A stretch of 64,000 nucleotides of DNA from Nitrospirota bacterium (GCA_963840455.1 CAWIYV010000007.1:160001-224000), one strand, 5' to 3'; positions 1 through 64,000 are shown, counted from the stretch's first letter. Made by a program: numbers and translations. The notes: generated from the sequence alone by a model not told the origin.

Positions 1-858
1 CCGCTGCACCAGCGCGACGCCGCCGATGATCGCGATGCCTCCGACGACGGTAAGAGGCCTGACTGCATCACCGAGGAAGACGGCCGAGACGAGCACCGCG
101 ATGAAGGGGACGAGATAATGATAGGCGATGGTGCGCGTAGCGCCGATGCGCTTCACCCCCTCGTACCAGAGGACATAGGCCGCTGCCGCGCCGACCAGGG
201 CTGCGAATCCGAGAGCGGCCCAAGAGCCTGCCGGGACAGCGCTCCAGGACTGGCGCGCAAGTTCCCCGGCGCCGGCGGGCAGGAGCAGTACGGTGCCGGC
301 GGCCACGCTCCAGGCAGTGACGGTGACGGGCGGGTAGCGTTCGAGCAGCGGGGCGGCCAGGACCGTGTAAAGGGCCCAGAGGACCGACGCGCCGATGGTC
401 ATCAGGTCCCCGGTGACGGTCGCCATGCCGAAATGGACCTCGCCGCGGGTGCTCCGGATGATGCAATAGGCGCCCGCGGTCGCGAGCAACAGGCCGAGAG
501 CGAGCGGCGCCCTCAGCCGCTCCCTGCCGCGAAGGGTCTGGAACACGGCCGCGAAGAGCGGCGACATGGAGATGAAGAGTGCCGAATGGGATGCGGTGGT
601 GAACTGCAGGCCCTTCATGAACAGAAGGTTATAGAACGTGATGCCCGTAAGGCCGAGGGCGGCGAGGGCCGGGAGGTCCCTGCGGGCGACGGCAAAACGC
701 TCCCGCCTGAGCGCCATCACGCCGAATAGGGCGGCTGCCGCAAGGGCGAACCGGACGACCGTGAAGCTGAGCGGCAGGAAATCAGTAAGGGCGTGCTTGA
801 TCACCGGGAAGTTGACGCCCCAGATGATTGCGACGATTATCAGGCGAAGGTCCAACAT
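1..858 (-). CDS. DMT/EamA-family permease (3' end runs off the window)
   Basis: Manual translation from ATG at 858: MLDLRLIIVAIIWGVNFPVIKHAL...VRF...GLQFTTASHSALFISMSPLF...GDLMTIGASVLWALYTV...YVLWYEGVKRIGA; two EamA repeats, about 10 TM helices. Not in the ORF track because it lacks a stop in the window. Confidence 0.88.
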   Translation of the reverse strand, partial: MLDLRLIIVAIIWGVNFPVIKHALTDFLPLSFTVVRFALAAAALFGVMALRRERFAVARRDLPALAALGLTGITFYNLLFMKGLQFTTASHSALFISMSPLFAAVFQTLRGRERLRAPLALGLLLATAGAYCIIRSTRGEVHFGMATVTGDLMTIGASVLWALYTVLAAPLLERYPPVTVTAWSVAAGTVLLLPAGAGELARQSWSAVPAGSWAALGFAALVGAAAAYVLWYEGVKRIGATRTIAYHYLVPFIAVLVSAVFLGDAVRPLTVVGGIAIIGGVALVQR

Positions 859-896
859 AGTGCGGAGTGTCGAGTGCGACTATAGCATAAATTACC

Positions 897-925
897 TTGA
901 ATACTCAAATATATTGTGCTATCAA
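897..925 (+). promoter_or_regulatory. sigma70-type promoter of ntrB (probably leaderless)
   Basis: TTGAAT-17nt-TATCAA with an extended -10 TG; ATG follows 6 nt after the -10 and there is no Shine-Dalgarno. Confidence 0.5.
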
Positions 926-931
926 TAAGTT

Positions 932-2032
932 ATGCAAGGTCTGACACCGCCGTTCAGGGACATTACCGCCGACATTCTCTCGGGGATCGTTGACGGTGTG
1001 ATGGTGGCCGATGAGGCCGGAAACGTTCTCATCTGGAATCGCGCCATTGAGGAGATGACCGGCATCGCCGCGGTAGACGCTCTCGGAAAACAGGCCCGTG
1101 CCGTCCTAGCCGAAAACCCTGCGGTGGTTTCGCAGATCGAGAAGACCTTGGGAACGGGGCGGTCCTATTCTGACTACGAGGCCGAGCTTGTTGCCCGGCA
1201 CCGCGATCCGCTCCCCGTCGGGCTGGTGAGCAGCGTTCTTACCGACGAGGAAGGACGGCCGCAGGGCGTCATCCTCTCGGTCCGCGACCAGCGGGGCGTG
1301 CGGGACCTCAAGGACCGCATGCGTCGGGCCGACCGGCTTGCGTCGATTGGCCAGATCGCGGCCGGCATCGCCCACGAGATCAAGAACCCGTTGGTCGGCA
1401 TCCGCGGCGCTGCGCAGCTCCTGAAGTCAGAGCTCCGGGCAGCGGCCGGCGGCAGCCTCATCGAATATCTTGACGTGATCCTGAAGGAGGCGGACCGGCT
1501 GAACAGTGTGCTCGAGGGGATCCTCGACTTCACCCGGGTGAGCCCCCGGGAGCGGGGAGGATTCAACATTCACAGCATCCTGGACCGCGCGCTCCTGCTG
1601 AACGAGGAGACCGCGCGTCAGAACAATGTGGTGCTCGCCCGGGAATACGATCCGAGCCTGCCCGATGTTATCGGGAACCAGGACCAGCTCATGCAGGTGT
1701 TCCTGAACATCGTCAAGAACGCCGTGGAGGTGATGCCGTCGGGCGGCAGGCTCACGGTGGTCACGCGCATGTCCGATCTGTTCACGAGCGTCCAGGCAGA
1801 CGGCAGGAAGCACCGCCTTATGGTGGTGAAGGTCAGCGACACCGGCTCCGGCATCAGGCAGGAGCATCTGCAGGACATCTTCGCGCCGTTCTTCACCACC
1901 AAGGACAAAGGTGTGGGCCTGGGGCTGGCGCTTTCGTACCAGATCGTGCAGGAGCACCTCGGGACCATCCGGGTCGAGAGCCGCGAAGGGGAGGGGACGA
2001 CCTTCAGCGTGTACCTGCCGCTGGGGGAATGA
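932..2032 (+). CDS. ntrB: NtrB-like PAS histidine kinase
   Basis: N-terminal PAS; H-box IAHEIKNPLVGIRGAAQLL; REYDPSLP; QVFLNIVKNA; DTGSGI; PFFTTK..GVGLGL; adjacent to an NtrC-type regulator. Confidence 0.85.
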   Translation: MQGLTPPFRDITADILSGIVDGVMVADEAGNVLIWNRAIEEMTGIAAVDALGKQARAVLAENPAVVSQIEKTLGTGRSYSDYEAELVARHRDPLPVGLVSSVLTDEEGRPQGVILSVRDQRGVRDLKDRMRRADRLASIGQIAAGIAHEIKNPLVGIRGAAQLLKSELRAAAGGSLIEYLDVILKEADRLNSVLEGILDFTRVSPRERGGFNIHSILDRALLLNEETARQNNVVLAREYDPSLPDVIGNQDQLMQVFLNIVKNAVEVMPSGGRLTVVTRMSDLFTSVQADGRKHRLMVVKVSDTGSGIRQEHLQDIFAPFFTTKDKGVGLGLALSYQIVQEHLGTIRVESREGEGTTFSVYLPLGE

Positions 2033-2098
2033 GATGATTGTAGATTGCGGATTGCGAATTGAAAAAATACCGGAAGAGCAGGAATACCGTGGTTCATT

Positions 2099-3553
2099 AT
2101 GACTACTGATCGCATACTGATCGTCGACGACGAAGAGAGCGTCCGGTGGGTATTAAAGAAGTCCCTCGAGAAAGACGGTCTCGAGACCGTGCTCGCCAAG
2201 GACGCGGCCGAGGCCTTCGAACGACTGCAGGACGGTAACATCGCTGTCGTGCTCATGGACATCCGCATGCCGGGCATGAGCGGGCTCGACGCCCTGGAGA
2301 AGGTCCGGAATGAAGGGCGGAACGTCTCGGTCATCATCATGACGGCCCAGAGCACGATGCAGAACGCCATCGAGGCCATGCGGCGCGGCGCCTACGACTA
2401 CATCACCAAGCCCTTCGACCTCGACGAGGTGAACATCCTGGTAAGAAAGGCGCTGGAAGTGCGGCACCTGAGCCAGGAGGTGGACACGCTCCGGGCAGAG
2501 GTGCGGGAGAAATACGAGGGCGGTCTTGTCGGCGGCACGCCGGCCATGCAGGAGATCTACAAGACCATCGGCCGCGTCGCCGAGAGCGACGCCACCGTGC
2601 TCATCCACGGCGAGAGCGGCACCGGGAAGGAACTGGTCGCCCGGGCCATACACTATCACAGTAAGCGCGCGGGCCGCCCTTTCGTGGCGGTGAACTCCGC
2701 TGCCATCCCGGCGGAGCTCCTGGAGAGCGAGCTCTTCGGGCATGAGAAAGGGTCCTTCACCGGCGCCGTGGCGCGCAAGCTGGGGAAATTTGAGGCCGCT
2801 GCCGGCGGCACGCTCTTCCTCGACGAGATCGGCGACATGAGCCTCTCGCTCCAGGGCAAACTGCTGCGGGTGCTTCAGGAAAGGGAGTTCGAGCGCGTGG
2901 GCGGGACGGAGCCCATCAAGACCGATGTGCGCGTGATCGCCGCGACCCACCACAACCTCGAGAAGATGGTTCGCGAGAACCGGTTCCGCGAGGACCTCTT
3001 CTATCGGTTGAACGTCATTCAGATCAATATCCCGCCGCTCCGGAAACGGAAGGACGACGTCGTACCGCTGGCCGAGCACTTCCTCCGGAAGTACCGCGAG
3101 GGGAAGGGCGTGACCGCAAAATCCTTCACGCCCGAGACGCTCAAGGCACTGCGCGCCTATGACTGGCCGGGGAACGTGCGCGAGCTCGAGAACGCGGTCC
3201 AGCGCGCCGTGACGCTCGCCCAAGGCGACAAGATCTTCCCCGACGCGCTCCCCCCGCAGGTCTTCAGGCCGGGCCAGGGCGTGACCATCTCGTTCGAGAG
3301 CTTCCTTGAGGAGAAGCTCGCGGACCTCGTGGAGCGGCTAGGCGGCTTGGACCAGGGCGATATCTATGACCTGGTGATGCAGCGCGTCGAGAAGCCGCTT
3401 ATCACGCATGTGCTCCGGAAGACCGAGGGGAACCAGGTGCGCGCCGCGAGCTTGCTCGGCATCAACCGCAACACGCTCCGGAAGAAGATCAAGGAACTGG
3501 GTATCAAGGGGCCGTTCAACGGCGAGGAAAAGGAGCAGGACGAGGAGGAGTAG
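2099..3553 (+). CDS. ntrC: NtrC-like sigma54 response regulator
   Basis: REC domain (DIRMPG); AAA+ GESGTGKE, ESELFGHEKGSFTGA, WPGNVRELEN; Fis-type HTH GNQVRAASLLGINRNTLRKKIKEL. Confidence 0.88.
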   Translation: MTTDRILIVDDEESVRWVLKKSLEKDGLETVLAKDAAEAFERLQDGNIAVVLMDIRMPGMSGLDALEKVRNEGRNVSVIIMTAQSTMQNAIEAMRRGAYDYITKPFDLDEVNILVRKALEVRHLSQEVDTLRAEVREKYEGGLVGGTPAMQEIYKTIGRVAESDATVLIHGESGTGKELVARAIHYHSKRAGRPFVAVNSAAIPAELLESELFGHEKGSFTGAVARKLGKFEAAAGGTLFLDEIGDMSLSLQGKLLRVLQEREFERVGGTEPIKTDVRVIAATHHNLEKMVRENRFREDLFYRLNVIQINIPPLRKRKDDVVPLAEHFLRKYREGKGVTAKSFTPETLKALRAYDWPGNVRELENAVQRAVTLAQGDKIFPDALPPQVFRPGQGVTISFESFLEEKLADLVERLGGLDQGDIYDLVMQRVEKPLITHVLRKTEGNQVRAASLLGINRNTLRKKIKELGIKGPFNGEEKEQDEEE

Positions 3554-3592
3554 GGGGTACGGGGGTACGGCAAAAGACGAGAACGCATTCAC

Positions 3593-3626
3593 AGGCCCGT
3601 TCCGGGAACATCCGGGACGGGCTTTT
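3593..3626 (+). terminator. Intrinsic terminator after ntrC
   Basis: AGGCCCGTTCCGG...CCGGGACGGGCTTTT hairpin plus T tract. Confidence 0.65.
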
Positions 3627-3809
3627 GTCATCTCGGGGAGATGTTCCTCTTGATAGAGCTGCCTGTTGTACCATCTATCATCTGGCCGGAAACTCTTGTC
3701 CATCCTTACTCTAATAATATATAGAGAGAATAGAGGTCGGTCCGAGGAAAAGGAAGAATGGGCATGCTCTACCATATACGTTGCTCGTGATGTTCCTAGG
3801 GCCCATCCA

Positions 3810-4433
3810 TCATAATTCTACCGGGTTCAGTCCGGTATAGATATAGAGGGTGAAATCGTCCTGCACGCGGTCGTGGCGGAGGGCAAAGTAAGGGGAGAGG
3901 TTCTCGAGGGTGAACTTGACCATTTCTTCGGGCGACGTGTAATTCAGCTCCGGGTCCTTGATGGGCGTGTGGGACGACAGGGCGTTCAGGGCAAGACCTT
4001 TGTTGCAGTGTTTGAACAGCGTGATCAGCGCCTCCTTCAGGTCGTCCGCGACGCCCGGCACCCGCAGGTTGAAGACGCCGCAGATGACGATGTAGTCGAA
4101 GAACCCTTCCAGCCGGTCCTCCGAAGCGTCCATGACCTGGAACGAACATTCGGGATACTTCTTTTTCGCGAGCTCGATGAAGTTCTCGTTGATGTCCACT
4201 CCAGTGTAGCGTACGTCGAGACCACGGCGCTTCAGGAACCGGTAGAAGTCGCCGGTGCCGCAGCCGTAATCGAGAATGCTCGCGTTGTTCAGATGAGGCG
4301 AGATCTCGGCCAGGGCGTGGTACCGACGGAGCTGGCCCTGCGGCGTCCAGCGGAGCGCCTCGGGGCGATCGCCGAACTGCTTCAGATGGAAGTTGTAAAA
4401 AGAAAGCAGATGTTCTCGTGAGTAGGGGTCCAT
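3810..4433 (-). CDS. Class I SAM-dependent methyltransferase
   Basis: ILDYGCGTGD motif I, YTGVDIN, FDYIVICGVFN. Confidence 0.85.
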   Translation of the reverse strand: MDPYSREHLLSFYNFHLKQFGDRPEALRWTPQGQLRRYHALAEISPHLNNASILDYGCGTGDFYRFLKRRGLDVRYTGVDINENFIELAKKKYPECSFQVMDASEDRLEGFFDYIVICGVFNLRVPGVADDLKEALITLFKHCNKGLALNALSSHTPIKDPELNYTSPEEMVKFTLENLSPYFALRHDRVQDDFTLYIYTGLNPVEL

Positions 4434-4604
4434 GGCTTATCTTCAGCGCAAAAATTTTCAGTATATTTTACGGCATTCGCCGCGGTCATGCAAGATGCGA
4501 AGAGGGCCTTCCTGTATTTATAGGCTGATAAGTTTTGCTTATGTGGTGCCCGTTGTCGAGAATTAAGACAATTAGCATCCTCATAACTTTTCGTAACGTT
4601 TCGC

Positions 4605-4633
4605 TTGACAAAAAAATGGCGTTATCTTATCAT
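4605..4633 (+). promoter_or_regulatory. sigma70 promoter of the nuo operon
   Basis: TTGACA-17nt-TATCAT upstream of nuoA. Confidence 0.7.
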
Positions 4634-4690
4634 GCCTGCGTTTCAGAACATCTGCTAACTAAAATTTAATACCTAAGCGAGGGAGTAGCC

Positions 4691-5065
4691 ATGACTCCTG
4701 GATCCTATCTTCCGGGACATTTTCTTCCAGTCGCAATCTTTCTCCTCGTCGGCCTTGCCGTCGGGGTCGGCATGCTGGTCTTCAGCAGGCTGGTCAGCCC
4801 CCGGAAACCCTACCGGGAAAAGCTCATGACCTATGAGTCCGGCATCACCCCCTTTTCCGACGCTCACCAGAAGTTCTCCATCCGTTACTATATCATTGCC
4901 ATGCTGTTCCTTATCTTCGACATCGAAGCAGTGTTCCTCTATCCCTGGGCCGTTGCGTACAACAAGATCGGTCTGTACGGGCTCGTGGAGATGGTGATCT
5001 TCATCATCATTCTCCTGGTCGGGTATGTGTACGCGTGGAAGAAGGGGGCCCTGGAATGGGAATAA
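4691..5065 (+). CDS. nuoA: NADH-quinone oxidoreductase subunit A
   Basis: [39 protein letters not shown]. Confidence 0.95.
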
Positions 5066-5541
5066 TCCAGAACGTTTTCGAAGAAGGATACGTCACGACC
5101 AAGCTCGACGAGCTCTTGAACCTCGCGCGGTCGTGCTCGATCTGGCCCATGACCTTCGGCCTCGCCTGCTGCGCCATCGAGATGATCCAGTACTATTCCG
5201 CGCCGCAGCATGACTTCGACCGTTTCGGCACCGTGCCGCGCCCGTCGCCGCGCCAGTCCGACCTGCTCCTGGTCGCCGGTACGTTGACGAAGAAGATGGC
5301 GCCGATCGTGCGCCGCGTCTATGACCAGATGCCCGAGCCCCGTTACGTGATCGCCATGGGCAGCTGCGCAAGCTCGGGCGGCATCTTCAACACCTACAGC
5401 GTCGTCCAGGGTGTTGACAACATCGTTCCCGTGGACGTCTATATCCCGGGCTGCCCCCCGCGGCCCGAGGCCCTCATGTTCGGGATCATGAAGCTGCAGG
5501 AAAAGATCCGGAAAGAGCACTATATAAGGAAAGAAAAGTAG
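5056..5541 (+). CDS. nuoB: NADH-quinone oxidoreductase subunit B
   Basis: [36 protein letters not shown] (cluster N2 ligands). Confidence 0.95.
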
Positions 5542-5584
5542 CCTGTTCACGAAATCCCCGAGAGATGGTTCGAGAGAGACGGTT

Positions 5585-6055
5585 ATGGATGCTGATCAGA
5601 TAGCGAAGATGATCGAAGAGAAGTTCCCTGGCGAGGTGCTGGGAACCGTGACCCACGCCGGGCAGACCGGTGTCATGGTCAAACCGGAGCGGATCCGTGA
5701 CATCTGCCGTTTCCTCCATGACGAGCCGTCGCTCCGCATGGACTTCCTGGCGGACCTGACCGCCGTGGACTACTCAGCCTACCCGGGCGACACGGGGCTC
5801 CGGTTCGAGGTGGTGTACAACCTCATCTCCACCGTGTTCCGGCACCGCATCCGTCTCAAGGTGCGGGTGCCCGAGGACCAGCCGCGGGTGGACACGGTGA
5901 CGGAGATCTGGCAGACGGCGAACTGGCACGAGCGCGAGACCTACGACCTCATGGGCATCATCTTCAACGGCCACCCCGACCTCCGCAGGATCCTGCTGCC
6001 CGAGGACTGGGTCGGTCATCCGCTCCGGAAGGAATACCCGCTGAAAGGCTTTTAG
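5585..6055 (+). CDS. nuoC: NADH-quinone oxidoreductase subunit C
   Basis: ANWHERETYDLMGIIFNGHPDLRRILLPEDWVGHPLRKEYP. Confidence 0.95.
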   Translation: MDADQIAKMIEEKFPGEVLGTVTHAGQTGVMVKPERIRDICRFLHDEPSLRMDFLADLTAVDYSAYPGDTGLRFEVVYNLISTVFRHRIRLKVRVPEDQPRVDTVTEIWQTANWHERETYDLMGIIFNGHPDLRRILLPEDWVGHPLRKEYPLKGF

Positions 6056-6136
6056 ACCGAGGGTCAAGGAGCAAGGGGCCAGGGTCAAGTATGCTGACGT
6101 CACCGGGACCCCGGACCCTGTGTCCTGTACCCTTGC

Positions 6137-7351
6137 ATGCATGGTGAACCTATGTCATCGACCGAAACTGCAGACAACAAGATCGTAACAAAAGAGATAA
6201 CGCTCAACATGGGGCCGCAGCATCCGAGCACGCACGGCGTGCTCCGGCTGGTGCTTGATCTCCAGGGCGAGACCGTCGTCGGCGTCGACCCGCGGCCGGG
6301 CTACCTCCATCGCGGGATCGAGAAATGGTGCGAGTCCCGGACCTACCACCAGATCATTCCGATGACGGACCGGCTCGAGTACATTTCGTGCTTCAATAAC
6401 AACCTGGGCTATGTAGTGGCCGTGGAGAAGCTCGGCGGAGTCACCGTGCCGGAGCGGGCGCAGTTCCTCCGGACCCTCCTGGCGGAGCTGGGCAGACTCA
6501 GCGCCCATCTCGTCTGGCTCGGGACACACGCCCTCGACATCGGCGCCATGACGGTATGCATGTACACCCTCCGCGAGCGCGAGCTCATCCTCGATCTCTT
6601 CGAGATGGCCAGCGGCGCGCGCCAGACCGTGAGCTTTGCCCGCATCGGGGGCATCCGGAACGACGTGTCCCGGGACTTCCTCGACAAGTGCCGGGAGTTC
6701 ACCGAGATCTTCCCCAAGCGGCTCCATGACTATGATACGCTGATCCGCGAGAACCGTATCTGGCTCAAACGCACCAAGGGCATCGGCATTGTGTCCGCTG
6801 AGGATGCGATCAGCCTTGGCATGACCGGCGGCACCCTGCGCGGCTCGGGTGTCGACTACGACCTGCGCAAGGTGGAACCCTACGCGGCCTATGACAAGGT
6901 GGAGTTCGACGTGCCGCTCGGCGAGAATGGCGATGTCTACGACCGTTATATCGTGCGCATCAACGAGATGCGCCAGAGCAACCGCATCATTAAACAGTGC
7001 CTCGACATGCTGCCGCAGGGACCGGTAATGACCGGCGACCCGCGTTACGCTGTGCCGGAGAAGGCCAGCGTCATGCAAAACATGGAGGCCCTGGCCCATC
7101 AGTTCGTGCTTATGAGCAAGTGGGTGCCCATGCCCAAGGGCGAGGTGTATGTCGCCACCGAGGGTCCCAAGGGAGAGGTCGGGTTCTTCATTGTCAGCGA
7201 CGGCAGCGGCCGGCCCTACCGCATGAAGATCCGCTCCCCATCGTTCATCAATCTGAGCGCCATCCCGAAGATGACGATCGGCGGCATGGTTTCCGATGTG
7301 GTCGCCTGCATCGGCACCATCGACATCGTGCTCGGCGAGTGCGACCGCTAA
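6137..7351 (+). CDS. nuoD: NADH-quinone oxidoreductase subunit D
   Basis: NMGPQHPSTHGVLRL, GYLHRGIEK, DRLEY, C-terminal DIVLGECDR. Start could be 6152. Confidence 0.95.
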   Translation: MHGEPMSSTETADNKIVTKEITLNMGPQHPSTHGVLRLVLDLQGETVVGVDPRPGYLHRGIEKWCESRTYHQIIPMTDRLEYISCFNNNLGYVVAVEKLGGVTVPERAQFLRTLLAELGRLSAHLVWLGTHALDIGAMTVCMYTLRERELILDLFEMASGARQTVSFARIGGIRNDVSRDFLDKCREFTEIFPKRLHDYDTLIRENRIWLKRTKGIGIVSAEDAISLGMTGGTLRGSGVDYDLRKVEPYAAYDKVEFDVPLGENGDVYDRYIVRINEMRQSNRIIKQCLDMLPQGPVMTGDPRYAVPEKASVMQNMEALAHQFVLMSKWVPMPKGEVYVATEGPKGEVGFFIVSDGSGRPYRMKIRSPSFINLSAIPKMTIGGMVSDVVACIGTIDIVLGECDR

Positions 7352-7383
7352 GGTCTGTTCCGAAACCACCAGGAGGGGTTGCC

Positions 7384-7863
7384 ATGGTCAAGGTCAAAGA
7401 CATCGAGGAACTACCGCTGTTCAAGGGATTGTCAGGCGACGAGCTCAAGGCCATCGCTGAGATCATCACGTCGGACACGCATCCCGCCGGCAAGCCGATC
7501 TTCGAAGAGGGTGAAGTGACCTGCCCCTGCATCTACATCATCCAGAAGGGGAAGGTGGACGTGCAGAAGCATAACAAGGACGGCGACACGCTCACCCTGT
7601 CGGTGCAGCGGGAGGGGAGCTTCTTCGGCGAGCTGTCGTTCATCGACAACAAGCCCCACTCGGCGACGCTCACAACGGCTTCCGAGGAGTCGGTGGTGCT
7701 CAAGATCGACCGGAACGATTTCGACAAGTTCGTGGTGCGCTACCCGAACGCCGGGTTCAAGGTGCTCATGAATGTCGTCCAGGACATCTCCCAGCTGGTC
7801 CGCAGAATGAACTCCCAGTACGTCGACATGGCGGGGTACGTGTTCGGCAGGACGAAGAGGTAG
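7384..7863 (+). CDS. Stand-alone cyclic-nucleotide-binding domain protein inside the nuo operon
   Basis: AGGAGG RBS; LPLFKGLS..EL, IFEEGE, YIIQKGKVDV, GSFFGELSFIDNKPHSAT; no HTH. This is the C-terminal 159 aa of ORF 6997..7863. Confidence 0.85.
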   Translation: MVKVKDIEELPLFKGLSGDELKAIAEIITSDTHPAGKPIFEEGEVTCPCIYIIQKGKVDVQKHNKDGDTLTLSVQREGSFFGELSFIDNKPHSATLTTASEESVVLKIDRNDFDKFVVRYPNAGFKVLMNVVQDISQLVRRMNSQYVDMAGYVFGRTKR

Positions 7864-7871
7864 GAAACGGT

Positions 7872-8390
7872 ATGAGCGAACAACACGAGGAAGCGCATTT
7901 CTGCCGGACGGCCGGCGAAAAGATCATGTTCAGCGATGCGATCGTGCAGGCCATCAAGAAGGTCCAGCAGCGCTATCCCGATACACAGGGCGCCGTGCTC
8001 CCGGCGCTCCACATCATCCAGAAGGAATACGGCCATCTGACCTACGAGGCCATGCGGTTCGTTTCGCAGCAGCTGCGGGTGCCCGAGTCGGACGTGTTCG
8101 GCACGGCGACCTTCTACTCGCTGTATCGCTGGAAGAATTCCGGCAGGCACCAGATCCAGATATGCCACAACCTTTCCTGCTCGCTCCTTGGCGCGGAAAC
8201 GATGATCGCGCATCTGGAAAAGAAGCTGGGGGTCTGCGAGGGCCAGGTGACGAAGGACGGAAGGTTCTCGTTCATCCGGATGGAGTGCATCGGCCGGTGC
8301 GACGGAGCTCCCGCCATGCTCGTGGGTGACGACTACCATGGCGACCTGACGCCGGCAAAGATCGACGATATTCTGAAGAAGTACGAATAG
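7872..8390 (+). CDS. nuoE: NADH-quinone oxidoreductase subunit E
   Basis: ATFYSLY, CHNLSC...CIGRCDGAP [2Fe-2S] motif. Confidence 0.92.
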   Translation: MSEQHEEAHFCRTAGEKIMFSDAIVQAIKKVQQRYPDTQGAVLPALHIIQKEYGHLTYEAMRFVSQQLRVPESDVFGTATFYSLYRWKNSGRHQIQICHNLSCSLLGAETMIAHLEKKLGVCEGQVTKDGRFSFIRMECIGRCDGAPAMLVGDDYHGDLTPAKIDDILKKYE

Positions 8391-8424
8391 CGGTTTGTCC
8401 TCCTGGAAAGACTAAAGACTTTTC

Positions 8425-8506
8425 ACCGCAGAGGGCGCAGAGGACGCCGAGCAATACATCTTCGTTGATTCTTGTTCTCCTCTGCGATCTCCGCGATCTC
8501 TGCGGT
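8425..8506. repeat. Intergenic inverted array of 9-bp units (CGCAGAG..)
   Basis: ACCGCAGAGGGCGCAGAGGACGCCGAG ... CTCTGCGATCTCCGCGATCTCTGCGGT; a degenerate relative lies at 58443..58529. Confidence 0.7.
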
Positions 8507-8529
8507 AAAGCGACAAGGAAGTTATCTAT

Positions 8530-9789
8530 ATGGAAAAGATGCTCCTCAAACGGGTCGACATCCCGAACGCGGCGGACATCGACGTTGCCCAGAAGCACGG
8601 CGCCTATTCCACGCTGAAAACGGCCTTCGATATGCGGCCGGTGGACCTGGTGAACGAGGTGAAGCGGGCCAACCTGCGCGGCCGCGGTGGCGCGGGTTTT
8701 CCCACGGGCCTCAAGTGGGAGCTCTGCTCCCGCGTGCCCGGCGCCCTGAAGTATCTTCTGTGCAATGCCGACGAGGGCGAGCCGGGAACGTTCAAGGACC
8801 GGTTCATCCTCCTCCACGACCCGCACCTCCTGATCGAGGGGATGGTCATCTCCGGCTTCGCCATCGGCGCGGAGCGGGGCTACATCTATCTCCGATATGA
8901 ATATCCCACGGCCCTCGGCGTTCTCGAGAGGGCCATTGAGCAGGCCTACGCGAAAGGCTATCTCGGCAAGAACATCCTCGGCAAGGGGGTGAACTTCGAC
9001 CTCTCCGTGCACCGCGGCGCCGGGGCCTACATCTGCGGCGAGGAAACGGCGCTCATCGAGTCCCTCGAAGGCAAACGCGGCCAGCCCCGCATCCGGCCGC
9101 CGTTCCCGGCGAGCCAGGGCGCGTGGCGGAAGCCCACGGTCATCAACAACGTCGAGACGCTCTCCAACATCCCGTACCTCATTGCCATGGGCGCCGACGC
9201 CTACGCCAAGATCGGCGAGGAATCCTCCCCGGGTCCCAAGCTCTACGGCGTAAGCGGCATGGTGAACAAGCCGGGCGTCTATGAGCTTCCCATGGGCACG
9301 ACCCTCCGGGAGATCATCTATACCCACTGCGGTGGCGTTCGCAGCGGCAAGAAGCTCAAGGCGATCATTCCTGGCGGCGCGTCCACGCCCATGCTGACCG
9401 AGAGCCATCTGGACGTAAAGATGGACTTCAACTCCCTTGTCTCCGCCGGCTCAATGCTCGGTTCCGGCGCCGTGATGGTCATGGACGAGACGGTCAACAT
9501 GGTGCAGGTCGCGTACACGCTGGTTCGGTTCTTTGCCCACGAGTCCTGCGGCAAGTGCACGCCCTGCCGCGAGGGGACTTCGTGGCTCTACCAGGTCTAC
9601 AAGCGTCTCATGCACGGCGAGGGCAAACCCGAGGACATCGACCTGCTCCTGTACATCTGCGAGACCGTGAAGGGCAAGTGCTTCTGTCCGCTGGGCGAAG
9701 GCGCGATCCAGCCGGTCCTGTCGAGCATCAAGCATTTCCGCGGCGACTACGAGGAGTGGATCAAGAGCGGGAAGACTGCTCATGCTTAA
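8530..9789 (+). CDS. nuoF: NADH-quinone oxidoreductase subunit F
   Basis: LRGRGGAGFPTGLKW, NADEGEPGTFKDR, GAGAYICGEETALIESLEG, ESCGKCTPCREG. Confidence 0.96.
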   Translation: MEKMLLKRVDIPNAADIDVAQKHGAYSTLKTAFDMRPVDLVNEVKRANLRGRGGAGFPTGLKWELCSRVPGALKYLLCNADEGEPGTFKDRFILLHDPHLLIEGMVISGFAIGAERGYIYLRYEYPTALGVLERAIEQAYAKGYLGKNILGKGVNFDLSVHRGAGAYICGEETALIESLEGKRGQPRIRPPFPASQGAWRKPTVINNVETLSNIPYLIAMGADAYAKIGEESSPGPKLYGVSGMVNKPGVYELPMGTTLREIIYTHCGGVRSGKKLKAIIPGGASTPMLTESHLDVKMDFNSLVSAGSMLGSGAVMVMDETVNMVQVAYTLVRFFAHESCGKCTPCREGTSWLYQVYKRLMHGEGKPEDIDLLLYICETVKGKCFCPLGEGAIQPVLSSIKHFRGDYEEWIKSGKTAHA

Positions 9790-9937
9790 CGAGATGTAAC
9801 CACGGGTCCCGCTTCGCGGGACACACCGATGAAGAAAAGCAGGCTCTTCTTCGTTTCATGGTTTCAAATCACCGTGTGCGACGAAGTCGCCTGTGGTTAA
9901 AATCCTTTTATCGATTTCAGAGTAAGGTCAACCACCT

Positions 9938-12121
9938 ATGGAAAATACGGTAACGGTAACCATCGACGGCGTGACGGTCAAGGTCAAGCCCACCGCCACC
10001 ATCCTGGAAGCGGCCAAGGCAGCGGGCGTGCGGATCCCGGTCCTCTGCGCCGATGACAAGCTCCATCCATACGGCTCCTGCCGCATTTGCATCGTGGAAG
10101 TGGAGAAGTCCCCCCGGAAGTTCACTCCCTCGTGCACCACGCCGGTGAACGACAACATGTCGGTCAAGACCATGTCGCCCGACCTGATCGAGGCGCGGAA
10201 GCGCATTCTCGAACTGCTGCTGAACAACCATCCGCTGGACTGCCCGATCTGCGACAAGGCCGGCAGCTGCCAGCTCCAGGACCTGGTGCACGAGTACGGC
10301 CTCGGACCGAGCCGGTTCCACGAACCGAAGCGCACCGTGGCGCCGAGCTACCATTCCAAGGTCATTGACCGCGAAGTGAGCCGCTGCGTCCTGTGCGGCA
10401 AATGCGTGCGGGTCTGCCGGGAGCAGAACGCCGTTGGCGAACTGGCCTTCACGCGGCGCGGCGACAAGTCCAAGGTCAGCACTGACTTCGACCAGCCGCT
10501 GGACTGCGAGTTCTGCGGCGAGTGCGTGGAGATCTGCCCCGTCGGCGCGCTGACCACCAAGCAGTTCAAGTACAAAGGCCGGACGTGGAACCTCGACCGG
10601 ACGACCTCGGTCTGCAACTACTGCGGCTGCGGCTGCAGGACGTCGTACGAATCACGGCTCGGCAGGATCGTGCGGGTGAAATCGGCCGCCCGGAACTACC
10701 TCTGCAGCAAGGGCCGCTTCGGCTGGGACGCCGTGCACCATCCCGACCGGCTTGCGACGCCGCTCGTGCGGGTCGGCGGCGAACTGGTCCCCGCGACGTG
10801 GGACGAGGCCCTCGCCATGGTCGTGACCAACCTGCATGTGATAAAGAACAAGAAGGGTGCCGACAGCATCGGCGGCCTCGGGTCGGTCAGGACAACGAAC
10901 GAGGAGAGCTACCTCTTCCAGAAGTTCATGCGGTCCGTGGTGGGGACGAACAACGTGGACCTGCTGGCGCGTCTCAAGATCCCGAAGGGCCTGAACACGG
11001 ACTTCTTCTCCGGAGAGATCCGGAAGATCGGCAGCCACGATGTCGTGCTGGTCCTGGACGGGGACGTGGGCGAGCTCAATCCCTTTACCGGGATCGAGAT
11101 CGTCCGCGCCGTGAGCCAGAACTATAAGAAGCTTGTGCTCGTGAACAGCGGGTTCAACAAGTTCAACCGCCTCGCCTCGGTGGTGCTCGATTATCTCACG
11201 CCTGAGGCAGCGCTGTCGGACCTGCTGCCGGCGCTCAGGACGGGCAAGGGCGGGAGCGATCGGGTGACGCAGGCCGCGGCCATCCTGAAGGAGGCGAACA
11301 GCGTCGCCGTCATCATTCCCGGACGGACCACGGACAAGGAATATGCCCAGATCAAGGAGCTCCTGCCGCTGCTGAAGGGCGTCACCACCTATCCCATCGT
11401 CCGCCGGAGCAATCTCCAGGGCGCGCTGGACATGGGAGTCATGCCTGATTATTATCCCGGCTACCAGAAGGTGGGCCCTGATGCAATGAGCAAGTTCACC
11501 GGATCGTGGAATGCCGTGCTGCCGGACAACCCCGGCCTCACGTCGCTGGAGATGCTGGCCGGGATCAGGACCGGCAAGATCGCGGCGCTTTACATCATGG
11601 GCGACGATCCGGCAGGGAGCGACAAGGGGCTGAAGGACATCCTGAGCAAGCTGGAGTTCCTCGTGGTCCAGGACATCTTCCTGACCGAGACCGCGAAGCT
11701 TGCCGACGTGGTCCTGCCTGCGTCGAGCATCGCCGAAAAGACCGGCACGTTCACCAACCTCGAACGCCGGCTCCAGCAGCTGAACCGCGCCGAGGAGCCC
11801 CACGGGGAGTCGCGGCCGGACTGGGACATCCTGCACACGCTGGCCAAGAAGATGGGCAGTTCCATGCACTACGCGTCGCCTGCGGACATCCTGAAGGAGA
11901 TCAGGGCCACGGTGCCGCTGTATACCGACCTCGACGCGGGCAGCGTCTGGCCCCGGGAGCGGTCGCCGCTGGCGGGCGCGGACGTGGACCTCTCTCTGGC
12001 GTCCGATACGGTCATGAAGAACGATGTCATCACGTCGGACCGTCTGCTGTTCTCCTCCGGGACGATGATCACCCGGTCCAAAGAGATCTCGACGCTCTGC
12101 CGTACCAAGGTGGAGGTATAG
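9938..12121 (+). CDS. nuoG: NuoG / FdhF-like molybdopterin-fold Fe-S subunit
   Basis: [2Fe-2S] C..GSCRIC..C; HPLDCPICDKAGSC; CVLCGKCVRVC and CEFCGECVEICP; CNYCGCGC...C; LVVQDIFLTETAKLADVVLPA; sits between nuoF and nuoH. Confidence 0.85.
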   Translation: MENTVTVTIDGVTVKVKPTATILEAAKAAGVRIPVLCADDKLHPYGSCRICIVEVEKSPRKFTPSCTTPVNDNMSVKTMSPDLIEARKRILELLLNNHPLDCPICDKAGSCQLQDLVHEYGLGPSRFHEPKRTVAPSYHSKVIDREVSRCVLCGKCVRVCREQNAVGELAFTRRGDKSKVSTDFDQPLDCEFCGECVEICPVGALTTKQFKYKGRTWNLDRTTSVCNYCGCGCRTSYESRLGRIVRVKSAARNYLCSKGRFGWDAVHHPDRLATPLVRVGGELVPATWDEALAMVVTNLHVIKNKKGADSIGGLGSVRTTNEESYLFQKFMRSVVGTNNVDLLARLKIPKGLNTDFFSGEIRKIGSHDVVLVLDGDVGELNPFTGIEIVRAVSQNYKKLVLVNSGFNKFNRLASVVLDYLTPEAALSDLLPALRTGKGGSDRVTQAAAILKEANSVAVIIPGRTTDKEYAQIKELLPLLKGVTTYPIVRRSNLQGALDMGVMPDYYPGYQKVGPDAMSKFTGSWNAVLPDNPGLTSLEMLAGIRTGKIAALYIMGDDPAGSDKGLKDILSKLEFLVVQDIFLTETAKLADVVLPASSIAEKTGTFTNLERRLQQLNRAEEPHGESRPDWDILHTLAKKMGSSMHYASPADILKEIRATVPLYTDLDAGSVWPRERSPLAGADVDLSLASDTVMKNDVITSDRLLFSSGTMITRSKEISTLCRTKVEV

Positions 12122-12130
12122 GAGCGGACC

Positions 12131-13216
12131 ATGCCTGATATGCACCAGATCCTCACTCTCGTCGTCAGCATCGGGATCCCCGTCGTGGTCCTGCTGAGCT
12201 TCATCCTGGCGAACGCCATGTATCTGCAGCTCATGGAGCGCAAGGTGCTCGCGCACATGCAGTCGCGGCTCGGGCCCATGCGCGCCGGATGGCATGGCAT
12301 CCTGCAGCCGGTGGCCGACGCGGTCAAGTTCATGTTCAAAGAGGACATCATCCCGGCGAAGGCGGACAAGTGGGTGTTCAGCCTTGCGCCGCTCATTTTT
12401 CTGGTAATGGCCTTCGGAGCCTTCGTGGCGATCCCCTTTGGACCTCCCACGGATTTCTTCGGGATCCTGTCGCATAAGGTGCCGCTCTGGGTATCGAACC
12501 TGAACATCGGCGTGCTCTACATCGTCGCTTTGGCGAGCGTCGGCACCTACGGCGTGATCATGGCCGGATGGGCGTCGAACAACAAGTACTCGCTCATGGG
12601 GGGCTTCCGCTCCGCGGCGCAGATGATCAGCTACGAGATCCCCATGGCCTTCGCGATCGTGACGGTGGTGCTGATGGCGGGATCCCTGAACCTCAGCGAT
12701 ATCGTCAACGCTCAGTCCAAGAAGTGGTTCATCACCGTTCTCCCCGTGGGCCCGGTCGCGTTCTTCCTCTATCTGTTCGCCGGAATCGCCGAGACGAACC
12801 GCGCGCCCTTCGACCTGCCCGAGGCCGAGAGCGAGCTCGTGGCGGGGTACTTCACCGAGTACAGCGGCATCCGGTTCGGCATCTTCTACATGGCCGAGTA
12901 CATGAACATGATGATCGTGTCCCTGCTGGTGAGCATCATGTTCCTGGGCGGCTGGAATCCCGTCCAGATATTCCCGACGTGGCTGGGCCACATCGGCATC
13001 ATTGCCGGGATCAACAAGGCCCTTGCCTTCATCCCGCCGACGATCTGGCTCCTGGGCAAGCTCTACTTCTTCATATTCTTTTATATGTGGATCCGGGCGA
13101 CGCTTCCCCGGTATCGCTATGACCAGCTCATGATGATCGCCTGGAAATTCCTGCTGCCGCTCTCCCTGGGCACCCTGCTGGTCGCGGCCTTCATGAAGCA
13201 GGCAGGCTGGATGTAG
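12131..13216 (+). CDS. nuoH: NADH-quinone oxidoreductase subunit H
   Basis: ERKVLAHMQSRLGP, AQMISYE, AETNRAPFDLPEAESELVAGYFTEYSG, RYRYDQLM. Confidence 0.96.
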   Translation: MPDMHQILTLVVSIGIPVVVLLSFILANAMYLQLMERKVLAHMQSRLGPMRAGWHGILQPVADAVKFMFKEDIIPAKADKWVFSLAPLIFLVMAFGAFVAIPFGPPTDFFGILSHKVPLWVSNLNIGVLYIVALASVGTYGVIMAGWASNNKYSLMGGFRSAAQMISYEIPMAFAIVTVVLMAGSLNLSDIVNAQSKKWFITVLPVGPVAFFLYLFAGIAETNRAPFDLPEAESELVAGYFTEYSGIRFGIFYMAEYMNMMIVSLLVSIMFLGGWNPVQIFPTWLGHIGIIAGINKALAFIPPTIWLLGKLYFFIFFYMWIRATLPRYRYDQLMMIAWKFLLPLSLGTLLVAAFMKQAGWM

Positions 13217-13326
13217 ATCCCGGTAGAGTACAGAGAATGCCGTCGGTTCATGGTTATGATATGGCAATGATGTTCACCCCGTTGGAAACAGTGGATGTTC
13301 TCACGGGGTAGGAGAGGTCCCTGACG

Positions 13327-13800
13327 ATGTCTAAACTGAAAAAAGCAATCAAAACGATCTTCATGCTCGAGATTGCCGAGGGCATGTGGCTCACGCTCAA
13401 GACCATGCTTACGCCCGCGGTGACGCGACAGTACCCGACGTTCAAGCGCAAGCCCTTTGCCGGCTCACGGGGGCTTCATTACATGGACCGTGATGACACC
13501 GGCCAGAAGGAGCGGTGCATCGGGTGCGGCCTGTGTGAGGCGGTCTGCCCGGCCAAGGCGATCACTGTCGTCACCACCAAGGGTTCCGATTATGAGAAGG
13601 TCGTGTCGGCCTATGAGCTCGATCTCTTGAGATGTGTTTTCTGTGGATTTTGCGTGGATGCCTGCCCGGTGAACGCCATCAAGATGTCGCCGAACTTCGA
13701 ACTGGCCTGCTACTCGCGCAAGGACGTCTTCTATACCAAGGACCGGCTCGTCGAAGTGGGGGACAAGTACCTGGGGAGGAAGAAGGAGGGGACGAAATGA
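13327..13800 (+). CDS. nuoI: NADH-quinone oxidoreductase subunit I
   Basis: CIGCGLCEAVCP and CVFCGFCVDACP, 2x[4Fe-4S]. Confidence 0.93.
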   Translation: MSKLKKAIKTIFMLEIAEGMWLTLKTMLTPAVTRQYPTFKRKPFAGSRGLHYMDRDDTGQKERCIGCGLCEAVCPAKAITVVTTKGSDYEKVVSAYELDLLRCVFCGFCVDACPVNAIKMSPNFELACYSRKDVFYTKDRLVEVGDKYLGRKKEGTK

Positions 13801-14303
13801 TCCACCAGCTCATCTTCCTGTACTTTGCGGCGGTCATCATCGTATCCGCCGTCCTCATGGTCACCCGCCGGAACCTCATCCACAGCGTGATGTTCATGCT
13901 GCTCCTGTTCTTCCATATCGCGGGAGTGTTCGTTCTCCTGAACGCCGAGTTCCTTGCGGCGGTGCAGCTCATCGTCTATGCCGGCGCCATCCTCATTCTG
14001 TACCTCTTCGTGGTGATGCTCCTGAGCGTGGACCGGGAGACGCAGTCAGTCAGGGCGAACCGCTTCTGGCCCTGGCTGATCGGTTTCGGATTCGTCATCG
14101 CCGCCGAGATCGCGCTGCTGGTCCTGCGCGGGTCCTTCCCGGCGGACCGCGGCCAGGCCGTGAAAAATGCTGGTGCCGGGGTCAGGGAGCTTGGCGTCGA
14201 ACTGTACACGAATTACCTGGTCCCGTTCGAGATCGCATCGGTCATCCTGCTCGTGGGCCTGGTCGGCGCGGTGATGCTGGCGAAGAAGAAAGTGAAAGAA
14301 TAA
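13797..14303 (+). CDS. nuoJ: NADH-quinone oxidoreductase subunit J
   Basis: AEFLAAVQLIVYAGAILILYLFVVMLL, PFEIASVILLV; ATGA overlap with nuoI. Confidence 0.93.
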   Translation: MIHQLIFLYFAAVIIVSAVLMVTRRNLIHSVMFMLLLFFHIAGVFVLLNAEFLAAVQLIVYAGAILILYLFVVMLLSVDRETQSVRANRFWPWLIGFGFVIAAEIALLVLRGSFPADRGQAVKNAGAGVRELGVELYTNYLVPFEIASVILLVGLVGAVMLAKKKVKE

Positions 14304-14310
14304 TCAAAGC

Positions 14311-14390
14311 CAATTGCGGAATGCGGATTTCGGATTGAAAAGCAAAGCCACCGGAGATTGATCCGCAATCTGAAATCTACAATCGAAATC
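14311..14390. repeat. Intergenic inverted array of 7-bp units (ATTGCGG/ATCCGCA)
   Basis: AATTGCGGAATGCGGATTTCGGATTG ... ATCCGCAATCTGAAATCTACAATCGAAAT; related units at 2036..2061 and 56260..56275. Confidence 0.7.
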
Positions 14391-14403
14391 GTTCGGAGGT
14401 CCC

Positions 14404-14706
14404 ATGGTTCCCTTGTCCTGGTATATCCTGCTCAGCGCGGCCCTGTTCACCATCGGTGTGGTCGGCGTGCTGAGCCGGCGCAACGTCTTCATCATCCTCA
14501 TGTCCATCGAGCTGATGCTGAACGCCGCCAACATCAACCTGATCGCATTCTCGCATTATCTCCAGAACCTGACAGGCCAGATCTTCGCCATTTTCGTCAT
14601 TACGGTGGCGGCGGCCGAAGCGGCCGTTGCCCTCGCGCTTATCATCCTCCTCGCGCGGAACCGCGGGACCGTCTACGTGGACGAGTTTAATCTCATGAAG
14701 GGATAG
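14404..14706 (+). CDS. nuoK: NADH-quinone oxidoreductase subunit K
   Basis: [30 protein letters not shown]. Confidence 0.95.
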
Positions 14707-14746
14707 CCCGGGACCGTTCCGGACCGATGCTTCCGAGGTAGAGACC

Positions 14747-16666
14747 ATGCTCAAATACATACTGATACCGCTCCTGCCGTTCACCGGCTTTCTCATCGCC
14801 GGGCTGTTCGGGAAATACCTCAAGGAACGCGCAGCCGTTGTTGCGGTGGCCGGGGTCTTCGGCTCCTTCGTCTTTGCCGTGAGCGCGTTCATTGATGTGC
14901 TGGGCGGCACGCTCATCGACGAGAACCTTTACTCCTGGATCGCCATCGGCAGCCTCAACATCACCGTGGGGTTCCAGGTCGACCAGCTGACCGCGGTGAT
15001 GCTGATGGTCGTGACGACGCTCAGCACGCTCATCCATATCTATTCCATCGGCTACATGCACGGGGACAAGGGCTTTGCGCGGTTCTTCGCCTACCTCGAG
15101 CTCTTCACCTTCTTTATGCTGGTCCTGGTGATGGCCAACAACTTCCTGCTCATGTTCGTGGGCTGGGAAGGGGTGGGGCTCTGCTCCTATCTGCTGATCG
15201 GGTTCTGGTACGAGAAAAAGTCGGCAACCGACGCCGGCATCAAGGCCTTCGTGGTGAACCGTGTGGGCGACTTCGGGTTCGTGCTTGGCGTGATGCTCAT
15301 CTTCGTGACCTTCGGGTCACTGGACTTCACCGATGTGTTCAAGGCCGCCTCTACGCCTGCAGCGGCACAGACCGTCAGTTTGCTCGGCGTTGAGATGAGC
15401 GTGATCACGCTCATCTGCCTGCTGCTCTTCGTCGGCGCCACCGGAAAGTCAGCCCAGATCCCGCTGTATGTCTGGCTGCCGGACGCCATGGAAGGCCCGA
15501 CCCCGGTCAGCGCCCTCATCCACGCGGCGACCATGGTCACCGCCGGCGTGTTCATGGTGGCCCGTTGCTCGCCGCTCTTTTCCCTGTCGCATACGGCCAT
15601 GACCGTCGTTGCGGTCACGGGCGGGCTCACCGCATTCTTTGCCGCCACCATCGGCCTGGTCCAGAACGACATCAAGCGCGTGATCGCCTATTCCACGATC
15701 AGCCAGCTCGGGTACATGTTCATGGGGCTCGGGGTGGGCGCGTTCGCTGCGGGCATCTTCCATCTCACGACCCATGCCTTCTTCAAGGGGCTCCTGTTCC
15801 TCGCCTCGGGCAGCGTGATCCACGCCCTCTCCGGCGAGCAGGACATGCGCAAGATGGGGTCCCTCAAGTCGAAGATCAAGGTCACCTATGCGGTGTTCGT
15901 GATCGGTTCGCTCGCCCTTGCCGGCATATTCCCCTTCGCCGGCTTCTTCAGCAAGGACGAGATCCTCTGGAGCGTCTACGGTTCGAACTGGATGCTGTGG
16001 GTCGTCGGCGTCATCGGCGCGCTGATGACGGCGTTCTACTCGTTCCGGCTCATCTATCTCACGTTCTACGGCACTTCGCGCATGGACCACGAGGTCGAGC
16101 ATCATGTCCATGAGTCGCCGACGATCATGACGGTGCCTCTCATGATCCTGGCGTTCTTCTCGATCACCATAGGCCTTATCGGCATCCCGGGTGCGCTCAT
16201 CTCTCACGCGAACCTCTTCGGCGAGTTCCTGGCGCCGGTCTTTCCGGAGGCCCATCACGGCGGCGCGGAGAGCAGGACGCTGGAGATCGGCCTCATGATC
16301 TTCTCGGTCATGGTCGCCTTGATCGGCATTCGGATAGCCTATACCCTGTATGTGAAGAAACCGGCCATCCCGGACCAGATTGCCGAAAAGTTCAAGGGTC
16401 TCTACAATCTGCTCCTGAACAAGTACAAGGTCGATGAAGTGTATAACTATATCTTTGTCGACGGGCTGGTGCATAAGCTCGCCAAGTTCCTTCATACGGT
16501 GGGAGATGTCAAGATCATAGACGGCTTCATCAATGGAGCCGCCGCTGCCATCGGCAGGACGAGCGAACGGGGGAGAAAACTCCAGGCCGGCTTCGTCCAG
16601 GAATACGCCTTCACCATGGGGCTGGGCCTCGTGGTGCTCATGGGGCTGTATTACGTGTTACGGTAG
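14747..16666 (+). CDS. nuoL: NADH-quinone oxidoreductase subunit L
   Basis: GWEGVGLCSYLLIGFW, GKSAQIPLYVWLPDAMEGPTPVSALIHAATMV, HAFFKGLLFL. Confidence 0.96.
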   Translation: MLKYILIPLLPFTGFLIAGLFGKYLKERAAVVAVAGVFGSFVFAVSAFIDVLGGTLIDENLYSWIAIGSLNITVGFQVDQLTAVMLMVVTTLSTLIHIYSIGYMHGDKGFARFFAYLELFTFFMLVLVMANNFLLMFVGWEGVGLCSYLLIGFWYEKKSATDAGIKAFVVNRVGDFGFVLGVMLIFVTFGSLDFTDVFKAASTPAAAQTVSLLGVEMSVITLICLLLFVGATGKSAQIPLYVWLPDAMEGPTPVSALIHAATMVTAGVFMVARCSPLFSLSHTAMTVVAVTGGLTAFFAATIGLVQNDIKRVIAYSTISQLGYMFMGLGVGAFAAGIFHLTTHAFFKGLLFLASGSVIHALSGEQDMRKMGSLKSKIKVTYAVFVIGSLALAGIFPFAGFFSKDEILWSVYGSNWMLWVVGVIGALMTAFYSFRLIYLTFYGTSRMDHEVEHHVHESPTIMTVPLMILAFFSITIGLIGIPGALISHANLFGEFLAPVFPEAHHGGAESRTLEIGLMIFSVMVALIGIRIAYTLYVKKPAIPDQIAEKFKGLYNLLLNKYKVDEVYNYIFVDGLVHKLAKFLHTVGDVKIIDGFINGAAAAIGRTSERGRKLQAGFVQEYAFTMGLGLVVLMGLYYVLR

Positions 16667-16725
16667 GCCGTTGACCGGAAGCAGAAACTGTTTTGAAGGG
16701 TCCCTAAACGCTCATAGGTCGGAGA

Positions 16726-17496
16726 ATGACCATGCGAGAGATGAAGCGCGGTCTGCAGCAATGTCTGTCCGTAGCGGTGCTGCTAGTGTTGGCAACAGTG
16801 AGTACGGCACGGTCACAGGAAGTGCTGCCGGAACAGGCACCGCCGCCGGCGCAGACGCCACAGACAGGCGCAGCGCCGCAGGAGCTGCTCAATACGGCCG
16901 GGAAGGTACGCCTTTCGCTGCACGGGGTGCTGGGCTTCGGGTTCGATAAGGTCGATGTCGGCACAACGATCTCGGGTGATACGGTCTCGATCAGCGGAGG
17001 CGGAGGACTTGGGGGAGGTGCGGGAATCGCGTTTGGTCTCTCGCGAAGCCTGGATCTTGACCTTGACCTCGGCTTTCAGGGGGGCGGCATGACTCCCCCG
17101 GTCGACAACGCGGACGGGTCGTTCACGCGCGGTTATTTCCTCGCGACGCTCAAGTACAAGAAACCCACCTCGGGCACCGGTCAGTTCAAGTTCGGGGCGG
17201 GGCTCGGCGCATATTTCGGCGGCAAGCTGAAGTTCAATCGGACGGACATGAATTTTAACGAGGAGGTCGACTACGACCCGGCCGTCGGTCTGCACTTCAC
17301 CGGAGAGTTCGAGCGCTTCATCAGTCCGAACGTTTCTTTCAATATCGGGGCCAAGATCTATTTTGTAGAGTACAAGGCGAAGTCCTACACGTTCAATTCT
17401 GTCGATGTGCCCGTTTCGGCGCTCAAGGACGATGTCCGGAATCTCAACGGCAGCGGTATGGACCTCCTGATCGGCATCAACATGTACTTTAATTAA
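16726..17496 (+). CDS. Outer-membrane beta-barrel protein (OmpW/OmpA-like 8-strand type)
   Basis: Signal peptide, Pro/Gln/Ala linker, alternating amphipathic strands (LDLDLDLGF, FKFGAGLGAY, VSFNIGAKIY), C-terminal IGINMYFN. Start may be 16741. Confidence 0.7.
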   Translation: MTMREMKRGLQQCLSVAVLLVLATVSTARSQEVLPEQAPPPAQTPQTGAAPQELLNTAGKVRLSLHGVLGFGFDKVDVGTTISGDTVSISGGGGLGGGAGIAFGLSRSLDLDLDLGFQGGGMTPPVDNADGSFTRGYFLATLKYKKPTSGTGQFKFGAGLGAYFGGKLKFNRTDMNFNEEVDYDPAVGLHFTGEFERFISPNVSFNIGAKIYFVEYKAKSYTFNSVDVPVSALKDDVRNLNGSGMDLLIGINMYFN

Positions 17497-17578
17497 GGGA
17501 CCCCTTCTCGGAGGGGTCCGGTCGCACTTTGTATGGCAGTATCAACCATTTGCACTCTTTCGTGAAGGAGCCTGATAC

Positions 17579-19117
17579 ATGCTCGAACTTATGCCAAACC
17601 AGCTCGGGTATCCTCTCCTGAGCCTCCTCATCTTCGTTCCGGTCATCGGAGCGATTGTCCTGCTCGCTGTGCGCGATGCCCGGGCGGCCCGGTGGATCGC
17701 GCTGCTGTTCTCGATCGTGGAACTCGGTCTCTGCATGCCGCTTTTCGGGAACTTTAACAGCTCGGTGGCGCACATGCAGTTCGGCGAGTCCATGCCCTGG
17801 ATTGCGGCCTGGAACATCCATTACAAGCTCGGCGTGGACGGCATCAGTGTGCTGTTCGTGGGGTTGTCCGCACTCCTCACGGTCATCTCCATCATGGTGT
17901 CATGGACCGCGGTGACGGAACGCGTGCGCGAGTTCATGATCGCCCTGCTGTTCCTCGAAGCCGCGATGATCGGGGTGTTTCTTGCCCTCGACCTTTTCCT
18001 CTTCTACATATTCTGGGAAGCAATGCTCATCCCCATGTACCTTCTCATCGGCGTATGGGGAGGTCCGAACCGGCTGTACGCCGCAGTCAAGTTCTTCCTC
18101 TACACCCTGGTCGGCAGCGTGCTGATGCTGGTCGCTATCCTGGCCATTTATTTTTCGGCGGGAGGGACCTTTGACGTCCTCACGCTCATGAATTACAAGT
18201 TCGGCCACGCGTTCCAGATGTGGGCCTTTGCGGCCTTCTTCGCCGCCTTTGCGGTGAAAGTGCCCATGTTCCCGTTCCATACATGGCTGCCCGACGCCCA
18301 CGTGGAGGCGCCGACCGCCGGCAGCATTATCCTTGCCGGCATCCTCATCAAGATGGGGGCATACGGCTTCCTGCGATTCTCCCTGCCGTTCTTCCCGGAT
18401 GCTACGATTGCCTACACGCCGGCCATCATGGTCCTTTCTGTGATCGGCATTATCTACGGCGCTTACATGGCCTTTGCCCAGACGGACTTCAAGAAGCTCA
18501 TTGCCTATTCGAGCGTGAGCCACATGGGCTTCGTCACGCTCGGCATCTTCGCGATGAACAGCCAGGGCCTCGAGGGCGGCATCCTTCAGATGATCAACCA
18601 CGGCGTCTCAACCGGAGCGCTGTTCTTCGGTGTCGGCGTCATCTATGAAAGGACCCATACGAGGGTGATCGCGGATTACGGCGGGCTCGCCTCGAAGGTC
18701 CCGGTGTACGCCGCCTTCTTTATGATCATCACCCTGTCGTCCATCGGGCTCCCGGGCACGAACGGCTTTGTGGGTGAGTTCACCATCCTCCTGGGCGCAT
18801 TCCAGCACAAGGCGATCTACGCGGTGATCGCGTCCATCGGCATCATCCTGGGCGCGGGATACATGCTCTGGCTGTATCAGCGGATCATCTTCGGCACCGT
18901 CACCAATCCCCACAATGAACACCTGACGGACATGAACCCGCGTGAGATCGTGGCGGCGCTGCCGCTGGTCATCCTGGTGTTCGTTGTCGGTCTCTACCCG
19001 AACGCAGCGTTCCAGGTCATGCATGCTTCGGCGGACAACCTCATCAAACATGTCCATGCCAAGGCATCCGTCGTACCGGCCGCTGTGCAGGCGGCGAGCG
19101 CCCTGGTCGGAAATTAG
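17579..19117 (+). CDS. nuoM: NADH-quinone oxidoreductase subunit M
   Basis: LGVDGIS, FYIFWEAMLIPMY, AVKVPMFPFHTWLPDAHVEAPT, IAYSSVSHMG. Confidence 0.96.
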   Translation: MLELMPNQLGYPLLSLLIFVPVIGAIVLLAVRDARAARWIALLFSIVELGLCMPLFGNFNSSVAHMQFGESMPWIAAWNIHYKLGVDGISVLFVGLSALLTVISIMVSWTAVTERVREFMIALLFLEAAMIGVFLALDLFLFYIFWEAMLIPMYLLIGVWGGPNRLYAAVKFFLYTLVGSVLMLVAILAIYFSAGGTFDVLTLMNYKFGHAFQMWAFAAFFAAFAVKVPMFPFHTWLPDAHVEAPTAGSIILAGILIKMGAYGFLRFSLPFFPDATIAYTPAIMVLSVIGIIYGAYMAFAQTDFKKLIAYSSVSHMGFVTLGIFAMNSQGLEGGILQMINHGVSTGALFFGVGVIYERTHTRVIADYGGLASKVPVYAAFFMIITLSSIGLPGTNGFVGEFTILLGAFQHKAIYAVIASIGIILGAGYMLWLYQRIIFGTVTNPHNEHLTDMNPREIVAALPLVILVFVVGLYPNAAFQVMHASADNLIKHVHAKASVVPAAVQAASALVGN

Positions 19118-19133
19118 GTAAGGAGAGGCATTC

Positions 19134-20588
19134 ATGGTGACTTCGCTACAAGAATTCCTGCGGCAGCTGCTGCCGCTCTATCCCGAGCTGGTGGTCATCA
19201 CCATCGCCCTCACCGTGCTGCTGCTGGATTTCTTCGTGGACCGGCGGAGCAAGGCGATCCTGGGGTGGTACAGCCTGATCGGAATCGTCATCGCCGCTTC
19301 GATGACCGTGAAGCTGATGGGGACCACCGGATCGTTCTTCGGCGGGACCTTCCTGCTCGACCCGTTCTCCACGTATTTCAAACTGGCCTTCTATGTTGCC
19401 TGCGGTCTCGGGATCCTGGTCTCGATGAAGTACCTGGACATCGAGAATATCCACCGCGGCGAGTATTACGCCCTGATGCTGTTCGCCACGTGCGGCATGA
19501 TGCTCATGGCGTCGGCTGGGGACCTCATCACGCTGTACCTGGGTCTGGAGCTCATGGCCCTGTCCATCTATGTCCTGGCCGGGTTCATGCGCAGCGACAG
19601 CCGGTCCAACGAAGCAGGCATCAAGTATCTTCTGCTGGGCGCCTTCTCATCGGGCATCATGGTGTACGGCATGTCGCTCCTGTACGGCATGTCGGGCACG
19701 ACGAACCTGAATGGCATCCTGGCGTCCCTGCGCGGTGCGGACCTCGCGAATCCCGTGCTGTTCCTCGCCTCGGTCATGCTGATCGTCAGCTTCGGCTTCA
19801 AGGTGGCTGCAGTGCCTTTCCATATGTGGGTCCCCGACGTCTATGAGGGAGCGCCCACGTCGGTCACGGCCTTCATGTCGGCAGGCCCCAAGGTCGCCGG
19901 GTTCGCGGTGCTGCTCCGCATGTTCGCCCATACGCTCCAGCCGCTCCATGCAGACACCTCGATCATTCTCGCCGGCCTTGCCGTGATGACCATGGCTGTC
20001 GGCAATATTCTGGCCATCGCCCAGACCAATATCAAGCGTATGCTGGCCTATTCCTCCATCGCCCATGCCGGGTATGCCCTCGTCGGCCTTGCTGCTGGGG
20101 GGCCAGACGGCGCGGCCAGCGTAATGCTCTATGTCCTGATCTATGCAGTCATGAACATGGGGGCCTTCGGTGTCGTCATCATGCTCCGGAGGTCCGGCGC
20201 GCGTGGCGAGGAGATCGCGGACTTCGCAGGCCTGGGAAAGACCAACAAGACCGCGGCGTTCCTCATGCTCATCTTCCTGTTCTCGCTCACCGGCATACCG
20301 CCTATGGCAGGATTCGTCGGCAAGTTCTACATCTTCAAATCCGCGGTCCAGGCCGGCATGATCTGGCTTGCGGTCGTGGGCGTCCTGTTCTCGGCCATCA
20401 GCGCCTATTTCTACCTCAGGGTCATCATGCTCATGTACATGTACGAGCCCAAGCAGGAGTTCAGCCTCGTACAGTCACCTGCACTGGCTCTGGCGTTGGC
20501 CATCTCGGTAACTGGCGTGCTGGTCATCGGCGTATATCCTTCAGCTGTGCTCGACTTCGCAAAGGCCTCCATCGTCGGGATCTTGTAG
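19134..20588 (+). CDS. nuoN: NADH-quinone oxidoreductase subunit N
   Basis: YLGLELMALSIYVL, FKVAAVPFHMWVPDVYEGAPT, KRMLAYSSIAHAGY. Confidence 0.96.
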   Translation: MVTSLQEFLRQLLPLYPELVVITIALTVLLLDFFVDRRSKAILGWYSLIGIVIAASMTVKLMGTTGSFFGGTFLLDPFSTYFKLAFYVACGLGILVSMKYLDIENIHRGEYYALMLFATCGMMLMASAGDLITLYLGLELMALSIYVLAGFMRSDSRSNEAGIKYLLLGAFSSGIMVYGMSLLYGMSGTTNLNGILASLRGADLANPVLFLASVMLIVSFGFKVAAVPFHMWVPDVYEGAPTSVTAFMSAGPKVAGFAVLLRMFAHTLQPLHADTSIILAGLAVMTMAVGNILAIAQTNIKRMLAYSSIAHAGYALVGLAAGGPDGAASVMLYVLIYAVMNMGAFGVVIMLRRSGARGEEIADFAGLGKTNKTAAFLMLIFLFSLTGIPPMAGFVGKFYIFKSAVQAGMIWLAVVGVLFSAISAYFYLRVIMLMYMYEPKQEFSLVQSPALALALAISVTGVLVIGVYPSAVLDFAKASIVGIL

Positions 20589-20627
20589 GGCGGGGTCAAG
20601 CGGGGTCCGGTAAGGCACTCTCACGAG

Positions 20628-20666
20628 AAGGGGGCAGGCGAATAGCCTGGCCCCTTTTTATTTTTT
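20628..20666 (+). terminator. Intrinsic terminator of the nuo operon
   Basis: AAGGGGGCAGGC-GAATA-GCCTGGCCCCTTTTTATTTTTT. Confidence 0.8.
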
Positions 20667-20751
20667 CCGGTTGTCGCGGGAGTGCTGTTCCTGTTGCGCT
20701 CTATGATGTTCCTCATACCATCATGCTTTTCCCGGTGCTATACTCTCAGTT

Positions 20752-21453
20752 ATGAAGCCTGAAGGAAAAGGGTATATCCTCAAGGAATACGGCTCCTGGA
20801 GCGTGCTGACCGTCGCGTTCCTCATCGGCTTGGGCGTGAGCCGCGCGATCCCCTGGCAGGCCCTGCCACTGTACGCCGCCCTCGCCCTCCTGATCAATTC
20901 CAAGCAGGCATACATGAAGTGGACGCGACAGCCGTTGGAGCGGAAGCATCTCGGCGTCTTTCTCGGGCAGGTCGCGGCAGCGTCCGTGATACTGTTCGCG
21001 CTTTTCTCCGGGAACCTGTCACAGGTCCTCCCGCTCCTCATCGTTCCCGCGGCCTACCTGCTGATGAACCGGTATGCCGGCGAACACCATATCCTAACTG
21101 AGCTTCTCGGTTTCGCGCTCCTGAGCCTTGCGGCGGTCCTGGCAAAGTTCCTGGTCGTGCAGGGCGTCGATGTCAGGCTCTTCGCGGCAACGGCCCTGTA
21201 CTTTACCTCCGGGGTGTTCAAGGTAAAGGCCGTGCTGCTGAGGAAGATGCGGGACCGGGTTTTGACGGTGCTTTACGTGTTTTTTGCAGCTTACGTCTAT
21301 CGGCGGTTCGTGATCTCTCTCCTCGTGCTCCTGCCGCTGGCGGAAAATATTGCCATGGCGATCTTCCTTTACAAGGTCCGGCTCCAGACCACAGGCTGGA
21401 TCGAGGTCGCCAAGAGCCTGGCCTTCCTGGCGCTCATGATCTGGAGATTCTAA
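20752..21453 (+). CDS. YwiC-like membrane protein
   Basis: N-terminal LKEYGSW (cf. PxQHGAW), about 8 TM helices, C-terminal GWIE. Confidence 0.65.
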   Translation: MKPEGKGYILKEYGSWSVLTVAFLIGLGVSRAIPWQALPLYAALALLINSKQAYMKWTRQPLERKHLGVFLGQVAAASVILFALFSGNLSQVLPLLIVPAAYLLMNRYAGEHHILTELLGFALLSLAAVLAKFLVVQGVDVRLFAATALYFTSGVFKVKAVLLRKMRDRVLTVLYVFFAAYVYRRFVISLLVLLPLAENIAMAIFLYKVRLQTTGWIEVAKSLAFLALMIWRF

Positions 21454-21544
21454 CCCCACTTCTCCCTTTGATCAGCGCCAAAGAACAGTTGTTGACCCTC
21501 TTCCTGCGTTAGCTCTCAGAACAATTACTATGATTATGTGACAG

Positions 21545-21586
21545 CTGAATCCAGGAACGGGCGCGTTCTCGTAGCTTGCTGCGGGG
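21545..21586. repeat. 42-bp dispersed repeat, copy 1 (hairpin end resembling a MITE or IS200/IS605 terminus)
   Basis: 35/42 identical to 51123..51164; all 7 mismatches are transitions. Confidence 0.65.
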
Positions 21587-21657
21587 GCAGCGAACGATTA
21601 GAATTAAAATTACAGCCATGAGGATCGAAGCTTCCCTGCAGCGTGCAGCAGGGAGCA

Positions 21658-22065
21658 TCAATAAGGCGGAATAGCTTCCCCGATCGGCTCGGGCGGGCGG
21701 TATTCCACGGGCTCGCGTTTCAATTTAACGACCGGACAGCGCAAGCGAAGTCTCTCCATTGTTGACCGGATGTCCGCATTCGAGGGATCGAGCCTCAAGG
21801 CGAGACGGTACTGCGCCAGCGCCTTCACGACAAAGCCACGTTCCGCGAACAGGTCTGCTGCGAGAAGGTATTCCCGTATCGCCTCGTCCTTCCGATTGAG
21901 CTTTTGCCTGACATCGCCGATCCGCACCCTGATGAGCGGGTCCTGATGGATCGCAAAGAGCTTTTCCATTTCTGTGATGGCCGCCTTCCAGTTTGCTTTG
22001 TTGAGATGTTCCTGTACTTTCTCAGCAATGATCGTTCTTATCGATACCAAGGGTAGCCTCCTCAA
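21658..22065 (-). CDS. Small TPR-like protein
   Basis: Helical repeats (RVRIGDVRQKL..KDEAIREY; KALAQYRLALRLDPSN). Start uncertain. Confidence 0.6.
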   Translation of the reverse strand: MRRLPLVSIRTIIAEKVQEHLNKANWKAAITEMEKLFAIHQDPLIRVRIGDVRQKLNRKDEAIREYLLAADLFAERGFVVKALAQYRLALRLDPSNADIRSTMERLRLRCPVVKLKREPVEYRPPEPIGEAIPPY

Positions 22066-22628
22066 AACAGGAATTTATCAGAACCGGTCCGGACCATGCA
22101 TTGCGCTCCGAAGGGTGGAGCGGGATTGGATATGAGCTAATTGCTAAGTTCATGAGCGAAATGAGTTATCCCGGCCCCCTGGTTCCAACGACCATCACCT
22201 TCACCGGCGTATTTCCCATCAGCTGCTGGTCTTGACCTTGTTCCCTCCGTGGAATTGCTGAGCATGATTGAGAGTACACGGACGACGTTCTTCGTCGATT
22301 ACGGAATACAGCACAAATTATATCTGACAATTAAAAACTGTAAGATCGGCGAAGGGGAGGGTGAACGTACGATGCACCGCAAGCATCAATGCTTGCTGTC
22401 GTCAGCACAACGGAGGATCGCACCAGTCGTAACAATACGCGCCTGGAGCAGAGTGGCGGTTCAGGGGTTCTTTGTTCGTAATCCAGACAGACCACCCGGT
22501 TTGCCGCATCAATTCTCGAATACCGGTGTTCGTACGTCCGCTGAGTGCCATCACCCCGTGTCTACCTTACATCGCATAAGTCATTTTGCTCTTGAAGGTG
22601 GTACAATAATTACAGGGAGGGGTTATTG

Positions 22629-24371
22629 ATGACAGTAAAGTCACCAGATACGCGGCTTTCTGTGAACGCCCTGACCGTTCTTGCCCGGCGGTACCTCAAA
22701 AAGGACGAGGGAGGGAAGGTCGTCGAGACGCCGGCTGAGATGTTCCGCAGGGTGGCCAACAATATCGCCCAGGCGGACCTCCTGTACGGTCATGCCGATG
22801 CCCGCAGGACCGAGGAGGAGTTCTTCAATGTTCTGTCAAACCTCGAGTTCCTGCCCAATTCCCCGACACTCATGAACGCCGGACGGCCGCTGCAGCAGCT
22901 TGCCGCGTGCTTTGTCCTTCCTATTGAGGATTCCCTCGAGTCCATCTTTGACGCTGTCAAGGAAACGGCGATCATTCACCAAAGCGGCGGGGGAACCGGA
23001 TTTTCCTTCAGTCATCTCAGGCCCAAGGACGATCTGGTGCGAACGACGAGCGGGACGGCCAGCGGCCCGGTGTCATTCATGAAGGTCTTCAACGCTGCCA
23101 CGGAGGCGATCAAGCAGGGGGGCACACGGCGGGGCGCCAACATGGGGGTCTTGCGTGTGGACCACCCGGACATCCTTGAGTTCATCGCGGCGAAGTCCGA
23201 TAACCGGGAATTGCAGAACTTTAACATATCGGTGGCCGTGACCGAGGAATTCATTGCTGCCGTGGAGCAGGACGGCGAACATTCACTGGTCAATCCCCAC
23301 AACCGGCAGGTCGTACGCACGCTGAAGGCCCGTGACGTGTTCGACCGAATCGTAGAGATGGCCTGGAAGACCGGAGATCCGGGTGTGATCTTCATTGACC
23401 GCATCAACCGGGACAATCCTACACCACACATCGGAGAGATGGAAAGCACCAACCCCTGCGGTGAACAGCCGCTCCTACCCTATGAACCCTGTAATCTCGG
23501 TTCGATCAATCTTTCTCCCATGCTCGAGGGATCGAACGGCACGTATACGATCAACTGGAAAAAACTTGAGAAAACCGTCCGAGCGGGTGTCCATTTCCTC
23601 GACAATGTCATTGATATGGGCCGTTATCCGCTTGACCAGATCGACCGCATGGCCAAGGGGAACCGGAAGATCGGCCTCGGCGTCATGGGGTTCGCGGATC
23701 TGCTCATCCGCCTCGGCATTCCCTATGACTCCGAGGAGGGGGTCCGGACAGGCGAACAGATCATGCAGTTCGTGCAGAAACACGGGCATGAGGCCTCCGT
23801 AAGGATTGCGGAGGAGCGCGGTGTGTTCCCGAACTTTCCGAGCAGCAGGTATGACCGGTCCGGCGGGACGAAGGTTCGGAATGCCACGGTCACGACGATC
23901 GCACCGACCGGCACCCTGTCCATCCTTGCCGATTGCTCCAGCGGCATCGAGCCGCTGTTCGCATTGTCTTTCACGCGCCACGTGCTGGGCGACGTCGACC
24001 TTCCGGAGATCAGCGGTCATTTCCTGGAGATCGCAAAAGAGAGGGGTTTCCTGAGCAGCGACGTCCTGATGCGCATCACGGCCGGTACGCCGCTCGGTCA
24101 GGTTCCCGGGGTTCCTGAGGACGTGAAGCGGGTCTTCGTCACGACTTTCGACATTGCGCCGGAATGGCACGTACGTATGCAGGCCGCTTTCCAGCGGCAC
24201 ACGGACAACGCTGTCTCCAAGACCATCAATTTCCCGCCCCAGGCAACCCTAGACGACGTGCGGAAGGCATTCCTGCTGGCCTACCGGGAAGGAGTAAAGG
24301 GAATCACGGTCTTCCGGAGCGGCAGTAAGGGCGGACAGGTCCTCACCTGCGGCGACCCGATGTATTGCTGA
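22629..24371 (+). CDS. nrdJ: Class II (adenosylcobalamin-dependent) ribonucleotide reductase, short form
   Basis: FLPNSPTLMNAG, LAACF, GGGTG, RRGANM, STNPCGEQPL..CNLGSINL, TIAPTGT, VSKTIN, KGITVFRSGS; no ATP cone; C-terminal CGDPMYC. Confidence 0.92.
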   Translation: MTVKSPDTRLSVNALTVLARRYLKKDEGGKVVETPAEMFRRVANNIAQADLLYGHADARRTEEEFFNVLSNLEFLPNSPTLMNAGRPLQQLAACFVLPIEDSLESIFDAVKETAIIHQSGGGTGFSFSHLRPKDDLVRTTSGTASGPVSFMKVFNAATEAIKQGGTRRGANMGVLRVDHPDILEFIAAKSDNRELQNFNISVAVTEEFIAAVEQDGEHSLVNPHNRQVVRTLKARDVFDRIVEMAWKTGDPGVIFIDRINRDNPTPHIGEMESTNPCGEQPLLPYEPCNLGSINLSPMLEGSNGTYTINWKKLEKTVRAGVHFLDNVIDMGRYPLDQIDRMAKGNRKIGLGVMGFADLLIRLGIPYDSEEGVRTGEQIMQFVQKHGHEASVRIAEERGVFPNFPSSRYDRSGGTKVRNATVTTIAPTGTLSILADCSSGIEPLFALSFTRHVLGDVDLPEISGHFLEIAKERGFLSSDVLMRITAGTPLGQVPGVPEDVKRVFVTTFDIAPEWHVRMQAAFQRHTDNAVSKTINFPPQATLDDVRKAFLLAYREGVKGITVFRSGSKGGQVLTCGDPMYC

Positions 24372-24430
24372 CGGGACGGATCGCGAAGGCAGGGTTGACA
24401 GAACGAGGTGGGTGGGATAGAGTCTTCACG

Positions 24431-25066
24431 ATGAATACCCATGAGTTCATCCAGACCTTTCCGGCGTTCCGGAGCAGCTCCGATACGATGCTCAATGAGC
24501 TCCTCACCGCCGGCAGGCGGCAGCTGATCCCGGCCGGCAAGCAGATCTACCACGAAGGGGACGCCTGCAGCTCCATCGCGTTCGTCCTGGCCGGCGAGAT
24601 CCGCGTGTACAAGATCGGACAGACGGGACGAGAGATAACGCTGTACGAGATCGGTCCCGGGGAGACCTGCATCCTGAATGCCTCGTGCATCCTGGCAGGC
24701 CAGAGCTATCCCGCTCATGCTGTCGCCGTTACCGATACGGACCTGCTGCTTGTTCCATCGACAGAATTCCGCAAGCTGGTCTCAGATCACGAAGCAATGC
24801 GCGAATTCGTGTTCACCCTTCTGAGCCGCCGGCTTTCAGGCGTCATGGAACTGGTGGAGGAGGTTGCCTTCGGCAGGATGGACGAACGCCTGGCGGATTA
24901 CCTCGTGGAAAGGTCCGCTGACAACAGGCTCGAGACCACCCATCAGAAGATCGCCAATGACCTAGGCACCTCGCGGGAGGTGGTAAGCAGGCTGCTGAAG
25001 GACCTGGAGCGGAAGGGAAAAGTGAGGCTCTCGCGGAACGAGATCATCATGCTGTCCGGCGGTTGA
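24431..25066 (+). CDS. Crp/Fnr-family transcription regulator
   Basis: cNMP-like domain (GREITLY..GPGETC) and HTH THQKIANDLGTSREVVSRLLK; preceded by TTGACA-17-TAGAGT at 24395..24423. Confidence 0.9.
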   Translation: MNTHEFIQTFPAFRSSSDTMLNELLTAGRRQLIPAGKQIYHEGDACSSIAFVLAGEIRVYKIGQTGREITLYEIGPGETCILNASCILAGQSYPAHAVAVTDTDLLLVPSTEFRKLVSDHEAMREFVFTLLSRRLSGVMELVEEVAFGRMDERLADYLVERSADNRLETTHQKIANDLGTSREVVSRLLKDLERKGKVRLSRNEIIMLSGG

Positions 25067-25108
25067 CATTGAGGCTTGGTTCGTTGGTGTGACCGCAATG
25101 GAATGAAC

Positions 25109-25143
25109 AAGCGCGCCGAAGAGAACGGCGCGCTTTCCCTTTG
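25109..25143 (+). terminator. Intrinsic terminator after the Crp/Fnr gene
   Basis: AAGCGCGCCG-AAGAGAA-CGGCGCGCTT-TCCCTTT. Confidence 0.65.
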
Positions 25144-25309
25144 ATCACGTTGTTCGGATGTCGTTAATCCAGATCGCTGGTCTTCTTGCCCTTCCGGTGA
25201 CAGTTGAGGCAGGGGCGTACCGGGGGGATTCTCCTTCCATATTTTTAATTTCGCGGAAAATTCGTACGCTGCTCCGCCTTTGCCTTGAAGACCACCCCGG
25301 AAAATCCAC

Positions 25310-25369
25310 TTGACAGACCCGTTGAAAACAGCAACAATAGCGTCGATCCTGCACGGCAATACATTTCCG
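25310..25369 (+). promoter_or_regulatory. sigma70 promoter plus putative NrpR operator (site 1)
   Basis: TTGACA-17-AACAAT, then CGGCAATACATTTCCG at 25354..25369. Confidence 0.6.
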
Positions 25370-25379
25370 ACTATACAGC

Positions 25380-26660
25380 ATGACGAACGGCAAACCATCA
25401 CCGAAGAGCACTATCTCTTCGGGTATCGAAAGTCTCGACATCCTAATCGATGGTTTTTCCATCGGGGACAACGTGGTCTGGGAAATCGAGGCCGGATCGT
25501 CATCGGATGTGTTCATTCGAAGCTTCATCGCCCGCTCGTTCCGAGACGAGCAGAAGGTCATCTACGTCAGTTTCAACCGGTCTCCGCAGACGGTCCTCCA
25601 GGGGCTGGGGGCGATCGTGTCGCCCGACCACTTCACGCTCATTGACTGCTTCACCGCTGGCAAAGGGAAGAACGACAGCACCTTTGTGAAGTTCTATGAG
25701 AAAAAATATCCTGCCGCTGTCGTTAAGATCGAGGAACCGCGGAACATCGAGCGGTTCACGTCCACGCTGAATGCCATCGAGGACAAGCTTCCCCCGGGCG
25801 CGCGGTATGTCTTTGACAGCCTCACCGGGATGCAGGACCTGTGGGGTGACGAGAACGAGACCCACCGGTTCTTCACCTATATGTGCCCTCGGCTCTACGA
25901 CCTGGGAACGGTCGCCTACTGGATCCTGGAAAAGGAAGCACACAGCCCGCGGTTCAAGGCCAACCTCCGCCATATCACCCAGGTCGTTTTCGATCTCTCC
26001 AGGCGGAAGAACAATCTTTTCTTGAAGGCACTGAAGCTGGAAGGTCGTCAGGAACGGGAGGTGTTCAAGCCGCACCCATTCGACATTCGGGGGGAGACCA
26101 TAACGATCGCCCCGCTCAAGAAAGAACCTGCCTCGGATATTGGCGGAAAGCTGAAAGAGGTCCGACTCCGGACAGGCATGAGCCAGAAGGAACTGGCCGA
26201 CAAGGTGGGCTTCACACCGAGCTTTCTATCGCAGCTGGAGAGCAACCAGGTCAGTCCGTCCCTCGGGACGTTCATGCAGATCTGCAAGGCCCTCGGCGTC
26301 AATCCCGGCCAGTTCCTGGAACCCGGGGAGCCGGAATCGAAGCCCTGGCTGGAAAAAAGGGAGATGATCCGTTCCCGTGCTGCGGTGCACGAAGATGCTG
26401 CCAGGGTGTACGCCGTGACCTCGGGAGAAAAATATTCGGTACGGATCGTGGTGGTGCCGCCTGGTGCTGCTATGAAACGGCATTTCTTTAATCAAAAGAA
26501 GGAAGAACTGGTTTATATTTTGAAAGGTGATCTTTCCGTGACGATCGGGGGCAAGGAGGCGCGGATAAGCGCTGGTGATGTTCTGCATCTGAAGGAATCA
26601 TTCCCCTCGCACTGGAAGAACGAAGGAGGTGATGATGCTGAGTTGCTGGTACTATGGTAG
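25380..26660 (+). CDS. RecA/KaiC-like domain + XRE HTH + cupin regulator
   Basis: SSGIESLDILIDG, VIYVSF, YVFDSLT (RecA fold, Walker A absent); GMSQKELADKVGFTPSFLSQLESNQVSPS (XRE); EELVYILKG...AGDVL (cupin). Confidence 0.8.
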   Translation: MTNGKPSPKSTISSGIESLDILIDGFSIGDNVVWEIEAGSSSDVFIRSFIARSFRDEQKVIYVSFNRSPQTVLQGLGAIVSPDHFTLIDCFTAGKGKNDSTFVKFYEKKYPAAVVKIEEPRNIERFTSTLNAIEDKLPPGARYVFDSLTGMQDLWGDENETHRFFTYMCPRLYDLGTVAYWILEKEAHSPRFKANLRHITQVVFDLSRRKNNLFLKALKLEGRQEREVFKPHPFDIRGETITIAPLKKEPASDIGGKLKEVRLRTGMSQKELADKVGFTPSFLSQLESNQVSPSLGTFMQICKALGVNPGQFLEPGEPESKPWLEKREMIRSRAAVHEDAARVYAVTSGEKYSVRIVVVPPGAAMKRHFFNQKKEELVYILKGDLSVTIGGKEARISAGDVLHLKESFPSHWKNEGGDDAELLVLW

Positions 26661-26840
26661 GTTTTGACGTACTGTTGAGTGCGAGGATGAGGATTTTTTT
26701 TGCCTTGTTGGTAAAGTATAGCTTAATACATCGGTGGAAAAATAAGCAGCACTAAAGTGGCTTGGGCAGGAAAACAATAACATCACCCTCTAAAGTAACA
26801 GGAGTAGGGGCCGTCAAAAAAAATAAAAAAGGAGAGAATC

Positions 26841-28433
26841 ATGAACCTACAGCAACCGAATGCGAACGATGCTACCAGAACAGCCAATCGATCGAGGAAT
26901 GTTTCACCCATGAGCGGTCTGTGCACGCGCTGCGTCGACGGATGCCGAGGGAACTGCGAGGTCTTCAAGGCGACATTCCGGGGGCGGGAGCTGCTCTATC
27001 CGGGACCGTTCGGCAGCATTACCGCCGGCGGCGACAAGAACTACCCCATCGACTATTCGCACCTCAACATTCATGGGTATGCGCTGGGAGCCAAGGGGCT
27101 TCCCGCAGGGCAGGTGGGCGACCCGGATACGGCGCGGTTCCCGAATGTCAACACCGAGACGAGCTATGGCTGGGACAAAAAAGTGAAGATGCAGGTGCCG
27201 ATCTTTACCGGCGCCCTCGGGTCCACCGAGATCGCCCGCAAGAACTGGGAGCACTTTGCGATCGGCGCGGCCATATCGGGGGTCACCATCGTCTGCGGCG
27301 AGAACGTGTGCGGCATCGATCCCGAGCTGGAGCTGAGCAGCAGCAAGAAGGTCAAGAAGGCCCCGGACATGGACCGCCGCATCGAGACCTACAAGAAATA
27401 CCACCAGGGTTACGGAGAGATCCTCGTGCAGATGAACGTCGAGGACACGCGGCTGGGGGTTGCCGAGTACATCAGCCACAAACACAAGCTCGAGACCATC
27501 GAATTGAAGTGGGGCCAGGGCGCAAAGTGCATCGGCGGCGAGATCAAGGTGAACTCGATCGAGCGCGCTCTGGAACTGCAGAAGCGCGGCTACATCGTTA
27601 CGCCGGACCCGTCAGATCCCGTGGTCGAGGCCGCTTTCAAAGAAAGGGCGATCAAGGAGTTCGAGCGCCACAGCCGCCTCGGCTTCATCGGTGAACAGGA
27701 GTTCTACGCCGAGGTCAACAGATTGCGGAAACTCGGGTTCAAGCGGATCACGCTGAAGACCGGAGCCTACGGCCTGCGCGAGCTGGCCATGGCCATCAAA
27801 TGGAGCTCAAGGGCCAAGATCGATCTCCTGACGATCGACGGCGCTCCGGGAGGCACCGGGATGAGCCCCTGGCGCATGATGGAGGAGTGGGGCATGCCGT
27901 CCCTCTATCTGCATGCTGCGGCCTATGAGTTCGCCAAGAAGCTGTCCGACAAGGGAGAGCGCGTTCCGGACATCGCCTTTGCCGGCGGATTCAGCAGCGA
28001 GGACGGCGTGTTCAAGGCACTGGCCATGGGAGCTCCCTTCGTGAAGGCCATCTGCATGGGCCGCGCGCTCATGATCCCGGGCATGGTCGGCAAGAACATC
28101 GATCAGTGGATCAAGGACAATGATCTCCCGAAGACAGTAAGCGAGTTCGGCAGCACGGTCGACGAGATCTTCGTGAACTATGAAGACGTAAAGAAACTGG
28201 TCGGGAACAAGGAGATTCAGAACATCCCGCTCGGCGCGATCGGTATATTCAGCTATTCTCAGAAGATCAAAGTGGGCCTGCAGCAGCTGATGGCGGGCGC
28301 CCGGTGCTTCAACGTGGATGCGATAACGAGGAACGAGCTTATGTCCCTCACCGAGGAGTGCAGCAAGGTCACGGGGATCCCCTATCTCATGGATTCCTAC
28401 CGCGAGGAGGCGATGAAGATCATCAATTCCTGA
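26841..28433 (+). CDS. FMN-binding glutamate synthase family protein (stand-alone), paralogue 1
   Basis: N-terminal CTRCVDGCRGNC; ELKWGQGAK, DGAPGGTGMSP, FAGGF, KALAMGA..MGRA. Confidence 0.85.
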   Translation: MNLQQPNANDATRTANRSRNVSPMSGLCTRCVDGCRGNCEVFKATFRGRELLYPGPFGSITAGGDKNYPIDYSHLNIHGYALGAKGLPAGQVGDPDTARFPNVNTETSYGWDKKVKMQVPIFTGALGSTEIARKNWEHFAIGAAISGVTIVCGENVCGIDPELELSSSKKVKKAPDMDRRIETYKKYHQGYGEILVQMNVEDTRLGVAEYISHKHKLETIELKWGQGAKCIGGEIKVNSIERALELQKRGYIVTPDPSDPVVEAAFKERAIKEFERHSRLGFIGEQEFYAEVNRLRKLGFKRITLKTGAYGLRELAMAIKWSSRAKIDLLTIDGAPGGTGMSPWRMMEEWGMPSLYLHAAAYEFAKKLSDKGERVPDIAFAGGFSSEDGVFKALAMGAPFVKAICMGRALMIPGMVGKNIDQWIKDNDLPKTVSEFGSTVDEIFVNYEDVKKLVGNKEIQNIPLGAIGIFSYSQKIKVGLQQLMAGARCFNVDAITRNELMSLTEECSKVTGIPYLMDSYREEAMKIINS

Positions 28434-28582
28434 TGTGCTCATTGTCTCATCAGGTGGAGGTGGGTCGGACGGCAGGGTCTCCGTCTGCGGTCGGAGCCCT
28501 GCCATTTCCGCCTATCTGATTAATAATGCTGAATTCGAGGAGTGAAGAATCACCATCGCTTAATTCATAAGGAGATACGATT

Positions 28583-30163
28583 ATGGGCCCAGGCCAGGCT
28601 AATGCAAGTTCGGCGACAGGAACAAAAAATCGGGTACCCGATGCGGCGCCGCAGTCAGGGATCTGTTCGGTCTGTCTTGACGGATGCCCGGGACCGTGCG
28701 AGGTAGGCAAGTCGTCCTACCGCGGCAGGGAGGTCATCTATCCGCTGCCCTTTGGCAAGGTGACTGCCGGGGCGACGAAGCAGTATCCCGTGGACTATGC
28801 TCATTTGAACATTCAAGGTACGTGCGTCGGCGCGTTCGGCGTGGCCGCGGACCCGGACAGGGCGATCTTCCCGGCGGTGTCCACGAAGGCCGAGCTGGGC
28901 CATAAGCATAAGATCAAGCTTGATGTCCCGATCTTCACCGGAGCCCTCGGCTCGACGGACATTGCCAAGGACAACTGGGAAGGGCTTGCCATCGGCGCCG
29001 CCATCTCCGGTATCATGGTGGTGATCGGAGAGAACGTGGTGGGCATGGATCCTCAGGCGCAGTTCAAGAACGACAAGGTCGCTCACTCGCCCGAGCTCGA
29101 GCGGCGGGTGAAATGCTTCAAGGAATGGCACAACGGGGCTGGTGAGATCATCCTGCAGCAGAACGTCGAGGACACACGGCTTCACTCAGCTGAGTACGCC
29201 ATCGAGAAGCTCGGTGTGAACTGCATCGAGCTCAAATGGGGGCAGGGCGCCAAGAACATCGGCGGCGAAGTGAAGCTCAGGAGCATTGAGCGAGCCGAAG
29301 AACTGAAGAAGCGGGGCTACATCGTGCTGCCCGATCCCGAGGACAAGACGGTGAAGAAGGCCTTCGCCGAGGAGGAGTTCAAGGAGTTCGAGCGGCACTC
29401 GCGGCTCGGCATGGTCGAACATGAGGGGTTCGTGAAAGCGGTGAAGCATTACCGCAGCGCGGGCGCGAAGTTCGTCTCACTCAAGACCGGCGCCTACCGC
29501 GTATCCGATCTCGCCAGGGCGATCCGGTTCTGCTCCGACGCCGAGATCGACCTGCTGACCATCGACGGCGCGGGTGGGGGAACGGGCATGAGCCCCTGGC
29601 GCATGATGAACGAGTGGGGGATCCCGACCATCTACCTCCAGTCGCTGGCCTGTAAGTTTGCATCTCAACTCAAGGCGAAGGGCAGATATGTCCCTGACAT
29701 GGCCATCGCCGGCGGTTTCTCCCTCGAGGACCACATCTTCAAGGCCCTAGCGCTCGGCGCGCCGCATTTCAAGGCGGTCTGCATGGGCAGGGCGCTCATG
29801 ATCCCCGCCTTCGTGGGGAAGAACATCAAGAAGTGGGTGGACGAGGACAAGCTGCCCGTGGACATCAAGAAGTACGGCGACGTGCCCGAGCGCATCTTCA
29901 TCACTACGGAAACACTGAAGGCCAAGTACGGCAAGGACTTCAGCCGTATCCCCTGGGGCGCTGTGGCCATGTACACCTTCGCCGACCGGTTGAAGCTCGG
30001 TCTGCAGCAGCTGATGGCGGGCGCACGGAAGTTCGGCCTCAAGCACATCGACCGGAGCGATATCGTGTCCCTGACACGAGAGGCCGCGGACGTGACCGGT
30101 ATTCCTTATGTCATGGACTCTGACATGAAGGAAGCTGAACGCATCCTGTGCAACGGCGTCTAA
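28583..30163 (+). CDS. FMN-binding glutamate synthase family protein (stand-alone), paralogue 2
   Basis: CSVCLDGCPGPC; ELKWGQGAK, DGAGGGTGMSP, IAGGF, KALALGA..MGRA; colinear with paralogue 1. Confidence 0.85.
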   Translation: MGPGQANASSATGTKNRVPDAAPQSGICSVCLDGCPGPCEVGKSSYRGREVIYPLPFGKVTAGATKQYPVDYAHLNIQGTCVGAFGVAADPDRAIFPAVSTKAELGHKHKIKLDVPIFTGALGSTDIAKDNWEGLAIGAAISGIMVVIGENVVGMDPQAQFKNDKVAHSPELERRVKCFKEWHNGAGEIILQQNVEDTRLHSAEYAIEKLGVNCIELKWGQGAKNIGGEVKLRSIERAEELKKRGYIVLPDPEDKTVKKAFAEEEFKEFERHSRLGMVEHEGFVKAVKHYRSAGAKFVSLKTGAYRVSDLARAIRFCSDAEIDLLTIDGAGGGTGMSPWRMMNEWGIPTIYLQSLACKFASQLKAKGRYVPDMAIAGGFSLEDHIFKALALGAPHFKAVCMGRALMIPAFVGKNIKKWVDEDKLPVDIKKYGDVPERIFITTETLKAKYGKDFSRIPWGAVAMYTFADRLKLGLQQLMAGARKFGLKHIDRSDIVSLTREAADVTGIPYVMDSDMKEAERILCNGV

Positions 30164-30276
30164 GGAGATTGATCCCGGTCACGCACGTATGAGCAGTGCC
30201 GGTCATGACCTGCAAATAACCAACTCCCGTTCCGCCGGAACCGGGCGGATCGGGAACTGATTTCGGAGACGACCGA

Positions 30277-31269
30277 ATGAACAAGACGCTGCATGCCATT
30301 CTTTCCATTCTCGATAGATGTTCGACCGTCACCGGTTCTCGGGAGATCTCGCGGCAGTTGAAGCTGCGCGGCGTGGAGATCACCGAACGGACGGTCCGGT
30401 ATTATCTGAAAATGCTTGATAAGAAAGGCTATACGGAAGTATTTGGCAAGGAAGGCCGAAAGATCACCGCCGCCGGAAGGGAAGAGCTCAAACACTCCCT
30501 CGTTTCCGACAAGATCGGATTTGTGATCAGCAAAATTGAAACGCTCTCGTACATGACCACCCTGGACATGGCGACCATGGAAGGCGATGTGATCCTGAAC
30601 ATCTCGTATTTTCCGCGAAAGCACCTTCGTCAGGCGCTGCGATTGCTCAAACCCGCCTTCTCGTCACCTTATGTGATGAGCGATCGGGTGATCCTTGCAC
30701 CCGAGGGGGAGAAGATCGGGGATGTAATCGTTCCCAAAGGAATGGTGGGGTTGGGCACGATCTGCAGTGTGACGATCAATGGTATATTTCTTAAGGCGGG
30801 CATTCCCGTCGCCTCGCGGTTTGGCGGGGTCGTGGAGACCGCGAATGGCAAACCCCTGCGGTTCGTTTCCCTGATCAGCTATGACGGATCATCCCTCGAT
30901 CCTCTCGAAGTGTTCATCAAGAGCAAGATGACCGCAGTCTCCAAGGCCGTGGCTGACGGCCGCGGCAGGATACTCGCCAGTTATCGGGAGATCCCCGTGG
31001 TATGTCTGGACAAGGCAAAAAAGCTCGCCCGCACCCTGGAAGATCGGGGCATACGCGGCATTCTGCTTATCGGCAGTCCGAACAAACCCCTTCTGGAAGT
31101 ACCGGTCGGGATCGACCGGGCCGGCATCGTGATCGTCGGCGGACTCAATCCGGTGGCCGTCCTGGAGGAGCACGGGATCACAACGGAGAGCAAGGCCATG
31201 TCGACCCTCTTCGAATACACTCAACTCGTGCCCTTTCAGGATACGCTGAGCATTCCTCTCTCATCCTGA
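30277..31269 (+). CDS. nrpR: NrpR-family nitrogen repressor (wHTH + single NRD/DUF128), copy 1
   Basis: GSREISRQL..ITERTVRYYL..LDKKG wHTH; TICSVTINGIFLKAGIP, YDGSSLDPLEVF, GGLNPVAVLEEHGI. Confidence 0.85.
   Translation: MNKTLHAILSILDRCSTVTGSREISRQLKLRGVEITERTVRYYLKMLDKKGYTEVFGKEGRKITAAGREELKHSLVSDKIGFVISKIETLSYMTTLDMATMEGDVILNISYFPRKHLRQALRLLKPAFSSPYVMSDRVILAPEGEKIGDVIVPKGMVGLGTICSVTINGIFLKAGIPVASRFGGVVETANGKPLRFVSLISYDGSSLDPLEVFIKSKMTAVSKAVADGRGRILASYREIPVVCLDKAKKLARTLEDRGIRGILLIGSPNKPLLEVPVGIDRAGIVIVGGLNPVAVLEEHGITTESKAMSTLFEYTQLVPFQDTLSIPLSS
30333..31217 (+). repeat. 885-bp direct repeat (nrpR core), copy 1
   Basis: Matches 39696..40580 with only two substitutions seen (30727 a/g, 30780 t/c). 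Confidence 0.92.
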
Positions 31270-31361
31270 CGAAAAACGAACACAACGCAGCCCGTATAGC
31301 TCATCTCTTCAGATCAGTTTCGCTGGTCCTCGCCTCGCTTACGCTATGCAATAATTTCCGC

Positions 31362-31420
31362 TTGACAGTGCAACTCAACCAGGTGTATTGTAAAAAAAAT
31401 GAATCGGCAATCGATTGCCG
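31362..31420 (+). promoter_or_regulatory. sigma70 promoter plus putative NrpR operator (site 2)
   Basis: TTGACA-18-TATTGT, then perfect palindrome CGGCAATCGATTGCCG at 31405..31420. Confidence 0.7.
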
Positions 31421-31652
31421 TCTAAAAGCACCTCGCGAAGCCACTTTTGCCGCTGTTCAGCGATCGATCGTCGGTCGTTTGTACGTGGGCGATGGGATCG
31501 TTCCGCGTGCAGGAGAGACCTCAATGCGGGAAAGGCTCCCGTTCCCTGGCACCAATTGCCAGATCGATACCGTGAACACAATTCCAGGTATGCAGTCATT
31601 TGAACTTCTACATTAAATTTTTAGGGACAAGACAGTGAGAGAGAGGACGAGC

Positions 31653-32189
31653 ATGAAGGATGCGAATCGGTCGGGGAATGCGCCGCGGATCGTGGTGGTT
31701 TATTGTCGCAACGCGATATCGTCTGCCGCTGAAATGCTCGAAGGGCCCTACAACGCAAAAGGATTCAGTGCTTATTTTGCCGCCCTGCCTTGTTCCAGTA
31801 AAATAGAACCCTCATATCCTCTTAAAATGCTGGCCGATGGGGCTGACGGAGTGCTCGTGGTGGCATGTCTGGAGGGCCGTTGCAGGAATTTGGTGGGTAA
31901 TGTCCGGGCGGAAAAGAGGATCAACTATGTGCGGTCGCTCTTGGACAAGGCTGGCATGGGCGCTGAACGCCTGACTCTGGAGCGGGGAGAGAATCTTATG
32001 GAAAAAGATCTTCTGGAGCTGGCTCAGCGCCGGCTTGGACCAGTGCAAGTACTGGGACCCAACCCCATGGGCAGTGTCACAAGGTTACAGGAAGATGAAG
32101 GAAAGAAAGTGAAACCACGCCCTGTACGAGCTGTTCCACGCGTAAAGGCCGGGCGCAGACAGAGCGCGCTCAGAAAAAAGGGGAAGTAA
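31653..32189 (+). CDS. mvhD: MvhD/FlpD-like [2Fe-2S] protein (hydrogenase delta subunit family)
   Basis: IVVVYC, LPCSSKI, GADGVLVVACLEGRC..GN.RA..RI, GMGAERL, LGPNP. Alternative GTG start at 31635. Confidence 0.85.
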   Translation: MKDANRSGNAPRIVVVYCRNAISSAAEMLEGPYNAKGFSAYFAALPCSSKIEPSYPLKMLADGADGVLVVACLEGRCRNLVGNVRAEKRINYVRSLLDKAGMGAERLTLERGENLMEKDLLELAQRRLGPVQVLGPNPMGSVTRLQEDEGKKVKPRPVRAVPRVKAGRRQSALRKKGK

Positions 32190-32246
32190 CAGTCCCTGTG
32201 TTCTATTGTGGATTGTAATAATACGTCCCATGAAGGGGGAGAGAAC

Positions 32247-32918
32247 ATGATTATTGCGGAATGGAAGCCCCTGCCGGAACTGGTGGATAAATTAAGAGGA
32301 CATACCAATGTTCTCGTAGCGGGATGCGCTACCTGTGTGGCAGAGTGCGCGGCGGGCGGGGAGCGTGAAGTGGAGACCCTTGCGCCGCTGCTTCAGATGG
32401 CGCTCAAGAAAGAAGGGCACACGATCACCGTGCGTACCAGGACGGTGGAGCGGCAGTGTGAATGGGAATTCGTGGAGGAGCTGGCCGAACTGGTCCCTCA
32501 CGTGGATGCGATCGTCAGCCTTGCCTGCGGCATCGGCATTCAGGCGGTGGCCGAGCGGTTTCCCGATCTGGCGGTATATCCCGGCGTGAACACGACGGCC
32601 CTGGCGATCCGGCAGGAGCCGGGAATGTGGATCGCGCGGTGCGCGGCCTGCGGCGACTGTGTTCTTGGCGAAACCTTTGGCCTGTGTCCGGTCGCCCGCT
32701 GCGCAAAAAGTCTTTCAAACGGACCGTGCGGCGGCACCAGAAAAGAAGGCAAATGCGAAATCGATGAGAACCTCGACTGCGTGTGGTTCCAGATCTACGA
32801 GCGGGCAAAATCCCGCGGGAAAGTGAAGCAACTCCTTAAAGTGCGGAAGCCCAAAAACTGGTCGAACTCAGGCCATGGAGGTCCCAAGCGGGTGGTACGG
32901 GAGGATCTGCGGCCATGA
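32247..32918 (+). CDS. metV: MetV (methylene-THF reductase Fe-S/Zn subunit)
   Basis: GCATCVAECAAGG, RQCE, LACGIG, CAACGDC..CPVARCAKSLSNGPCGG..C..CVW; overlaps metF start. Confidence 0.85.
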   Translation: MIIAEWKPLPELVDKLRGHTNVLVAGCATCVAECAAGGEREVETLAPLLQMALKKEGHTITVRTRTVERQCEWEFVEELAELVPHVDAIVSLACGIGIQAVAERFPDLAVYPGVNTTALAIRQEPGMWIARCAACGDCVLGETFGLCPVARCAKSLSNGPCGGTRKEGKCEIDENLDCVWFQIYERAKSRGKVKQLLKVRKPKNWSNSGHGGPKRVVREDLRP

Positions 32919-33853
32919 TGAAAGCAGGGACCAGACTCGAAAAAACGCTCCGCGCCGGACAGTTCGCCCTGACCGTCGAGGTGGGACCGCCGCGCGGCCC
33001 CAACCCCGAGGATATCCTTCGCAAAGCGCGGCTGCTCAAGGGCGTCGCCGACGGGTATAACGTCACCGACAATCAGACCGCGGTGGTGCGCATGTCGAGC
33101 ATTGCCGGCGCCCGGCTTCTTCTCGAGGCCGGATGCGAACCGATCATGCAGATGACGTGCCGTGACCGCAACCGCATCGCCCTGCAATCCGACCTGCTGG
33201 GTGCCTGGGCGCTCGGAATGCGCAACTGCCTCTGCATTTCAGGCGACCACCAGAAAGCGAGCGCATCAGGAAAGCTGAAAGGCGACCCCGGCGCCAAGAA
33301 CGTCTTTGACGTCGACTCGATGCAGCTGATCTCGATCATGAAGAACATGCGTGACGCAGGTGTTCTGGTGAGCGGCGACCTTCTTTCGCAGCCGACGCCT
33401 TTTTTTATCGGCGCAGCCTGGACGCCGTTTGCACCTCCTGAAGAGTTCCGTGTATTGCGGCTTGCCAAGAAGATCGAGGCGGGCGCCGACTTTATCCAGA
33501 CCCAGGCCGTCTTTGACATGAAGCGGTTCGCAAACGCTGTCGCAACGGCCGAGGAGATGGGGCTCACCGAAAAGACCGCGATTCTGGCCGGTATCATTGT
33601 TCCAAAATCCGCCAGAATGCTCGAATATATGAATGCCAACGTGCCGGGCGTGGAAGTACCGGACGCCCTCATCAAGCGGATGGCTGCCGCAAAGGACCAG
33701 CGCCAGGAAGGGTATCAGATCACTGTTGAACTGATCCAGGCCGCCCGGAAGATCCCGGGTGTGAAAGGCGTGCACCTCCAGGCCATTGAATCCGAAGAGG
33801 TTCTGCCCGAGATCATAAAATCCGCTGGACTCCTGCCCCGACCGCAGGTTTAA
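32915..33853 (+). CDS. metF: MetF methylenetetrahydrofolate reductase
   Basis: TVEVGPP (catalytic Glu), NVTDNQ, CRDRNRIALQSDLLGA, SGDH (catalytic Asp), KKIEAGADFIQTQ. Confidence 0.92.
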   Translation: MMKAGTRLEKTLRAGQFALTVEVGPPRGPNPEDILRKARLLKGVADGYNVTDNQTAVVRMSSIAGARLLLEAGCEPIMQMTCRDRNRIALQSDLLGAWALGMRNCLCISGDHQKASASGKLKGDPGAKNVFDVDSMQLISIMKNMRDAGVLVSGDLLSQPTPFFIGAAWTPFAPPEEFRVLRLAKKIEAGADFIQTQAVFDMKRFANAVATAEEMGLTEKTAILAGIIVPKSARMLEYMNANVPGVEVPDALIKRMAAAKDQRQEGYQITVELIQAARKIPGVKGVHLQAIESEEVLPEIIKSAGLLPRPQV

Positions 33854-33881
33854 ACTCGCTGTTCCCGGATGGTAAGAAGAC

Positions 33882-35351
33882 ATGTCGAAGAAATATCACA
33901 TCAGGATTGATCCGGCGCCCGCCCGCTATCCGGGCGTACCCAAGTATTCCGTGCTGGAAACCGAGGGATGTCTGGGCTGTTTGAAGTGCGTTAAGCGGAC
34001 CTCGTGCGTGTACTCCGCCTATGACGAGCGGTCGTTCGATCCCAAGGCGATCGTGGACAAGACCGACACCATGTGCGTTGGCTGCATGCAATGCGTCCAG
34101 GATTGCAAAAAGAACATTCTCAGCCGGGGAAAGAACCCCCGGTTCGAAAAAATGGGCAATGCGTACTGGACGCCCTCGGTCATCGCGGGCATCTGGAAAC
34201 AGGCCGAGAATGGCAAGATACCCGTATCCGGCGCCGGTTACCGCGGTCCGTTCAGCGGTGCCGGATTCGATCAGATGTGGACAGACATGTCGGAAATCGT
34301 CCGGCCCACCCGCGACGGCATCCACGGCCGCGAATATATCAGCACGCTCATTGAACTTGGCCGGAGGCCGTCCAGACTTGTTTTCGACGCCCGGGGCGGC
34401 ATGGTGACCGAGCCTCCTCCGTTCATCGAGTTGCCGGTTCCTCTTGTATTGGAAATTCCCGATTCCGCCCACGTGTCGGCCCAAACGATAGAGGCTATCG
34501 CCCGTGCCGGCCATCGCGCCGGGACGCTGCTGATCGTCGATGCCAAAACCGCAAAGAACATCCCACCACGTCTTAAAGACCGGTTGATGGTGATCTTTGA
34601 TCCGGCGGTCGACAAGGCCGCCGTTCTCAAGGACATTCCCGCGGTCCAGATGGCCTATTCGGCATCCGTAATGAAAGATGCCGCCAAGCTCAAGCGTACC
34701 CGGCCTGACCTGGTGATTTCGGTGCGCGTGCCACTCGATGAACATGCGGTGAAACGCGCTGCCAAACTTGCCGCCGACGGGGCGGAGGTGGTCCATCTCT
34801 ATGCAGATGGAAAGGGCAGGGGGCTGAAAAAGCGCAAGGCCGACTTTGTTACCGCCCTTATGAAGGAAGTGCACTTCAAGCTGGTGGATGAAGGCGTGCG
34901 CGAAGAGCTGACGCTTCTGGTTTCCGGCGGCATTGCAATGGCCGAGCATGTCGCCAAGGCAATGCTCTGCGGAGCCGATGGTGTGGGCGTTGACACCGCG
35001 CTGTTGGTCGCTCTGGAGTGCCGCGTCTGCACGATGTGCAAATCCGAGATCGTATGCCCGGTGGAACTGGAAAAGGCGCCGGTGGAATGGGCCGAGAAGC
35101 GGATCGTGAACCTTCTTGGTTCATGGCACTCCCAGCTTATCGAAATGATGGGCGCAATGGGAATCCGCGAGGCGCGCCGCCTGCGGGGAGAGCTCGGCCG
35201 GGCGATGTTTTTTGATGACCTGGAGCGGGAAAACTTCGGGCCGCTGTTCGGAGAGCGGGTAAAGGGAGATCAGGCCGCGCCGGTATTGCCGAACGAAATA
35301 CCCGTCCCCCATCACGGGAACGGTCGTCTTCAAGACGCCGGGCGGCATTGA
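33882..35351 (+). CDS. Degenerate glutamate-synthase FMN-domain (GltB2-like) protein with N-terminal ferredoxin
   Basis: CLGCLKC..C / CVGCMQCVQDC; GFDQMWTDMSEIVRPTRDG; VSGGI..HVAKAMLCGADGV; CRVCTMC...CP; lacks MSFG, TGEGG and KxAQGAKPG. Confidence 0.7.
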   Translation: MSKKYHIRIDPAPARYPGVPKYSVLETEGCLGCLKCVKRTSCVYSAYDERSFDPKAIVDKTDTMCVGCMQCVQDCKKNILSRGKNPRFEKMGNAYWTPSVIAGIWKQAENGKIPVSGAGYRGPFSGAGFDQMWTDMSEIVRPTRDGIHGREYISTLIELGRRPSRLVFDARGGMVTEPPPFIELPVPLVLEIPDSAHVSAQTIEAIARAGHRAGTLLIVDAKTAKNIPPRLKDRLMVIFDPAVDKAAVLKDIPAVQMAYSASVMKDAAKLKRTRPDLVISVRVPLDEHAVKRAAKLAADGAEVVHLYADGKGRGLKKRKADFVTALMKEVHFKLVDEGVREELTLLVSGGIAMAEHVAKAMLCGADGVGVDTALLVALECRVCTMCKSEIVCPVELEKAPVEWAEKRIVNLLGSWHSQLIEMMGAMGIREARRLRGELGRAMFFDDLERENFGPLFGERVKGDQAAPVLPNEIPVPHHGNGRLQDAGRH

Positions 35352-35358
35352 TGTCACC

Positions 35359-36849
35359 GTGAAACTCGACCCTTCCCGCTACCGCAACCAGTTCGGCAAA
35401 TATAAAGTGGTGCGGACCTCCGCCTGCATCGCATGCGGCAAGTGCGCCGAGGTGTGCGCCTATGGCGTGCACGTCAAGGCGGGCAGCCGCATGCTCGCCC
35501 CCAAATCCCATCTGTGCCGGGGTCGTGAACACTGCCGCGGCAACAAACGGTTTTGCGCCGACAGCTGCCCGGTGAACGCCTTGCGGGTCGGCAAAGACCC
35601 GCTCTTCGAGACGATCGGCGATCCCCGGTGGACCGCTGACCTGTTGCTGGCGACCTGGCATCAGGCCGAGACCGGCCGTCCGCCGGAAGGCGGCCTTGAG
35701 TACCGGGTGGGAGAGTCGGGCGGCGGGTTCGATCGCATGGACTTTAAATTCCCCGAACAGCTTCCCGATCCCTCACTGAAGCCGGAGGACGTGGACCTTT
35801 CCATTCCGCTGAATCGAAGAAAGGACGGACGGCCTGAGGTCATGATCGGCTTTCCCGTATATGGCGGGGGAATGAGTTTCGGATCCGTAAGCCTCACCAC
35901 CATCCTTTCGCGGGCGCGAGCCTATGTCGCGATGAATTCTTTCACCTGCACCGGCGAAGGCGGTTATCCTGACGATCTTAAGCAATACGACGACCATGTG
36001 ATCACTCAGATCGCCACGGGGCTCTTTGGAGTGCGGGAAGAGACCATCCAGCGGGTGCGCATGGTTGAATTCAAATATGCCCAGGGCGCCAAACCGGGCC
36101 TCGGCGGTCATCTGCTGGGAGACAAGGTTACTCCCGCCGTGGCAAAGATGCGGGAAGCAGTGGTCGGCTCCGCTCTTTTTTCTCCCTTTCCGTTCCACTC
36201 GGTCTACTCGGTGGAGGATCACAAGAAACACGTCGACTGGATCAAGGCGATCAACCCCAAGGCGCTGGTGTCGGTCAAGGTTTCCACACCTTCGGACGTG
36301 GACATGGTGGCCGTGGGCAGCTTTTATGCCGGCGCCAATGTCATCCATCTTGACGGAAGCTATGGAGGCACAGGAGCCGCTCCCGATATAGCCAAAAAGA
36401 ATATCGCCATGCCGATCGAGTACGCCATACCCAAGGTGCACCGTTTCTTGGTCGCTGAGGGGATCCGCCCCGAAATGACGCTCATCGTGTCGGGCGGTCT
36501 GCGCACGGCCTGGGATGTCGCCAAGGCGATCGCCCTGGGCGCCGATGGCGTGGTGGTGGGTACAGCGGAGATGGTGGCGCTTGAATGCATCCGGTGCGCA
36601 AACTGCGAGAGCGGACGGGGGTGCCCGCGCGGCATAGCCACTACCGATCCCAAGCTGAGCGCAATGTACGATGAAACCTGGGGTTCTCAGCGGATCATGA
36701 ACCTTTTCCATTCCTGGGCCCTCCAACTCCAGGATATTCTCCATCGTTTCGGTATGAAAAGTGTTCGTGAGCTGGTGGGTCGGTCTGACCTGTTGCTTCA
36801 CCGCGACTACGAAAAACGCGCGGAATACCGCAGAGTGGAGTCAGGATAA
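35359..36849 (+). CDS. Glutamate synthase FMN-binding subunit (archaeal-type GltB2) with ferredoxin domain
   Basis: CIACGKCAEVC; GGMSFGS, TGEGG, QIATGLFG, KYAQGAKPGLGGHL..DKV, DGSYGGTGAAP, SGGLRT, CIRCANC..CP. Confidence 0.88.
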   Translation: MKLDPSRYRNQFGKYKVVRTSACIACGKCAEVCAYGVHVKAGSRMLAPKSHLCRGREHCRGNKRFCADSCPVNALRVGKDPLFETIGDPRWTADLLLATWHQAETGRPPEGGLEYRVGESGGGFDRMDFKFPEQLPDPSLKPEDVDLSIPLNRRKDGRPEVMIGFPVYGGGMSFGSVSLTTILSRARAYVAMNSFTCTGEGGYPDDLKQYDDHVITQIATGLFGVREETIQRVRMVEFKYAQGAKPGLGGHLLGDKVTPAVAKMREAVVGSALFSPFPFHSVYSVEDHKKHVDWIKAINPKALVSVKVSTPSDVDMVAVGSFYAGANVIHLDGSYGGTGAAPDIAKKNIAMPIEYAIPKVHRFLVAEGIRPEMTLIVSGGLRTAWDVAKAIALGADGVVVGTAEMVALECIRCANCESGRGCPRGIATTDPKLSAMYDETWGSQRIMNLFHSWALQLQDILHRFGMKSVRELVGRSDLLLHRDYEKRAEYRRVESG

Positions 36850-39503
36850 TGAATTCCAAATCAACCAGTAAACATAATCCATGGAACGGTACGGGCCGTG
36901 ATCCGCGGTTCCCCGAAATAATCACCGCCTCCCGCGCCGACCTCGTGTCCGGCGCTCCGAACGCCCGGGAAAAATCAGCCGAGGAGGGCGGTTGCGGCGT
37001 GGTAGGTTTCGCGGCCACCGTACCGGTACGGGGACGCCATATCTTCGAGCCTTCTATGCAGATGCATAATCGGGGCAACGGCAAAGGCGGCGGGATCGCC
37101 GCCGCGTCTCTGCAACCCGAGGACCTCGGGGTGGACGAGGCAACGCTGAAGAACGATTACATCCTTCAGATCGCGCTGATCGATCCGGCGGCAGAGCGGG
37201 AAGTGGAGGAGTTCGGCATCGCTCCCTGGCTCGAGGTGCAGCACAAGACCCGCATTCATCCGGTTGCAGACCATCGGGACGTCGGGCTGGAAGTGAAGCC
37301 GCCGGACATCGTGCGATACTTTGTGCGTGTCAAGGACAACGCGCTCACTCGATTTGCCAAGGAGCATGGGTTGGGCAAATCGGACCGCCGTCTGGTTGAG
37401 GATGAGTTCATTTTCCGCAACAGCTTTCAGATCAACCGCCGGTTCTACGCTTCCCTGGGAGACAAACGCGCCTTTGTGCTCTCCCACGCGCGCGATCTGC
37501 TCATATTCAAGATCGTGGGGTATGCCGAGCAGGTCGTGAAGTATTACGGCCTCACCGATATGCGCGCCAAGATCTGGATCGCCCATCAGCGCTATCCTAC
37601 TAAAGGCAGGGTGTGGCATCCTGCGGGCGCGCATCCGTTCATCGGAATGAATGAGGCGCTGGTCCATAACGGCGACTTTGCAAACTACTTCGGCGTGACC
37701 GAATACCTGCGGCAGCGCAACCTCGTGCCACAATTTCTGACCGACACGGAGGTCTCGGTCCTCCTGTTCGATCTGCTGACCCGCGTTTATGGGTATCCGC
37801 TGGAGTATGTCATCGAGGCGATGGCTCCCACCACCGAGATCGACTTCGACGCACTCCCCACAGGCAAGAAGAAGATCTACCGGGCCATTCAGGCCCAGCA
37901 TATGCACGGATCGCCCGACGGCCCCTGGTTCTTCATCATCGCGCGCAGCGATCCGGACCAGTGCCAATACCAGCTTCTGGGGATCACTGACACCTCCATG
38001 CTCAGACCGCAGGTGTTCGCCATCCAGGAGGGGGATGTTTCCATCGGCCTGATCGGTTCCGAGAAACAGGCCATCGACGCCACGCTGCAGTCCCTTGCCG
38101 AGGAAGATGCGCGGTTCCGCCATGTCGCCGACCGATACTGGAACGCCCGGGGTGGCAGCTACACCGACGGCGGCGCCTTCGTCTTCACGGTAAATACGTC
38201 TGGCAACAATACGACACTTGCCTGCGCTGACAAGTTCGGCAAGCCCATCAGCGCGCCTGCCGGGCAGTGGAGGATCAATCCTGACCGGAAGGTGGCGATC
38301 GCGGACAAATGGAGCGCCCGGATCACCAACGGCCTCTCCGCTGCCGCCGCTCAAGAGTTGTTCGGCGACCTTACGGCTGAGTTCCTTTCCTGGGACCTTG
38401 ATCAGATTCGTGTGGCGATCGATAAGATATACACGGCTGCTGCGGTTGATGACCGGAGCTTCGAGACCGCATTGCAGGTGCTTACGTTATTGCAGGACCG
38501 TCGCTACGATTGTGGTCCCAATAAAAGAAGCGCGATTCTCCACCTTCTTCAAAACGGGGTAAGCAGGCTTCTTGACTCGGTTCCGTCGATAACAAAACGT
38601 GACCCGGGCCGATATCAACGGGTGGACTTCTCCACACGCGATCAACTCGGTGCGCCGCAACGAGAAGAGGGGACGCTGGTGGTCTATAGCCGGGATTTCC
38701 CGCCCGAAGGAGACGATTGCGATGCTCTGCTGATGGCCCAGGCCTTTCGGCAGGGCTGGAAACGGTTCATCGTATACGGGCTAAAGGGACAGCGGTTCAC
38801 CGGGTGCAGCTTCGGGCCTGCGACCGACGGCGTCCGCATCGACGTGTATGGCAGTTCCGGCGACTATCTCGCATCCGGGATCGATGGCATGGAGGTCCAG
38901 GTCCACGGCAACGGCCAGGACCAGCTCGGTCAGATACTCAAGCGCGGTACGCTTGTGGTTCACGGCGATGTGGGACAGGCATTCATGTATGGCGCCAAGG
39001 GCGGTGAGATATTCATCATGGGTAATGCAGCAGGGCGTCCCCTCATTAATGCGGCAGGCCGTCCGCGCGTGATCATCAATGGTACCTGCCTGGATTTTCT
39101 CGCGGAATCCTTCATGGCCGGTGATCCGCACCAGGGCGGTGGGTTCGTCGTATTGAACGGCGTTGAATTCGACGACAGGGGCGTGGTCCGCGACCAGAAA
39201 GCGCCCTATCCCGGATCAAACCTTTTTTCGCTCGCTTCCGGCGGCGCGATCTTCGTACGCGATCCCCACCATACGATCGGCAGGGAAAAGCTGAACGGCG
39301 CTGAGTTCGCCGAGATGTCCGTGGAGGATTGGCAGCTCATTCAACCGTATCTTCAGGCAAATGAGCGCCACTTCGGCATTTCGATCGAACGGGATTTGCT
39401 GATGGTTGACGGCAAAACCAGTTCACCTCAATCGGTGTACCGGAAAGTGCGTCCGGTGAAAACGGCGGCGCTTGCCAAAAAGGTGGAAGAATCTGATGAA
39501 TAG
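36849..39503 (+). CDS. Glutamate synthase class II amidotransferase + GXGXG domain fusion (GltB1+GltB3)
   Basis: EEGG-CGVVG (Ntn Cys after a 48-aa propeptide), HNRGNGKGGGI, AHQRYPT, AHPF, VHNGD, TDTE; C-terminal GSSGDY..GNGQDQ..GDVGQAFMYG beta-helix. Confidence 0.85.
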   Translation: MNSKSTSKHNPWNGTGRDPRFPEIITASRADLVSGAPNAREKSAEEGGCGVVGFAATVPVRGRHIFEPSMQMHNRGNGKGGGIAAASLQPEDLGVDEATLKNDYILQIALIDPAAEREVEEFGIAPWLEVQHKTRIHPVADHRDVGLEVKPPDIVRYFVRVKDNALTRFAKEHGLGKSDRRLVEDEFIFRNSFQINRRFYASLGDKRAFVLSHARDLLIFKIVGYAEQVVKYYGLTDMRAKIWIAHQRYPTKGRVWHPAGAHPFIGMNEALVHNGDFANYFGVTEYLRQRNLVPQFLTDTEVSVLLFDLLTRVYGYPLEYVIEAMAPTTEIDFDALPTGKKKIYRAIQAQHMHGSPDGPWFFIIARSDPDQCQYQLLGITDTSMLRPQVFAIQEGDVSIGLIGSEKQAIDATLQSLAEEDARFRHVADRYWNARGGSYTDGGAFVFTVNTSGNNTTLACADKFGKPISAPAGQWRINPDRKVAIADKWSARITNGLSAAAAQELFGDLTAEFLSWDLDQIRVAIDKIYTAAAVDDRSFETALQVLTLLQDRRYDCGPNKRSAILHLLQNGVSRLLDSVPSITKRDPGRYQRVDFSTRDQLGAPQREEGTLVVYSRDFPPEGDDCDALLMAQAFRQGWKRFIVYGLKGQRFTGCSFGPATDGVRIDVYGSSGDYLASGIDGMEVQVHGNGQDQLGQILKRGTLVVHGDVGQAFMYGAKGGEIFIMGNAAGRPLINAAGRPRVIINGTCLDFLAESFMAGDPHQGGGFVVLNGVEFDDRGVVRDQKAPYPGSNLFSLASGGAIFVRDPHHTIGREKLNGAEFAEMSVEDWQLIQPYLQANERHFGISIERDLLMVDGKTSSPQSVYRKVRPVKTAALAKKVEESDE

Positions 39504-39639
39504 GCGCGCCCCTCAGACCACAGCGCAATGTCCTGCGTTGTCATCTCTTCCTTAGATACAACATTCATTTTCTGTTTCGCCACATGCAATGACATAAGTC
39601 CATCGGACTTCCGAAAGGAACTTTTTGAGGAACAGTATC

Positions 39640-40656
39640 ATGAGCAAGACGCTTCATGCGATCCTCTCTATTCTTGACAAGCATCCGACCGTGGTCGGTT
39701 CTCGGGAGATCTCGCGGCAGTTGAAGCTGCGCGGCGTGGAGATCACCGAACGGACGGTCCGGTATTATCTGAAAATGCTTGATAAGAAAGGCTATACGGA
39801 AGTATTTGGCAAGGAAGGCCGAAAGATCACCGCCGCCGGAAGGGAAGAGCTCAAACACTCCCTCGTTTCCGACAAGATCGGATTTGTGATCAGCAAAATT
39901 GAAACGCTCTCGTACATGACCACCCTGGACATGGCGACCATGGAAGGCGATGTGATCCTGAACATCTCGTATTTTCCGCGAAAGCACCTTCGTCAGGCGC
40001 TGCGATTGCTCAAACCCGCCTTCTCGTCACCTTATGTGATGAGCGATCGGGTGATCCTTGCACCCGAGGGGGAGAAGATCGGGGATGTAGTCGTTCCCAA
40101 AGGAATGGTGGGGTTGGGCACGATCTGCAGTGTGACGATCAACGGTATATTTCTTAAGGCGGGCATTCCCGTCGCCTCGCGGTTTGGCGGGGTCGTGGAG
40201 ACCGCGAATGGCAAACCCCTGCGGTTCGTTTCCCTGATCAGCTATGACGGATCATCCCTCGATCCTCTCGAAGTGTTCATCAAGAGCAAGATGACCGCAG
40301 TCTCCAAGGCCGTGGCTGACGGCCGCGGCAGGATACTCGCCAGTTATCGGGAGATCCCCGTGGTATGTCTGGACAAGGCAAAAAAGCTCGCCCGCACCCT
40401 GGAAGATCGGGGCATACGCGGCATTCTGCTTATCGGCAGTCCGAACAAACCCCTTCTGGAAGTACCGGTCGGGATCGACCGGGCCGGCATCGTGATCGTC
40501 GGCGGACTCAATCCGGTGGCCGTCCTGGAGGAGCACGGGATCACAACGGAGAGCAAGGCCATGTCGACCCTCTTCGAATATTCCCGCTTGATGCCGTTCA
40601 AGGGCATCATGCGCTCTGCGCTCTCTCTTGCGAGGACTCTTTCCTGCGCTGCATAG
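39640..40656 (+). CDS. nrpR: NrpR-family nitrogen repressor, copy 2
   Basis: Near-identical to 30277..31269 except at both termini. Confidence 0.85.
   Translation: MSKTLHAILSILDKHPTVVGSREISRQLKLRGVEITERTVRYYLKMLDKKGYTEVFGKEGRKITAAGREELKHSLVSDKIGFVISKIETLSYMTTLDMATMEGDVILNISYFPRKHLRQALRLLKPAFSSPYVMSDRVILAPEGEKIGDVVVPKGMVGLGTICSVTINGIFLKAGIPVASRFGGVVETANGKPLRFVSLISYDGSSLDPLEVFIKSKMTAVSKAVADGRGRILASYREIPVVCLDKAKKLARTLEDRGIRGILLIGSPNKPLLEVPVGIDRAGIVIVGGLNPVAVLEEHGITTESKAMSTLFEYSRLMPFKGIMRSALSLARTLSCAA
39696..40580 (+). repeat. 885-bp direct repeat (nrpR core), copy 2
   Basis: Offset 9363 bp from copy 1. Confidence 0.92.
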
Positions 40657-40718
40657 CCACTGCCGCCCCATAACGATCGCAACGGCAACAATTTCGACCA
40701 CTCTAGCCCAATTTTCGC

Positions 40719-40782
40719 TTGACAGTTGAGCTTAACCCGGTGTATTGTACTCATCCGAAATCGCACGGCAATGCATTGCCGT
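40719..40782 (+). promoter_or_regulatory. sigma70 promoter plus putative NrpR operator (site 3)
   Basis: TTGACA-18-TATTGT, then perfect 18-bp palindrome ACGGCAATGCATTGCCGT at 40765..40782. Confidence 0.7.
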
Positions 40783-40784
40783 CG

Positions 40785-40812
40785 AAAAGCCCCTTTAAAA
40801 GGGGCTTTTTTT
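40785..40812 (+). terminator. Terminator-like hairpin in the leader of the third glt operon
   Basis: AAAAGCCCCT-TTAAA-AGGGGCTTTTTT. Confidence 0.65.
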
Positions 40813-41051
40813 GCAGTTGTTTGGGGACATAAACCACTGGCCCTTTGTTCGCCTGGAGAGGGTTGTTCTCGCCGGTAGTCCGGGCCCCCCCGATGAACAG
40901 AACTTGGCCATAGCTAACACACCAAATCCGATACATCCAGTCTATAATATGATGGTAGACTGGCTGGGTATCGCATGCTGATATTTGCATTTGGCTACAC
41001 ACCCGGGTGTTTTCTCCAAACATTACCGGCTGTAAGAAGAGGAGCAACAGT

Positions 41052-42161
41052 ATGTGCCGTTTGAGCGCGATCACGTCGGGCGATTATTTCTCCCCCATGG
41101 AGAACATCCTGGCTCTGGAGACCATGAAGGAAGGACACGACGGGTCCGGTCTCGGCCTGATGCTGAAGGACTTGGGCGGCCCCTTTGCGGAGTTCAAGGG
41201 GTATCCGGTCCTGTCCGTCGTCTGCTCCAACAAGGGACTCCTGTTCCTGGACGAATACATGAAGGCGCAGGGGTTCAAGGAAAAGTTCACCTGGGCGCCT
41301 ACTATCAAGAACGTACGGGGCATCGAACGACGGGAGCACTATCTCGCAAAGGTGTACGATTATCCTGAGAGCTACCGGGACAAACCGATGCGTGAGCAAG
41401 AGGACCTGCTGATGAATACGCGGCTGTCCCTCCGGAAGGTGGGTGAGCCCGATGAGTCCATCTTCGCCTTTTCGTTCTATCCCGATGTTCTCACCCTGAA
41501 GGAAGTAGGAGATCCGCTCCATGTCGGCGAGTTCTTCGGACTGGACACATCAGACATTTCGGCAAAGATCGTTTTAGCCCAGGGCCGGCAGAACACGAAC
41601 TATGCCATCTATCTCTACTCGTGCCATCCTTTCTTCATCCAGGGTTACGGCACCATGACGAATGGCGAGAATACCGCCTTCGTGCCCATCCGGGAGTTCC
41701 TGATGGGGCGCGGCAATCCCGGCTACATGGGGTACAACTCGGATTCCGAGGTCTTCACGCACATCCTGCACTATACGAACAGGACCCTCGGCTATCCGAT
41801 GCACTACTATAAGGATGTCATCACGCCGCTGAAAGAAAGCGAGATCGAGAAAAGGTCCGACGCAGCGGCGCTCCGTCTGCTCAAGAAGTCGCTCCGGCCG
41901 CTCTGTATCGACGGGCCCAACTGCGTCATCGGGTTCACGCCCGATGGATCGTGCTTCATGGTCCACGACGCGAAGAAGCTGCGGCCCGGCGCGGTAGGCG
42001 GGAAACCCGGCAAGTACGCGCTCATGTCCGAGGTGTGCGGTGTGGACCGGGCGGTCCCGAACCGGGACAAGGCCACGGACATCTTCCCGATGAAGTACGA
42101 CATGGTCATCATCGCGCCCGGCGCGCGGGAGGTCAAGGTATGGAATCAGCTGCACGGTTAG
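41052..42161 (+). CDS. Glutamate synthase class II glutamine amidotransferase subunit
   Basis: M-C-RL start (Cys2 nucleophile), GHDGSGLG, QGRQNT, CHPF, TNGE, NSDSE, DGP. Confidence 0.85.
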   Translation: MCRLSAITSGDYFSPMENILALETMKEGHDGSGLGLMLKDLGGPFAEFKGYPVLSVVCSNKGLLFLDEYMKAQGFKEKFTWAPTIKNVRGIERREHYLAKVYDYPESYRDKPMREQEDLLMNTRLSLRKVGEPDESIFAFSFYPDVLTLKEVGDPLHVGEFFGLDTSDISAKIVLAQGRQNTNYAIYLYSCHPFFIQGYGTMTNGENTAFVPIREFLMGRGNPGYMGYNSDSEVFTHILHYTNRTLGYPMHYYKDVITPLKESEIEKRSDAAALRLLKKSLRPLCIDGPNCVIGFTPDGSCFMVHDAKKLRPGAVGGKPGKYALMSEVCGVDRAVPNRDKATDIFPMKYDMVIIAPGAREVKVWNQLHG

Positions 42162-43795
42162 ATCAGAACCATCAGCTCACGCTGAAGGAATTCCCCTATA
42201 TCATCCAGTGGCGCGAGGACCGGTGCACCCGCTGCGGCCGCTGCACGGCCGTCTGCCCCATGAAGTCAATCGAACCGGCCGTGCAGGTTCAGCGCCTCGT
42301 GCGCTCCGAGGGCGACAACCCATCGCCCAAGATATCGCGTACCGTCTCCCACGTGGTGAAGCAGGTCACGGACATCGAACGCTACTGCATCGGCTGCGGG
42401 TCCTGCACGCTCGTCTGCCCGACCGATGCCATCTTCCCGGAGTACAACTTCCAGCACAAGTTCTACCACTTCAAGAACAAGGGCGGCATCCCGTACATGC
42501 GGGGCGGCCGGCGGAACGACCCTTCGGTCTCGACGCTCGACAAGCTCAAGTTCACCCGGATCTCCATGCTCACCGACCCGGCGCTCGACGCGGGGCGGCA
42601 CGAGTTCCGCATCCGCACGCTCCTGGGCAGGAACCTCCCGGCTGAGCAGCTTCCCCTCAGGGTGTCGGGCGAAACGCTCAGCATCGGCGATGGTACCTTC
42701 ATCCCGCCGGTCCGCGAGATATATCCCATCCGCATCGGCAGCATGTCCATCGGCGCGCTCTCGCCCCACATGTGGGAGGGGCTCGCCATGGGGATCACGT
42801 ACCTGAACGAGGTCGAGGGCCTGCCGGTGGTGATGTGCTCCGGCGAGGGCGGCATGCCGCCCTCCCTCTTGAAATCGCGCTACATGAAGTACTTCATCCT
42901 CCAGATCGCGTCGGGCTATTTCGGATGGGATGAGATCATTCGGGCGCTGCCAGACATGATCGAGGATCCCTGCGCCATAGAGATCAAGTACGGGCAGGGC
43001 GCGAAGCCCGGCGACGGCGGGCTGCTCCAGGCGTACAAGGTGCTGGGGCTCATTGCCAAGATCCGGGGCGTACCGCAGTTCGTTGACCTGTCTTCACCGC
43101 CCACTCACCAGACGCAATACTCCATCGAGGAATCGGTCGCTAAAATGATACAGTCCATGTCAATGGCTTGGGGTTTCCGTGTGCCTGTGTATCCCAAGAT
43201 TTCGGGCAGCAAAACAGCGCGGGCAGTGCTTAATAATCTCGCGCGGAACCCTTATGCGGCAGCGCTCTGCATTGATGGCGAGGACGGCGGCACGGGCGCG
43301 GCCTACAATGTATCCATGGACAAGATGGGGCATCCCATCGCGTCGAACATCCGCGATTGCTACCTGGACCTGGTGAAGCAGGGCAAGCAGAACGAGCTGC
43401 CGCTCATCGCTGCGGGCGGCGTGGGCAAGGGCGGGAACCTCGCGGCGAATGCCGCTGCGCTCATCATGCTGGGAGCATCGGCGGTGGACATCGGAAAGTA
43501 CATCATGCAGACCGCGGCAGGCTGCTTCGGCGATGAGCATAACCGCTGCAACGTCTGCAACCTCGGCAGGTGCCCGCGCGGCATAACGACGCAGGACCCC
43601 AAGCTCTACCGCAGGCTCGATCCCGACAAGGTCGCCGAGCGCGTGGTGGAGGTCTTCAAGGCGGCCGACGTGGAGCTCAAGAAGATCTTCGCGCCGCTGG
43701 GCAGGAGCACCGAGCTTCCCATCGGCATGTCCGACGCGCTCGGTGTGGGGGACAAGGACATCGCGGATAGGCTGTCGATCAGCTACGTTTGTTAA
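42140..43795 (+). CDS. Glutamate synthase FMN/Fe-S subunit
   Basis: CTRCGRCTAVCP and CIGCGSCTLVCP; GSMSIGALS, SGEGG, QIASGYFG, IKYGQGAKPGDGG, DGEDGGTGAA, CNVCNLGRCPRGITTQDP. Confidence 0.88.
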   Translation: MESAARLDQNHQLTLKEFPYIIQWREDRCTRCGRCTAVCPMKSIEPAVQVQRLVRSEGDNPSPKISRTVSHVVKQVTDIERYCIGCGSCTLVCPTDAIFPEYNFQHKFYHFKNKGGIPYMRGGRRNDPSVSTLDKLKFTRISMLTDPALDAGRHEFRIRTLLGRNLPAEQLPLRVSGETLSIGDGTFIPPVREIYPIRIGSMSIGALSPHMWEGLAMGITYLNEVEGLPVVMCSGEGGMPPSLLKSRYMKYFILQIASGYFGWDEIIRALPDMIEDPCAIEIKYGQGAKPGDGGLLQAYKVLGLIAKIRGVPQFVDLSSPPTHQTQYSIEESVAKMIQSMSMAWGFRVPVYPKISGSKTARAVLNNLARNPYAAALCIDGEDGGTGAAYNVSMDKMGHPIASNIRDCYLDLVKQGKQNELPLIAAGGVGKGGNLAANAAALIMLGASAVDIGKYIMQTAAGCFGDEHNRCNVCNLGRCPRGITTQDPKLYRRLDPDKVAERVVEVFKAADVELKKIFAPLGRSTELPIGMSDALGVGDKDIADRLSISYVC

Positions 43796-43800
43796 CGGAC

Positions 43801-43870
43801 GGAGCCAGGAGTCAGGAATCGAGAGAAAATCGATTTTCTTCTGGCTTCTGGCTCCTGACTTCCTATTCTG
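43801..43870. repeat. Intergenic inverted array of 7-bp units (GGAGTCA/TGACTCC)
   Basis: GGAGCCAGGAGTCAGGA ... TTCTGGCTTCTGGCTCCTGACTTCC; relatives at 53105..53247 and 6060..6135. Confidence 0.65.
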
Positions 43871-43878
43871 AGGTATAC

Positions 43879-46203
43879 ATGATCATCCAAGGCAATGTGA
43901 ACGGAAAACGGGTCTCTTCGAAGGACCTCGAGGCGCAGCTCCAGAAGGCCGTCAAGGAGGGCGCGAAGGACCTCACGGTCAGGGCCGACGGCCAGCACGG
44001 CATCGGCGGGAGGATCTGGCCGCAATTCGGCACGGTGAAGGTGACCATCGAGGGAACTGCGGGGCAGCGCATCGGCAGCATGGGCATGGACGGCACCGAG
44101 ATCGTGGTGAAGGGCTCGACATCCGACGATACGGGCTGGCTCAACTGCGGGGCCGTGATCACCGTGCTCGGCGATGTGGCCAATGGGGCGCATAATGGAG
44201 CCGCCCAGGGCAAAATGTATGTGCAGGGCGGGGGCGGCGCTCGCTGCGACACCATGACCAAAAAGAATCCCCGCTTTTCAGACCTCGAGTCCTGGTATTT
44301 CCGGGGAGTAGGGGACTCCTTCGCCGAGTTCAAGGCCGGCGGCATCGCTGTGGTTTGCGGCGTGGACCCACGCGATCCGGAGAACGTCCTCGGGTATCGA
44401 CCCTGTGTGGGCATGGTCGGCGGAACGATCTATTTCCGTGGTCCCATTAAGGAGTACAGCAAGGGAGCCGTGAAGCTTGTAGACCTTACTCCCCAGGACT
44501 GGGAGTGGCTTACCGCGAACATGAGGCCTTACCTCGAGGCCATCGACCGCATGTCTTTCTACGAGGACCTGACAAAGGATGTCACTGTCTGGAAGAAACT
44601 GATCGCTTCTACCCCGGCCGAAAGGGCCAAGGTCAGGGGCAGGCTCAAGATGGGCCTGACAGAGTTCCGCCTGAACGTGTGGGAGAAAGAAGTGGGCAAA
44701 GGCGGCATGTTCGGCGCCTACCTGACCCACGACCGCTCTGTGCTTCCCTATATCACGACTGGGGAGGAACGGCGGTGGAAGCCGAGCTGGAAGAACGACA
44801 AGTACCTCCCGCCCTGCGCATATGCTTGCCCGTCGCGGATCCCGTCGCACAAACGGGCGACCCTGCTCCGGCAGGGGAGGACCGCCGAGGCCTTGGCGCT
44901 CGTTCTGCAGTACAGCCCGCTGCCGGCCACGGTCTGCGGCCAGGTCTGTCCGAACCTCTGCATGACCGACTGCACGCGTGGCAGGATCGACCAGCCCCTC
45001 AACATCAAGGAGTACGGCGCAGTTGCGCTGGACCTTAAGGCGCCCAAAAAGGCGAAGCCCACGGGCTTCAGCGTCGCTATCATCGGCGGCGGCCCCGGCG
45101 GCCTTTCCGCTGCCTGGCAGCTGGGCCTCAAGGGCCATTCCGTGGACCTCTACGAGGCTGGCAGCAAGATCGGCGGCAAGCTCGAAATGTGCATCCCGCG
45201 CGAACGTCTGCCCAAGGAGATCCTGGACAAGGAACTGTCGCGCTTCGCCGAGATCGGCGTGAAGGTCCATGTCAAGACGCCGGTTGACCGCACAACGTTC
45301 GACAAGATCTACAAAGACCATGACGTCGTGGTCGTAGCCGTGGGCGCCCACGAAGGCCGGGTCATCCCGTTCCCGGGCCACGAGGACGTGGTCAAGGGCA
45401 TCGACTACCTGAAGGAGATCAACTTCGGGAAGCCGAAGAACCTGAAAGGCGGGAAGGTCGTCGTGATCGGCGCGGGCAATGTGGGCATGGACATTGCCTG
45501 TCAGGCCTGGGACCAAGGCGCTGGCAGCGTGACCTGCGTGGACATCCAGAAGCCCGCTGCATTTGGCAAGGAGCTGGAGCTGGCCACATCCAAGGGGACC
45601 AAGGTTCTCTATCCGAAGGTGACCGAGAAGTACGACGCCAAGGCGAAGAAGATCTTCTTTACCGACGGCACGTCCCTGGACGCGGAAATGGTCATCATCT
45701 CTATCGGCGAGAAACCGGTGCTCGACTTCCTACCGCCCGAGGTGCATACGGACCGCGGGTACATCGTTGTGAACGAACTTGGCCAGTCCTCGGACGTGAA
45801 GGTCTTTGCCATCGGCGACGCCACCAAGCCGGGCCTCGTGACCCATGCCATCGGACAGGGCAAGGTGGCCGCCGACGTGATCAACGCCCAGCTGATGAAC
45901 TTCGACTATGTGCCGGAAGAGCGGCGGGTGATCCCCTATGAGCGGATCAAGACCCAGTATTATGAGGTCTGCCGGATGGTCGGCAAGTTCTCGGCGAAGA
46001 AGGAGGCCGACCGCTGCATGAGCTGCGGGTCCTGCCGCGACTGCGGCATGTGCGTGGAGTCGTGCTACTACGGCGCCATCACGCGCAAGACCCTGCCGAA
46101 CAAGTCCTACGAGTACGTGGTGGACGAGAGCCGCTGCATTGGCTGCGGCTTCTGCGCGGGCATCTGTCCCTGCGGCGTCTGGGAGATGGTTGAGAACGTG
46201 TAG
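43879..46203 (+). CDS. GXGXG domain + GltD-like FAD/NAD oxidoreductase + ferredoxin fusion
   Basis: N-terminal GXGXG repeats; PPCAYACP, CGQVCPNLC..C; IIGGGPGGLSAA; VIGAGNVGMD..CVDIQ (NADH-type); CMSCGSCRDCGMC, CIGCGFCAGICP. Confidence 0.88.
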   Translation: MIIQGNVNGKRVSSKDLEAQLQKAVKEGAKDLTVRADGQHGIGGRIWPQFGTVKVTIEGTAGQRIGSMGMDGTEIVVKGSTSDDTGWLNCGAVITVLGDVANGAHNGAAQGKMYVQGGGGARCDTMTKKNPRFSDLESWYFRGVGDSFAEFKAGGIAVVCGVDPRDPENVLGYRPCVGMVGGTIYFRGPIKEYSKGAVKLVDLTPQDWEWLTANMRPYLEAIDRMSFYEDLTKDVTVWKKLIASTPAERAKVRGRLKMGLTEFRLNVWEKEVGKGGMFGAYLTHDRSVLPYITTGEERRWKPSWKNDKYLPPCAYACPSRIPSHKRATLLRQGRTAEALALVLQYSPLPATVCGQVCPNLCMTDCTRGRIDQPLNIKEYGAVALDLKAPKKAKPTGFSVAIIGGGPGGLSAAWQLGLKGHSVDLYEAGSKIGGKLEMCIPRERLPKEILDKELSRFAEIGVKVHVKTPVDRTTFDKIYKDHDVVVVAVGAHEGRVIPFPGHEDVVKGIDYLKEINFGKPKNLKGGKVVVIGAGNVGMDIACQAWDQGAGSVTCVDIQKPAAFGKELELATSKGTKVLYPKVTEKYDAKAKKIFFTDGTSLDAEMVIISIGEKPVLDFLPPEVHTDRGYIVVNELGQSSDVKVFAIGDATKPGLVTHAIGQGKVAADVINAQLMNFDYVPEERRVIPYERIKTQYYEVCRMVGKFSAKKEADRCMSCGSCRDCGMCVESCYYGAITRKTLPNKSYEYVVDESRCIGCGFCAGICPCGVWEMVENV

Positions 46204-46226
46204 GACAGGATCCCGTACAGACACCG

Positions 46227-46260
46227 AGGCCCTTTATCGTATACCGGTAAAAGGCCTTTT
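46227..46260 (+). terminator. Intrinsic terminator after the glt operon
   Basis: AGGCCTTT...AAAGGCCTTTT. Confidence 0.6.
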
Positions 46261-46352
46261 CATTTCTGAGGTCTGCACATCCCTATTGACACGGTCTGTG
46301 CTATGCCATAAACTGGAGCACAGGAGATGTATCGAGGGACGAGGAGGGGTTC

Positions 46353-46691
46353 ATGGCGGAATTCTTGAAGAAACTGAAGGTGAGGTCGATCCTGATCGCG
46401 ATCGCTGCTTTCATTGTGGTGATCCTCTGGAGCTACTTTATCCCGGATACGATCATGACCAAGATCACCGATGCCCAGATGGCCAAGGTGGACGGCAGGT
46501 TCATGATCGCCACCGAGGACCGGCCGCTCATTAATGAGGATGCCAAGTACCGGTTCAAGTTCAACTCAGGGAACCTCCAGAACGAAGCCATCAGGCTCAG
46601 GGGGAAGGCCGTCCGGATCAGGAAGTACGGATGGCGGGTGCCGATGCTGTCCTGGTACGAGAACGTCGTGAAGATCGAAGAAGTGAAATAA
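46353..46691 (+). CDS. DUF1523-like membrane-anchored protein
   Basis: N-terminal TM; NED..Y.FKFNSGNLQ.EA...YGWRVPMLSWY.N pattern recalled for DUF1523. Confidence 0.65.
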   Translation: MAEFLKKLKVRSILIAIAAFIVVILWSYFIPDTIMTKITDAQMAKVDGRFMIATEDRPLINEDAKYRFKFNSGNLQNEAIRLRGKAVRIRKYGWRVPMLSWYENVVKIEEVK

Positions 46692-46752
46692 CGCCACGGC
46701 CGTACATCCGCCTCGGCACGCATCCATCCAAACGCCCCGCCACCTTGTTACA

Positions 46753-47280
46753 CTATTGCCCCGACCCCGGAAATTCTAGGTTCAGTCTCCGATCCACATC
46801 AGGGGACAATCGAATGTAGACAGTGACCTTGCCGTCCTTCAGCGTATAGCTCACGAGCAGCGGGTCCGTCCCTCCGACATCGTAGTAAGGATACCGGGGG
46901 AGTATCTCGTAGCCGATCGTACCGTTGTTTCCGTCCGGGATCCTGTGGACCCGGAGCTCGGTGACCGTGTGAATGCCGCACCGGACGAACGCATCCGCCT
47001 CGGCAAGAGCCTTGTCTGCCGGAAGGCCCCGCTTGACCTTGTAGGATGTGGCCGGCACGTAGAGTTCCACCATGCCTGCCTTGTCAGGAGCTATCAGGAA
47101 CGCAGCATGTTCGATGTCGTCGGGATACCGGCAGCCATAGGTGTAAAGATCGTAGGTGCCCTGAATCCCCTTCGGATCGGCCGTCTCGGTCTGGAGCTGC
47201 GTGCCCAACGCGCAACCGGACAGGGATGCAGCGATCAGGAACAACGAGAAAAGCAGCAACACAGGTCTTGGATTATTCAT
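46753..47280 (-). CDS. Hypothetical lipoprotein
   Basis: Signal peptide with lipobox LSGC; GGGA-containing RBS. Confidence 0.65.
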   Translation of the reverse strand: MNNPRPVLLLFSLFLIAASLSGCALGTQLQTETADPKGIQGTYDLYTYGCRYPDDIEHAAFLIAPDKAGMVELYVPATSYKVKRGLPADKALAEADAFVRCGIHTVTELRVHRIPDGNNGTIGYEILPRYPYYDVGGTDPLLVSYTLKDGKVTVYIRLSPDVDRRLNLEFPGSGQ

Positions 47281-47439
47281 ATATTATCCCTCCCTTGCGC
47301 TAATTACTTCCCTGCTTGTATCTACCAAGCCATTATACCACTGAACAGCCGATATGATGAGCCTCATGCCCGGCGGATATGCAGGGGATGGGCGATTGCC
47401 GGTCCATAAGGACACGCAGGAGCGGGAAGAAATTCATTT

Positions 47440-48669
47440 TCATTCCCCGATGATATCCTTCTTCCTTTTGGTATACGCGGTGATGAATACGCTGCCGCAA
47501 ATGAGCCCGCCCAGGGCGAAGGTAAGGGGGGCCTGGATCCAGTGCGCAACGGTTCCGGCGAACAGGCTACCGAAAGGGGTAAGTCCGCCGAAGGACATGG
47601 TGTACAGGCTCATCACCCTGCCGCGCAGCCGGTCCTCTGTGTTCAGCTGGACCGTGGTGTTCGCCATACCGAAGAACGTAACCATGGACCAGCCCGCGAG
47701 GGCAAGGAGGACGGCGGTCAGGCCGTAGGACTTCTGGAACCCGATCAATATCAAAAAAAGCGACAGCCCCAGGCCGCCGCCGAGCATATAGCCGGGCTTG
47801 GGCTCCCACCGGCTCAGGAACGCAAGCGAGGCCGCTCCGAACAGAGCGCCGACCCCAAACGACGACATCAGAAAACCGAAGGCTGCCGCGTCGCGGTGCA
47901 GTTCCATCCTCACGAACACCGGGACCAGGACATTGAAGTTCGTCCCGAAGATACTGACCACGGACACCAGCGAGATGGTCGTCAGGACCAACGGCGTGTC
48001 CCGAATGTACTTCAGCGCCTCGGAAATGTCGCGAAGGATGTCATAGGACGGCGGCGCTCTGCGGGAGGCGGCCGTTATTCTCATCATCAGAAGGCCTGTG
48101 ATCACAGCCATGAAACTGAGGCCGTTCACAAAAAAACAGAACGCTGTGCCCAGTTTGCTGATGAGCAGGCCGGCGATCGCGGGACCGATCGCCCTCGCCG
48201 CGTTGAAGATGGACGAGTTCAGGGCAATGGCGTTCATCAGGTCCTCTTTTCCTACCAGCTCGATAAGATAGGACTGGCGCGCCGGCATATCGATGGTGTT
48301 TACGACGCCCAGCAGCGTCGCCAGGACAACGATATGCCAGTATCGGACCGTCCCAGTCCAGACGAGGAGCGCGAGGACGAAGGCCAGCGCCATCAAGACG
48401 GCCTGGGTCCAGATGATGGTCCTGCGCTTGTCGAAATAGTCGATGAGCGGGCCGGTGAAGAACGAAAGGAACAGCATGGGCAGGAACTGGAGCGCAGAGA
48501 TCACGCCGAGCTTGAAGGACGAATGGGTCAGTTCCAAAACCAGCCAGGCCTGCGCCACGGTCTGCATCCAGGTGCCGATGAGCGACACGAGCTGGCCGGA
48601 CCAGAAGAGGCGGAAGTTCCGGTGCCGCAGCGAGCGAAAAAGTGTTTTTATCTCTGCGGTGATTTCCAT
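47440..48669 (-). CDS. MFS transporter (MFS_3/H+ antiporter-like)
   Basis: SLRHRNFRLFWSGQLVSLIGTWMQ, PARQS, NAIALNS, LRGRVMSLY; about 12 TM helices. Confidence 0.9.
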   Translation of the reverse strand: MEITAEIKTLFRSLRHRNFRLFWSGQLVSLIGTWMQTVAQAWLVLELTHSSFKLGVISALQFLPMLFLSFFTGPLIDYFDKRRTIIWTQAVLMALAFVLALLVWTGTVRYWHIVVLATLLGVVNTIDMPARQSYLIELVGKEDLMNAIALNSSIFNAARAIGPAIAGLLISKLGTAFCFFVNGLSFMAVITGLLMMRITAASRRAPPSYDILRDISEALKYIRDTPLVLTTISLVSVVSIFGTNFNVLVPVFVRMELHRDAAAFGFLMSSFGVGALFGAASLAFLSRWEPKPGYMLGGGLGLSLFLILIGFQKSYGLTAVLLALAGWSMVTFFGMANTTVQLNTEDRLRGRVMSLYTMSFGGLTPFGSLFAGTVAHWIQAPLTFALGGLICGSVFITAYTKRKKDIIGE

Positions 48670-48741
48670 GATATTGATTCTAGTATAGCATTTATGTGGG
48701 AACACAGAGAAGAGAGAGCAGCAGGGTGATGCGGGAGTGGA

Positions 48742-49040
48742 CTATTGATCGGTGTGATACCTGATGGGGTGAGGCGTATCTGCAGCAATGATTTGAGGGA
48801 CGGGCGTTTCATCGTCGTAACACGGCGTGTCGGAACGAAAGCCGCACACATAAACCGTGATATTCGGCTGTCGCTGATAGGGCTTGATCAGGAAAGCTGA
48901 AAGAGGTTCCCTGGCAGCGGCGACTTTTTGAGAAACCTCCATAGAGCCGAGTTTAATGAGCCAGACGGAGTAGTACTGGCGGCCGCGATGCCAGTCAGGG
49001 TGATCATGAATAGGTGAGGGGAGGGTTCCTCGGTTCTGGC
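48742..49040 (-). pseudogene. Truncated 2H-phosphoesterase (2'-5' RNA ligase-like) fragment
   Basis: DHPDWHRGRQYYSVW...PYQRQPNITVYVCGF resembles the first HxT region with His replaced by Asn; the frame degenerates before a second HxT. Confidence 0.45.
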
Positions 49041-49316
49041 GGGGCATTTTTTGCCTCGGCGTTATGGCTTGTCTTACTCGACATAACTTCACCGGGGAAT
49101 TGAACAAGAAAGTAAAGTCTACGGACCCGCAGGAAGTCAGATTGACGGGGACGGCACAGCGCCCTCACTTTCGGAGCATGGAGGAAAAGGGAAGAATAGA
49201 TCTTGAATATTGCCTCAACCCCCGTCGCATTCACGTTGCGAAAATTGACAGGCGAGAATGATGAACTTCATCTTCGACGATCAAATCGTACCAAGTCATC
49301 GGGAGCTCCGAGCTTG

Positions 49317-50093
49317 CTACTTTTTATCGATCCATTCGAGCAGCTTGTCTTCCGGGAGAAATCCGGAAAGCACCGTTCCGTCGGCACGCACCATCGTGGG
49401 CGTGCTGTTGAAATTGAGAGACCGGGCCAGCGCGGTGTTCCGATCCATCGCATCAGCGGTGCAGTTTGCAGGCGGCTCCGGCGTCATCTTTCCCGAAAAC
49501 GCGTCATGGAGCATCTTGACCGATTTCGAGCACAGGATGGACTGGACTTTTTTAGGAGCATCCTTGTGCATCGGCAAGGGATACAGGATCTCAATGAATG
49601 CAATATCATGCCGCCTGGCGATGACCTTCTTTATGCTCTCGTGAAGCGTCCGGCAATAAGGACAGTCGGGGTCGGTGAAGACGATTACTTTTTTTGCGGC
49701 ATTTTTTGCACCCACCGTAATGGAGTCACCCAAGGGGATCTTCGAGACATCAACCTTTTGAGGGGTCTGCTGCGCCTGGATTTGATTGAGATAGACCTCG
49801 AGCGGTATAAGCTGGATCAGGTATTTTCCCGAACAGTCGAGAAATATCGACCCGCGCTGCCCTTTGCTTTCAACACCGATCTCCCACACATCCTTGACCG
49901 GCGACTCTTTGATATCCACGGTATTGCCGTCGGGAACGACCTTCTTGACAATGGCGTCCACCTTTTTCATTTCAAGTTCGGGGCATTTTTCGGCAATGTT
50001 TTTTTCGCTTTTGTCCGCCGTCTGACATGCGGGCGTGAACATAACCATGAACAACACTGCGAAGATACCTGCAACACCCTGAAACGTTTTCAT
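49317..50093 (-). CDS. dsbC: DsbC-family disulfide isomerase (possible lipoprotein)
   Basis: VFTDPDCPYC, YPL..H, STPT..DG...G; N-terminal signal ending TPAC. Confidence 0.82.
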   Translation of the reverse strand: MKTFQGVAGIFAVLFMVMFTPACQTADKSEKNIAEKCPELEMKKVDAIVKKVVPDGNTVDIKESPVKDVWEIGVESKGQRGSIFLDCSGKYLIQLIPLEVYLNQIQAQQTPQKVDVSKIPLGDSITVGAKNAAKKVIVFTDPDCPYCRTLHESIKKVIARRHDIAFIEILYPLPMHKDAPKKVQSILCSKSVKMLHDAFSGKMTPEPPANCTADAMDRNTALARSLNFNSTPTMVRADGTVLSGFLPEDKLLEWIDKK

Positions 50094-50282
50094 TGAGAAC
50101 CCTCTTTCCCGAGTCATCCAAGTATAGTTTGCAGATCAGAGATGCAATCAAGAAGAAGTAAGCATCGTAAAGCTTAAGAACCTCACTGAGTTTCGCCTTT
50201 TGGTCCTTACGTTCGCAGGCACTTCCGGACCTTGCCCCTATGTTCACCTCGGGATAAAGAATGAACAATAATTATATTCTGC

Positions 50283-50355
50283 TCCCGCAAGACCCTTTTA
50301 TCGCCGACCCGATGAAGCAGCTTCTGCGAATCGAGAAATTCGAAGATCAGTACGG
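50283..50355 (-). pseudogene. Diverged duplicate of the selB 3' end
   Basis: Translates to [23 protein letters not shown] versus Sel[25 protein letters not shown]; 19-bp identity 50318..50336 = 51240..51258. Confidence 0.8.
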
Positions 50356-50404
50356 GTTGTATTATAATATCTGTACTCGATTCGTCAATATACAAGACGC
50401 GGCT

Positions 50405-50851
50405 CTAAACGTTGCTCGTCTGGGTGTCGCGCGTGAGCCTGCGCTGCAGGAAGAACAGAATAGTGAGCGACAGCGTGAAAATGAGCCAGATAATATCAAC
50501 AGCTTTAGAGAGCATCGTCGGTTCGTTGACGGCAGAGAGCAGAGAACCGGCAGAAAGGATGAGGTCGAAAGGACTCACGGTGTGCCCGGACAAACAGTAT
50601 GCTATGCCCAGGATGAGGCCCGCATTTTGTCCTTTCAGCATCAGGGGGACCACGGCAAGGGAGCCGACGGTCGATATCGTCATATGGTAGACCACATACA
50701 GCCCCAGAGTGGTCCTGCTCTGAAAGAACTGCGGAAGCATTCGGGCCAGGCCCATGAACCGTCCGGAATACAGGAAATGGATGCTTTCGAACAGGAACCA
50801 GCAGAGCAGCAGTTTGCCCGCACTGTCGATGATCTTTGCTCGTGTATCCAT
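50405..50851 (-). CDS. Hypothetical membrane protein
   Basis: About 4 hydrophobic segments; ATG at 50851 with a GAGAAG RBS. Confidence 0.45.
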   Translation of the reverse strand: MDTRAKIIDSAGKLLLCWFLFESIHFLYSGRFMGLARMLPQFFQSRTTLGLYVVYHMTISTVGSLAVVPLMLKGQNAGLILGIAYCLSGHTVSPFDLILSAGSLLSAVNEPTMLSKAVDIIWLIFTLSLTILFFLQRRLTRDTQTSNV

Positions 50852-50919
50852 TCTTCTCGCCAGGTGTTTTGGTGACAAAATAAAGATCGCGCTGTGCGTA
50901 GGGGTGAACGCATCATGGC

Positions 50920-51108
50920 TTATTTTGAGCGATTGCCTTTGTTGTTCTTCGGTTCGGCGTGCTTTTCGTAGCATTCCTCGCAGTACAGCCCATCGTCATC
51001 AACCTGGCTCGGCTGCCACCTGATCTTGCCGGAGGTGGTGATCGTGCTCAGCCGTCTGCCGCAGTCGACGCAGACCGATCGCCGCTTTGTGTTCATATTA
51101 GAGCTCAT
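50920..51108 (-). CDS. Small CxxC...CxxC zinc-finger-like protein
   Basis: CVDC...CEEC; GAGGTG RBS upstream. Confidence 0.5.
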   Translation of the reverse strand: MSSNMNTKRRSVCVDCGRRLSTITTSGKIRWQPSQVDDDGLYCEECYEKHAEPKNNKGNRSK

Positions 51109-51122
51109 GTCGCTTCACCTCT

Positions 51123-51164
51123 CTGGATCCAGGAACGAGCACATTCCCGCAGCTTGCTGCAGGG
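51123..51164. repeat. 42-bp dispersed repeat, copy 2
   Basis: Homologous to 21545..21586; contains the hairpin CCCGCAGC-TT-GCTGCAGGG. Confidence 0.65.
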
Positions 51165-51200
51165 AACTATAATTAATAATACGGAGGAAATGACGATACG

Positions 51201-53102
51201 TCAACCCCTGAGCACACGTTTATCACCCACCCGCTGGGTCAGCTTCTGCGAATCGAGATATTCAAGGATCGGCACGGCGAACTTGCGGGAGGTCTTGGCG
51301 ATGTCGCGGAACTCGGCAACAACGATCTCCTTCTTCTCCTGCAGAAACTTCACCAGGTCGGTCTTGATCGATTCCAGGACCGCTTTGTCCAGGTAGAGCG
51401 AGTCGTTGATGCGCACCACGCGGCCTTCATCAGCCAGCAGCTTCAGAAGGTCTTTCGCATCCCTGTCCGTGATGCCAAAGAGCGCGGGAAGCTCATCCCG
51501 CACCGGCGGCTGGCTGCCGCCTTTCTTGATCGCCTCGACGATCTTGTCCTTGTACAGCCCCTGGTCCTTGCCCACGGCCGGCTTGAAGCCCGGCAGCCTG
51601 AGCTTCGACCCCTCGGTTTCGACCTGCTTCTTTCTGATGAGGCCGTCGATCGCCATGCCCAAGGCCTTGGGATGGAGCCGAACCTTCAGCATGCCCTTGA
51701 CCTCTTCCTTGTCGATACCGGGTTTGAGCGAGTTCGCTTTGTGGAATTCGGCGATAAGGTCCAGGACCTTTTTTTCGAGCGCTGCGAGATGGTTCGTATG
51801 GACATAGAGGTTATCCACGCGGACGATAGCCTTCTTCTGAGCGAGAGCGGCAAGGGCGGCAAGGATCTCCGCTTTGTCCGCGGCGACAGAACCGATGACC
51901 TCGGCCTCTTCCATGCCGGCAAGCGCCCTGCCGGCAACAATGACCCCAAGCCGTTCATCCAGGCTCCCCTTATTGAGGATACCGAGGTCCTTGGCCGATT
52001 CCTGCATGGTGCTGTTCCGGTGGCGCCGCGGGTGGGGGTTCAATACCATGCCGCCGCCCAGGGTCTCCATGGGCGAATAGAACCGGATGATGAACCGGTC
52101 GCCATGCTGGATCAGGACCGGCTGTTCCAGCCGGAACTGCACATAGCCCTCATCACCGGGGTTCAGCTCATTGCTGCCAACGAGGGTAACTCTGCCGATG
52201 GCTTCCTGCGTGTTGTTGTAGAACCTGATGCGTGTGCCGGTCTTGATGCCGCGGGTCGCCTGCTTGAGCATGAAGAGGGAGCAATCGAGGTTCCTTGTCG
52301 TCTTGAAGAAACCTTTGGTGACGATGGTGTCGCCCCGTGAGATCTGGTCTTTTTCAACACCCTGGAGGTTCACTGCGGTGCGCTGTCCGGCGATCGCCCG
52401 CTGGGCTGCCTGGTTGTGCGACTGGATGCCGCGTACCTTCGTGGTGATGCCTTTGGGGAGGATGTCCACTTCCTGGTCCTGGCTGATCGTGCCGGAGAGC
52501 AGGGTGCCGGTAATGACCGTGCCGAAGCCCTTCATGGTGAAGACGCGGTCGATCGGCAGCCGCAGGATGCCATTGGGCGATTTCGGCGCGACCGCTTTCG
52601 CGAGCTTGTCCAGCTCCTGCTTCAGCCTGTCGAGGTTCTCGCCCGTCTTGGCCGATACCGGGACGATGGGCGCCTTCTCGAGGAACGTGCCCTTGATGAA
52701 GTCGCGGACCTCGTCCTGCACCAGGGCGAGCCAGTCCTTTTCCGCAGCGTCCATCTTGGTCAGGGCGATGAGGCCCTGTTTGACATGCAGCAGGTCGCAG
52801 ATGGCGAGGTGCTCGCGCGTCTGAGGCATGATGCCCTCGTCCGCGGCGATGACGAGCATTACCATGTCGATGCCGCCCACGCCGGCCAGCATGTTCTTGA
52901 TGAGGCCTTCATGGCCGGGCACATCCACGATGCCGAGCCGGTTGCCGCCGGGAAGGTCCAGGGAAGCGAAGCCGAGGTCAAGCGTGATGCCGCGCTCCTT
53001 CTCTTCCTTCAGGCGGTCCGGGTCCGTGCCGGTGAGGGCCTTGACGAGCGTGGATTTGCCATGGTCGATGTGGCCTGCTGTGCCGAGGATGGTATATTTC
53101 AT
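51201..53102 (-). CDS. selB: Selenocysteine-specific elongation factor
   Basis: [32 protein letters not shown]-terminal winged helices ending [13 protein letters not shown]...RVGDKR; adjacent to selA. Confidence 0.95.
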
Positions 53103-53222
53103 GAGGACAGAAGTCAGGAGTCAGAATTCAGAATGAATGAAAAGTTACGATACAACAAGAGCGGAAGAGCGCAAGTGCTGAGTCAGCCGACGTTGCAAAG
53201 GAATGATCCGTTCCTCTTCTGA

Positions 53223-54644
53223 CTACTGTCTCCTGTCTCCTGTTTCCAGCAGTAGAATCTTCACCGCTTCCACGATCTTCCCGATCTCCCTGTCGTTCAG
53301 CGTCCGGGGATCGAAGAGGACCATGCCTTCCTTGATGCGCGTGATGATCGCGTGCTTCCCGAGCCTGAGCCCGGACTCAAGCTTGTTCGCGCTCATGGTC
53401 GTGTGGCCGATCGCGACGACCTTCGTCGGCAGCTTGCCTGTTGGAAGCGCGCCGCCGCCTGTCTGGGACAGGTCGTCCTGAATGGCGACCGTAAGCCCGC
53501 CGTGGCCCAGTGACCTGATGCTCGTAGCGAGCAGGTCCGCCTTCCGCTCGATCTCCGTGAGTGGCTGGGTCAGCATCCAGAGCGTAGGGATCTCGCGTAT
53601 GGCCTTCTCTTCATCAAGGTACTGGGTCAGGGTCGCTTCGAGCGCAGCCAGGGTCATCTTGTCGATGCGCAGCGCGCGGGCAAGGGGGTTCGACCGGATG
53701 GGATCAAGGTACTGCTTCTTCCCCAGGACCATGCCTGCCTGGGGTCCGCCCAGGAGCTTGTCGCCGCTGAAGGTGAGGATGTCCACGCCGGCGTCCATGG
53801 CCTGCTTCACCGTCGGCTCGTCGCCCACGCCGTAGGAGGCCAGGTCGAGGAAGCTGCCGCTCCCGAGGTCCCACATCACCGGGACCTTGTGCTTCTTCCC
53901 CAGTTCGGCCAGCTCGGCAGGGGAGACCTCTTTGGTGAAGCCCACGATCTTGTAGTTGCTTGTGTGGACCTTGAGCAGCAGGCCCGTGTTCTCGTTGATG
54001 GCCTTCTGGTAATCCTTCAGGTGGGTCTTGTTCGTTGCGCCGACCTCGCGCAGGATGGCTCCGCTTCGCTCCATGACCTCAGGAACGCGGAACGAACCGC
54101 CGATCTCCACAAGTTCGCCGCGCGAGACCACGACCTCCCTGCCCCGTGCCAGGGTGTTCAGGCAGAGCAGGACCGCAGCCGCGTTATTGTTCACCGCTGT
54201 TGCCGCCTCGGCGCCGGTGAGCCGGGTCAGAATGCCCTCGATGTGAGTATACCGCTTGCCGCGCTCGCCTGCAGCGATGTCGTACTCGAGGTTGGAATAA
54301 CTGCGGTTCACCTCGATGATGCGCTCGATAGCGGCCTCGGAGAGAAGCGAGCGGCCGAGGTTGGTGTGCACCACCACGCCCGTGGCGTTGATGAGGGGAC
54401 GGAGGCTCGGCGAGGACAGTTCGGTGAGGATGCCTTCCGCGCTGTTCAAGACGGCCGGCACGGATAGGTCGATCTCCTGCGCGCCTTTTCCCGAATGCTC
54501 GAGCACCGCCTTGCGTTTTTTGTCCACTGCTGTCCTGAGCGCGTCGAGCACCAGGACGCGGGGATGCGTCCCGAGCCACGCCTTGACTCGGTCCTCTTTC
54601 AACAGTTCATCGACGGACGGCAGCTGCCGCAGGAGCTCTTTCAT
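53223..54644 (-). CDS. selA: L-seryl-tRNA(Sec) selenium transferase
   Basis: LRQLPSVDELL, INATGVVVHTNLGRS, VNNNAAAV, GELVEIGGSFR, FSGDKLLGGPQAG (PLP Lys). Confidence 0.96.
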   Translation of the reverse strand: MKELLRQLPSVDELLKEDRVKAWLGTHPRVLVLDALRTAVDKKRKAVLEHSGKGAQEIDLSVPAVLNSAEGILTELSSPSLRPLINATGVVVHTNLGRSLLSEAAIERIIEVNRSYSNLEYDIAAGERGKRYTHIEGILTRLTGAEAATAVNNNAAAVLLCLNTLARGREVVVSRGELVEIGGSFRVPEVMERSGAILREVGATNKTHLKDYQKAINENTGLLLKVHTSNYKIVGFTKEVSPAELAELGKKHKVPVMWDLGSGSFLDLASYGVGDEPTVKQAMDAGVDILTFSGDKLLGGPQAGMVLGKKQYLDPIRSNPLARALRIDKMTLAALEATLTQYLDEEKAIREIPTLWMLTQPLTEIERKADLLATSIRSLGHGGLTVAIQDDLSQTGGGALPTGKLPTKVVAIGHTTMSANKLESGLRLGKHAIITRIKEGMVLFDPRTLNDREIGKIVEAVKILLLETGDRRQ

Positions 54645-54808
54645 GGACAGTAACATAACATAGATGTCATTGAATATCAACAGCTTGATTGGTGCTTTTG
54701 CCGTGATCAGCGCGCTGCCGAGGACTTCTCTGTCCTTGACAGGGAAGGGAGGATGTGTCACCTTAACACCATTGTCATAAAGCGCGGACGAGAAGAAAGG
54801 AGCCTGCC

Positions 54809-55039
54809 ATGAAATGCTATGAATGCGCGAAAAAAGGGAAGAGCACGGATGCTGTCGCCCTCTGCATGGTTTGCGGCATGGGGCTGTGCATGGACCACGC
54901 CATCCGGGAGAACTTGCCGGTGATCGACATCATCGACTGGGGGTTCGGCAAGGAGGAGCACCGCTATCCTGTGGACATCCCCCGGTTCCTCTGCCGGGAG
55001 TGCAAGAACGCCGTGGACGAGAGAAGGAAACTGAAATAA
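54809..55039 (+). CDS. DUF2180-like Cys-rich small protein
   Basis: MKCYEC...AVALCMVCGMGLCMDH...LCREC; AAGGAG RBS. Confidence 0.7.
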   Translation: MKCYECAKKGKSTDAVALCMVCGMGLCMDHAIRENLPVIDIIDWGFGKEEHRYPVDIPRFLCRECKNAVDERRKLK

Positions 55040-55169
55040 CAGTGATTAAAGGAGCCATATCACCACAGCGGCCAAGCGGGTATCACGTGATGCTGATCTG
55101 ACGTATTACCGAACCTTATTCGTTTTCTTAGCGTCTCCCGCTTTTTGACAAATTTTTCATCGGTACCTT

Positions 55170-56189
55170 ATGCAGAGACGAGAATTCATAAAGACGCTGG
55201 CCCTGTCCGGTGCCGCAGTAACCGGATCTTCGCTCCTGGGCGAACTGTTCGTCCCTTTTGCCGAGGCTGCGGACATCCCGAAGTTCAGCTTCGCGCACAT
55301 CACGGATCTGCACCTGGAAGTAGGAGGGACGAGCACGTGGCTGCACCGGGAGAAGAGCGTCCCGCTGTTCATCGACACCCTGCGCCAGCTCGGGAGGCTC
55401 CAGAAACTGAAGTTCGTCATCTTCGGCGGCGACCAGGTCCAGGCCGGCCCGCGCGACCGGGCCTCCTTGTTCGTGTTCCAGGAATGGACGAAGCAGCTTG
55501 ATCTGCCGTATTACATCCTTCTCGGGAACATGGAAGTGTCACCTGTCCCCGGGGCGTCGAAGCTTTCCAAGGCGGACTACCTGCTGGCCTGGCGGGGGCG
55601 GGGGGTGGGCCCGGGGAGGTCCTCGTGGTCCTTCGAGCCGGAGAAAGGCGTCAGGATCATCGGTCTCGACGTGACCGTGGACGGGAAGCCCTACGGGGAG
55701 GCGGGCCCTGCGGCGCTCGCGTGGCTCAGGAACGAGCTGGAGACAAACCGGAAGGCGCGCCTCATCACAATCGTCACCCACCAGCTCCTGAATCCTACGA
55801 CGCAAAAGGACACAATGCCGGAATGGTCCCTCTGGATGGTGCGGAACCGGACCGCGGTGCAAGAACTCCTCGAGCAGTATCCGAACGTGAGGCTCGTCAT
55901 CTCGGGCCACCACCACGTGTCCCGGGTGGAGACGGTCGGGAACATCACCTATGTCGCCGATCCGGCGATCGTCACCTATCCCTGCGCCTTCAGGGTCTTC
56001 ACGATCAGCCGTGACGGCATCCATCTCAAGAATATCGGGCTTGACGAGACGGCCATGGTCAACAAGGCGCGTGAGCTCCTCGCGGCCGACCCCTACGCCC
56101 GCCTCTACGACCCCGACAACCCCCGGAACGTGCTTGCCTACAGCCTGGGCCTCACCGAGCAGGACCGAGAGACCACGATACCCCTGTGA
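55170..56189 (+). CDS. Tat-exported calcineurin-like metallophosphoesterase
   Basis: MQRREFIK twin-arginine signal; HITDLH, GGDQ, GNME, SGHHH. Confidence 0.82.
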   Translation: MQRREFIKTLALSGAAVTGSSLLGELFVPFAEAADIPKFSFAHITDLHLEVGGTSTWLHREKSVPLFIDTLRQLGRLQKLKFVIFGGDQVQAGPRDRASLFVFQEWTKQLDLPYYILLGNMEVSPVPGASKLSKADYLLAWRGRGVGPGRSSWSFEPEKGVRIIGLDVTVDGKPYGEAGPAALAWLRNELETNRKARLITIVTHQLLNPTTQKDTMPEWSLWMVRNRTAVQELLEQYPNVRLVISGHHHVSRVETVGNITYVADPAIVTYPCAFRVFTISRDGIHLKNIGLDETAMVNKARELLAADPYARLYDPDNPRNVLAYSLGLTEQDRETTIPL

Positions 56190-56277
56190 GGAGCGGACGC
56201 GGAGACTCGGGGACAGGGAGAAAAACTCGACAAGGGGACAGGGGACAGGAAGACAAATCATTGCGGATTGCGGAAGA

Positions 56278-58431
56278 TTATTCTTCGATCAGGGAAAAAT
56301 CGATCTTCTTTCGCTCACGGTCAACGCGGTCCACACGGACACGCACGCTGTCGCCGATGCGGTAGACGCGCTTCCGGCGCTCTCCCCGCAGGCAGTGGCG
56401 GTTCTCGATGTAGTGGTAGTAGTCGCCCGTGAGGGTCGAGACATGGACGAGGCCCTCGACGAACAGGTCCCGGAGCTGCACGAAGAACCCGAACTGGGTG
56501 ACGCCGGTGATGATGCCGTCATAGGTCTCGCCCAGCTTGTCCTCCATGAAACGGACCTTCAGCATGGCGACCACGTCCCGTTCTGCCTCCATGGCAAGGC
56601 GCTCGCGCTGGGAACAGTGGACGGCTGACGCGGGCAGCCCTGCGGCCAGTTCCTCCCGCGCCTCCTCGCTGCGGTATTTTCCCCGGATCACACCCTTCAC
56701 GATGCGGTGCACGATGAGGTCCGGGTAGCGCCGGATCGGCGACGTGAAGTGGGTGTAGGTTTCGGCGGCCAGCCCGAAATGCCCGATGTTCTCCTCCGAA
56801 TACCTCGCCTGCTTCATGGTGCGGAGCACCACAGTGTTCACCAGGGCCTCCTCGGGAGAATCCCGCACCGAGGCGATGGCCTTCTGGATGTTGCGGGGCT
56901 TGAGCTTTCCCGCGGGCGGGAGGGCGATCCCGATGGTGGCCAGAAAGTCGACCAGGTCCGCCAGCTTCTCCTCTGCCGGCTCCTCGTGGACGCGGTAGAT
57001 CAGCGGCACCTCCAGCTTCTCGAGGTGGCCTGCCACGGTCTCGTTTGCCGCGAGCATGAACTCCTCGACGAGCTGGTGCGCCATGTTGCGCTCCGCGCGG
57101 ACGATGTCCGTCATCTGGCCCTGGAGGTCCATGATGATCTCGGGCTCGGGCAGGTCGAAGTCGATGCTGCCGCGCTTGGAGCGCTTCGCTCTGAGGACCT
57201 CCATGAGCTCGGCCATGAGCTCGAACTGGTGGAGGAGGGGCTCGTACCGCTTCCGCATCTGCTGGTCCCGGTCCACAAGGATCTGGCGGACGGCCGTGTA
57301 GGTCATGCGCTCGTTGCTGTTGATGATGCTCTCGTAGAGGTCGTGACGCACCATGGCGCCATTCGCATCGAAGTCCATCTCCGCCGTCAAGGTGAGCCGG
57401 TCGACCTGCGGGTTCAGGCTGCAAATGCCGTTCGAGAGCTGCTCCGGCAGCATGGGAATGGCGCGGTCGGGAAGATAGACGCTGGTGGCACGCGCGTAGG
57501 CCTCCTGGTCGAGCAGAGAGCCTTCCCGCACATACTGGGCCACATCGGCGATATGGACCCAGAGGCGCCAGCCTCCGCGGTACTGTTCGATGGAGACGGC
57601 GTCGTCGAAGTCCCTGGCCTTCTCGCCATCGATGGTGACCGTAGGGAGGTCGCGCAGGTCGCGGCGGCCCTTCCGCATGGCGGCGGAGACTTCCTGGGGG
57701 ATGGCCTTTGCCTCGGCCAGGGACGCCGGCGTAAACGCCACCGGCAGCTCGTGCTCCTCGATGATGAGGTCGGACTCGATGCCGGGATCTCCCGGCCGCC
57801 CGATGATGCGGGTGATCCTGCCCTCGGCCGGCCGGCCGCGGTCGGGGTAGGTGACGATCTCTGCGGAGACCAGGTCTCCCGGCTTGGCCCCGCCAGCGTT
57901 CCCCGTACCCACAACGAGGTTCTGCGTGATCCGCTGGTTGGTGGGCGCCACGAACCCGATCACGCCGCCTTTCGTCACGCCCGGCTCGTAGGTGCCCACG
58001 ATCCTCGTGTGGGCGCGCTCAAGGACCTGGATGATGACGCCTTCGCGCTTCCCCGACGCCTTCCTCCTGCCCGAGGGCGGCGATACCCGTACGGTCACCG
58101 TGTCGCCGTCCATGGCGTCCAGGCGCCCTGCAGCAGGAACATAGACGTCCGTTTTGCCCTTGATCCCCGGCATGACGAACCCGAATCCCGAGGGATGGGC
58201 CTGGAAGAGGCCCTGCTCGATGTCCATCTTCGCGGCCTTGCCGGCTATGCCGTAGCGGTTCCCGCGCGACTTCACGATATGGCCTTCGGCTACAAGCCCG
58301 GCGAGCATGAGCTTGAGGTCATGCCGGTCCTCGGCCTTGAGCTTGAGCTGGCGCATGATCTCGCGCACCAGGAGCGGCCTGCCGGGGCGGGTCTTGAAGA
58401 AGGTGATGAAGTCTTTTTTCGTTGGTTTCAT
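56278..58431 (-). CDS. rnr: Ribonuclease R
   Basis: TIDGEKARDFDDA, HIADV, LVEEFMLAAN, YTHFTSPIRRYPDLIVHR, C-terminal S1 domain. Confidence 0.95.
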   Translation of the reverse strand: MKPTKKDFITFFKTRPGRPLLVREIMRQLKLKAEDRHDLKLMLAGLVAEGHIVKSRGNRYGIAGKAAKMDIEQGLFQAHPSGFGFVMPGIKGKTDVYVPAAGRLDAMDGDTVTVRVSPPSGRRKASGKREGVIIQVLERAHTRIVGTYEPGVTKGGVIGFVAPTNQRITQNLVVGTGNAGGAKPGDLVSAEIVTYPDRGRPAEGRITRIIGRPGDPGIESDLIIEEHELPVAFTPASLAEAKAIPQEVSAAMRKGRRDLRDLPTVTIDGEKARDFDDAVSIEQYRGGWRLWVHIADVAQYVREGSLLDQEAYARATSVYLPDRAIPMLPEQLSNGICSLNPQVDRLTLTAEMDFDANGAMVRHDLYESIINSNERMTYTAVRQILVDRDQQMRKRYEPLLHQFELMAELMEVLRAKRSKRGSIDFDLPEPEIIMDLQGQMTDIVRAERNMAHQLVEEFMLAANETVAGHLEKLEVPLIYRVHEEPAEEKLADLVDFLATIGIALPPAGKLKPRNIQKAIASVRDSPEEALVNTVVLRTMKQARYSEENIGHFGLAAETYTHFTSPIRRYPDLIVHRIVKGVIRGKYRSEEAREELAAGLPASAVHCSQRERLAMEAERDVVAMLKVRFMEDKLGETYDGIITGVTQFGFFVQLRDLFVEGLVHVSTLTGDYYHYIENRHCLRGERRKRVYRIGDSVRVRVDRVDRERKKIDFSLIEE

Positions 58432-58548
58432 AGAGTAATGTATTACCGCCAGAACGCGAAGGACGCTCGGGAACCTCTTTCTCCAGATTTGATGAGGCAG
58501 TCCCCGCGCTCTTCGGACCTTCGCGGTTCAAGGATTTTTTTTCTGATC

Positions 58549-58944
58549 TCAGATCTTCAGCAGTTTTCCTTTCGCTTCCGCCACAACGATCAGGCCTTTC
58601 GAGACGATCGCTTCAGCCTCGATGAGCCTGCTGGCCTCCTTCACGATCTTTCCCGTGATAGCAAGCTCTTCTCCCGGAGCAGCCGGGGCCTTGAACTTCA
58701 CCGTGATCTCGGCACTGACCGCGTGAATGCCGAGGTGCGCCGCGAGCTTGACCATGGCCTCGTCGAGCAGGGCCGCCACGATGCCTCCGTGCACGATGCC
58801 CTGCCATCCCTCATGCTCCTGCCTCGGGGTGAACCGGCCAATGATGGTCCGGGTGTTCTTGTCGACCTCGAATACGGCCTGGAGCCCCGCGGGATTGTCC
58901 TTCCCGCAGACGTAGCAGCGCTGGTTGTCACGAAGTTCTTTCAT
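58549..58944 (-). CDS. PaaI-family hotdog thioesterase
   Basis: CYVCGKDNPAGL, HEGWQGIVHGGIVAALLDEAM. Confidence 0.85.
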   Translation of the reverse strand: MKELRDNQRCYVCGKDNPAGLQAVFEVDKNTRTIIGRFTPRQEHEGWQGIVHGGIVAALLDEAMVKLAAHLGIHAVSAEITVKFKAPAAPGEELAITGKIVKEASRLIEAEAIVSKGLIVVAEAKGKLLKI

Positions 58945-59124
58945 GCATGAGGAGGAGCAGCCATAGTGACCCCTGGCCCGCGAGATCGGGCCCATGGTTT
59001 AATTCTCCGGCGGGAGCACGGTTCAAGGACCATACGTCACCATGAGTCCCGACCACATAGTGATCAGTGGTTATACACTCTTCCTTCCTTGTTTCCGCAA
59101 CCGCTTGTCAGTATAATATAAAAA

Positions 59125-62100
59125 ATGACCAATAACAACGAAATATCGATGGATCCCGCTGTCCTTTCCGCGGCAGGCATCCAGGACGCGGTCCAGGCGC
59201 TCAGGAACCTGGAACTGGTCCGGAAGCGGCTGGGCCCCGACGCCTTTGCAGCGCTCCTTCCTTCGCTCCTGCTTTCTCTCAAGCGGAGCGGTGACCCGGA
59301 CATGGCGCTGAACCATCTCGAGCGGTTCCTGAACGAGTTCGAGCCAGTGTCGCAGTTCGTTCAAGAGGTGAGGACGAGGCCGGCCGTGCTCACGGACCTG
59401 ATCGTGCTCTTCGGGGCAAGCAGGTTCCTCGCCTCCCATTGCATCGCAACAGCGTCATCGACCTTCCCGCTCCTGTGCCATCCCGCCTACCTCGCTCATC
59501 CTGCTGACAAAGAGCTCCTCGCTGGCCGGCTTGCCGCAATGCTGCAGGGACTCACGAGAGAGGAGGACCTTTTCCGCAGGCTGAGGCTGTTCCGGAAGCA
59601 GGAGATGCTCCGCATCGGGCTGCGGGACCTCCTGGTCATGGCGGACCTGACCGAGACCGTGGCAGAGCTGTCGAACCTGGCAGAGGTCTGCCTGCAGGCC
59701 GCGTACGAGCGGGCGAACGCCGAGCTCCGCAGCAGGTTCGGAGCCCCACTCATTCAGAGCGAGGACGGATCCACGCGGACCGCCGGATTTGCGGTCATCG
59801 GCATGGGCAAGCTGGGCGGCAAGGAGCTCAATTTCAGCTCGGACATCGACCTCATGTACGTCTATACCGCCGACGGAGAGACCGGGGGCGTTCCCGGACC
59901 GGACGGAGCCCCGGCGAACCGCATCTCGAACCACCAGTACTTCATCAAGCTGGCGGAGAAGCTGAACGCTGCCATTGGCCAGAACACTGACGATGGGTTC
60001 GTGTTCCGCGTGGACCTCCGGCTCCGGCCCGAAGGCCAGCGCGGCCCCCTGGCGCAGAGTCTCGGCGGTTACGAGATCTACTATGAGTCCTGGGGCCAGG
60101 TCTGGGAGCGCTCGGCGCTCATCAAGGCCCGCCCCGTAGCGGGAGACGAGGCGGTGGGACGGGAGTTCCTGGAGCGCATCACGCCCTTTGTGTACCGGAA
60201 ATACCTTGACTTCGGTGCTATCGTCGAGATCCGCGAGATGAAGCAGAAGATCAACCGGGACGTGGAGCAGAAGGGAAAGACGCACCGCGACGTGAAGCTG
60301 GGATACGGCGGCATCCGTGAGATAGAGTTCCTGGTCCAGGCGCTCCAGCTCATTTACGGCGGCCGGGACCGGGGACTTCGAGAACGGAACACCGTCATAG
60401 CGCTCCATACGCTCGCGCAAAAGGGTCTGCTGACATACCAGGAGATCGCGGAGCTGTCGAAGGCCTACGCTTTCCTCAGGACCGTTGAGCACCGCATCCA
60501 GATCCTGAACGACCTCCAGACCCAGACACTGCCCGCGGGGGATGCCGAGCTGCGCGCCCTTGCGCGGCGGACGGGATACCACGAGCCGGGCAGGGAAGCT
60601 GAGGCGCTGTTGAGCGACTATGCTGCACATGCGCACCGGGTGCGCAGCATCTACGACAAGCTGCTGAGCCAGTCCGACCAGGCGCGGGACGAGGAGCGGC
60701 AGCAGCCGGTATTCTCTGCGCTCCTCGGGCCGGAGATCAGCGAACAGGAGGCGGTCGACATCCTTGGCCGCTATGGGTTCCGCGACCCTTCCCGGGCGTT
60801 CCGGAACATCGTCCTGCTCCGGGAAGGGCAGGCCTTCGTGCACCAGACCCCGCGCAGCAGGCGGGTGTTCAACGAGATGTTCCCGTTGCTGTTCGAGGAG
60901 TTCGCAGCGTCGCCTGACCCCGACATGGCGTTGAACTACTTTGAGTCCTACCTCGCGTCGCAGGGCTCGTGGGACGCCTTCCAGGCGTTCATGCGGCAGG
61001 ACGTGCGGGCGCTGAAGGTCCTGGTCTCCGTCTTCGGGAACAGCGAATACTTTTCCCGCATGCTCGTCCGAAGCCCGGCCCTGCTGGAGGACCTGATGGA
61101 CGCAAGCCGCGAGATCGGGCTCGGCTCATCGGCCTTCCTGGAGCATGGACTCAACACCGCACTCGGCAAGACCGCGACCATCACCGACAAACTGGACGTC
61201 CTCCGGCGGTTCAAGCACCGCGAGGAGCTGCGCATCGGCATGGCCGATCTCATGGGCGCGATCCCGTTGCCGACCATCTGCAGAAGCCTGTCGCGGCTTG
61301 CCGATGCCTGTCTCGGTGCGGTGCTCGACCTTGCGGCACACGAGACCGCGAAGCGGTGCGGTGTTGACGGAAGCTGCGGAGGCCTTGCCGTCATCGGCGC
61401 GGGCAAGTTGGGCGGCAGAGAGCTCATCTACGGTTCCGACCTCGATATCCTGTTCGTGTACGATGAAGTGCGCGCGTCAGCACCGCCGCCGGGTATGACG
61501 GTGTTCGAATATTTCAGTAAGATGGCCGAGCGGACCATCTCCTACCTTACGACCATGACCCGCGAGGGATTCGCGTACCGCGTGGACACGAGGCTCCGCC
61601 CCTCGGGGTCCAAGGGACCGCTGGTCCAGAGCCTTTCGGCGTTCAAGGCCTATTTTTCCTCCCAAGCAGAGACCTGGGAGCGGCAGTCACTGGTGAACTC
61701 ACGGTGCGTCGCAGGCGACCGGAGCGTGGGAAGGGACCTCCTGGACACGCTGCAGGGCCTGATCTACCGGGACGACGACCCCGCCGGACTGGCCGCCGAG
61801 GTCAGGGCAATGCGGAAACGAATGCAGGAGGAGCGGGGCAGGGAGGATGCAGCGCAATACAACATCAAGCAGGGGACCGGCGGGCTGGTGGACATCGAGT
61901 TCCTGGCACAATACCTCCAGCTCAGACACGGGAAGAAGCATGCCTGGGTCAGGCTGCCCGGGACGATCAACGCGCTGCGGGCGCTCCGGAAAGAAGGTCT
62001 CCTGTCTCGGGAGGACCACCGCCTTCTGTGCGATGCCTATCTTTTTTTGCGCCGCCTCGAGAGCCGTCTCCGTATCGTAGCGAACCAGTCCACGAGCTTT

Positions 62101-62247
62101 CTTGCTCGCGACCCGGACAGGCTCCGGACCCTTGCGAAGCGGATGGGCTACGACGACAGCGACGGGTTCGCAGGGAAGAAGCTTCTTGCCGAATACGAAC
62201 GGACTCGCGCCAGGGTGCGGGGGATGTTCGATCGGATCCTGGCATGA
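59125..62247 (+). CDS. glnE: Bifunctional glutamine synthetase adenylyltransferase/adenylyl-removing enzyme
   Basis: Two NT domains: GMGKLGGKELNFSSDIDL..RVDLRLRPEG and GAGKLGGRELIYGSDLDI..RVDTRLRPSG; GGIREIEF / GGLVDIEF. Confidence 0.95.
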   Translation: MTNNNEISMDPAVLSAAGIQDAVQALRNLELVRKRLGPDAFAALLPSLLLSLKRSGDPDMALNHLERFLNEFEPVSQFVQEVRTRPAVLTDLIVLFGASRFLASHCIATASSTFPLLCHPAYLAHPADKELLAGRLAAMLQGLTREEDLFRRLRLFRKQEMLRIGLRDLLVMADLTETVAELSNLAEVCLQAAYERANAELRSRFGAPLIQSEDGSTRTAGFAVIGMGKLGGKELNFSSDIDLMYVYTADGETGGVPGPDGAPANRISNHQYFIKLAEKLNAAIGQNTDDGFVFRVDLRLRPEGQRGPLAQSLGGYEIYYESWGQVWERSALIKARPVAGDEAVGREFLERITPFVYRKYLDFGAIVEIREMKQKINRDVEQKGKTHRDVKLGYGGIREIEFLVQALQLIYGGRDRGLRERNTVIALHTLAQKGLLTYQEIAELSKAYAFLRTVEHRIQILNDLQTQTLPAGDAELRALARRTGYHEPGREAEALLSDYAAHAHRVRSIYDKLLSQSDQARDEERQQPVFSALLGPEISEQEAVDILGRYGFRDPSRAFRNIVLLREGQAFVHQTPRSRRVFNEMFPLLFEEFAASPDPDMALNYFESYLASQGSWDAFQAFMRQDVRALKVLVSVFGNSEYFSRMLVRSPALLEDLMDASREIGLGSSAFLEHGLNTALGKTATITDKLDVLRRFKHREELRIGMADLMGAIPLPTICRSLSRLADACLGAVLDLAAHETAKRCGVDGSCGGLAVIGAGKLGGRELIYGSDLDILFVYDEVRASAPPPGMTVFEYFSKMAERTISYLTTMTREGFAYRVDTRLRPSGSKGPLVQSLSAFKAYFSSQAETWERQSLVNSRCVAGDRSVGRDLLDTLQGLIYRDDDPAGLAAEVRAMRKRMQEERGREDAAQYNIKQGTGGLVDIEFLAQYLQLRHGKKHAWVRLPGTINALRALRKEGLLSREDHRLLCDAYLFLRRLESRLRIVANQSTSFLARDPDRLRTLAKRMGYDDSDGFAGKKLLAEYERTRARVRGMFDRILA

Positions 62248-62280
62248 TGCATTGCCATATACCGCTTGAACGATCTTTCA

Positions 62281-62320
62281 AAAAAAAGGGACAGGCGAGG
62301 TAATGCCTGTCCCTCTTTTG
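62281..62320. terminator. Terminator after glnE (possibly bidirectional)
   Basis: AAAAAAAGGGACAGGC-GAGGTAAT-GCCTGTCCCTCTTTT. Confidence 0.7.
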
Positions 62321-62466
62321 CTGCCATTCGAGAACTCCTGCTCTAGCCAAGAAGTAAAAATGAGTCAAGGCACCGTGACGAGAAAAGACCTGCTTCGGCT
62401 TTTACCCTCCCAACTTGTCTCTTGACTCTGCACGGCCAGGTACGTTAGACTCACGCTCAAATTATT

Positions 62467-63378
62467 ATGGCTCGCCTTCATCTGCTCCCAACTTGGCATC
62501 CCGCCTACTGGCCTACCTGGCTGGGACTCGGTGTTATGCGGATCGTCTCCCTTCTGCCGATGCCCCTCATTTGGGCAGTGGGTAATATCCTCGGCGCCTT
62601 TATCCATCTATTCCCCTCAAAGATCAAGAGAGTGGCCCTGATCAATATCGGCCTTTGTTTTCCAGAGCTCGATAAGAAAGGTCAGCAGCGGCTTGTTCGT
62701 CGTCACTTCCGCTCCCTCGGCGTCTCGATCTTGTCCTATGGTCTAGGTTGGTGGTCGTCGCCGGCCCGCCTTCACCGGCTGGTGAGGTTTCGCGATCGGC
62801 ACCACTATGACAACGCCATTGCCGCGGGAAGGAGAATCATCCTGCTCACGCCCCATTTCATTGCGTTTGACGTCTGCGGTATCTGTCTGGGTAGTGAAAG
62901 ACCGATGATCACCATGTACCGCGAGTCGCGGAACAGGCTGCTCGACCGCATGCTCAGGAAGCGTTCACGGTTCGCTGGGGTGCTCTTCGAGCGGAAATCC
63001 AACCTCAAGGCCCTCATCCGGTACCTCAGGGAAGGCAGGCCGTTCTATTATCTGCCTGACCAGGACCCGGGCGGCGCGGAAGGGATATTTGTGCCGTTCT
63101 TCGGCGTTCCCGCCGCTACGGTCACTGCCTTCAGCCGCATCGCCAAGATGACGGATGCCGCGGTCATTCCCTGTTACAATCGCGTTTTGCCCTGGGGCAG
63201 GGGATTCGAGGTGCGTTTTGAAGAACCGCTTCGGAACTTTCCTACCGACGACCCGGAAAAGGACGCACGGCGCATGAACGAGGAGATCGAGAAGGCCATC
63301 CGACGAAATCCGGAGCAATACCTTTGGGGCTACCGCCGCTTCAAGACCCGTCCCGAAGGCAGTCCGCCGGTCTATTGA
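62467..63378 (+). CDS. Lipid A late acyltransferase (LpxL/HtrB family)
   Basis: WHPAYWPTWLG, H(X)4D in PHFIAFD, YLPDQD, FVPFFG, PEQYLWGYRRFKTRP. Confidence 0.9.
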   Translation: MARLHLLPTWHPAYWPTWLGLGVMRIVSLLPMPLIWAVGNILGAFIHLFPSKIKRVALINIGLCFPELDKKGQQRLVRRHFRSLGVSILSYGLGWWSSPARLHRLVRFRDRHHYDNAIAAGRRIILLTPHFIAFDVCGICLGSERPMITMYRESRNRLLDRMLRKRSRFAGVLFERKSNLKALIRYLREGRPFYYLPDQDPGGAEGIFVPFFGVPAATVTAFSRIAKMTDAAVIPCYNRVLPWGRGFEVRFEEPLRNFPTDDPEKDARRMNEEIEKAIRRNPEQYLWGYRRFKTRPEGSPPVY

Positions 63379-63663
63379 TAAACCAGGAAAGGTCTAAGGT
63401 GGAAGGCTGTAGGAGAGGGATAGCGTAATTATTGTCTGACCTTGGTACCCTGTATCCTGTCTCTTCTCCTTCCATCCATAAATGATTTTTATAGCGCCTA
63501 TGAATGATTTAATGGAGAGATTTTTAATTTTTCTTGACAGAATCTCTATCATTATAATAACATAGCGACCGATTCAAAATACAACACCGCGATTGCATAA
63601 CGCACTGATAATGTTGCCATAATGGTCGGTATGCCTGGTAACTAAGGAGGATAAGCACAGGAA

Positions 63664-64000
63664 ATGACACAGCGGTATTCATTATTACTTATCACTGCCC
63701 TTGTTGTGGTTTTGACCGCGGGTTTTGCACACGCAGCGTCTGATGCTGTTCCGGCTGCGCCGGTCGGTCATGCCGATCCTCATGCCTCGACCGCGACAAC
63801 GGCTCCTGTTACGCCCGAAGCGCCCAGGTCCACGGTGCCCTGGTGGGTCTGGCCGCTGGCGCTGTTCATCGTGACCTTCATCCTGGGCATCCTTGCGGTG
63901 CTCGGCGGTGTCGGAGGCGGCGTGCTGTTCGTGCCTATCGTCGGCGGGTTCTTTCCCTTCAACATCGATTTTGTGAGAGGCGCGGGCCTTCTGGTAGCCC
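63664..64000 (+). CDS. TauE/SafE (TSUP) family transporter, 5' part
   Basis: AAGGAGG upstream; signal-like N terminus, then LGILAVLGGVGGGVLFVP; runs off the window. Confidence 0.75.
   Translation, partial: MTQRYSLLLITALVVVLTAGFAHAASDAVPAAPVGHADPHASTATTAPVTPEAPRSTVPWWVWPLALFIVTFILGILAVLGGVGGGVLFVPIVGGFFPFNIDFVRGAGLLVA

Follow-up and report, generated by a model that had tools for sequence, protein, structure and literature searches.

Gene organization

The window (the whole 64,000-nt stretch analyzed, from a Nitrospirota bacterium) carries at 31653–39503, on the + strand, six genes in the order mvhD, metV, metF, gltB2′, gltB2 and a GATase–GXGXG fusion (ORF calls and Pfam), downstream of a single promoter that carries a perfect palindrome, and flanked by two nrpR genes. 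The first gene, mvhD (31653–32189), codes for a [2Fe-2S] electron-transfer adaptor (PF02662, 9e-19) that matches solved MvhD chains, with four cysteines invariant across 45 homologs; its ATG at 31653 follows GAGAGAGGA, and the reading frame is open from GTG 31635. Next come the two subunits of a methylene-THF reductase (MTHFR): metV (32247–32918), for the Fe-S/Zn subunit of the MetFV type (PF12225, 3.7e-32), in an ORF that opens at GTG 32208 and with the likely start at M14 (32247), and metF (32915–33853), for the flavin subunit, the second copy in the genome (PF02219, 1e-37).

The last three genes are of the glutamate synthase (GOGAT) type. In gltB2′ (33882–35351), a non-catalytic paralog of the GOGAT FMN subunit, an N-terminal 2×[4Fe-4S] ferredoxin domain and a CxxCxxCx5CP motif are present (Fer4-type matches, and PF01645 at 2.5e-15 with the profile covered in its C-terminal third only). 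The catalytic FMN/Fe-S synthase subunit, also with an N-terminal ferredoxin domain, is encoded by gltB2 (35359–36849; PF01645, 6.9e-91, and Fer4). The gltB1/3 fusion (36849–39503) joins a class-II (Ntn) glutamine amidotransferase to a GXGXG β-helix (PF01493, 2.5e-12; GATase_6, 4.9e-5), with a 48-residue leader, then Cys49, and a central region of unknown fold before the GXGXG domain.

Overlaps of 4 nt (metV/metF) and 1 nt (gltB2/GATase gene) occur, and the other neighbors are 57 nt (mvhD and metV; 18 nt with the GTG as the MetV start), 28 nt (metF and gltB2′) and 7 nt (gltB2′ and gltB2) apart. None of the six proteins has a Pfam Pyr_redox_2/GltD or CCG/Hdr domain, and the six tightly spaced genes without GltD or HdrABC described in the initial annotation are thus borne out. 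In RNA contigs of relatives from soil libraries, bridging is seen only at metV/metF and gltB2/GATase, and such contigs are no proof of a single transcript. A search for an MvhD fusion protein returned none.

Promoter, candidate operator and nrpR genes

Directly 5′ of the operon lies nrpR1 (30277–31269, +), an NrpR-family repressor gene (PF01995, 7.2e-86; winged-helix PF08461, 1.6e-14). It is followed by a sigma-70-type promoter-like site (31362–31391, +; TTGACA-18 nt-TATTGT, matching at 10/12), which ranks among the top two in 30.2–41.1 kb, and, just 3′ of the −10 box, by a candidate NrpR operator (31405–31420), the perfect 16-nt palindrome CGGCAATCGATTGCCG. A second NrpR paralog, nrpR2 (39625–40656, +; PF01995, 2.3e-86), lies between the two GOGAT-type operons of the window, and the promoter module is duplicated behind it (40719–40748). 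There, at 40719–40781 (+), lie the counterpart promoter (TTGACA-18-TATTGT) and candidate operator (CGGCAATGCATTGCCG) of the neighboring split NAD(P)H-type GOGAT operon.

As a 16-mer, the palindrome CGGCAATCGATTGCCG has a single genomic copy. Its core, GGCAAT-N2-ATTGCC, occurs three times in the 4.03 Mb genome, and two of these copies precede the two GOGAT-type operons, each just 3′ of an nrpR gene. Related palindromes are found 5′ of mvhD in four other loci (L005, L016, L028 and L014). This comparative distribution supports the NrpR control proposed initially and makes the palindrome a putative binding site: NrpR would probably repress at the palindrome, overlapping the transcription start, and 2-oxoglutarate would release it.

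The neighboring operon (41.0–46.2 kb), previously taken for a conventional GOGAT, is not of the GltBD form; it is also split, into a GATase, an Fd-GltB2 and a GXGXG–GltD–Fd fusion.

The GOGAT subunits

GltB2 aligns to residues 880–1169 of Azospirillum GltB (3e-54), with QGAKPG, GGTGA and three cluster cysteines plus one extra; its motifs, including the GOGAT substrate motif, are kept in 71/71 homologs. The GATase motifs HQR[YF][PS]T and HNG[DE] recur in all 55 homologs, and EGGCGV(V/T)GF in 54/55 (by eye). The NCBIfam search gives glutamate-synthase large-subunit matches only.

GltB2′ has neither QGAKPG nor GGTGA, the latter being missing in 54/54 sequences. The description of this subunit as degenerate holds for the catalytic motifs and not for the protein, a strongly conserved paralog that is not decaying: mean column identity is 47% over 45 sequences, with many invariant residues, among them a stretch of its own at residues 114–155. 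The signature RPTRDGIHG (53/54 sequences) marks a paralog specific to this type of cluster. Its predicted structure is an FMN-type TIM-barrel; an SGG...GADG stretch for phosphate binding is retained, as is a cluster of its own. GltB2′ is proposed to be a docking and electron-transfer subunit.

A complex prediction of GltB2′ with MvhD gives an ipSAE of 0.67 (0.69, 0.67 and 0.66 in the separate runs), against 0.00 for the best of three controls, with contact agreement of at least 69% and partner pLDDT of at least 74. The mark used is reached by 58/80 solved complexes and 2/110 mismatched pairs; for GltB2′–MvhD we supplied the alignments and ligands ourselves, which differs from the calibration. 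In the model, the ferredoxin domain of GltB2′ (residues 23–28, 52–59 and 79–90) faces the Cys-bearing loops of MvhD. The prediction supports a docking of MvhD on this domain; the score may derive partly from likeness to the solved interfaces between MvhD and the HdrA ferredoxin domain.

Conservation of the cluster

At least 595 loci were found in species genomes, and the counts refer to the best 80. Upstream of the GOGAT genes, in the 57 of these with at least 2.6 kb of upstream sequence, MvhD is present in 57/57, MetV in 45/57, MetF in 42/57 and both of the latter in 40/57. The GATase–GXGXG gene is next in 51/52 loci. The synteny suggested as a check is thus strongly conserved. Among the 37 loci with both flanks, 32 have MetF up- or downstream, and three have neither MetV nor MetF. 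MetV-only (L031, L038, L064, L075, L081) and MetF-only (L070, L083) variants occur. Since MetVF is not universal, the GOGAT core with MvhD can function without a cis-encoded MetF. Of the best 80 loci, 27 have GltB2′ and GltB2 fused and 53 have them as separate genes. By their labels, the phyla include Nitrospirota, Thermodesulfobacteriota, Planctomycetota, Lentisphaerota, Verrucomicrobiota, Chloroflexota, Actinomycetota and Spirochaetota.

Within the fetched flanks, Hdr-like genes are seen in only 3/80 loci (L068, L079, L083), where MetVF is missing or MetF divergent; this is compatible with MvhD serving as an adaptor for interchangeable redox modules.

The MvhD–MetV–MetF module

In an alignment with Thermus MTHFR, MetF keeps not only the catalytic Glu (Glu22) and Asp (Asp111) recognized earlier but also Gln197; the three residues are kept in 56/58, 55/58 and 56/58 cluster MetFs, respectively. 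Among NCBIfam models, it matches the MTHFR half of PRK08645 best. Elsewhere the same genome has a complete Moorella-type hdrCB-hdrA-mvhD-metV-metF set adjoining acetyl-CoA synthase, whose MetV and MetF are 44% and 57% identical to those of the window. Because that set is separate and complete, the MvhD–MetVF of the window is a dedicated second copy, and a pairing of MetFV with an Hdr encoded elsewhere, considered in the initial annotation, is not needed. MetF copies outside the cluster are present in every carrier genome checked.

In a quick midpoint-rooted tree, the cluster MetFs form three or more groups, with non-cluster paralogs in between. Most loci have MetVF 5′, but in L032, L037, L044 and L052 it follows the GATase gene. 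Together, these two observations suggest repeated recruitment of MetVF. The cluster MetFs make up no distinct clade and are ordinary enzymes of the MetFV type, which would be compatible with mere co-expression too.

Nitrogen and one-carbon context

GOGAT is the partner of glutamine synthetase, and the families flanking the cluster are GlnA (16 loci), Amt (11), PII (11), a sigma-54/GAF activator (11) and GlnD (6), with several loci co-directional (amt-glnK-glnA-mvhD-...). Methylamine, corrinoid or sarcosine-oxidase-like genes are absent from the ten most recurrent flanking families. The cluster GltB2 is the sole strong PF01645 domain in 30/49 carrier genomes (27/43 further carriers and 3/5 others, the own genome being counted in the total), which contradicts the argument that an adjacent GOGAT implies a different function for this operon. 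The recurrent nitrogen-assimilation neighbors and this lone FMN domain indicate that the cluster is a real GOGAT.

Acetyl-CoA synthase (PF03598) is present in 42/49 carrier genomes versus 2/14 control genomes; the seven carriers in which it was not found are MAGs, possibly incomplete. Of the carriers with MetV and/or MetF in the cluster, 40/45 have it, as do 2/4 of those with neither. In the own phylum, the association (7/7 carriers vs. 154/301 overall) is weak because six of the seven carriers belong to one family.

Comparison with known systems

With the NADPH-dependent GltBD of Azospirillum brasilense (PDB 2VDC, 1EA0, 6S6S), the proteins have in common the Ntn amidotransferase, the FMN domain with QGAKPG, GGTGA and the cluster cysteines, and the GXGXG β-helix. 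Here, however, three genes encode the domains separately, a ferredoxin domain is placed N-terminal to the FMN domain, a fourth cluster cysteine is present, no central domain is detected, GltD is absent, and GltB2′, MvhD and MetVF are extra. Separate GATase, Fd-GltB2 and GXGXG parts, with an exchangeable input module, are shared with the split archaeal/Thermotoga-type GOGATs; the input here would be MvhD and MetVF, with GltB2′ again extra, whereas the second operon of the same genome uses a GXGXG–GltD–Fd fusion. Swapped input modules have a precedent in the F420-dependent GOGAT with an FrhB-like input subunit proposed for Methanothermobacter (MTH193; PMC3087415).

MvhD, MetV and MetF are common to the MetFV–HdrABC–MvhD complex of Moorella thermoacetica, as described (PMC5736913, PMC6085437), and the order mvhD-metV-metF is that of the own genome's hdr cluster. 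The GOGAT genes here occupy the place of HdrABC in Moorella-type clusters, so that at the gene level the replacement of Hdr first suggested is upheld; 77/80 loci are without an Hdr-like gene in the fetched flanks, and the setting is nitrogen assimilation, not a Wood–Ljungdahl operon. In N-methylglutamate synthase MgsABC, the GATase-like, GXGXG and FMN domains are carried on separate proteins. Compared by description only, the present system differs from it in lacking methylamine-pathway neighbors and in having ferredoxin domains, MvhD, GltB2′ and the GOGAT substrate motif.

Interpretation

The best explanation of the observed gene content, motifs, synteny and neighborhood, to which we give close to an even chance, is one nitrogen-regulated split GOGAT with a MetFV–MvhD electron-input module and methyl-THF as the most likely reductant. 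Its parts differ in strength. That the GOGAT complex includes MvhD and GltB2′ is probable. An electronic coupling of MetFV to that complex, through a presumed contact of MetV, is slightly favored. Methyl-THF as the physiological reductant is a tentative assignment with less than even odds; the direction of electron flow that it implies would be consistent with all the data, and we know of no precedent for methyl-THF being drained for a biosynthetic reduction.

In this GOGAT, the GATase–GXGXG fusion would release ammonia from glutamine and Fd-GltB2 would reduce 2-iminoglutarate at its own FMN. GltB2′ would pair with GltB2 and bind MvhD through its ferredoxin domain. The GOGAT flavin would be wired to a dedicated MetF flavin through the [2Fe-2S] cluster of MvhD and the clusters of MetV, and MetFV–MvhD would thereby stand in place of the GltD, ferredoxin or FrhB of other GOGATs. 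The most likely flow would be from methyl-THF to MetF, MetV, MvhD, GltB2′, GltB2 and 2-iminoglutarate.

The strongest competitor, although unlikely, is that two enzymes share one operon: a ferredoxin-dependent split GOGAT (including GltB2′ and MvhD) and an independent ferredoxin-dependent MetFV, co-expressed and exchanging no electrons. MetVF is variable, unlike the constant MvhD and Glt genes, GltB2 and GltB2′ could each accept electrons from soluble ferredoxin at a 2×[4Fe-4S] domain, the cluster MetFs resemble ordinary MetFV-type enzymes, and MetFV alone is reportedly ferredoxin-dependent in a Clostridium. However, there is no evident reason for a second MTHFR under nitrogen control beside glnA, amt and PII when other MetF copies already exist in every carrier checked. 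Several MetF lineages, moreover, have contributed to the recruitment of MetVF, which took place in two or more positions, and the order of metV and metF behind mvhD is that of the hdr cluster, the parts of which are considered to form one complex (PMC5736913).

Less probable still is a flavin-based bifurcating or confurcating complex in which MvhD feeds a flavin of GltB2′ in the role of HdrA, and in which the second ferredoxin domain couples an exergonic reduction of 2-iminoglutarate to an endergonic half-reaction such as methyl-THF to ferredoxin. The potentials are roughly balanced (about −200 mV for CH2-THF/CH3-THF and about −70 mV for the GOGAT couple including glutamine hydrolysis). Besides its two ferredoxin domains, the complex has a second FMN-type barrel, without the substrate motifs but with SGG...GADG and a cluster, and MvhD and MetFV are hallmark components of bifurcating Hdr complexes (PMC6085437). 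Against this, flavin binding by GltB2′ is unsupported, GGTGA being missing throughout, and the GOGAT flux is small relative to catabolism. To our knowledge, no bifurcating flavoprotein has the fold of GltB2′.

MetF could also be an NAD(P)H-oxidizing input flavoprotein, with the half-reactions of E. coli-type MetF, giving an NAD(P)H-GOGAT without GltD. Flavins of MetF-only enzymes are reducible by NAD(P)H, and the operon has no other pyridine-nucleotide site. We nevertheless consider this very improbable: the MetF is of the MetV-associated type (PRK08645 match, identity to the Hdr-linked copy), for which we know of no NAD(P)H use without extra subunits, the folate-chemistry residues are kept, and a GltD-type input already exists in the next operon. 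Finally, an anaerobic methylamine route, with the Glt-like proteins as N-methylglutamate synthase or dehydrogenase and MetFV disposing of the C1 unit, which the initial annotation offered as an alternative, deserves hardly any credence despite the identical domain set and the folate enzyme, as the neighbors are instead glnA, amt, PII, glnD and sigma-54 regulators, all ten most recurrent flanking families are of ammonium assimilation, the cluster is the only GOGAT candidate in most carriers, and both the invariant GltB2 substrate motif and the NCBIfam matches point to glutamate synthase.

No description of a six-subunit GOGAT of this composition was found in the searched literature. The preferred reading, a split GOGAT with a MetFV–MvhD input, would amount to a methyl-THF-dependent GOGAT in organisms of the Wood–Ljungdahl pathway. 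The arrangement recurs across many anaerobic bacteria, in which it may connect nitrogen assimilation with one-carbon metabolism.

Organization and conservation of the operon

The six genes are tightly packed on the + strand: mvhD (31653–32189), metV (32247–32918), metF (32915–33853), gltB2′ (33882–35351), gltB2 (35359–36849) and a gene for a GATase–GXGXG fusion (36849–39503). GltB2 is the catalytic FMN/Fe–S synthase subunit, with an N-terminal ferredoxin domain, and GltB2′ is its non-catalytic paralogue. On the same strand, nrpR1 (30277–31269) lies 5′ and nrpR2 (39625–40656) lies 3′ of the operon. A promoter-like site, TTGACA-18-TATTGT (31362–31391, +), is followed by a perfect palindrome, CGGCAATCGATTGCCG (31405–31420), a candidate NrpR operator. 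For ORFs, domains, promoter and palindrome, the initial annotation is correct in every detail that can be checked.

A GltB2′ profile search of one-genome-per-species contigs yields at least 595 loci, the best 80 of which were annotated by BLASTP with the window proteins. In the tallies, loci with short flanks are excluded from each denominator, and fused and split genes are told apart with a simple ORF caller. The synteny is conserved. Among these best 80 of at least 595 loci, all 57 with at least 2.6 kb upstream have MvhD, 45 have MetV, 42 have MetF and 40 have both; when both flanks are present (37 loci), MetF occurs up- or downstream in 32, and MetV and MetF are both missing in three. The GATase–GXGXG gene is found 3′ in 51 of 52 loci. 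MetVF can also occur 3′ of the GATase gene (L032, L037, L044, L052), MetV is found alone in five loci and MetF alone in two, and the loci without MetVF include L007, L012, L013 and L030. From these tallies and variants, the constant unit consists of MvhD, GltB2′, GltB2 and GATase–GXGXG, with MetVF as the usual, exchangeable companion. Hdr-like genes (HdrBC-like and/or large HdrA-like) stand beside the MvhD–GOGAT genes in only three of the 80 loci, L068 (4296–7091), L079 (7524–7937) and L083 (16192–21394). There, MetVF is missing, or MetF is divergent with its catalytic residues lost, which hints that the MvhD adaptor can also be served by a redox module of the Hdr type.

In these best 80 of at least 595 loci, GltB2′ and GltB2 occur as a fused ORF in 27 and as two ORFs in 53, so that the split form of the window is common elsewhere. 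In the two closest relatives, L004 and L005, they form a single fused ORF of ∼990 aa. Compared with these over positions 35320–35360, the window has one base more at ∼35327, leading to a stop at 35349–35351 and a restart at GTG 35359; one RNA-library contig has a base missing at 35331. The split in the window is either genuine and specific to this lineage or caused by an assembly error.

In its own phylum, the cluster is found in 7 of 301 sampled genomes (this genome, three of five congeners, two others in the family, and one of another family, at 45% identity). The labels of the 80 annotated loci, the best of 595 or more, cover at least eight phyla. Such a scattered occurrence suggests that the unit has been transferred laterally as a whole. 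Contigs from four libraries labeled soil metagenome, three of RNA and one only guessed to be RNA, cover all six genes (88–99% similar). They bridge metV/metF (X19 records 25 and 26; X16 record 2) and gltB2/GATase (X18 record 21); the metF–gltB2′ spacer is reached by a single contig, with 22 nt inside metF, and is not counted as bridged. Such contigs, which cannot prove a single transcript and may include DNA carry-over, are weak evidence for expression of the cluster as one unit.

Catalytic subunits and the GltB2′ paralogue

GltB2 matches PF01645 at 6.9e-91 and aligns with the synthase domain of Azospirillum GltB (residues 880–1169; 3e-54). In this alignment, QGAKPG, GGTGA and three cluster cysteines are retained (equivalent to Azospirillum Cys1102, 1108 and 1113, numbers counted from the GltB2 alignment), and a fourth Cys is added. 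Motifs of the QGAKPG/GGTGA type occur in 71 of 71 homologues. The GATase–GXGXG protein presents EEGGC49GVVGF behind a 48-residue leader, plus HQRYPT and HNGD. Both HQR[YF][PS]T and HNG[DE] are found in all 55 full-length GATase homologues and the Cys motif, judged by eye, in 54 of the 55, the exception having a garbled N-terminus. The GXGXG domain (PF01493, 2.5e-12; residues 659–818 of the fusion) matches FwdC and the C-terminal domain of GltB. The operon has the parts of a split GOGAT, namely an Ntn amidotransferase, an FMN synthase domain with Fe–S cysteines and a GXGXG β-helix, in a glutamine-synthetase context. The predicted activity is glutamine + 2-oxoglutarate + 2 e− → 2 glutamate.

The initial annotation described GltB2′ as a degenerate Fd-GltB2. 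The catalytic motifs are indeed gone (GGTGA is absent from 54/54 sequences and QGAKPG from 53/54), and the alignment with GltB covers the second half only. The protein is not decaying, with strong conservation over 45 sequences (mean column identity of 47%). Eight cysteines of the ferredoxin domain and the motif CxxCxxCx5CP are invariant, and residues 114–155 are nearly so. The single-chain model is an FMN-type TIM barrel (pLDDT 79.9), for which Foldseek returns mandelate oxidase, flavocytochrome b2 and the GltB chain 7mfm_G. GltB2′ may carry a flavin, the TIM-barrel model leaving FMN binding undecided. The AlphaFold2 model of the natural GltB2′–GltB2 fusion of L005 (17-row alignment) is poor (mean pLDDT 64.2, pTM 0.53), with the conserved 115–153 stretch disordered, and so allows no inference on a pseudo-dimer.

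Neighborhood and other GOGATs

Around the 80 annotated loci (the best of 595 or more), the families that recur most often are glutamine synthetase (16 loci), a KaiC–HTH–cupin regulator (12), ammonium transporter (11), sigma-54/GAF activator (11), PII (11), GlnD (6), GlmS (6) and NAD synthase (5). In several loci, the order on one strand is amt-glnK-glnA-mvhD-… This neighborhood points to a role of the cluster in ammonium assimilation. The KaiC-like ATPase of the window, fused to HTH_3 and cupin domains (25380–26660), belongs to a family that flanks the cluster in 12/80 loci and is therefore a candidate further regulator of nitrogen assimilation. A route through methylamine and N-methylglutamate, offered earlier as one reading, is rejected on the neighborhood: the ten families that flank the cluster most often serve ammonium assimilation or regulation, with no methylamine-pathway neighbor (gamma-glutamylmethylamide synthetase, N-methylglutamate dehydrogenase or others) among them, and the cluster in this respect differs from the MgsABC pathway with its methylamine genes.

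All five PF01645 hits of this genome are inside the window. In the genomes carrying the cluster, its GltB2 is the sole strong PF01645 hit in 3/5 and in 27/43 further carriers, 9 of these 43 having a canonical GltB central domain. In 30/49 carriers (MAGs, so that absence is unproven), there is no other GOGAT-like candidate. This contradicts the argument of the initial annotation that a GOGAT next door implies a different function for the operon. That neighbor, called conventional, is itself unusual. It is split (∼41052–46203, +) into a GATase starting with MC…, an Fd-GltB2 that has two ferredoxin motifs, and a GXGXG–GltD–ferredoxin fusion of 804 aa; a similar second Fd-GltB2 is present in five other carriers (∼190 bits).

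Two tandem paralogues of ∼530 aa (26841–28433 and 28583–30163) have a weak PF01645 hit only and fall, with an atlas score of 0.99, in the group named "FMN-binding glutamate synthase family protein", which is uncharacterised. Homologues occur near the cluster in L005, L032, L038, L056, L059, L062, L075 and L081. At 14747–20588, the window also has three Proton_antipo_M genes (nuoL/M/N-like), with a gene for a β-barrel outer-membrane protein interposed at 16726–17496.

The MvhD–MetVF module

Aligned with the Thermus enzyme, MetF retains Glu22, Asp111 and Gln197. Over 58 cluster MetFs, Glu22 is found in 56, Asp111 in 55 and Gln197 in 56, the exceptions being three long-branch sequences and a truncated one. 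In MvhD, four cysteines are invariant among homologues. The MetF Glu/Asp/Gln residues, MetV and the four-Cys MvhD are shared with the Moorella-type MetFV–HdrABC–MvhD system, which has HdrABC as partner, whereas the window operon has no Hdr domain.

Copies of MetF outside the cluster exist in every carrier checked. In this genome, another contig has a complete hdrCB-hdrA-mvhD-metV-metF set adjoining acetyl-CoA synthase; the MetF of that set is 57% identical to the window MetF, and the two MetVs are 44% identical. The MvhD–MetVF of the window is thus a second and dedicated copy, placed under nitrogen control. In the Hdr-linked mvhD (G000:C10:305318–305686; L003 ∼11319–11687, − strand), there is one in-frame TGA, so that this gene may encode an MvhD with selenocysteine; its hdrA-like neighbor encodes 1087 aa. 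In a quick IQ-TREE MetF tree (69 rows; the paralogue loci L085, L089 and L096 left out, with no BLAST match under the ORF filter), the cluster copies form three or more groups, with paralogues from outside the cluster between them. This pattern and the two positions that MetVF takes in the cluster suggest that MetVF was recruited more than once.

Complex modeling, proposed earlier in search of an Fe–S wire, gives a predicted contact between GltB2′ and MvhD. Run with three [4Fe-4S] and one [2Fe-2S], this pair reaches an ipSAE of 0.67, vs. 0.00 for the best of three controls, with at least 69% contact agreement across runs and a partner pLDDT of at least 74; the mark applied is reached by 58/80 solved complexes and 2/110 mismatched pairs. 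In the predicted interface, the ferredoxin domain of GltB2′ is set against the Cys-bearing loops of MvhD. The model supports binding of MvhD to that domain, with a score that may owe something to the solved MvhD–HdrA interface. Contacts of MetV with its partner subunits are presumed. A search for longer MvhD proteins returned no fusion, which is weak evidence.

Regulation

The core GGCAAT-N2-ATTGCC has three copies in the 4.03 Mb of this genome. Two lie 13–17 nt 3′ of −10 boxes, before both GOGAT operons of the window and each just after an nrpR gene (13 nt past the −10 box for the six-gene operon), in near-identical promoter modules. Around the third (C9:378105), there is no similar promoter. 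In L005, the closest relative, the half-sites are retained with a different spacer. In L016, with nrpR directly upstream, there are three tandem CGGCAA-N2-4-TTGCCG palindromes, and L028 and L014 have two palindromes each, imperfect in L014. NrpR genes occur in 8/80 loci, sigma-54/GAF activators being common elsewhere. As in an NrpR regulon, two NrpR genes accompany a palindromic operator at the promoter of nitrogen genes. The methanogen-type NrpR operator is GGAA-N6-TTCC, with binding that 2-oxoglutarate releases, whereas the half-sites here are CGGCAA/TTGCCG with a spacer of 2–4 nt. NrpR probably binds the palindrome.

A search of window 24–48 kb with Rfam gives one chance-level match (E 0.43) and no riboswitch in the leaders of ∼215 nt. 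Directly after the second operator, in the ∼230-nt leader of the neighboring GOGAT operon, there is a terminator-like hairpin followed by a T-run (40791–40815, CCCTTTAAAAGGGG), which has no Rfam match and could be an attenuator or the terminator of nrpR2.

Discussion

We rate the cluster as a GOGAT in which both the input module and one subunit, a pseudo-enzyme, are new. The flavin of MetF would take a hydride from methyl-THF, and the electrons would pass through the MetV clusters to the [2Fe-2S] of MvhD, then through the ferredoxin domain and cluster of GltB2′ to the clusters and FMN of GltB2. There they would reduce 2-iminoglutarate, formed from 2-oxoglutarate and the ammonia channeled out of the GATase. 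Flow from methyl-THF to GOGAT would be the likeliest direction. With potentials of about −200 mV for the methylene/methyl-THF couple and about −70 mV for the GOGAT couple (glutamine hydrolysis included), a methyl-THF-driven GOGAT would be exergonic by ∼25 kJ/mol. With such a donor, the cell would not have to spend NAD(P)H or low-potential ferredoxin. The oxidation of methyl-THF is the thermodynamically hard step of the oxidative Wood–Ljungdahl pathway, and where the pathway runs in that direction the pull of GOGAT would ease it.

The occurrence of acetyl-CoA synthase is consistent with this donor. It is found in 42/49 carriers vs. 2/14 control genomes, so that the enzyme appears to live where the methyl-THF pool is a central metabolite. 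By cluster content, it is found in 40/45 carriers with cluster MetV and/or MetF and in 2/4 with neither. Within the phylum, the association (7/7 carriers vs. 154/301 overall) is not independent because six of the carriers belong to one family.

Among the alternatives, the six genes could encode separate enzymes that are merely co-expressed from one operon, as the exchangeable nature of MetVF would allow; nitrogen control of metVF, however, can be understood only if MetFV works for GOGAT. MetF could instead be an NAD(P)H input to GOGAT; the domain search finds neither a pyridine-nucleotide nor an Hdr domain in any of the six proteins. Pairing of the window MetFV–MvhD with an Hdr encoded elsewhere is disfavored because the hdr cluster carries its own mvhD-metVF.

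Methyl-THF-driven glutamate synthesis could also be part of a larger scheme, which we consider improbable: a new flavin-based electron-bifurcating enzyme, in which strongly exergonic glutamate synthesis would pull methyl-THF oxidation while the second electron would go uphill to ferredoxin via the spare ferredoxin domain, GltB2′ being an HdrA-like hub fed by MvhD.

Little is known of what donates electrons to split glutamate synthases inside strict anaerobes, or of the redox partners of many MetFV–MvhD sets. One earlier survey finds MetFVD often apart from hdrABC and then assumes HdrABC as the partner (PMC6085437). In the openly available full texts searched, we found no description of mvhD/metVF beside glutamate-synthase genes.

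At least 595 species genomes, from many phyla, contain the cluster, often as the sole GOGAT candidate. It offers an assayable hypothesis, that of a fifth GOGAT class if the reductant is methyl-THF. It also offers a conserved pseudo-enzyme subunit, GltB2′, as the predicted docking platform of MvhD, and a palindrome as candidate bacterial NrpR operator. Should methyl-THF not be the donor, many uncultured anaerobes would still have their main GOGAT in this cluster, and the annotation of their MetFV–MvhD genes would still change.
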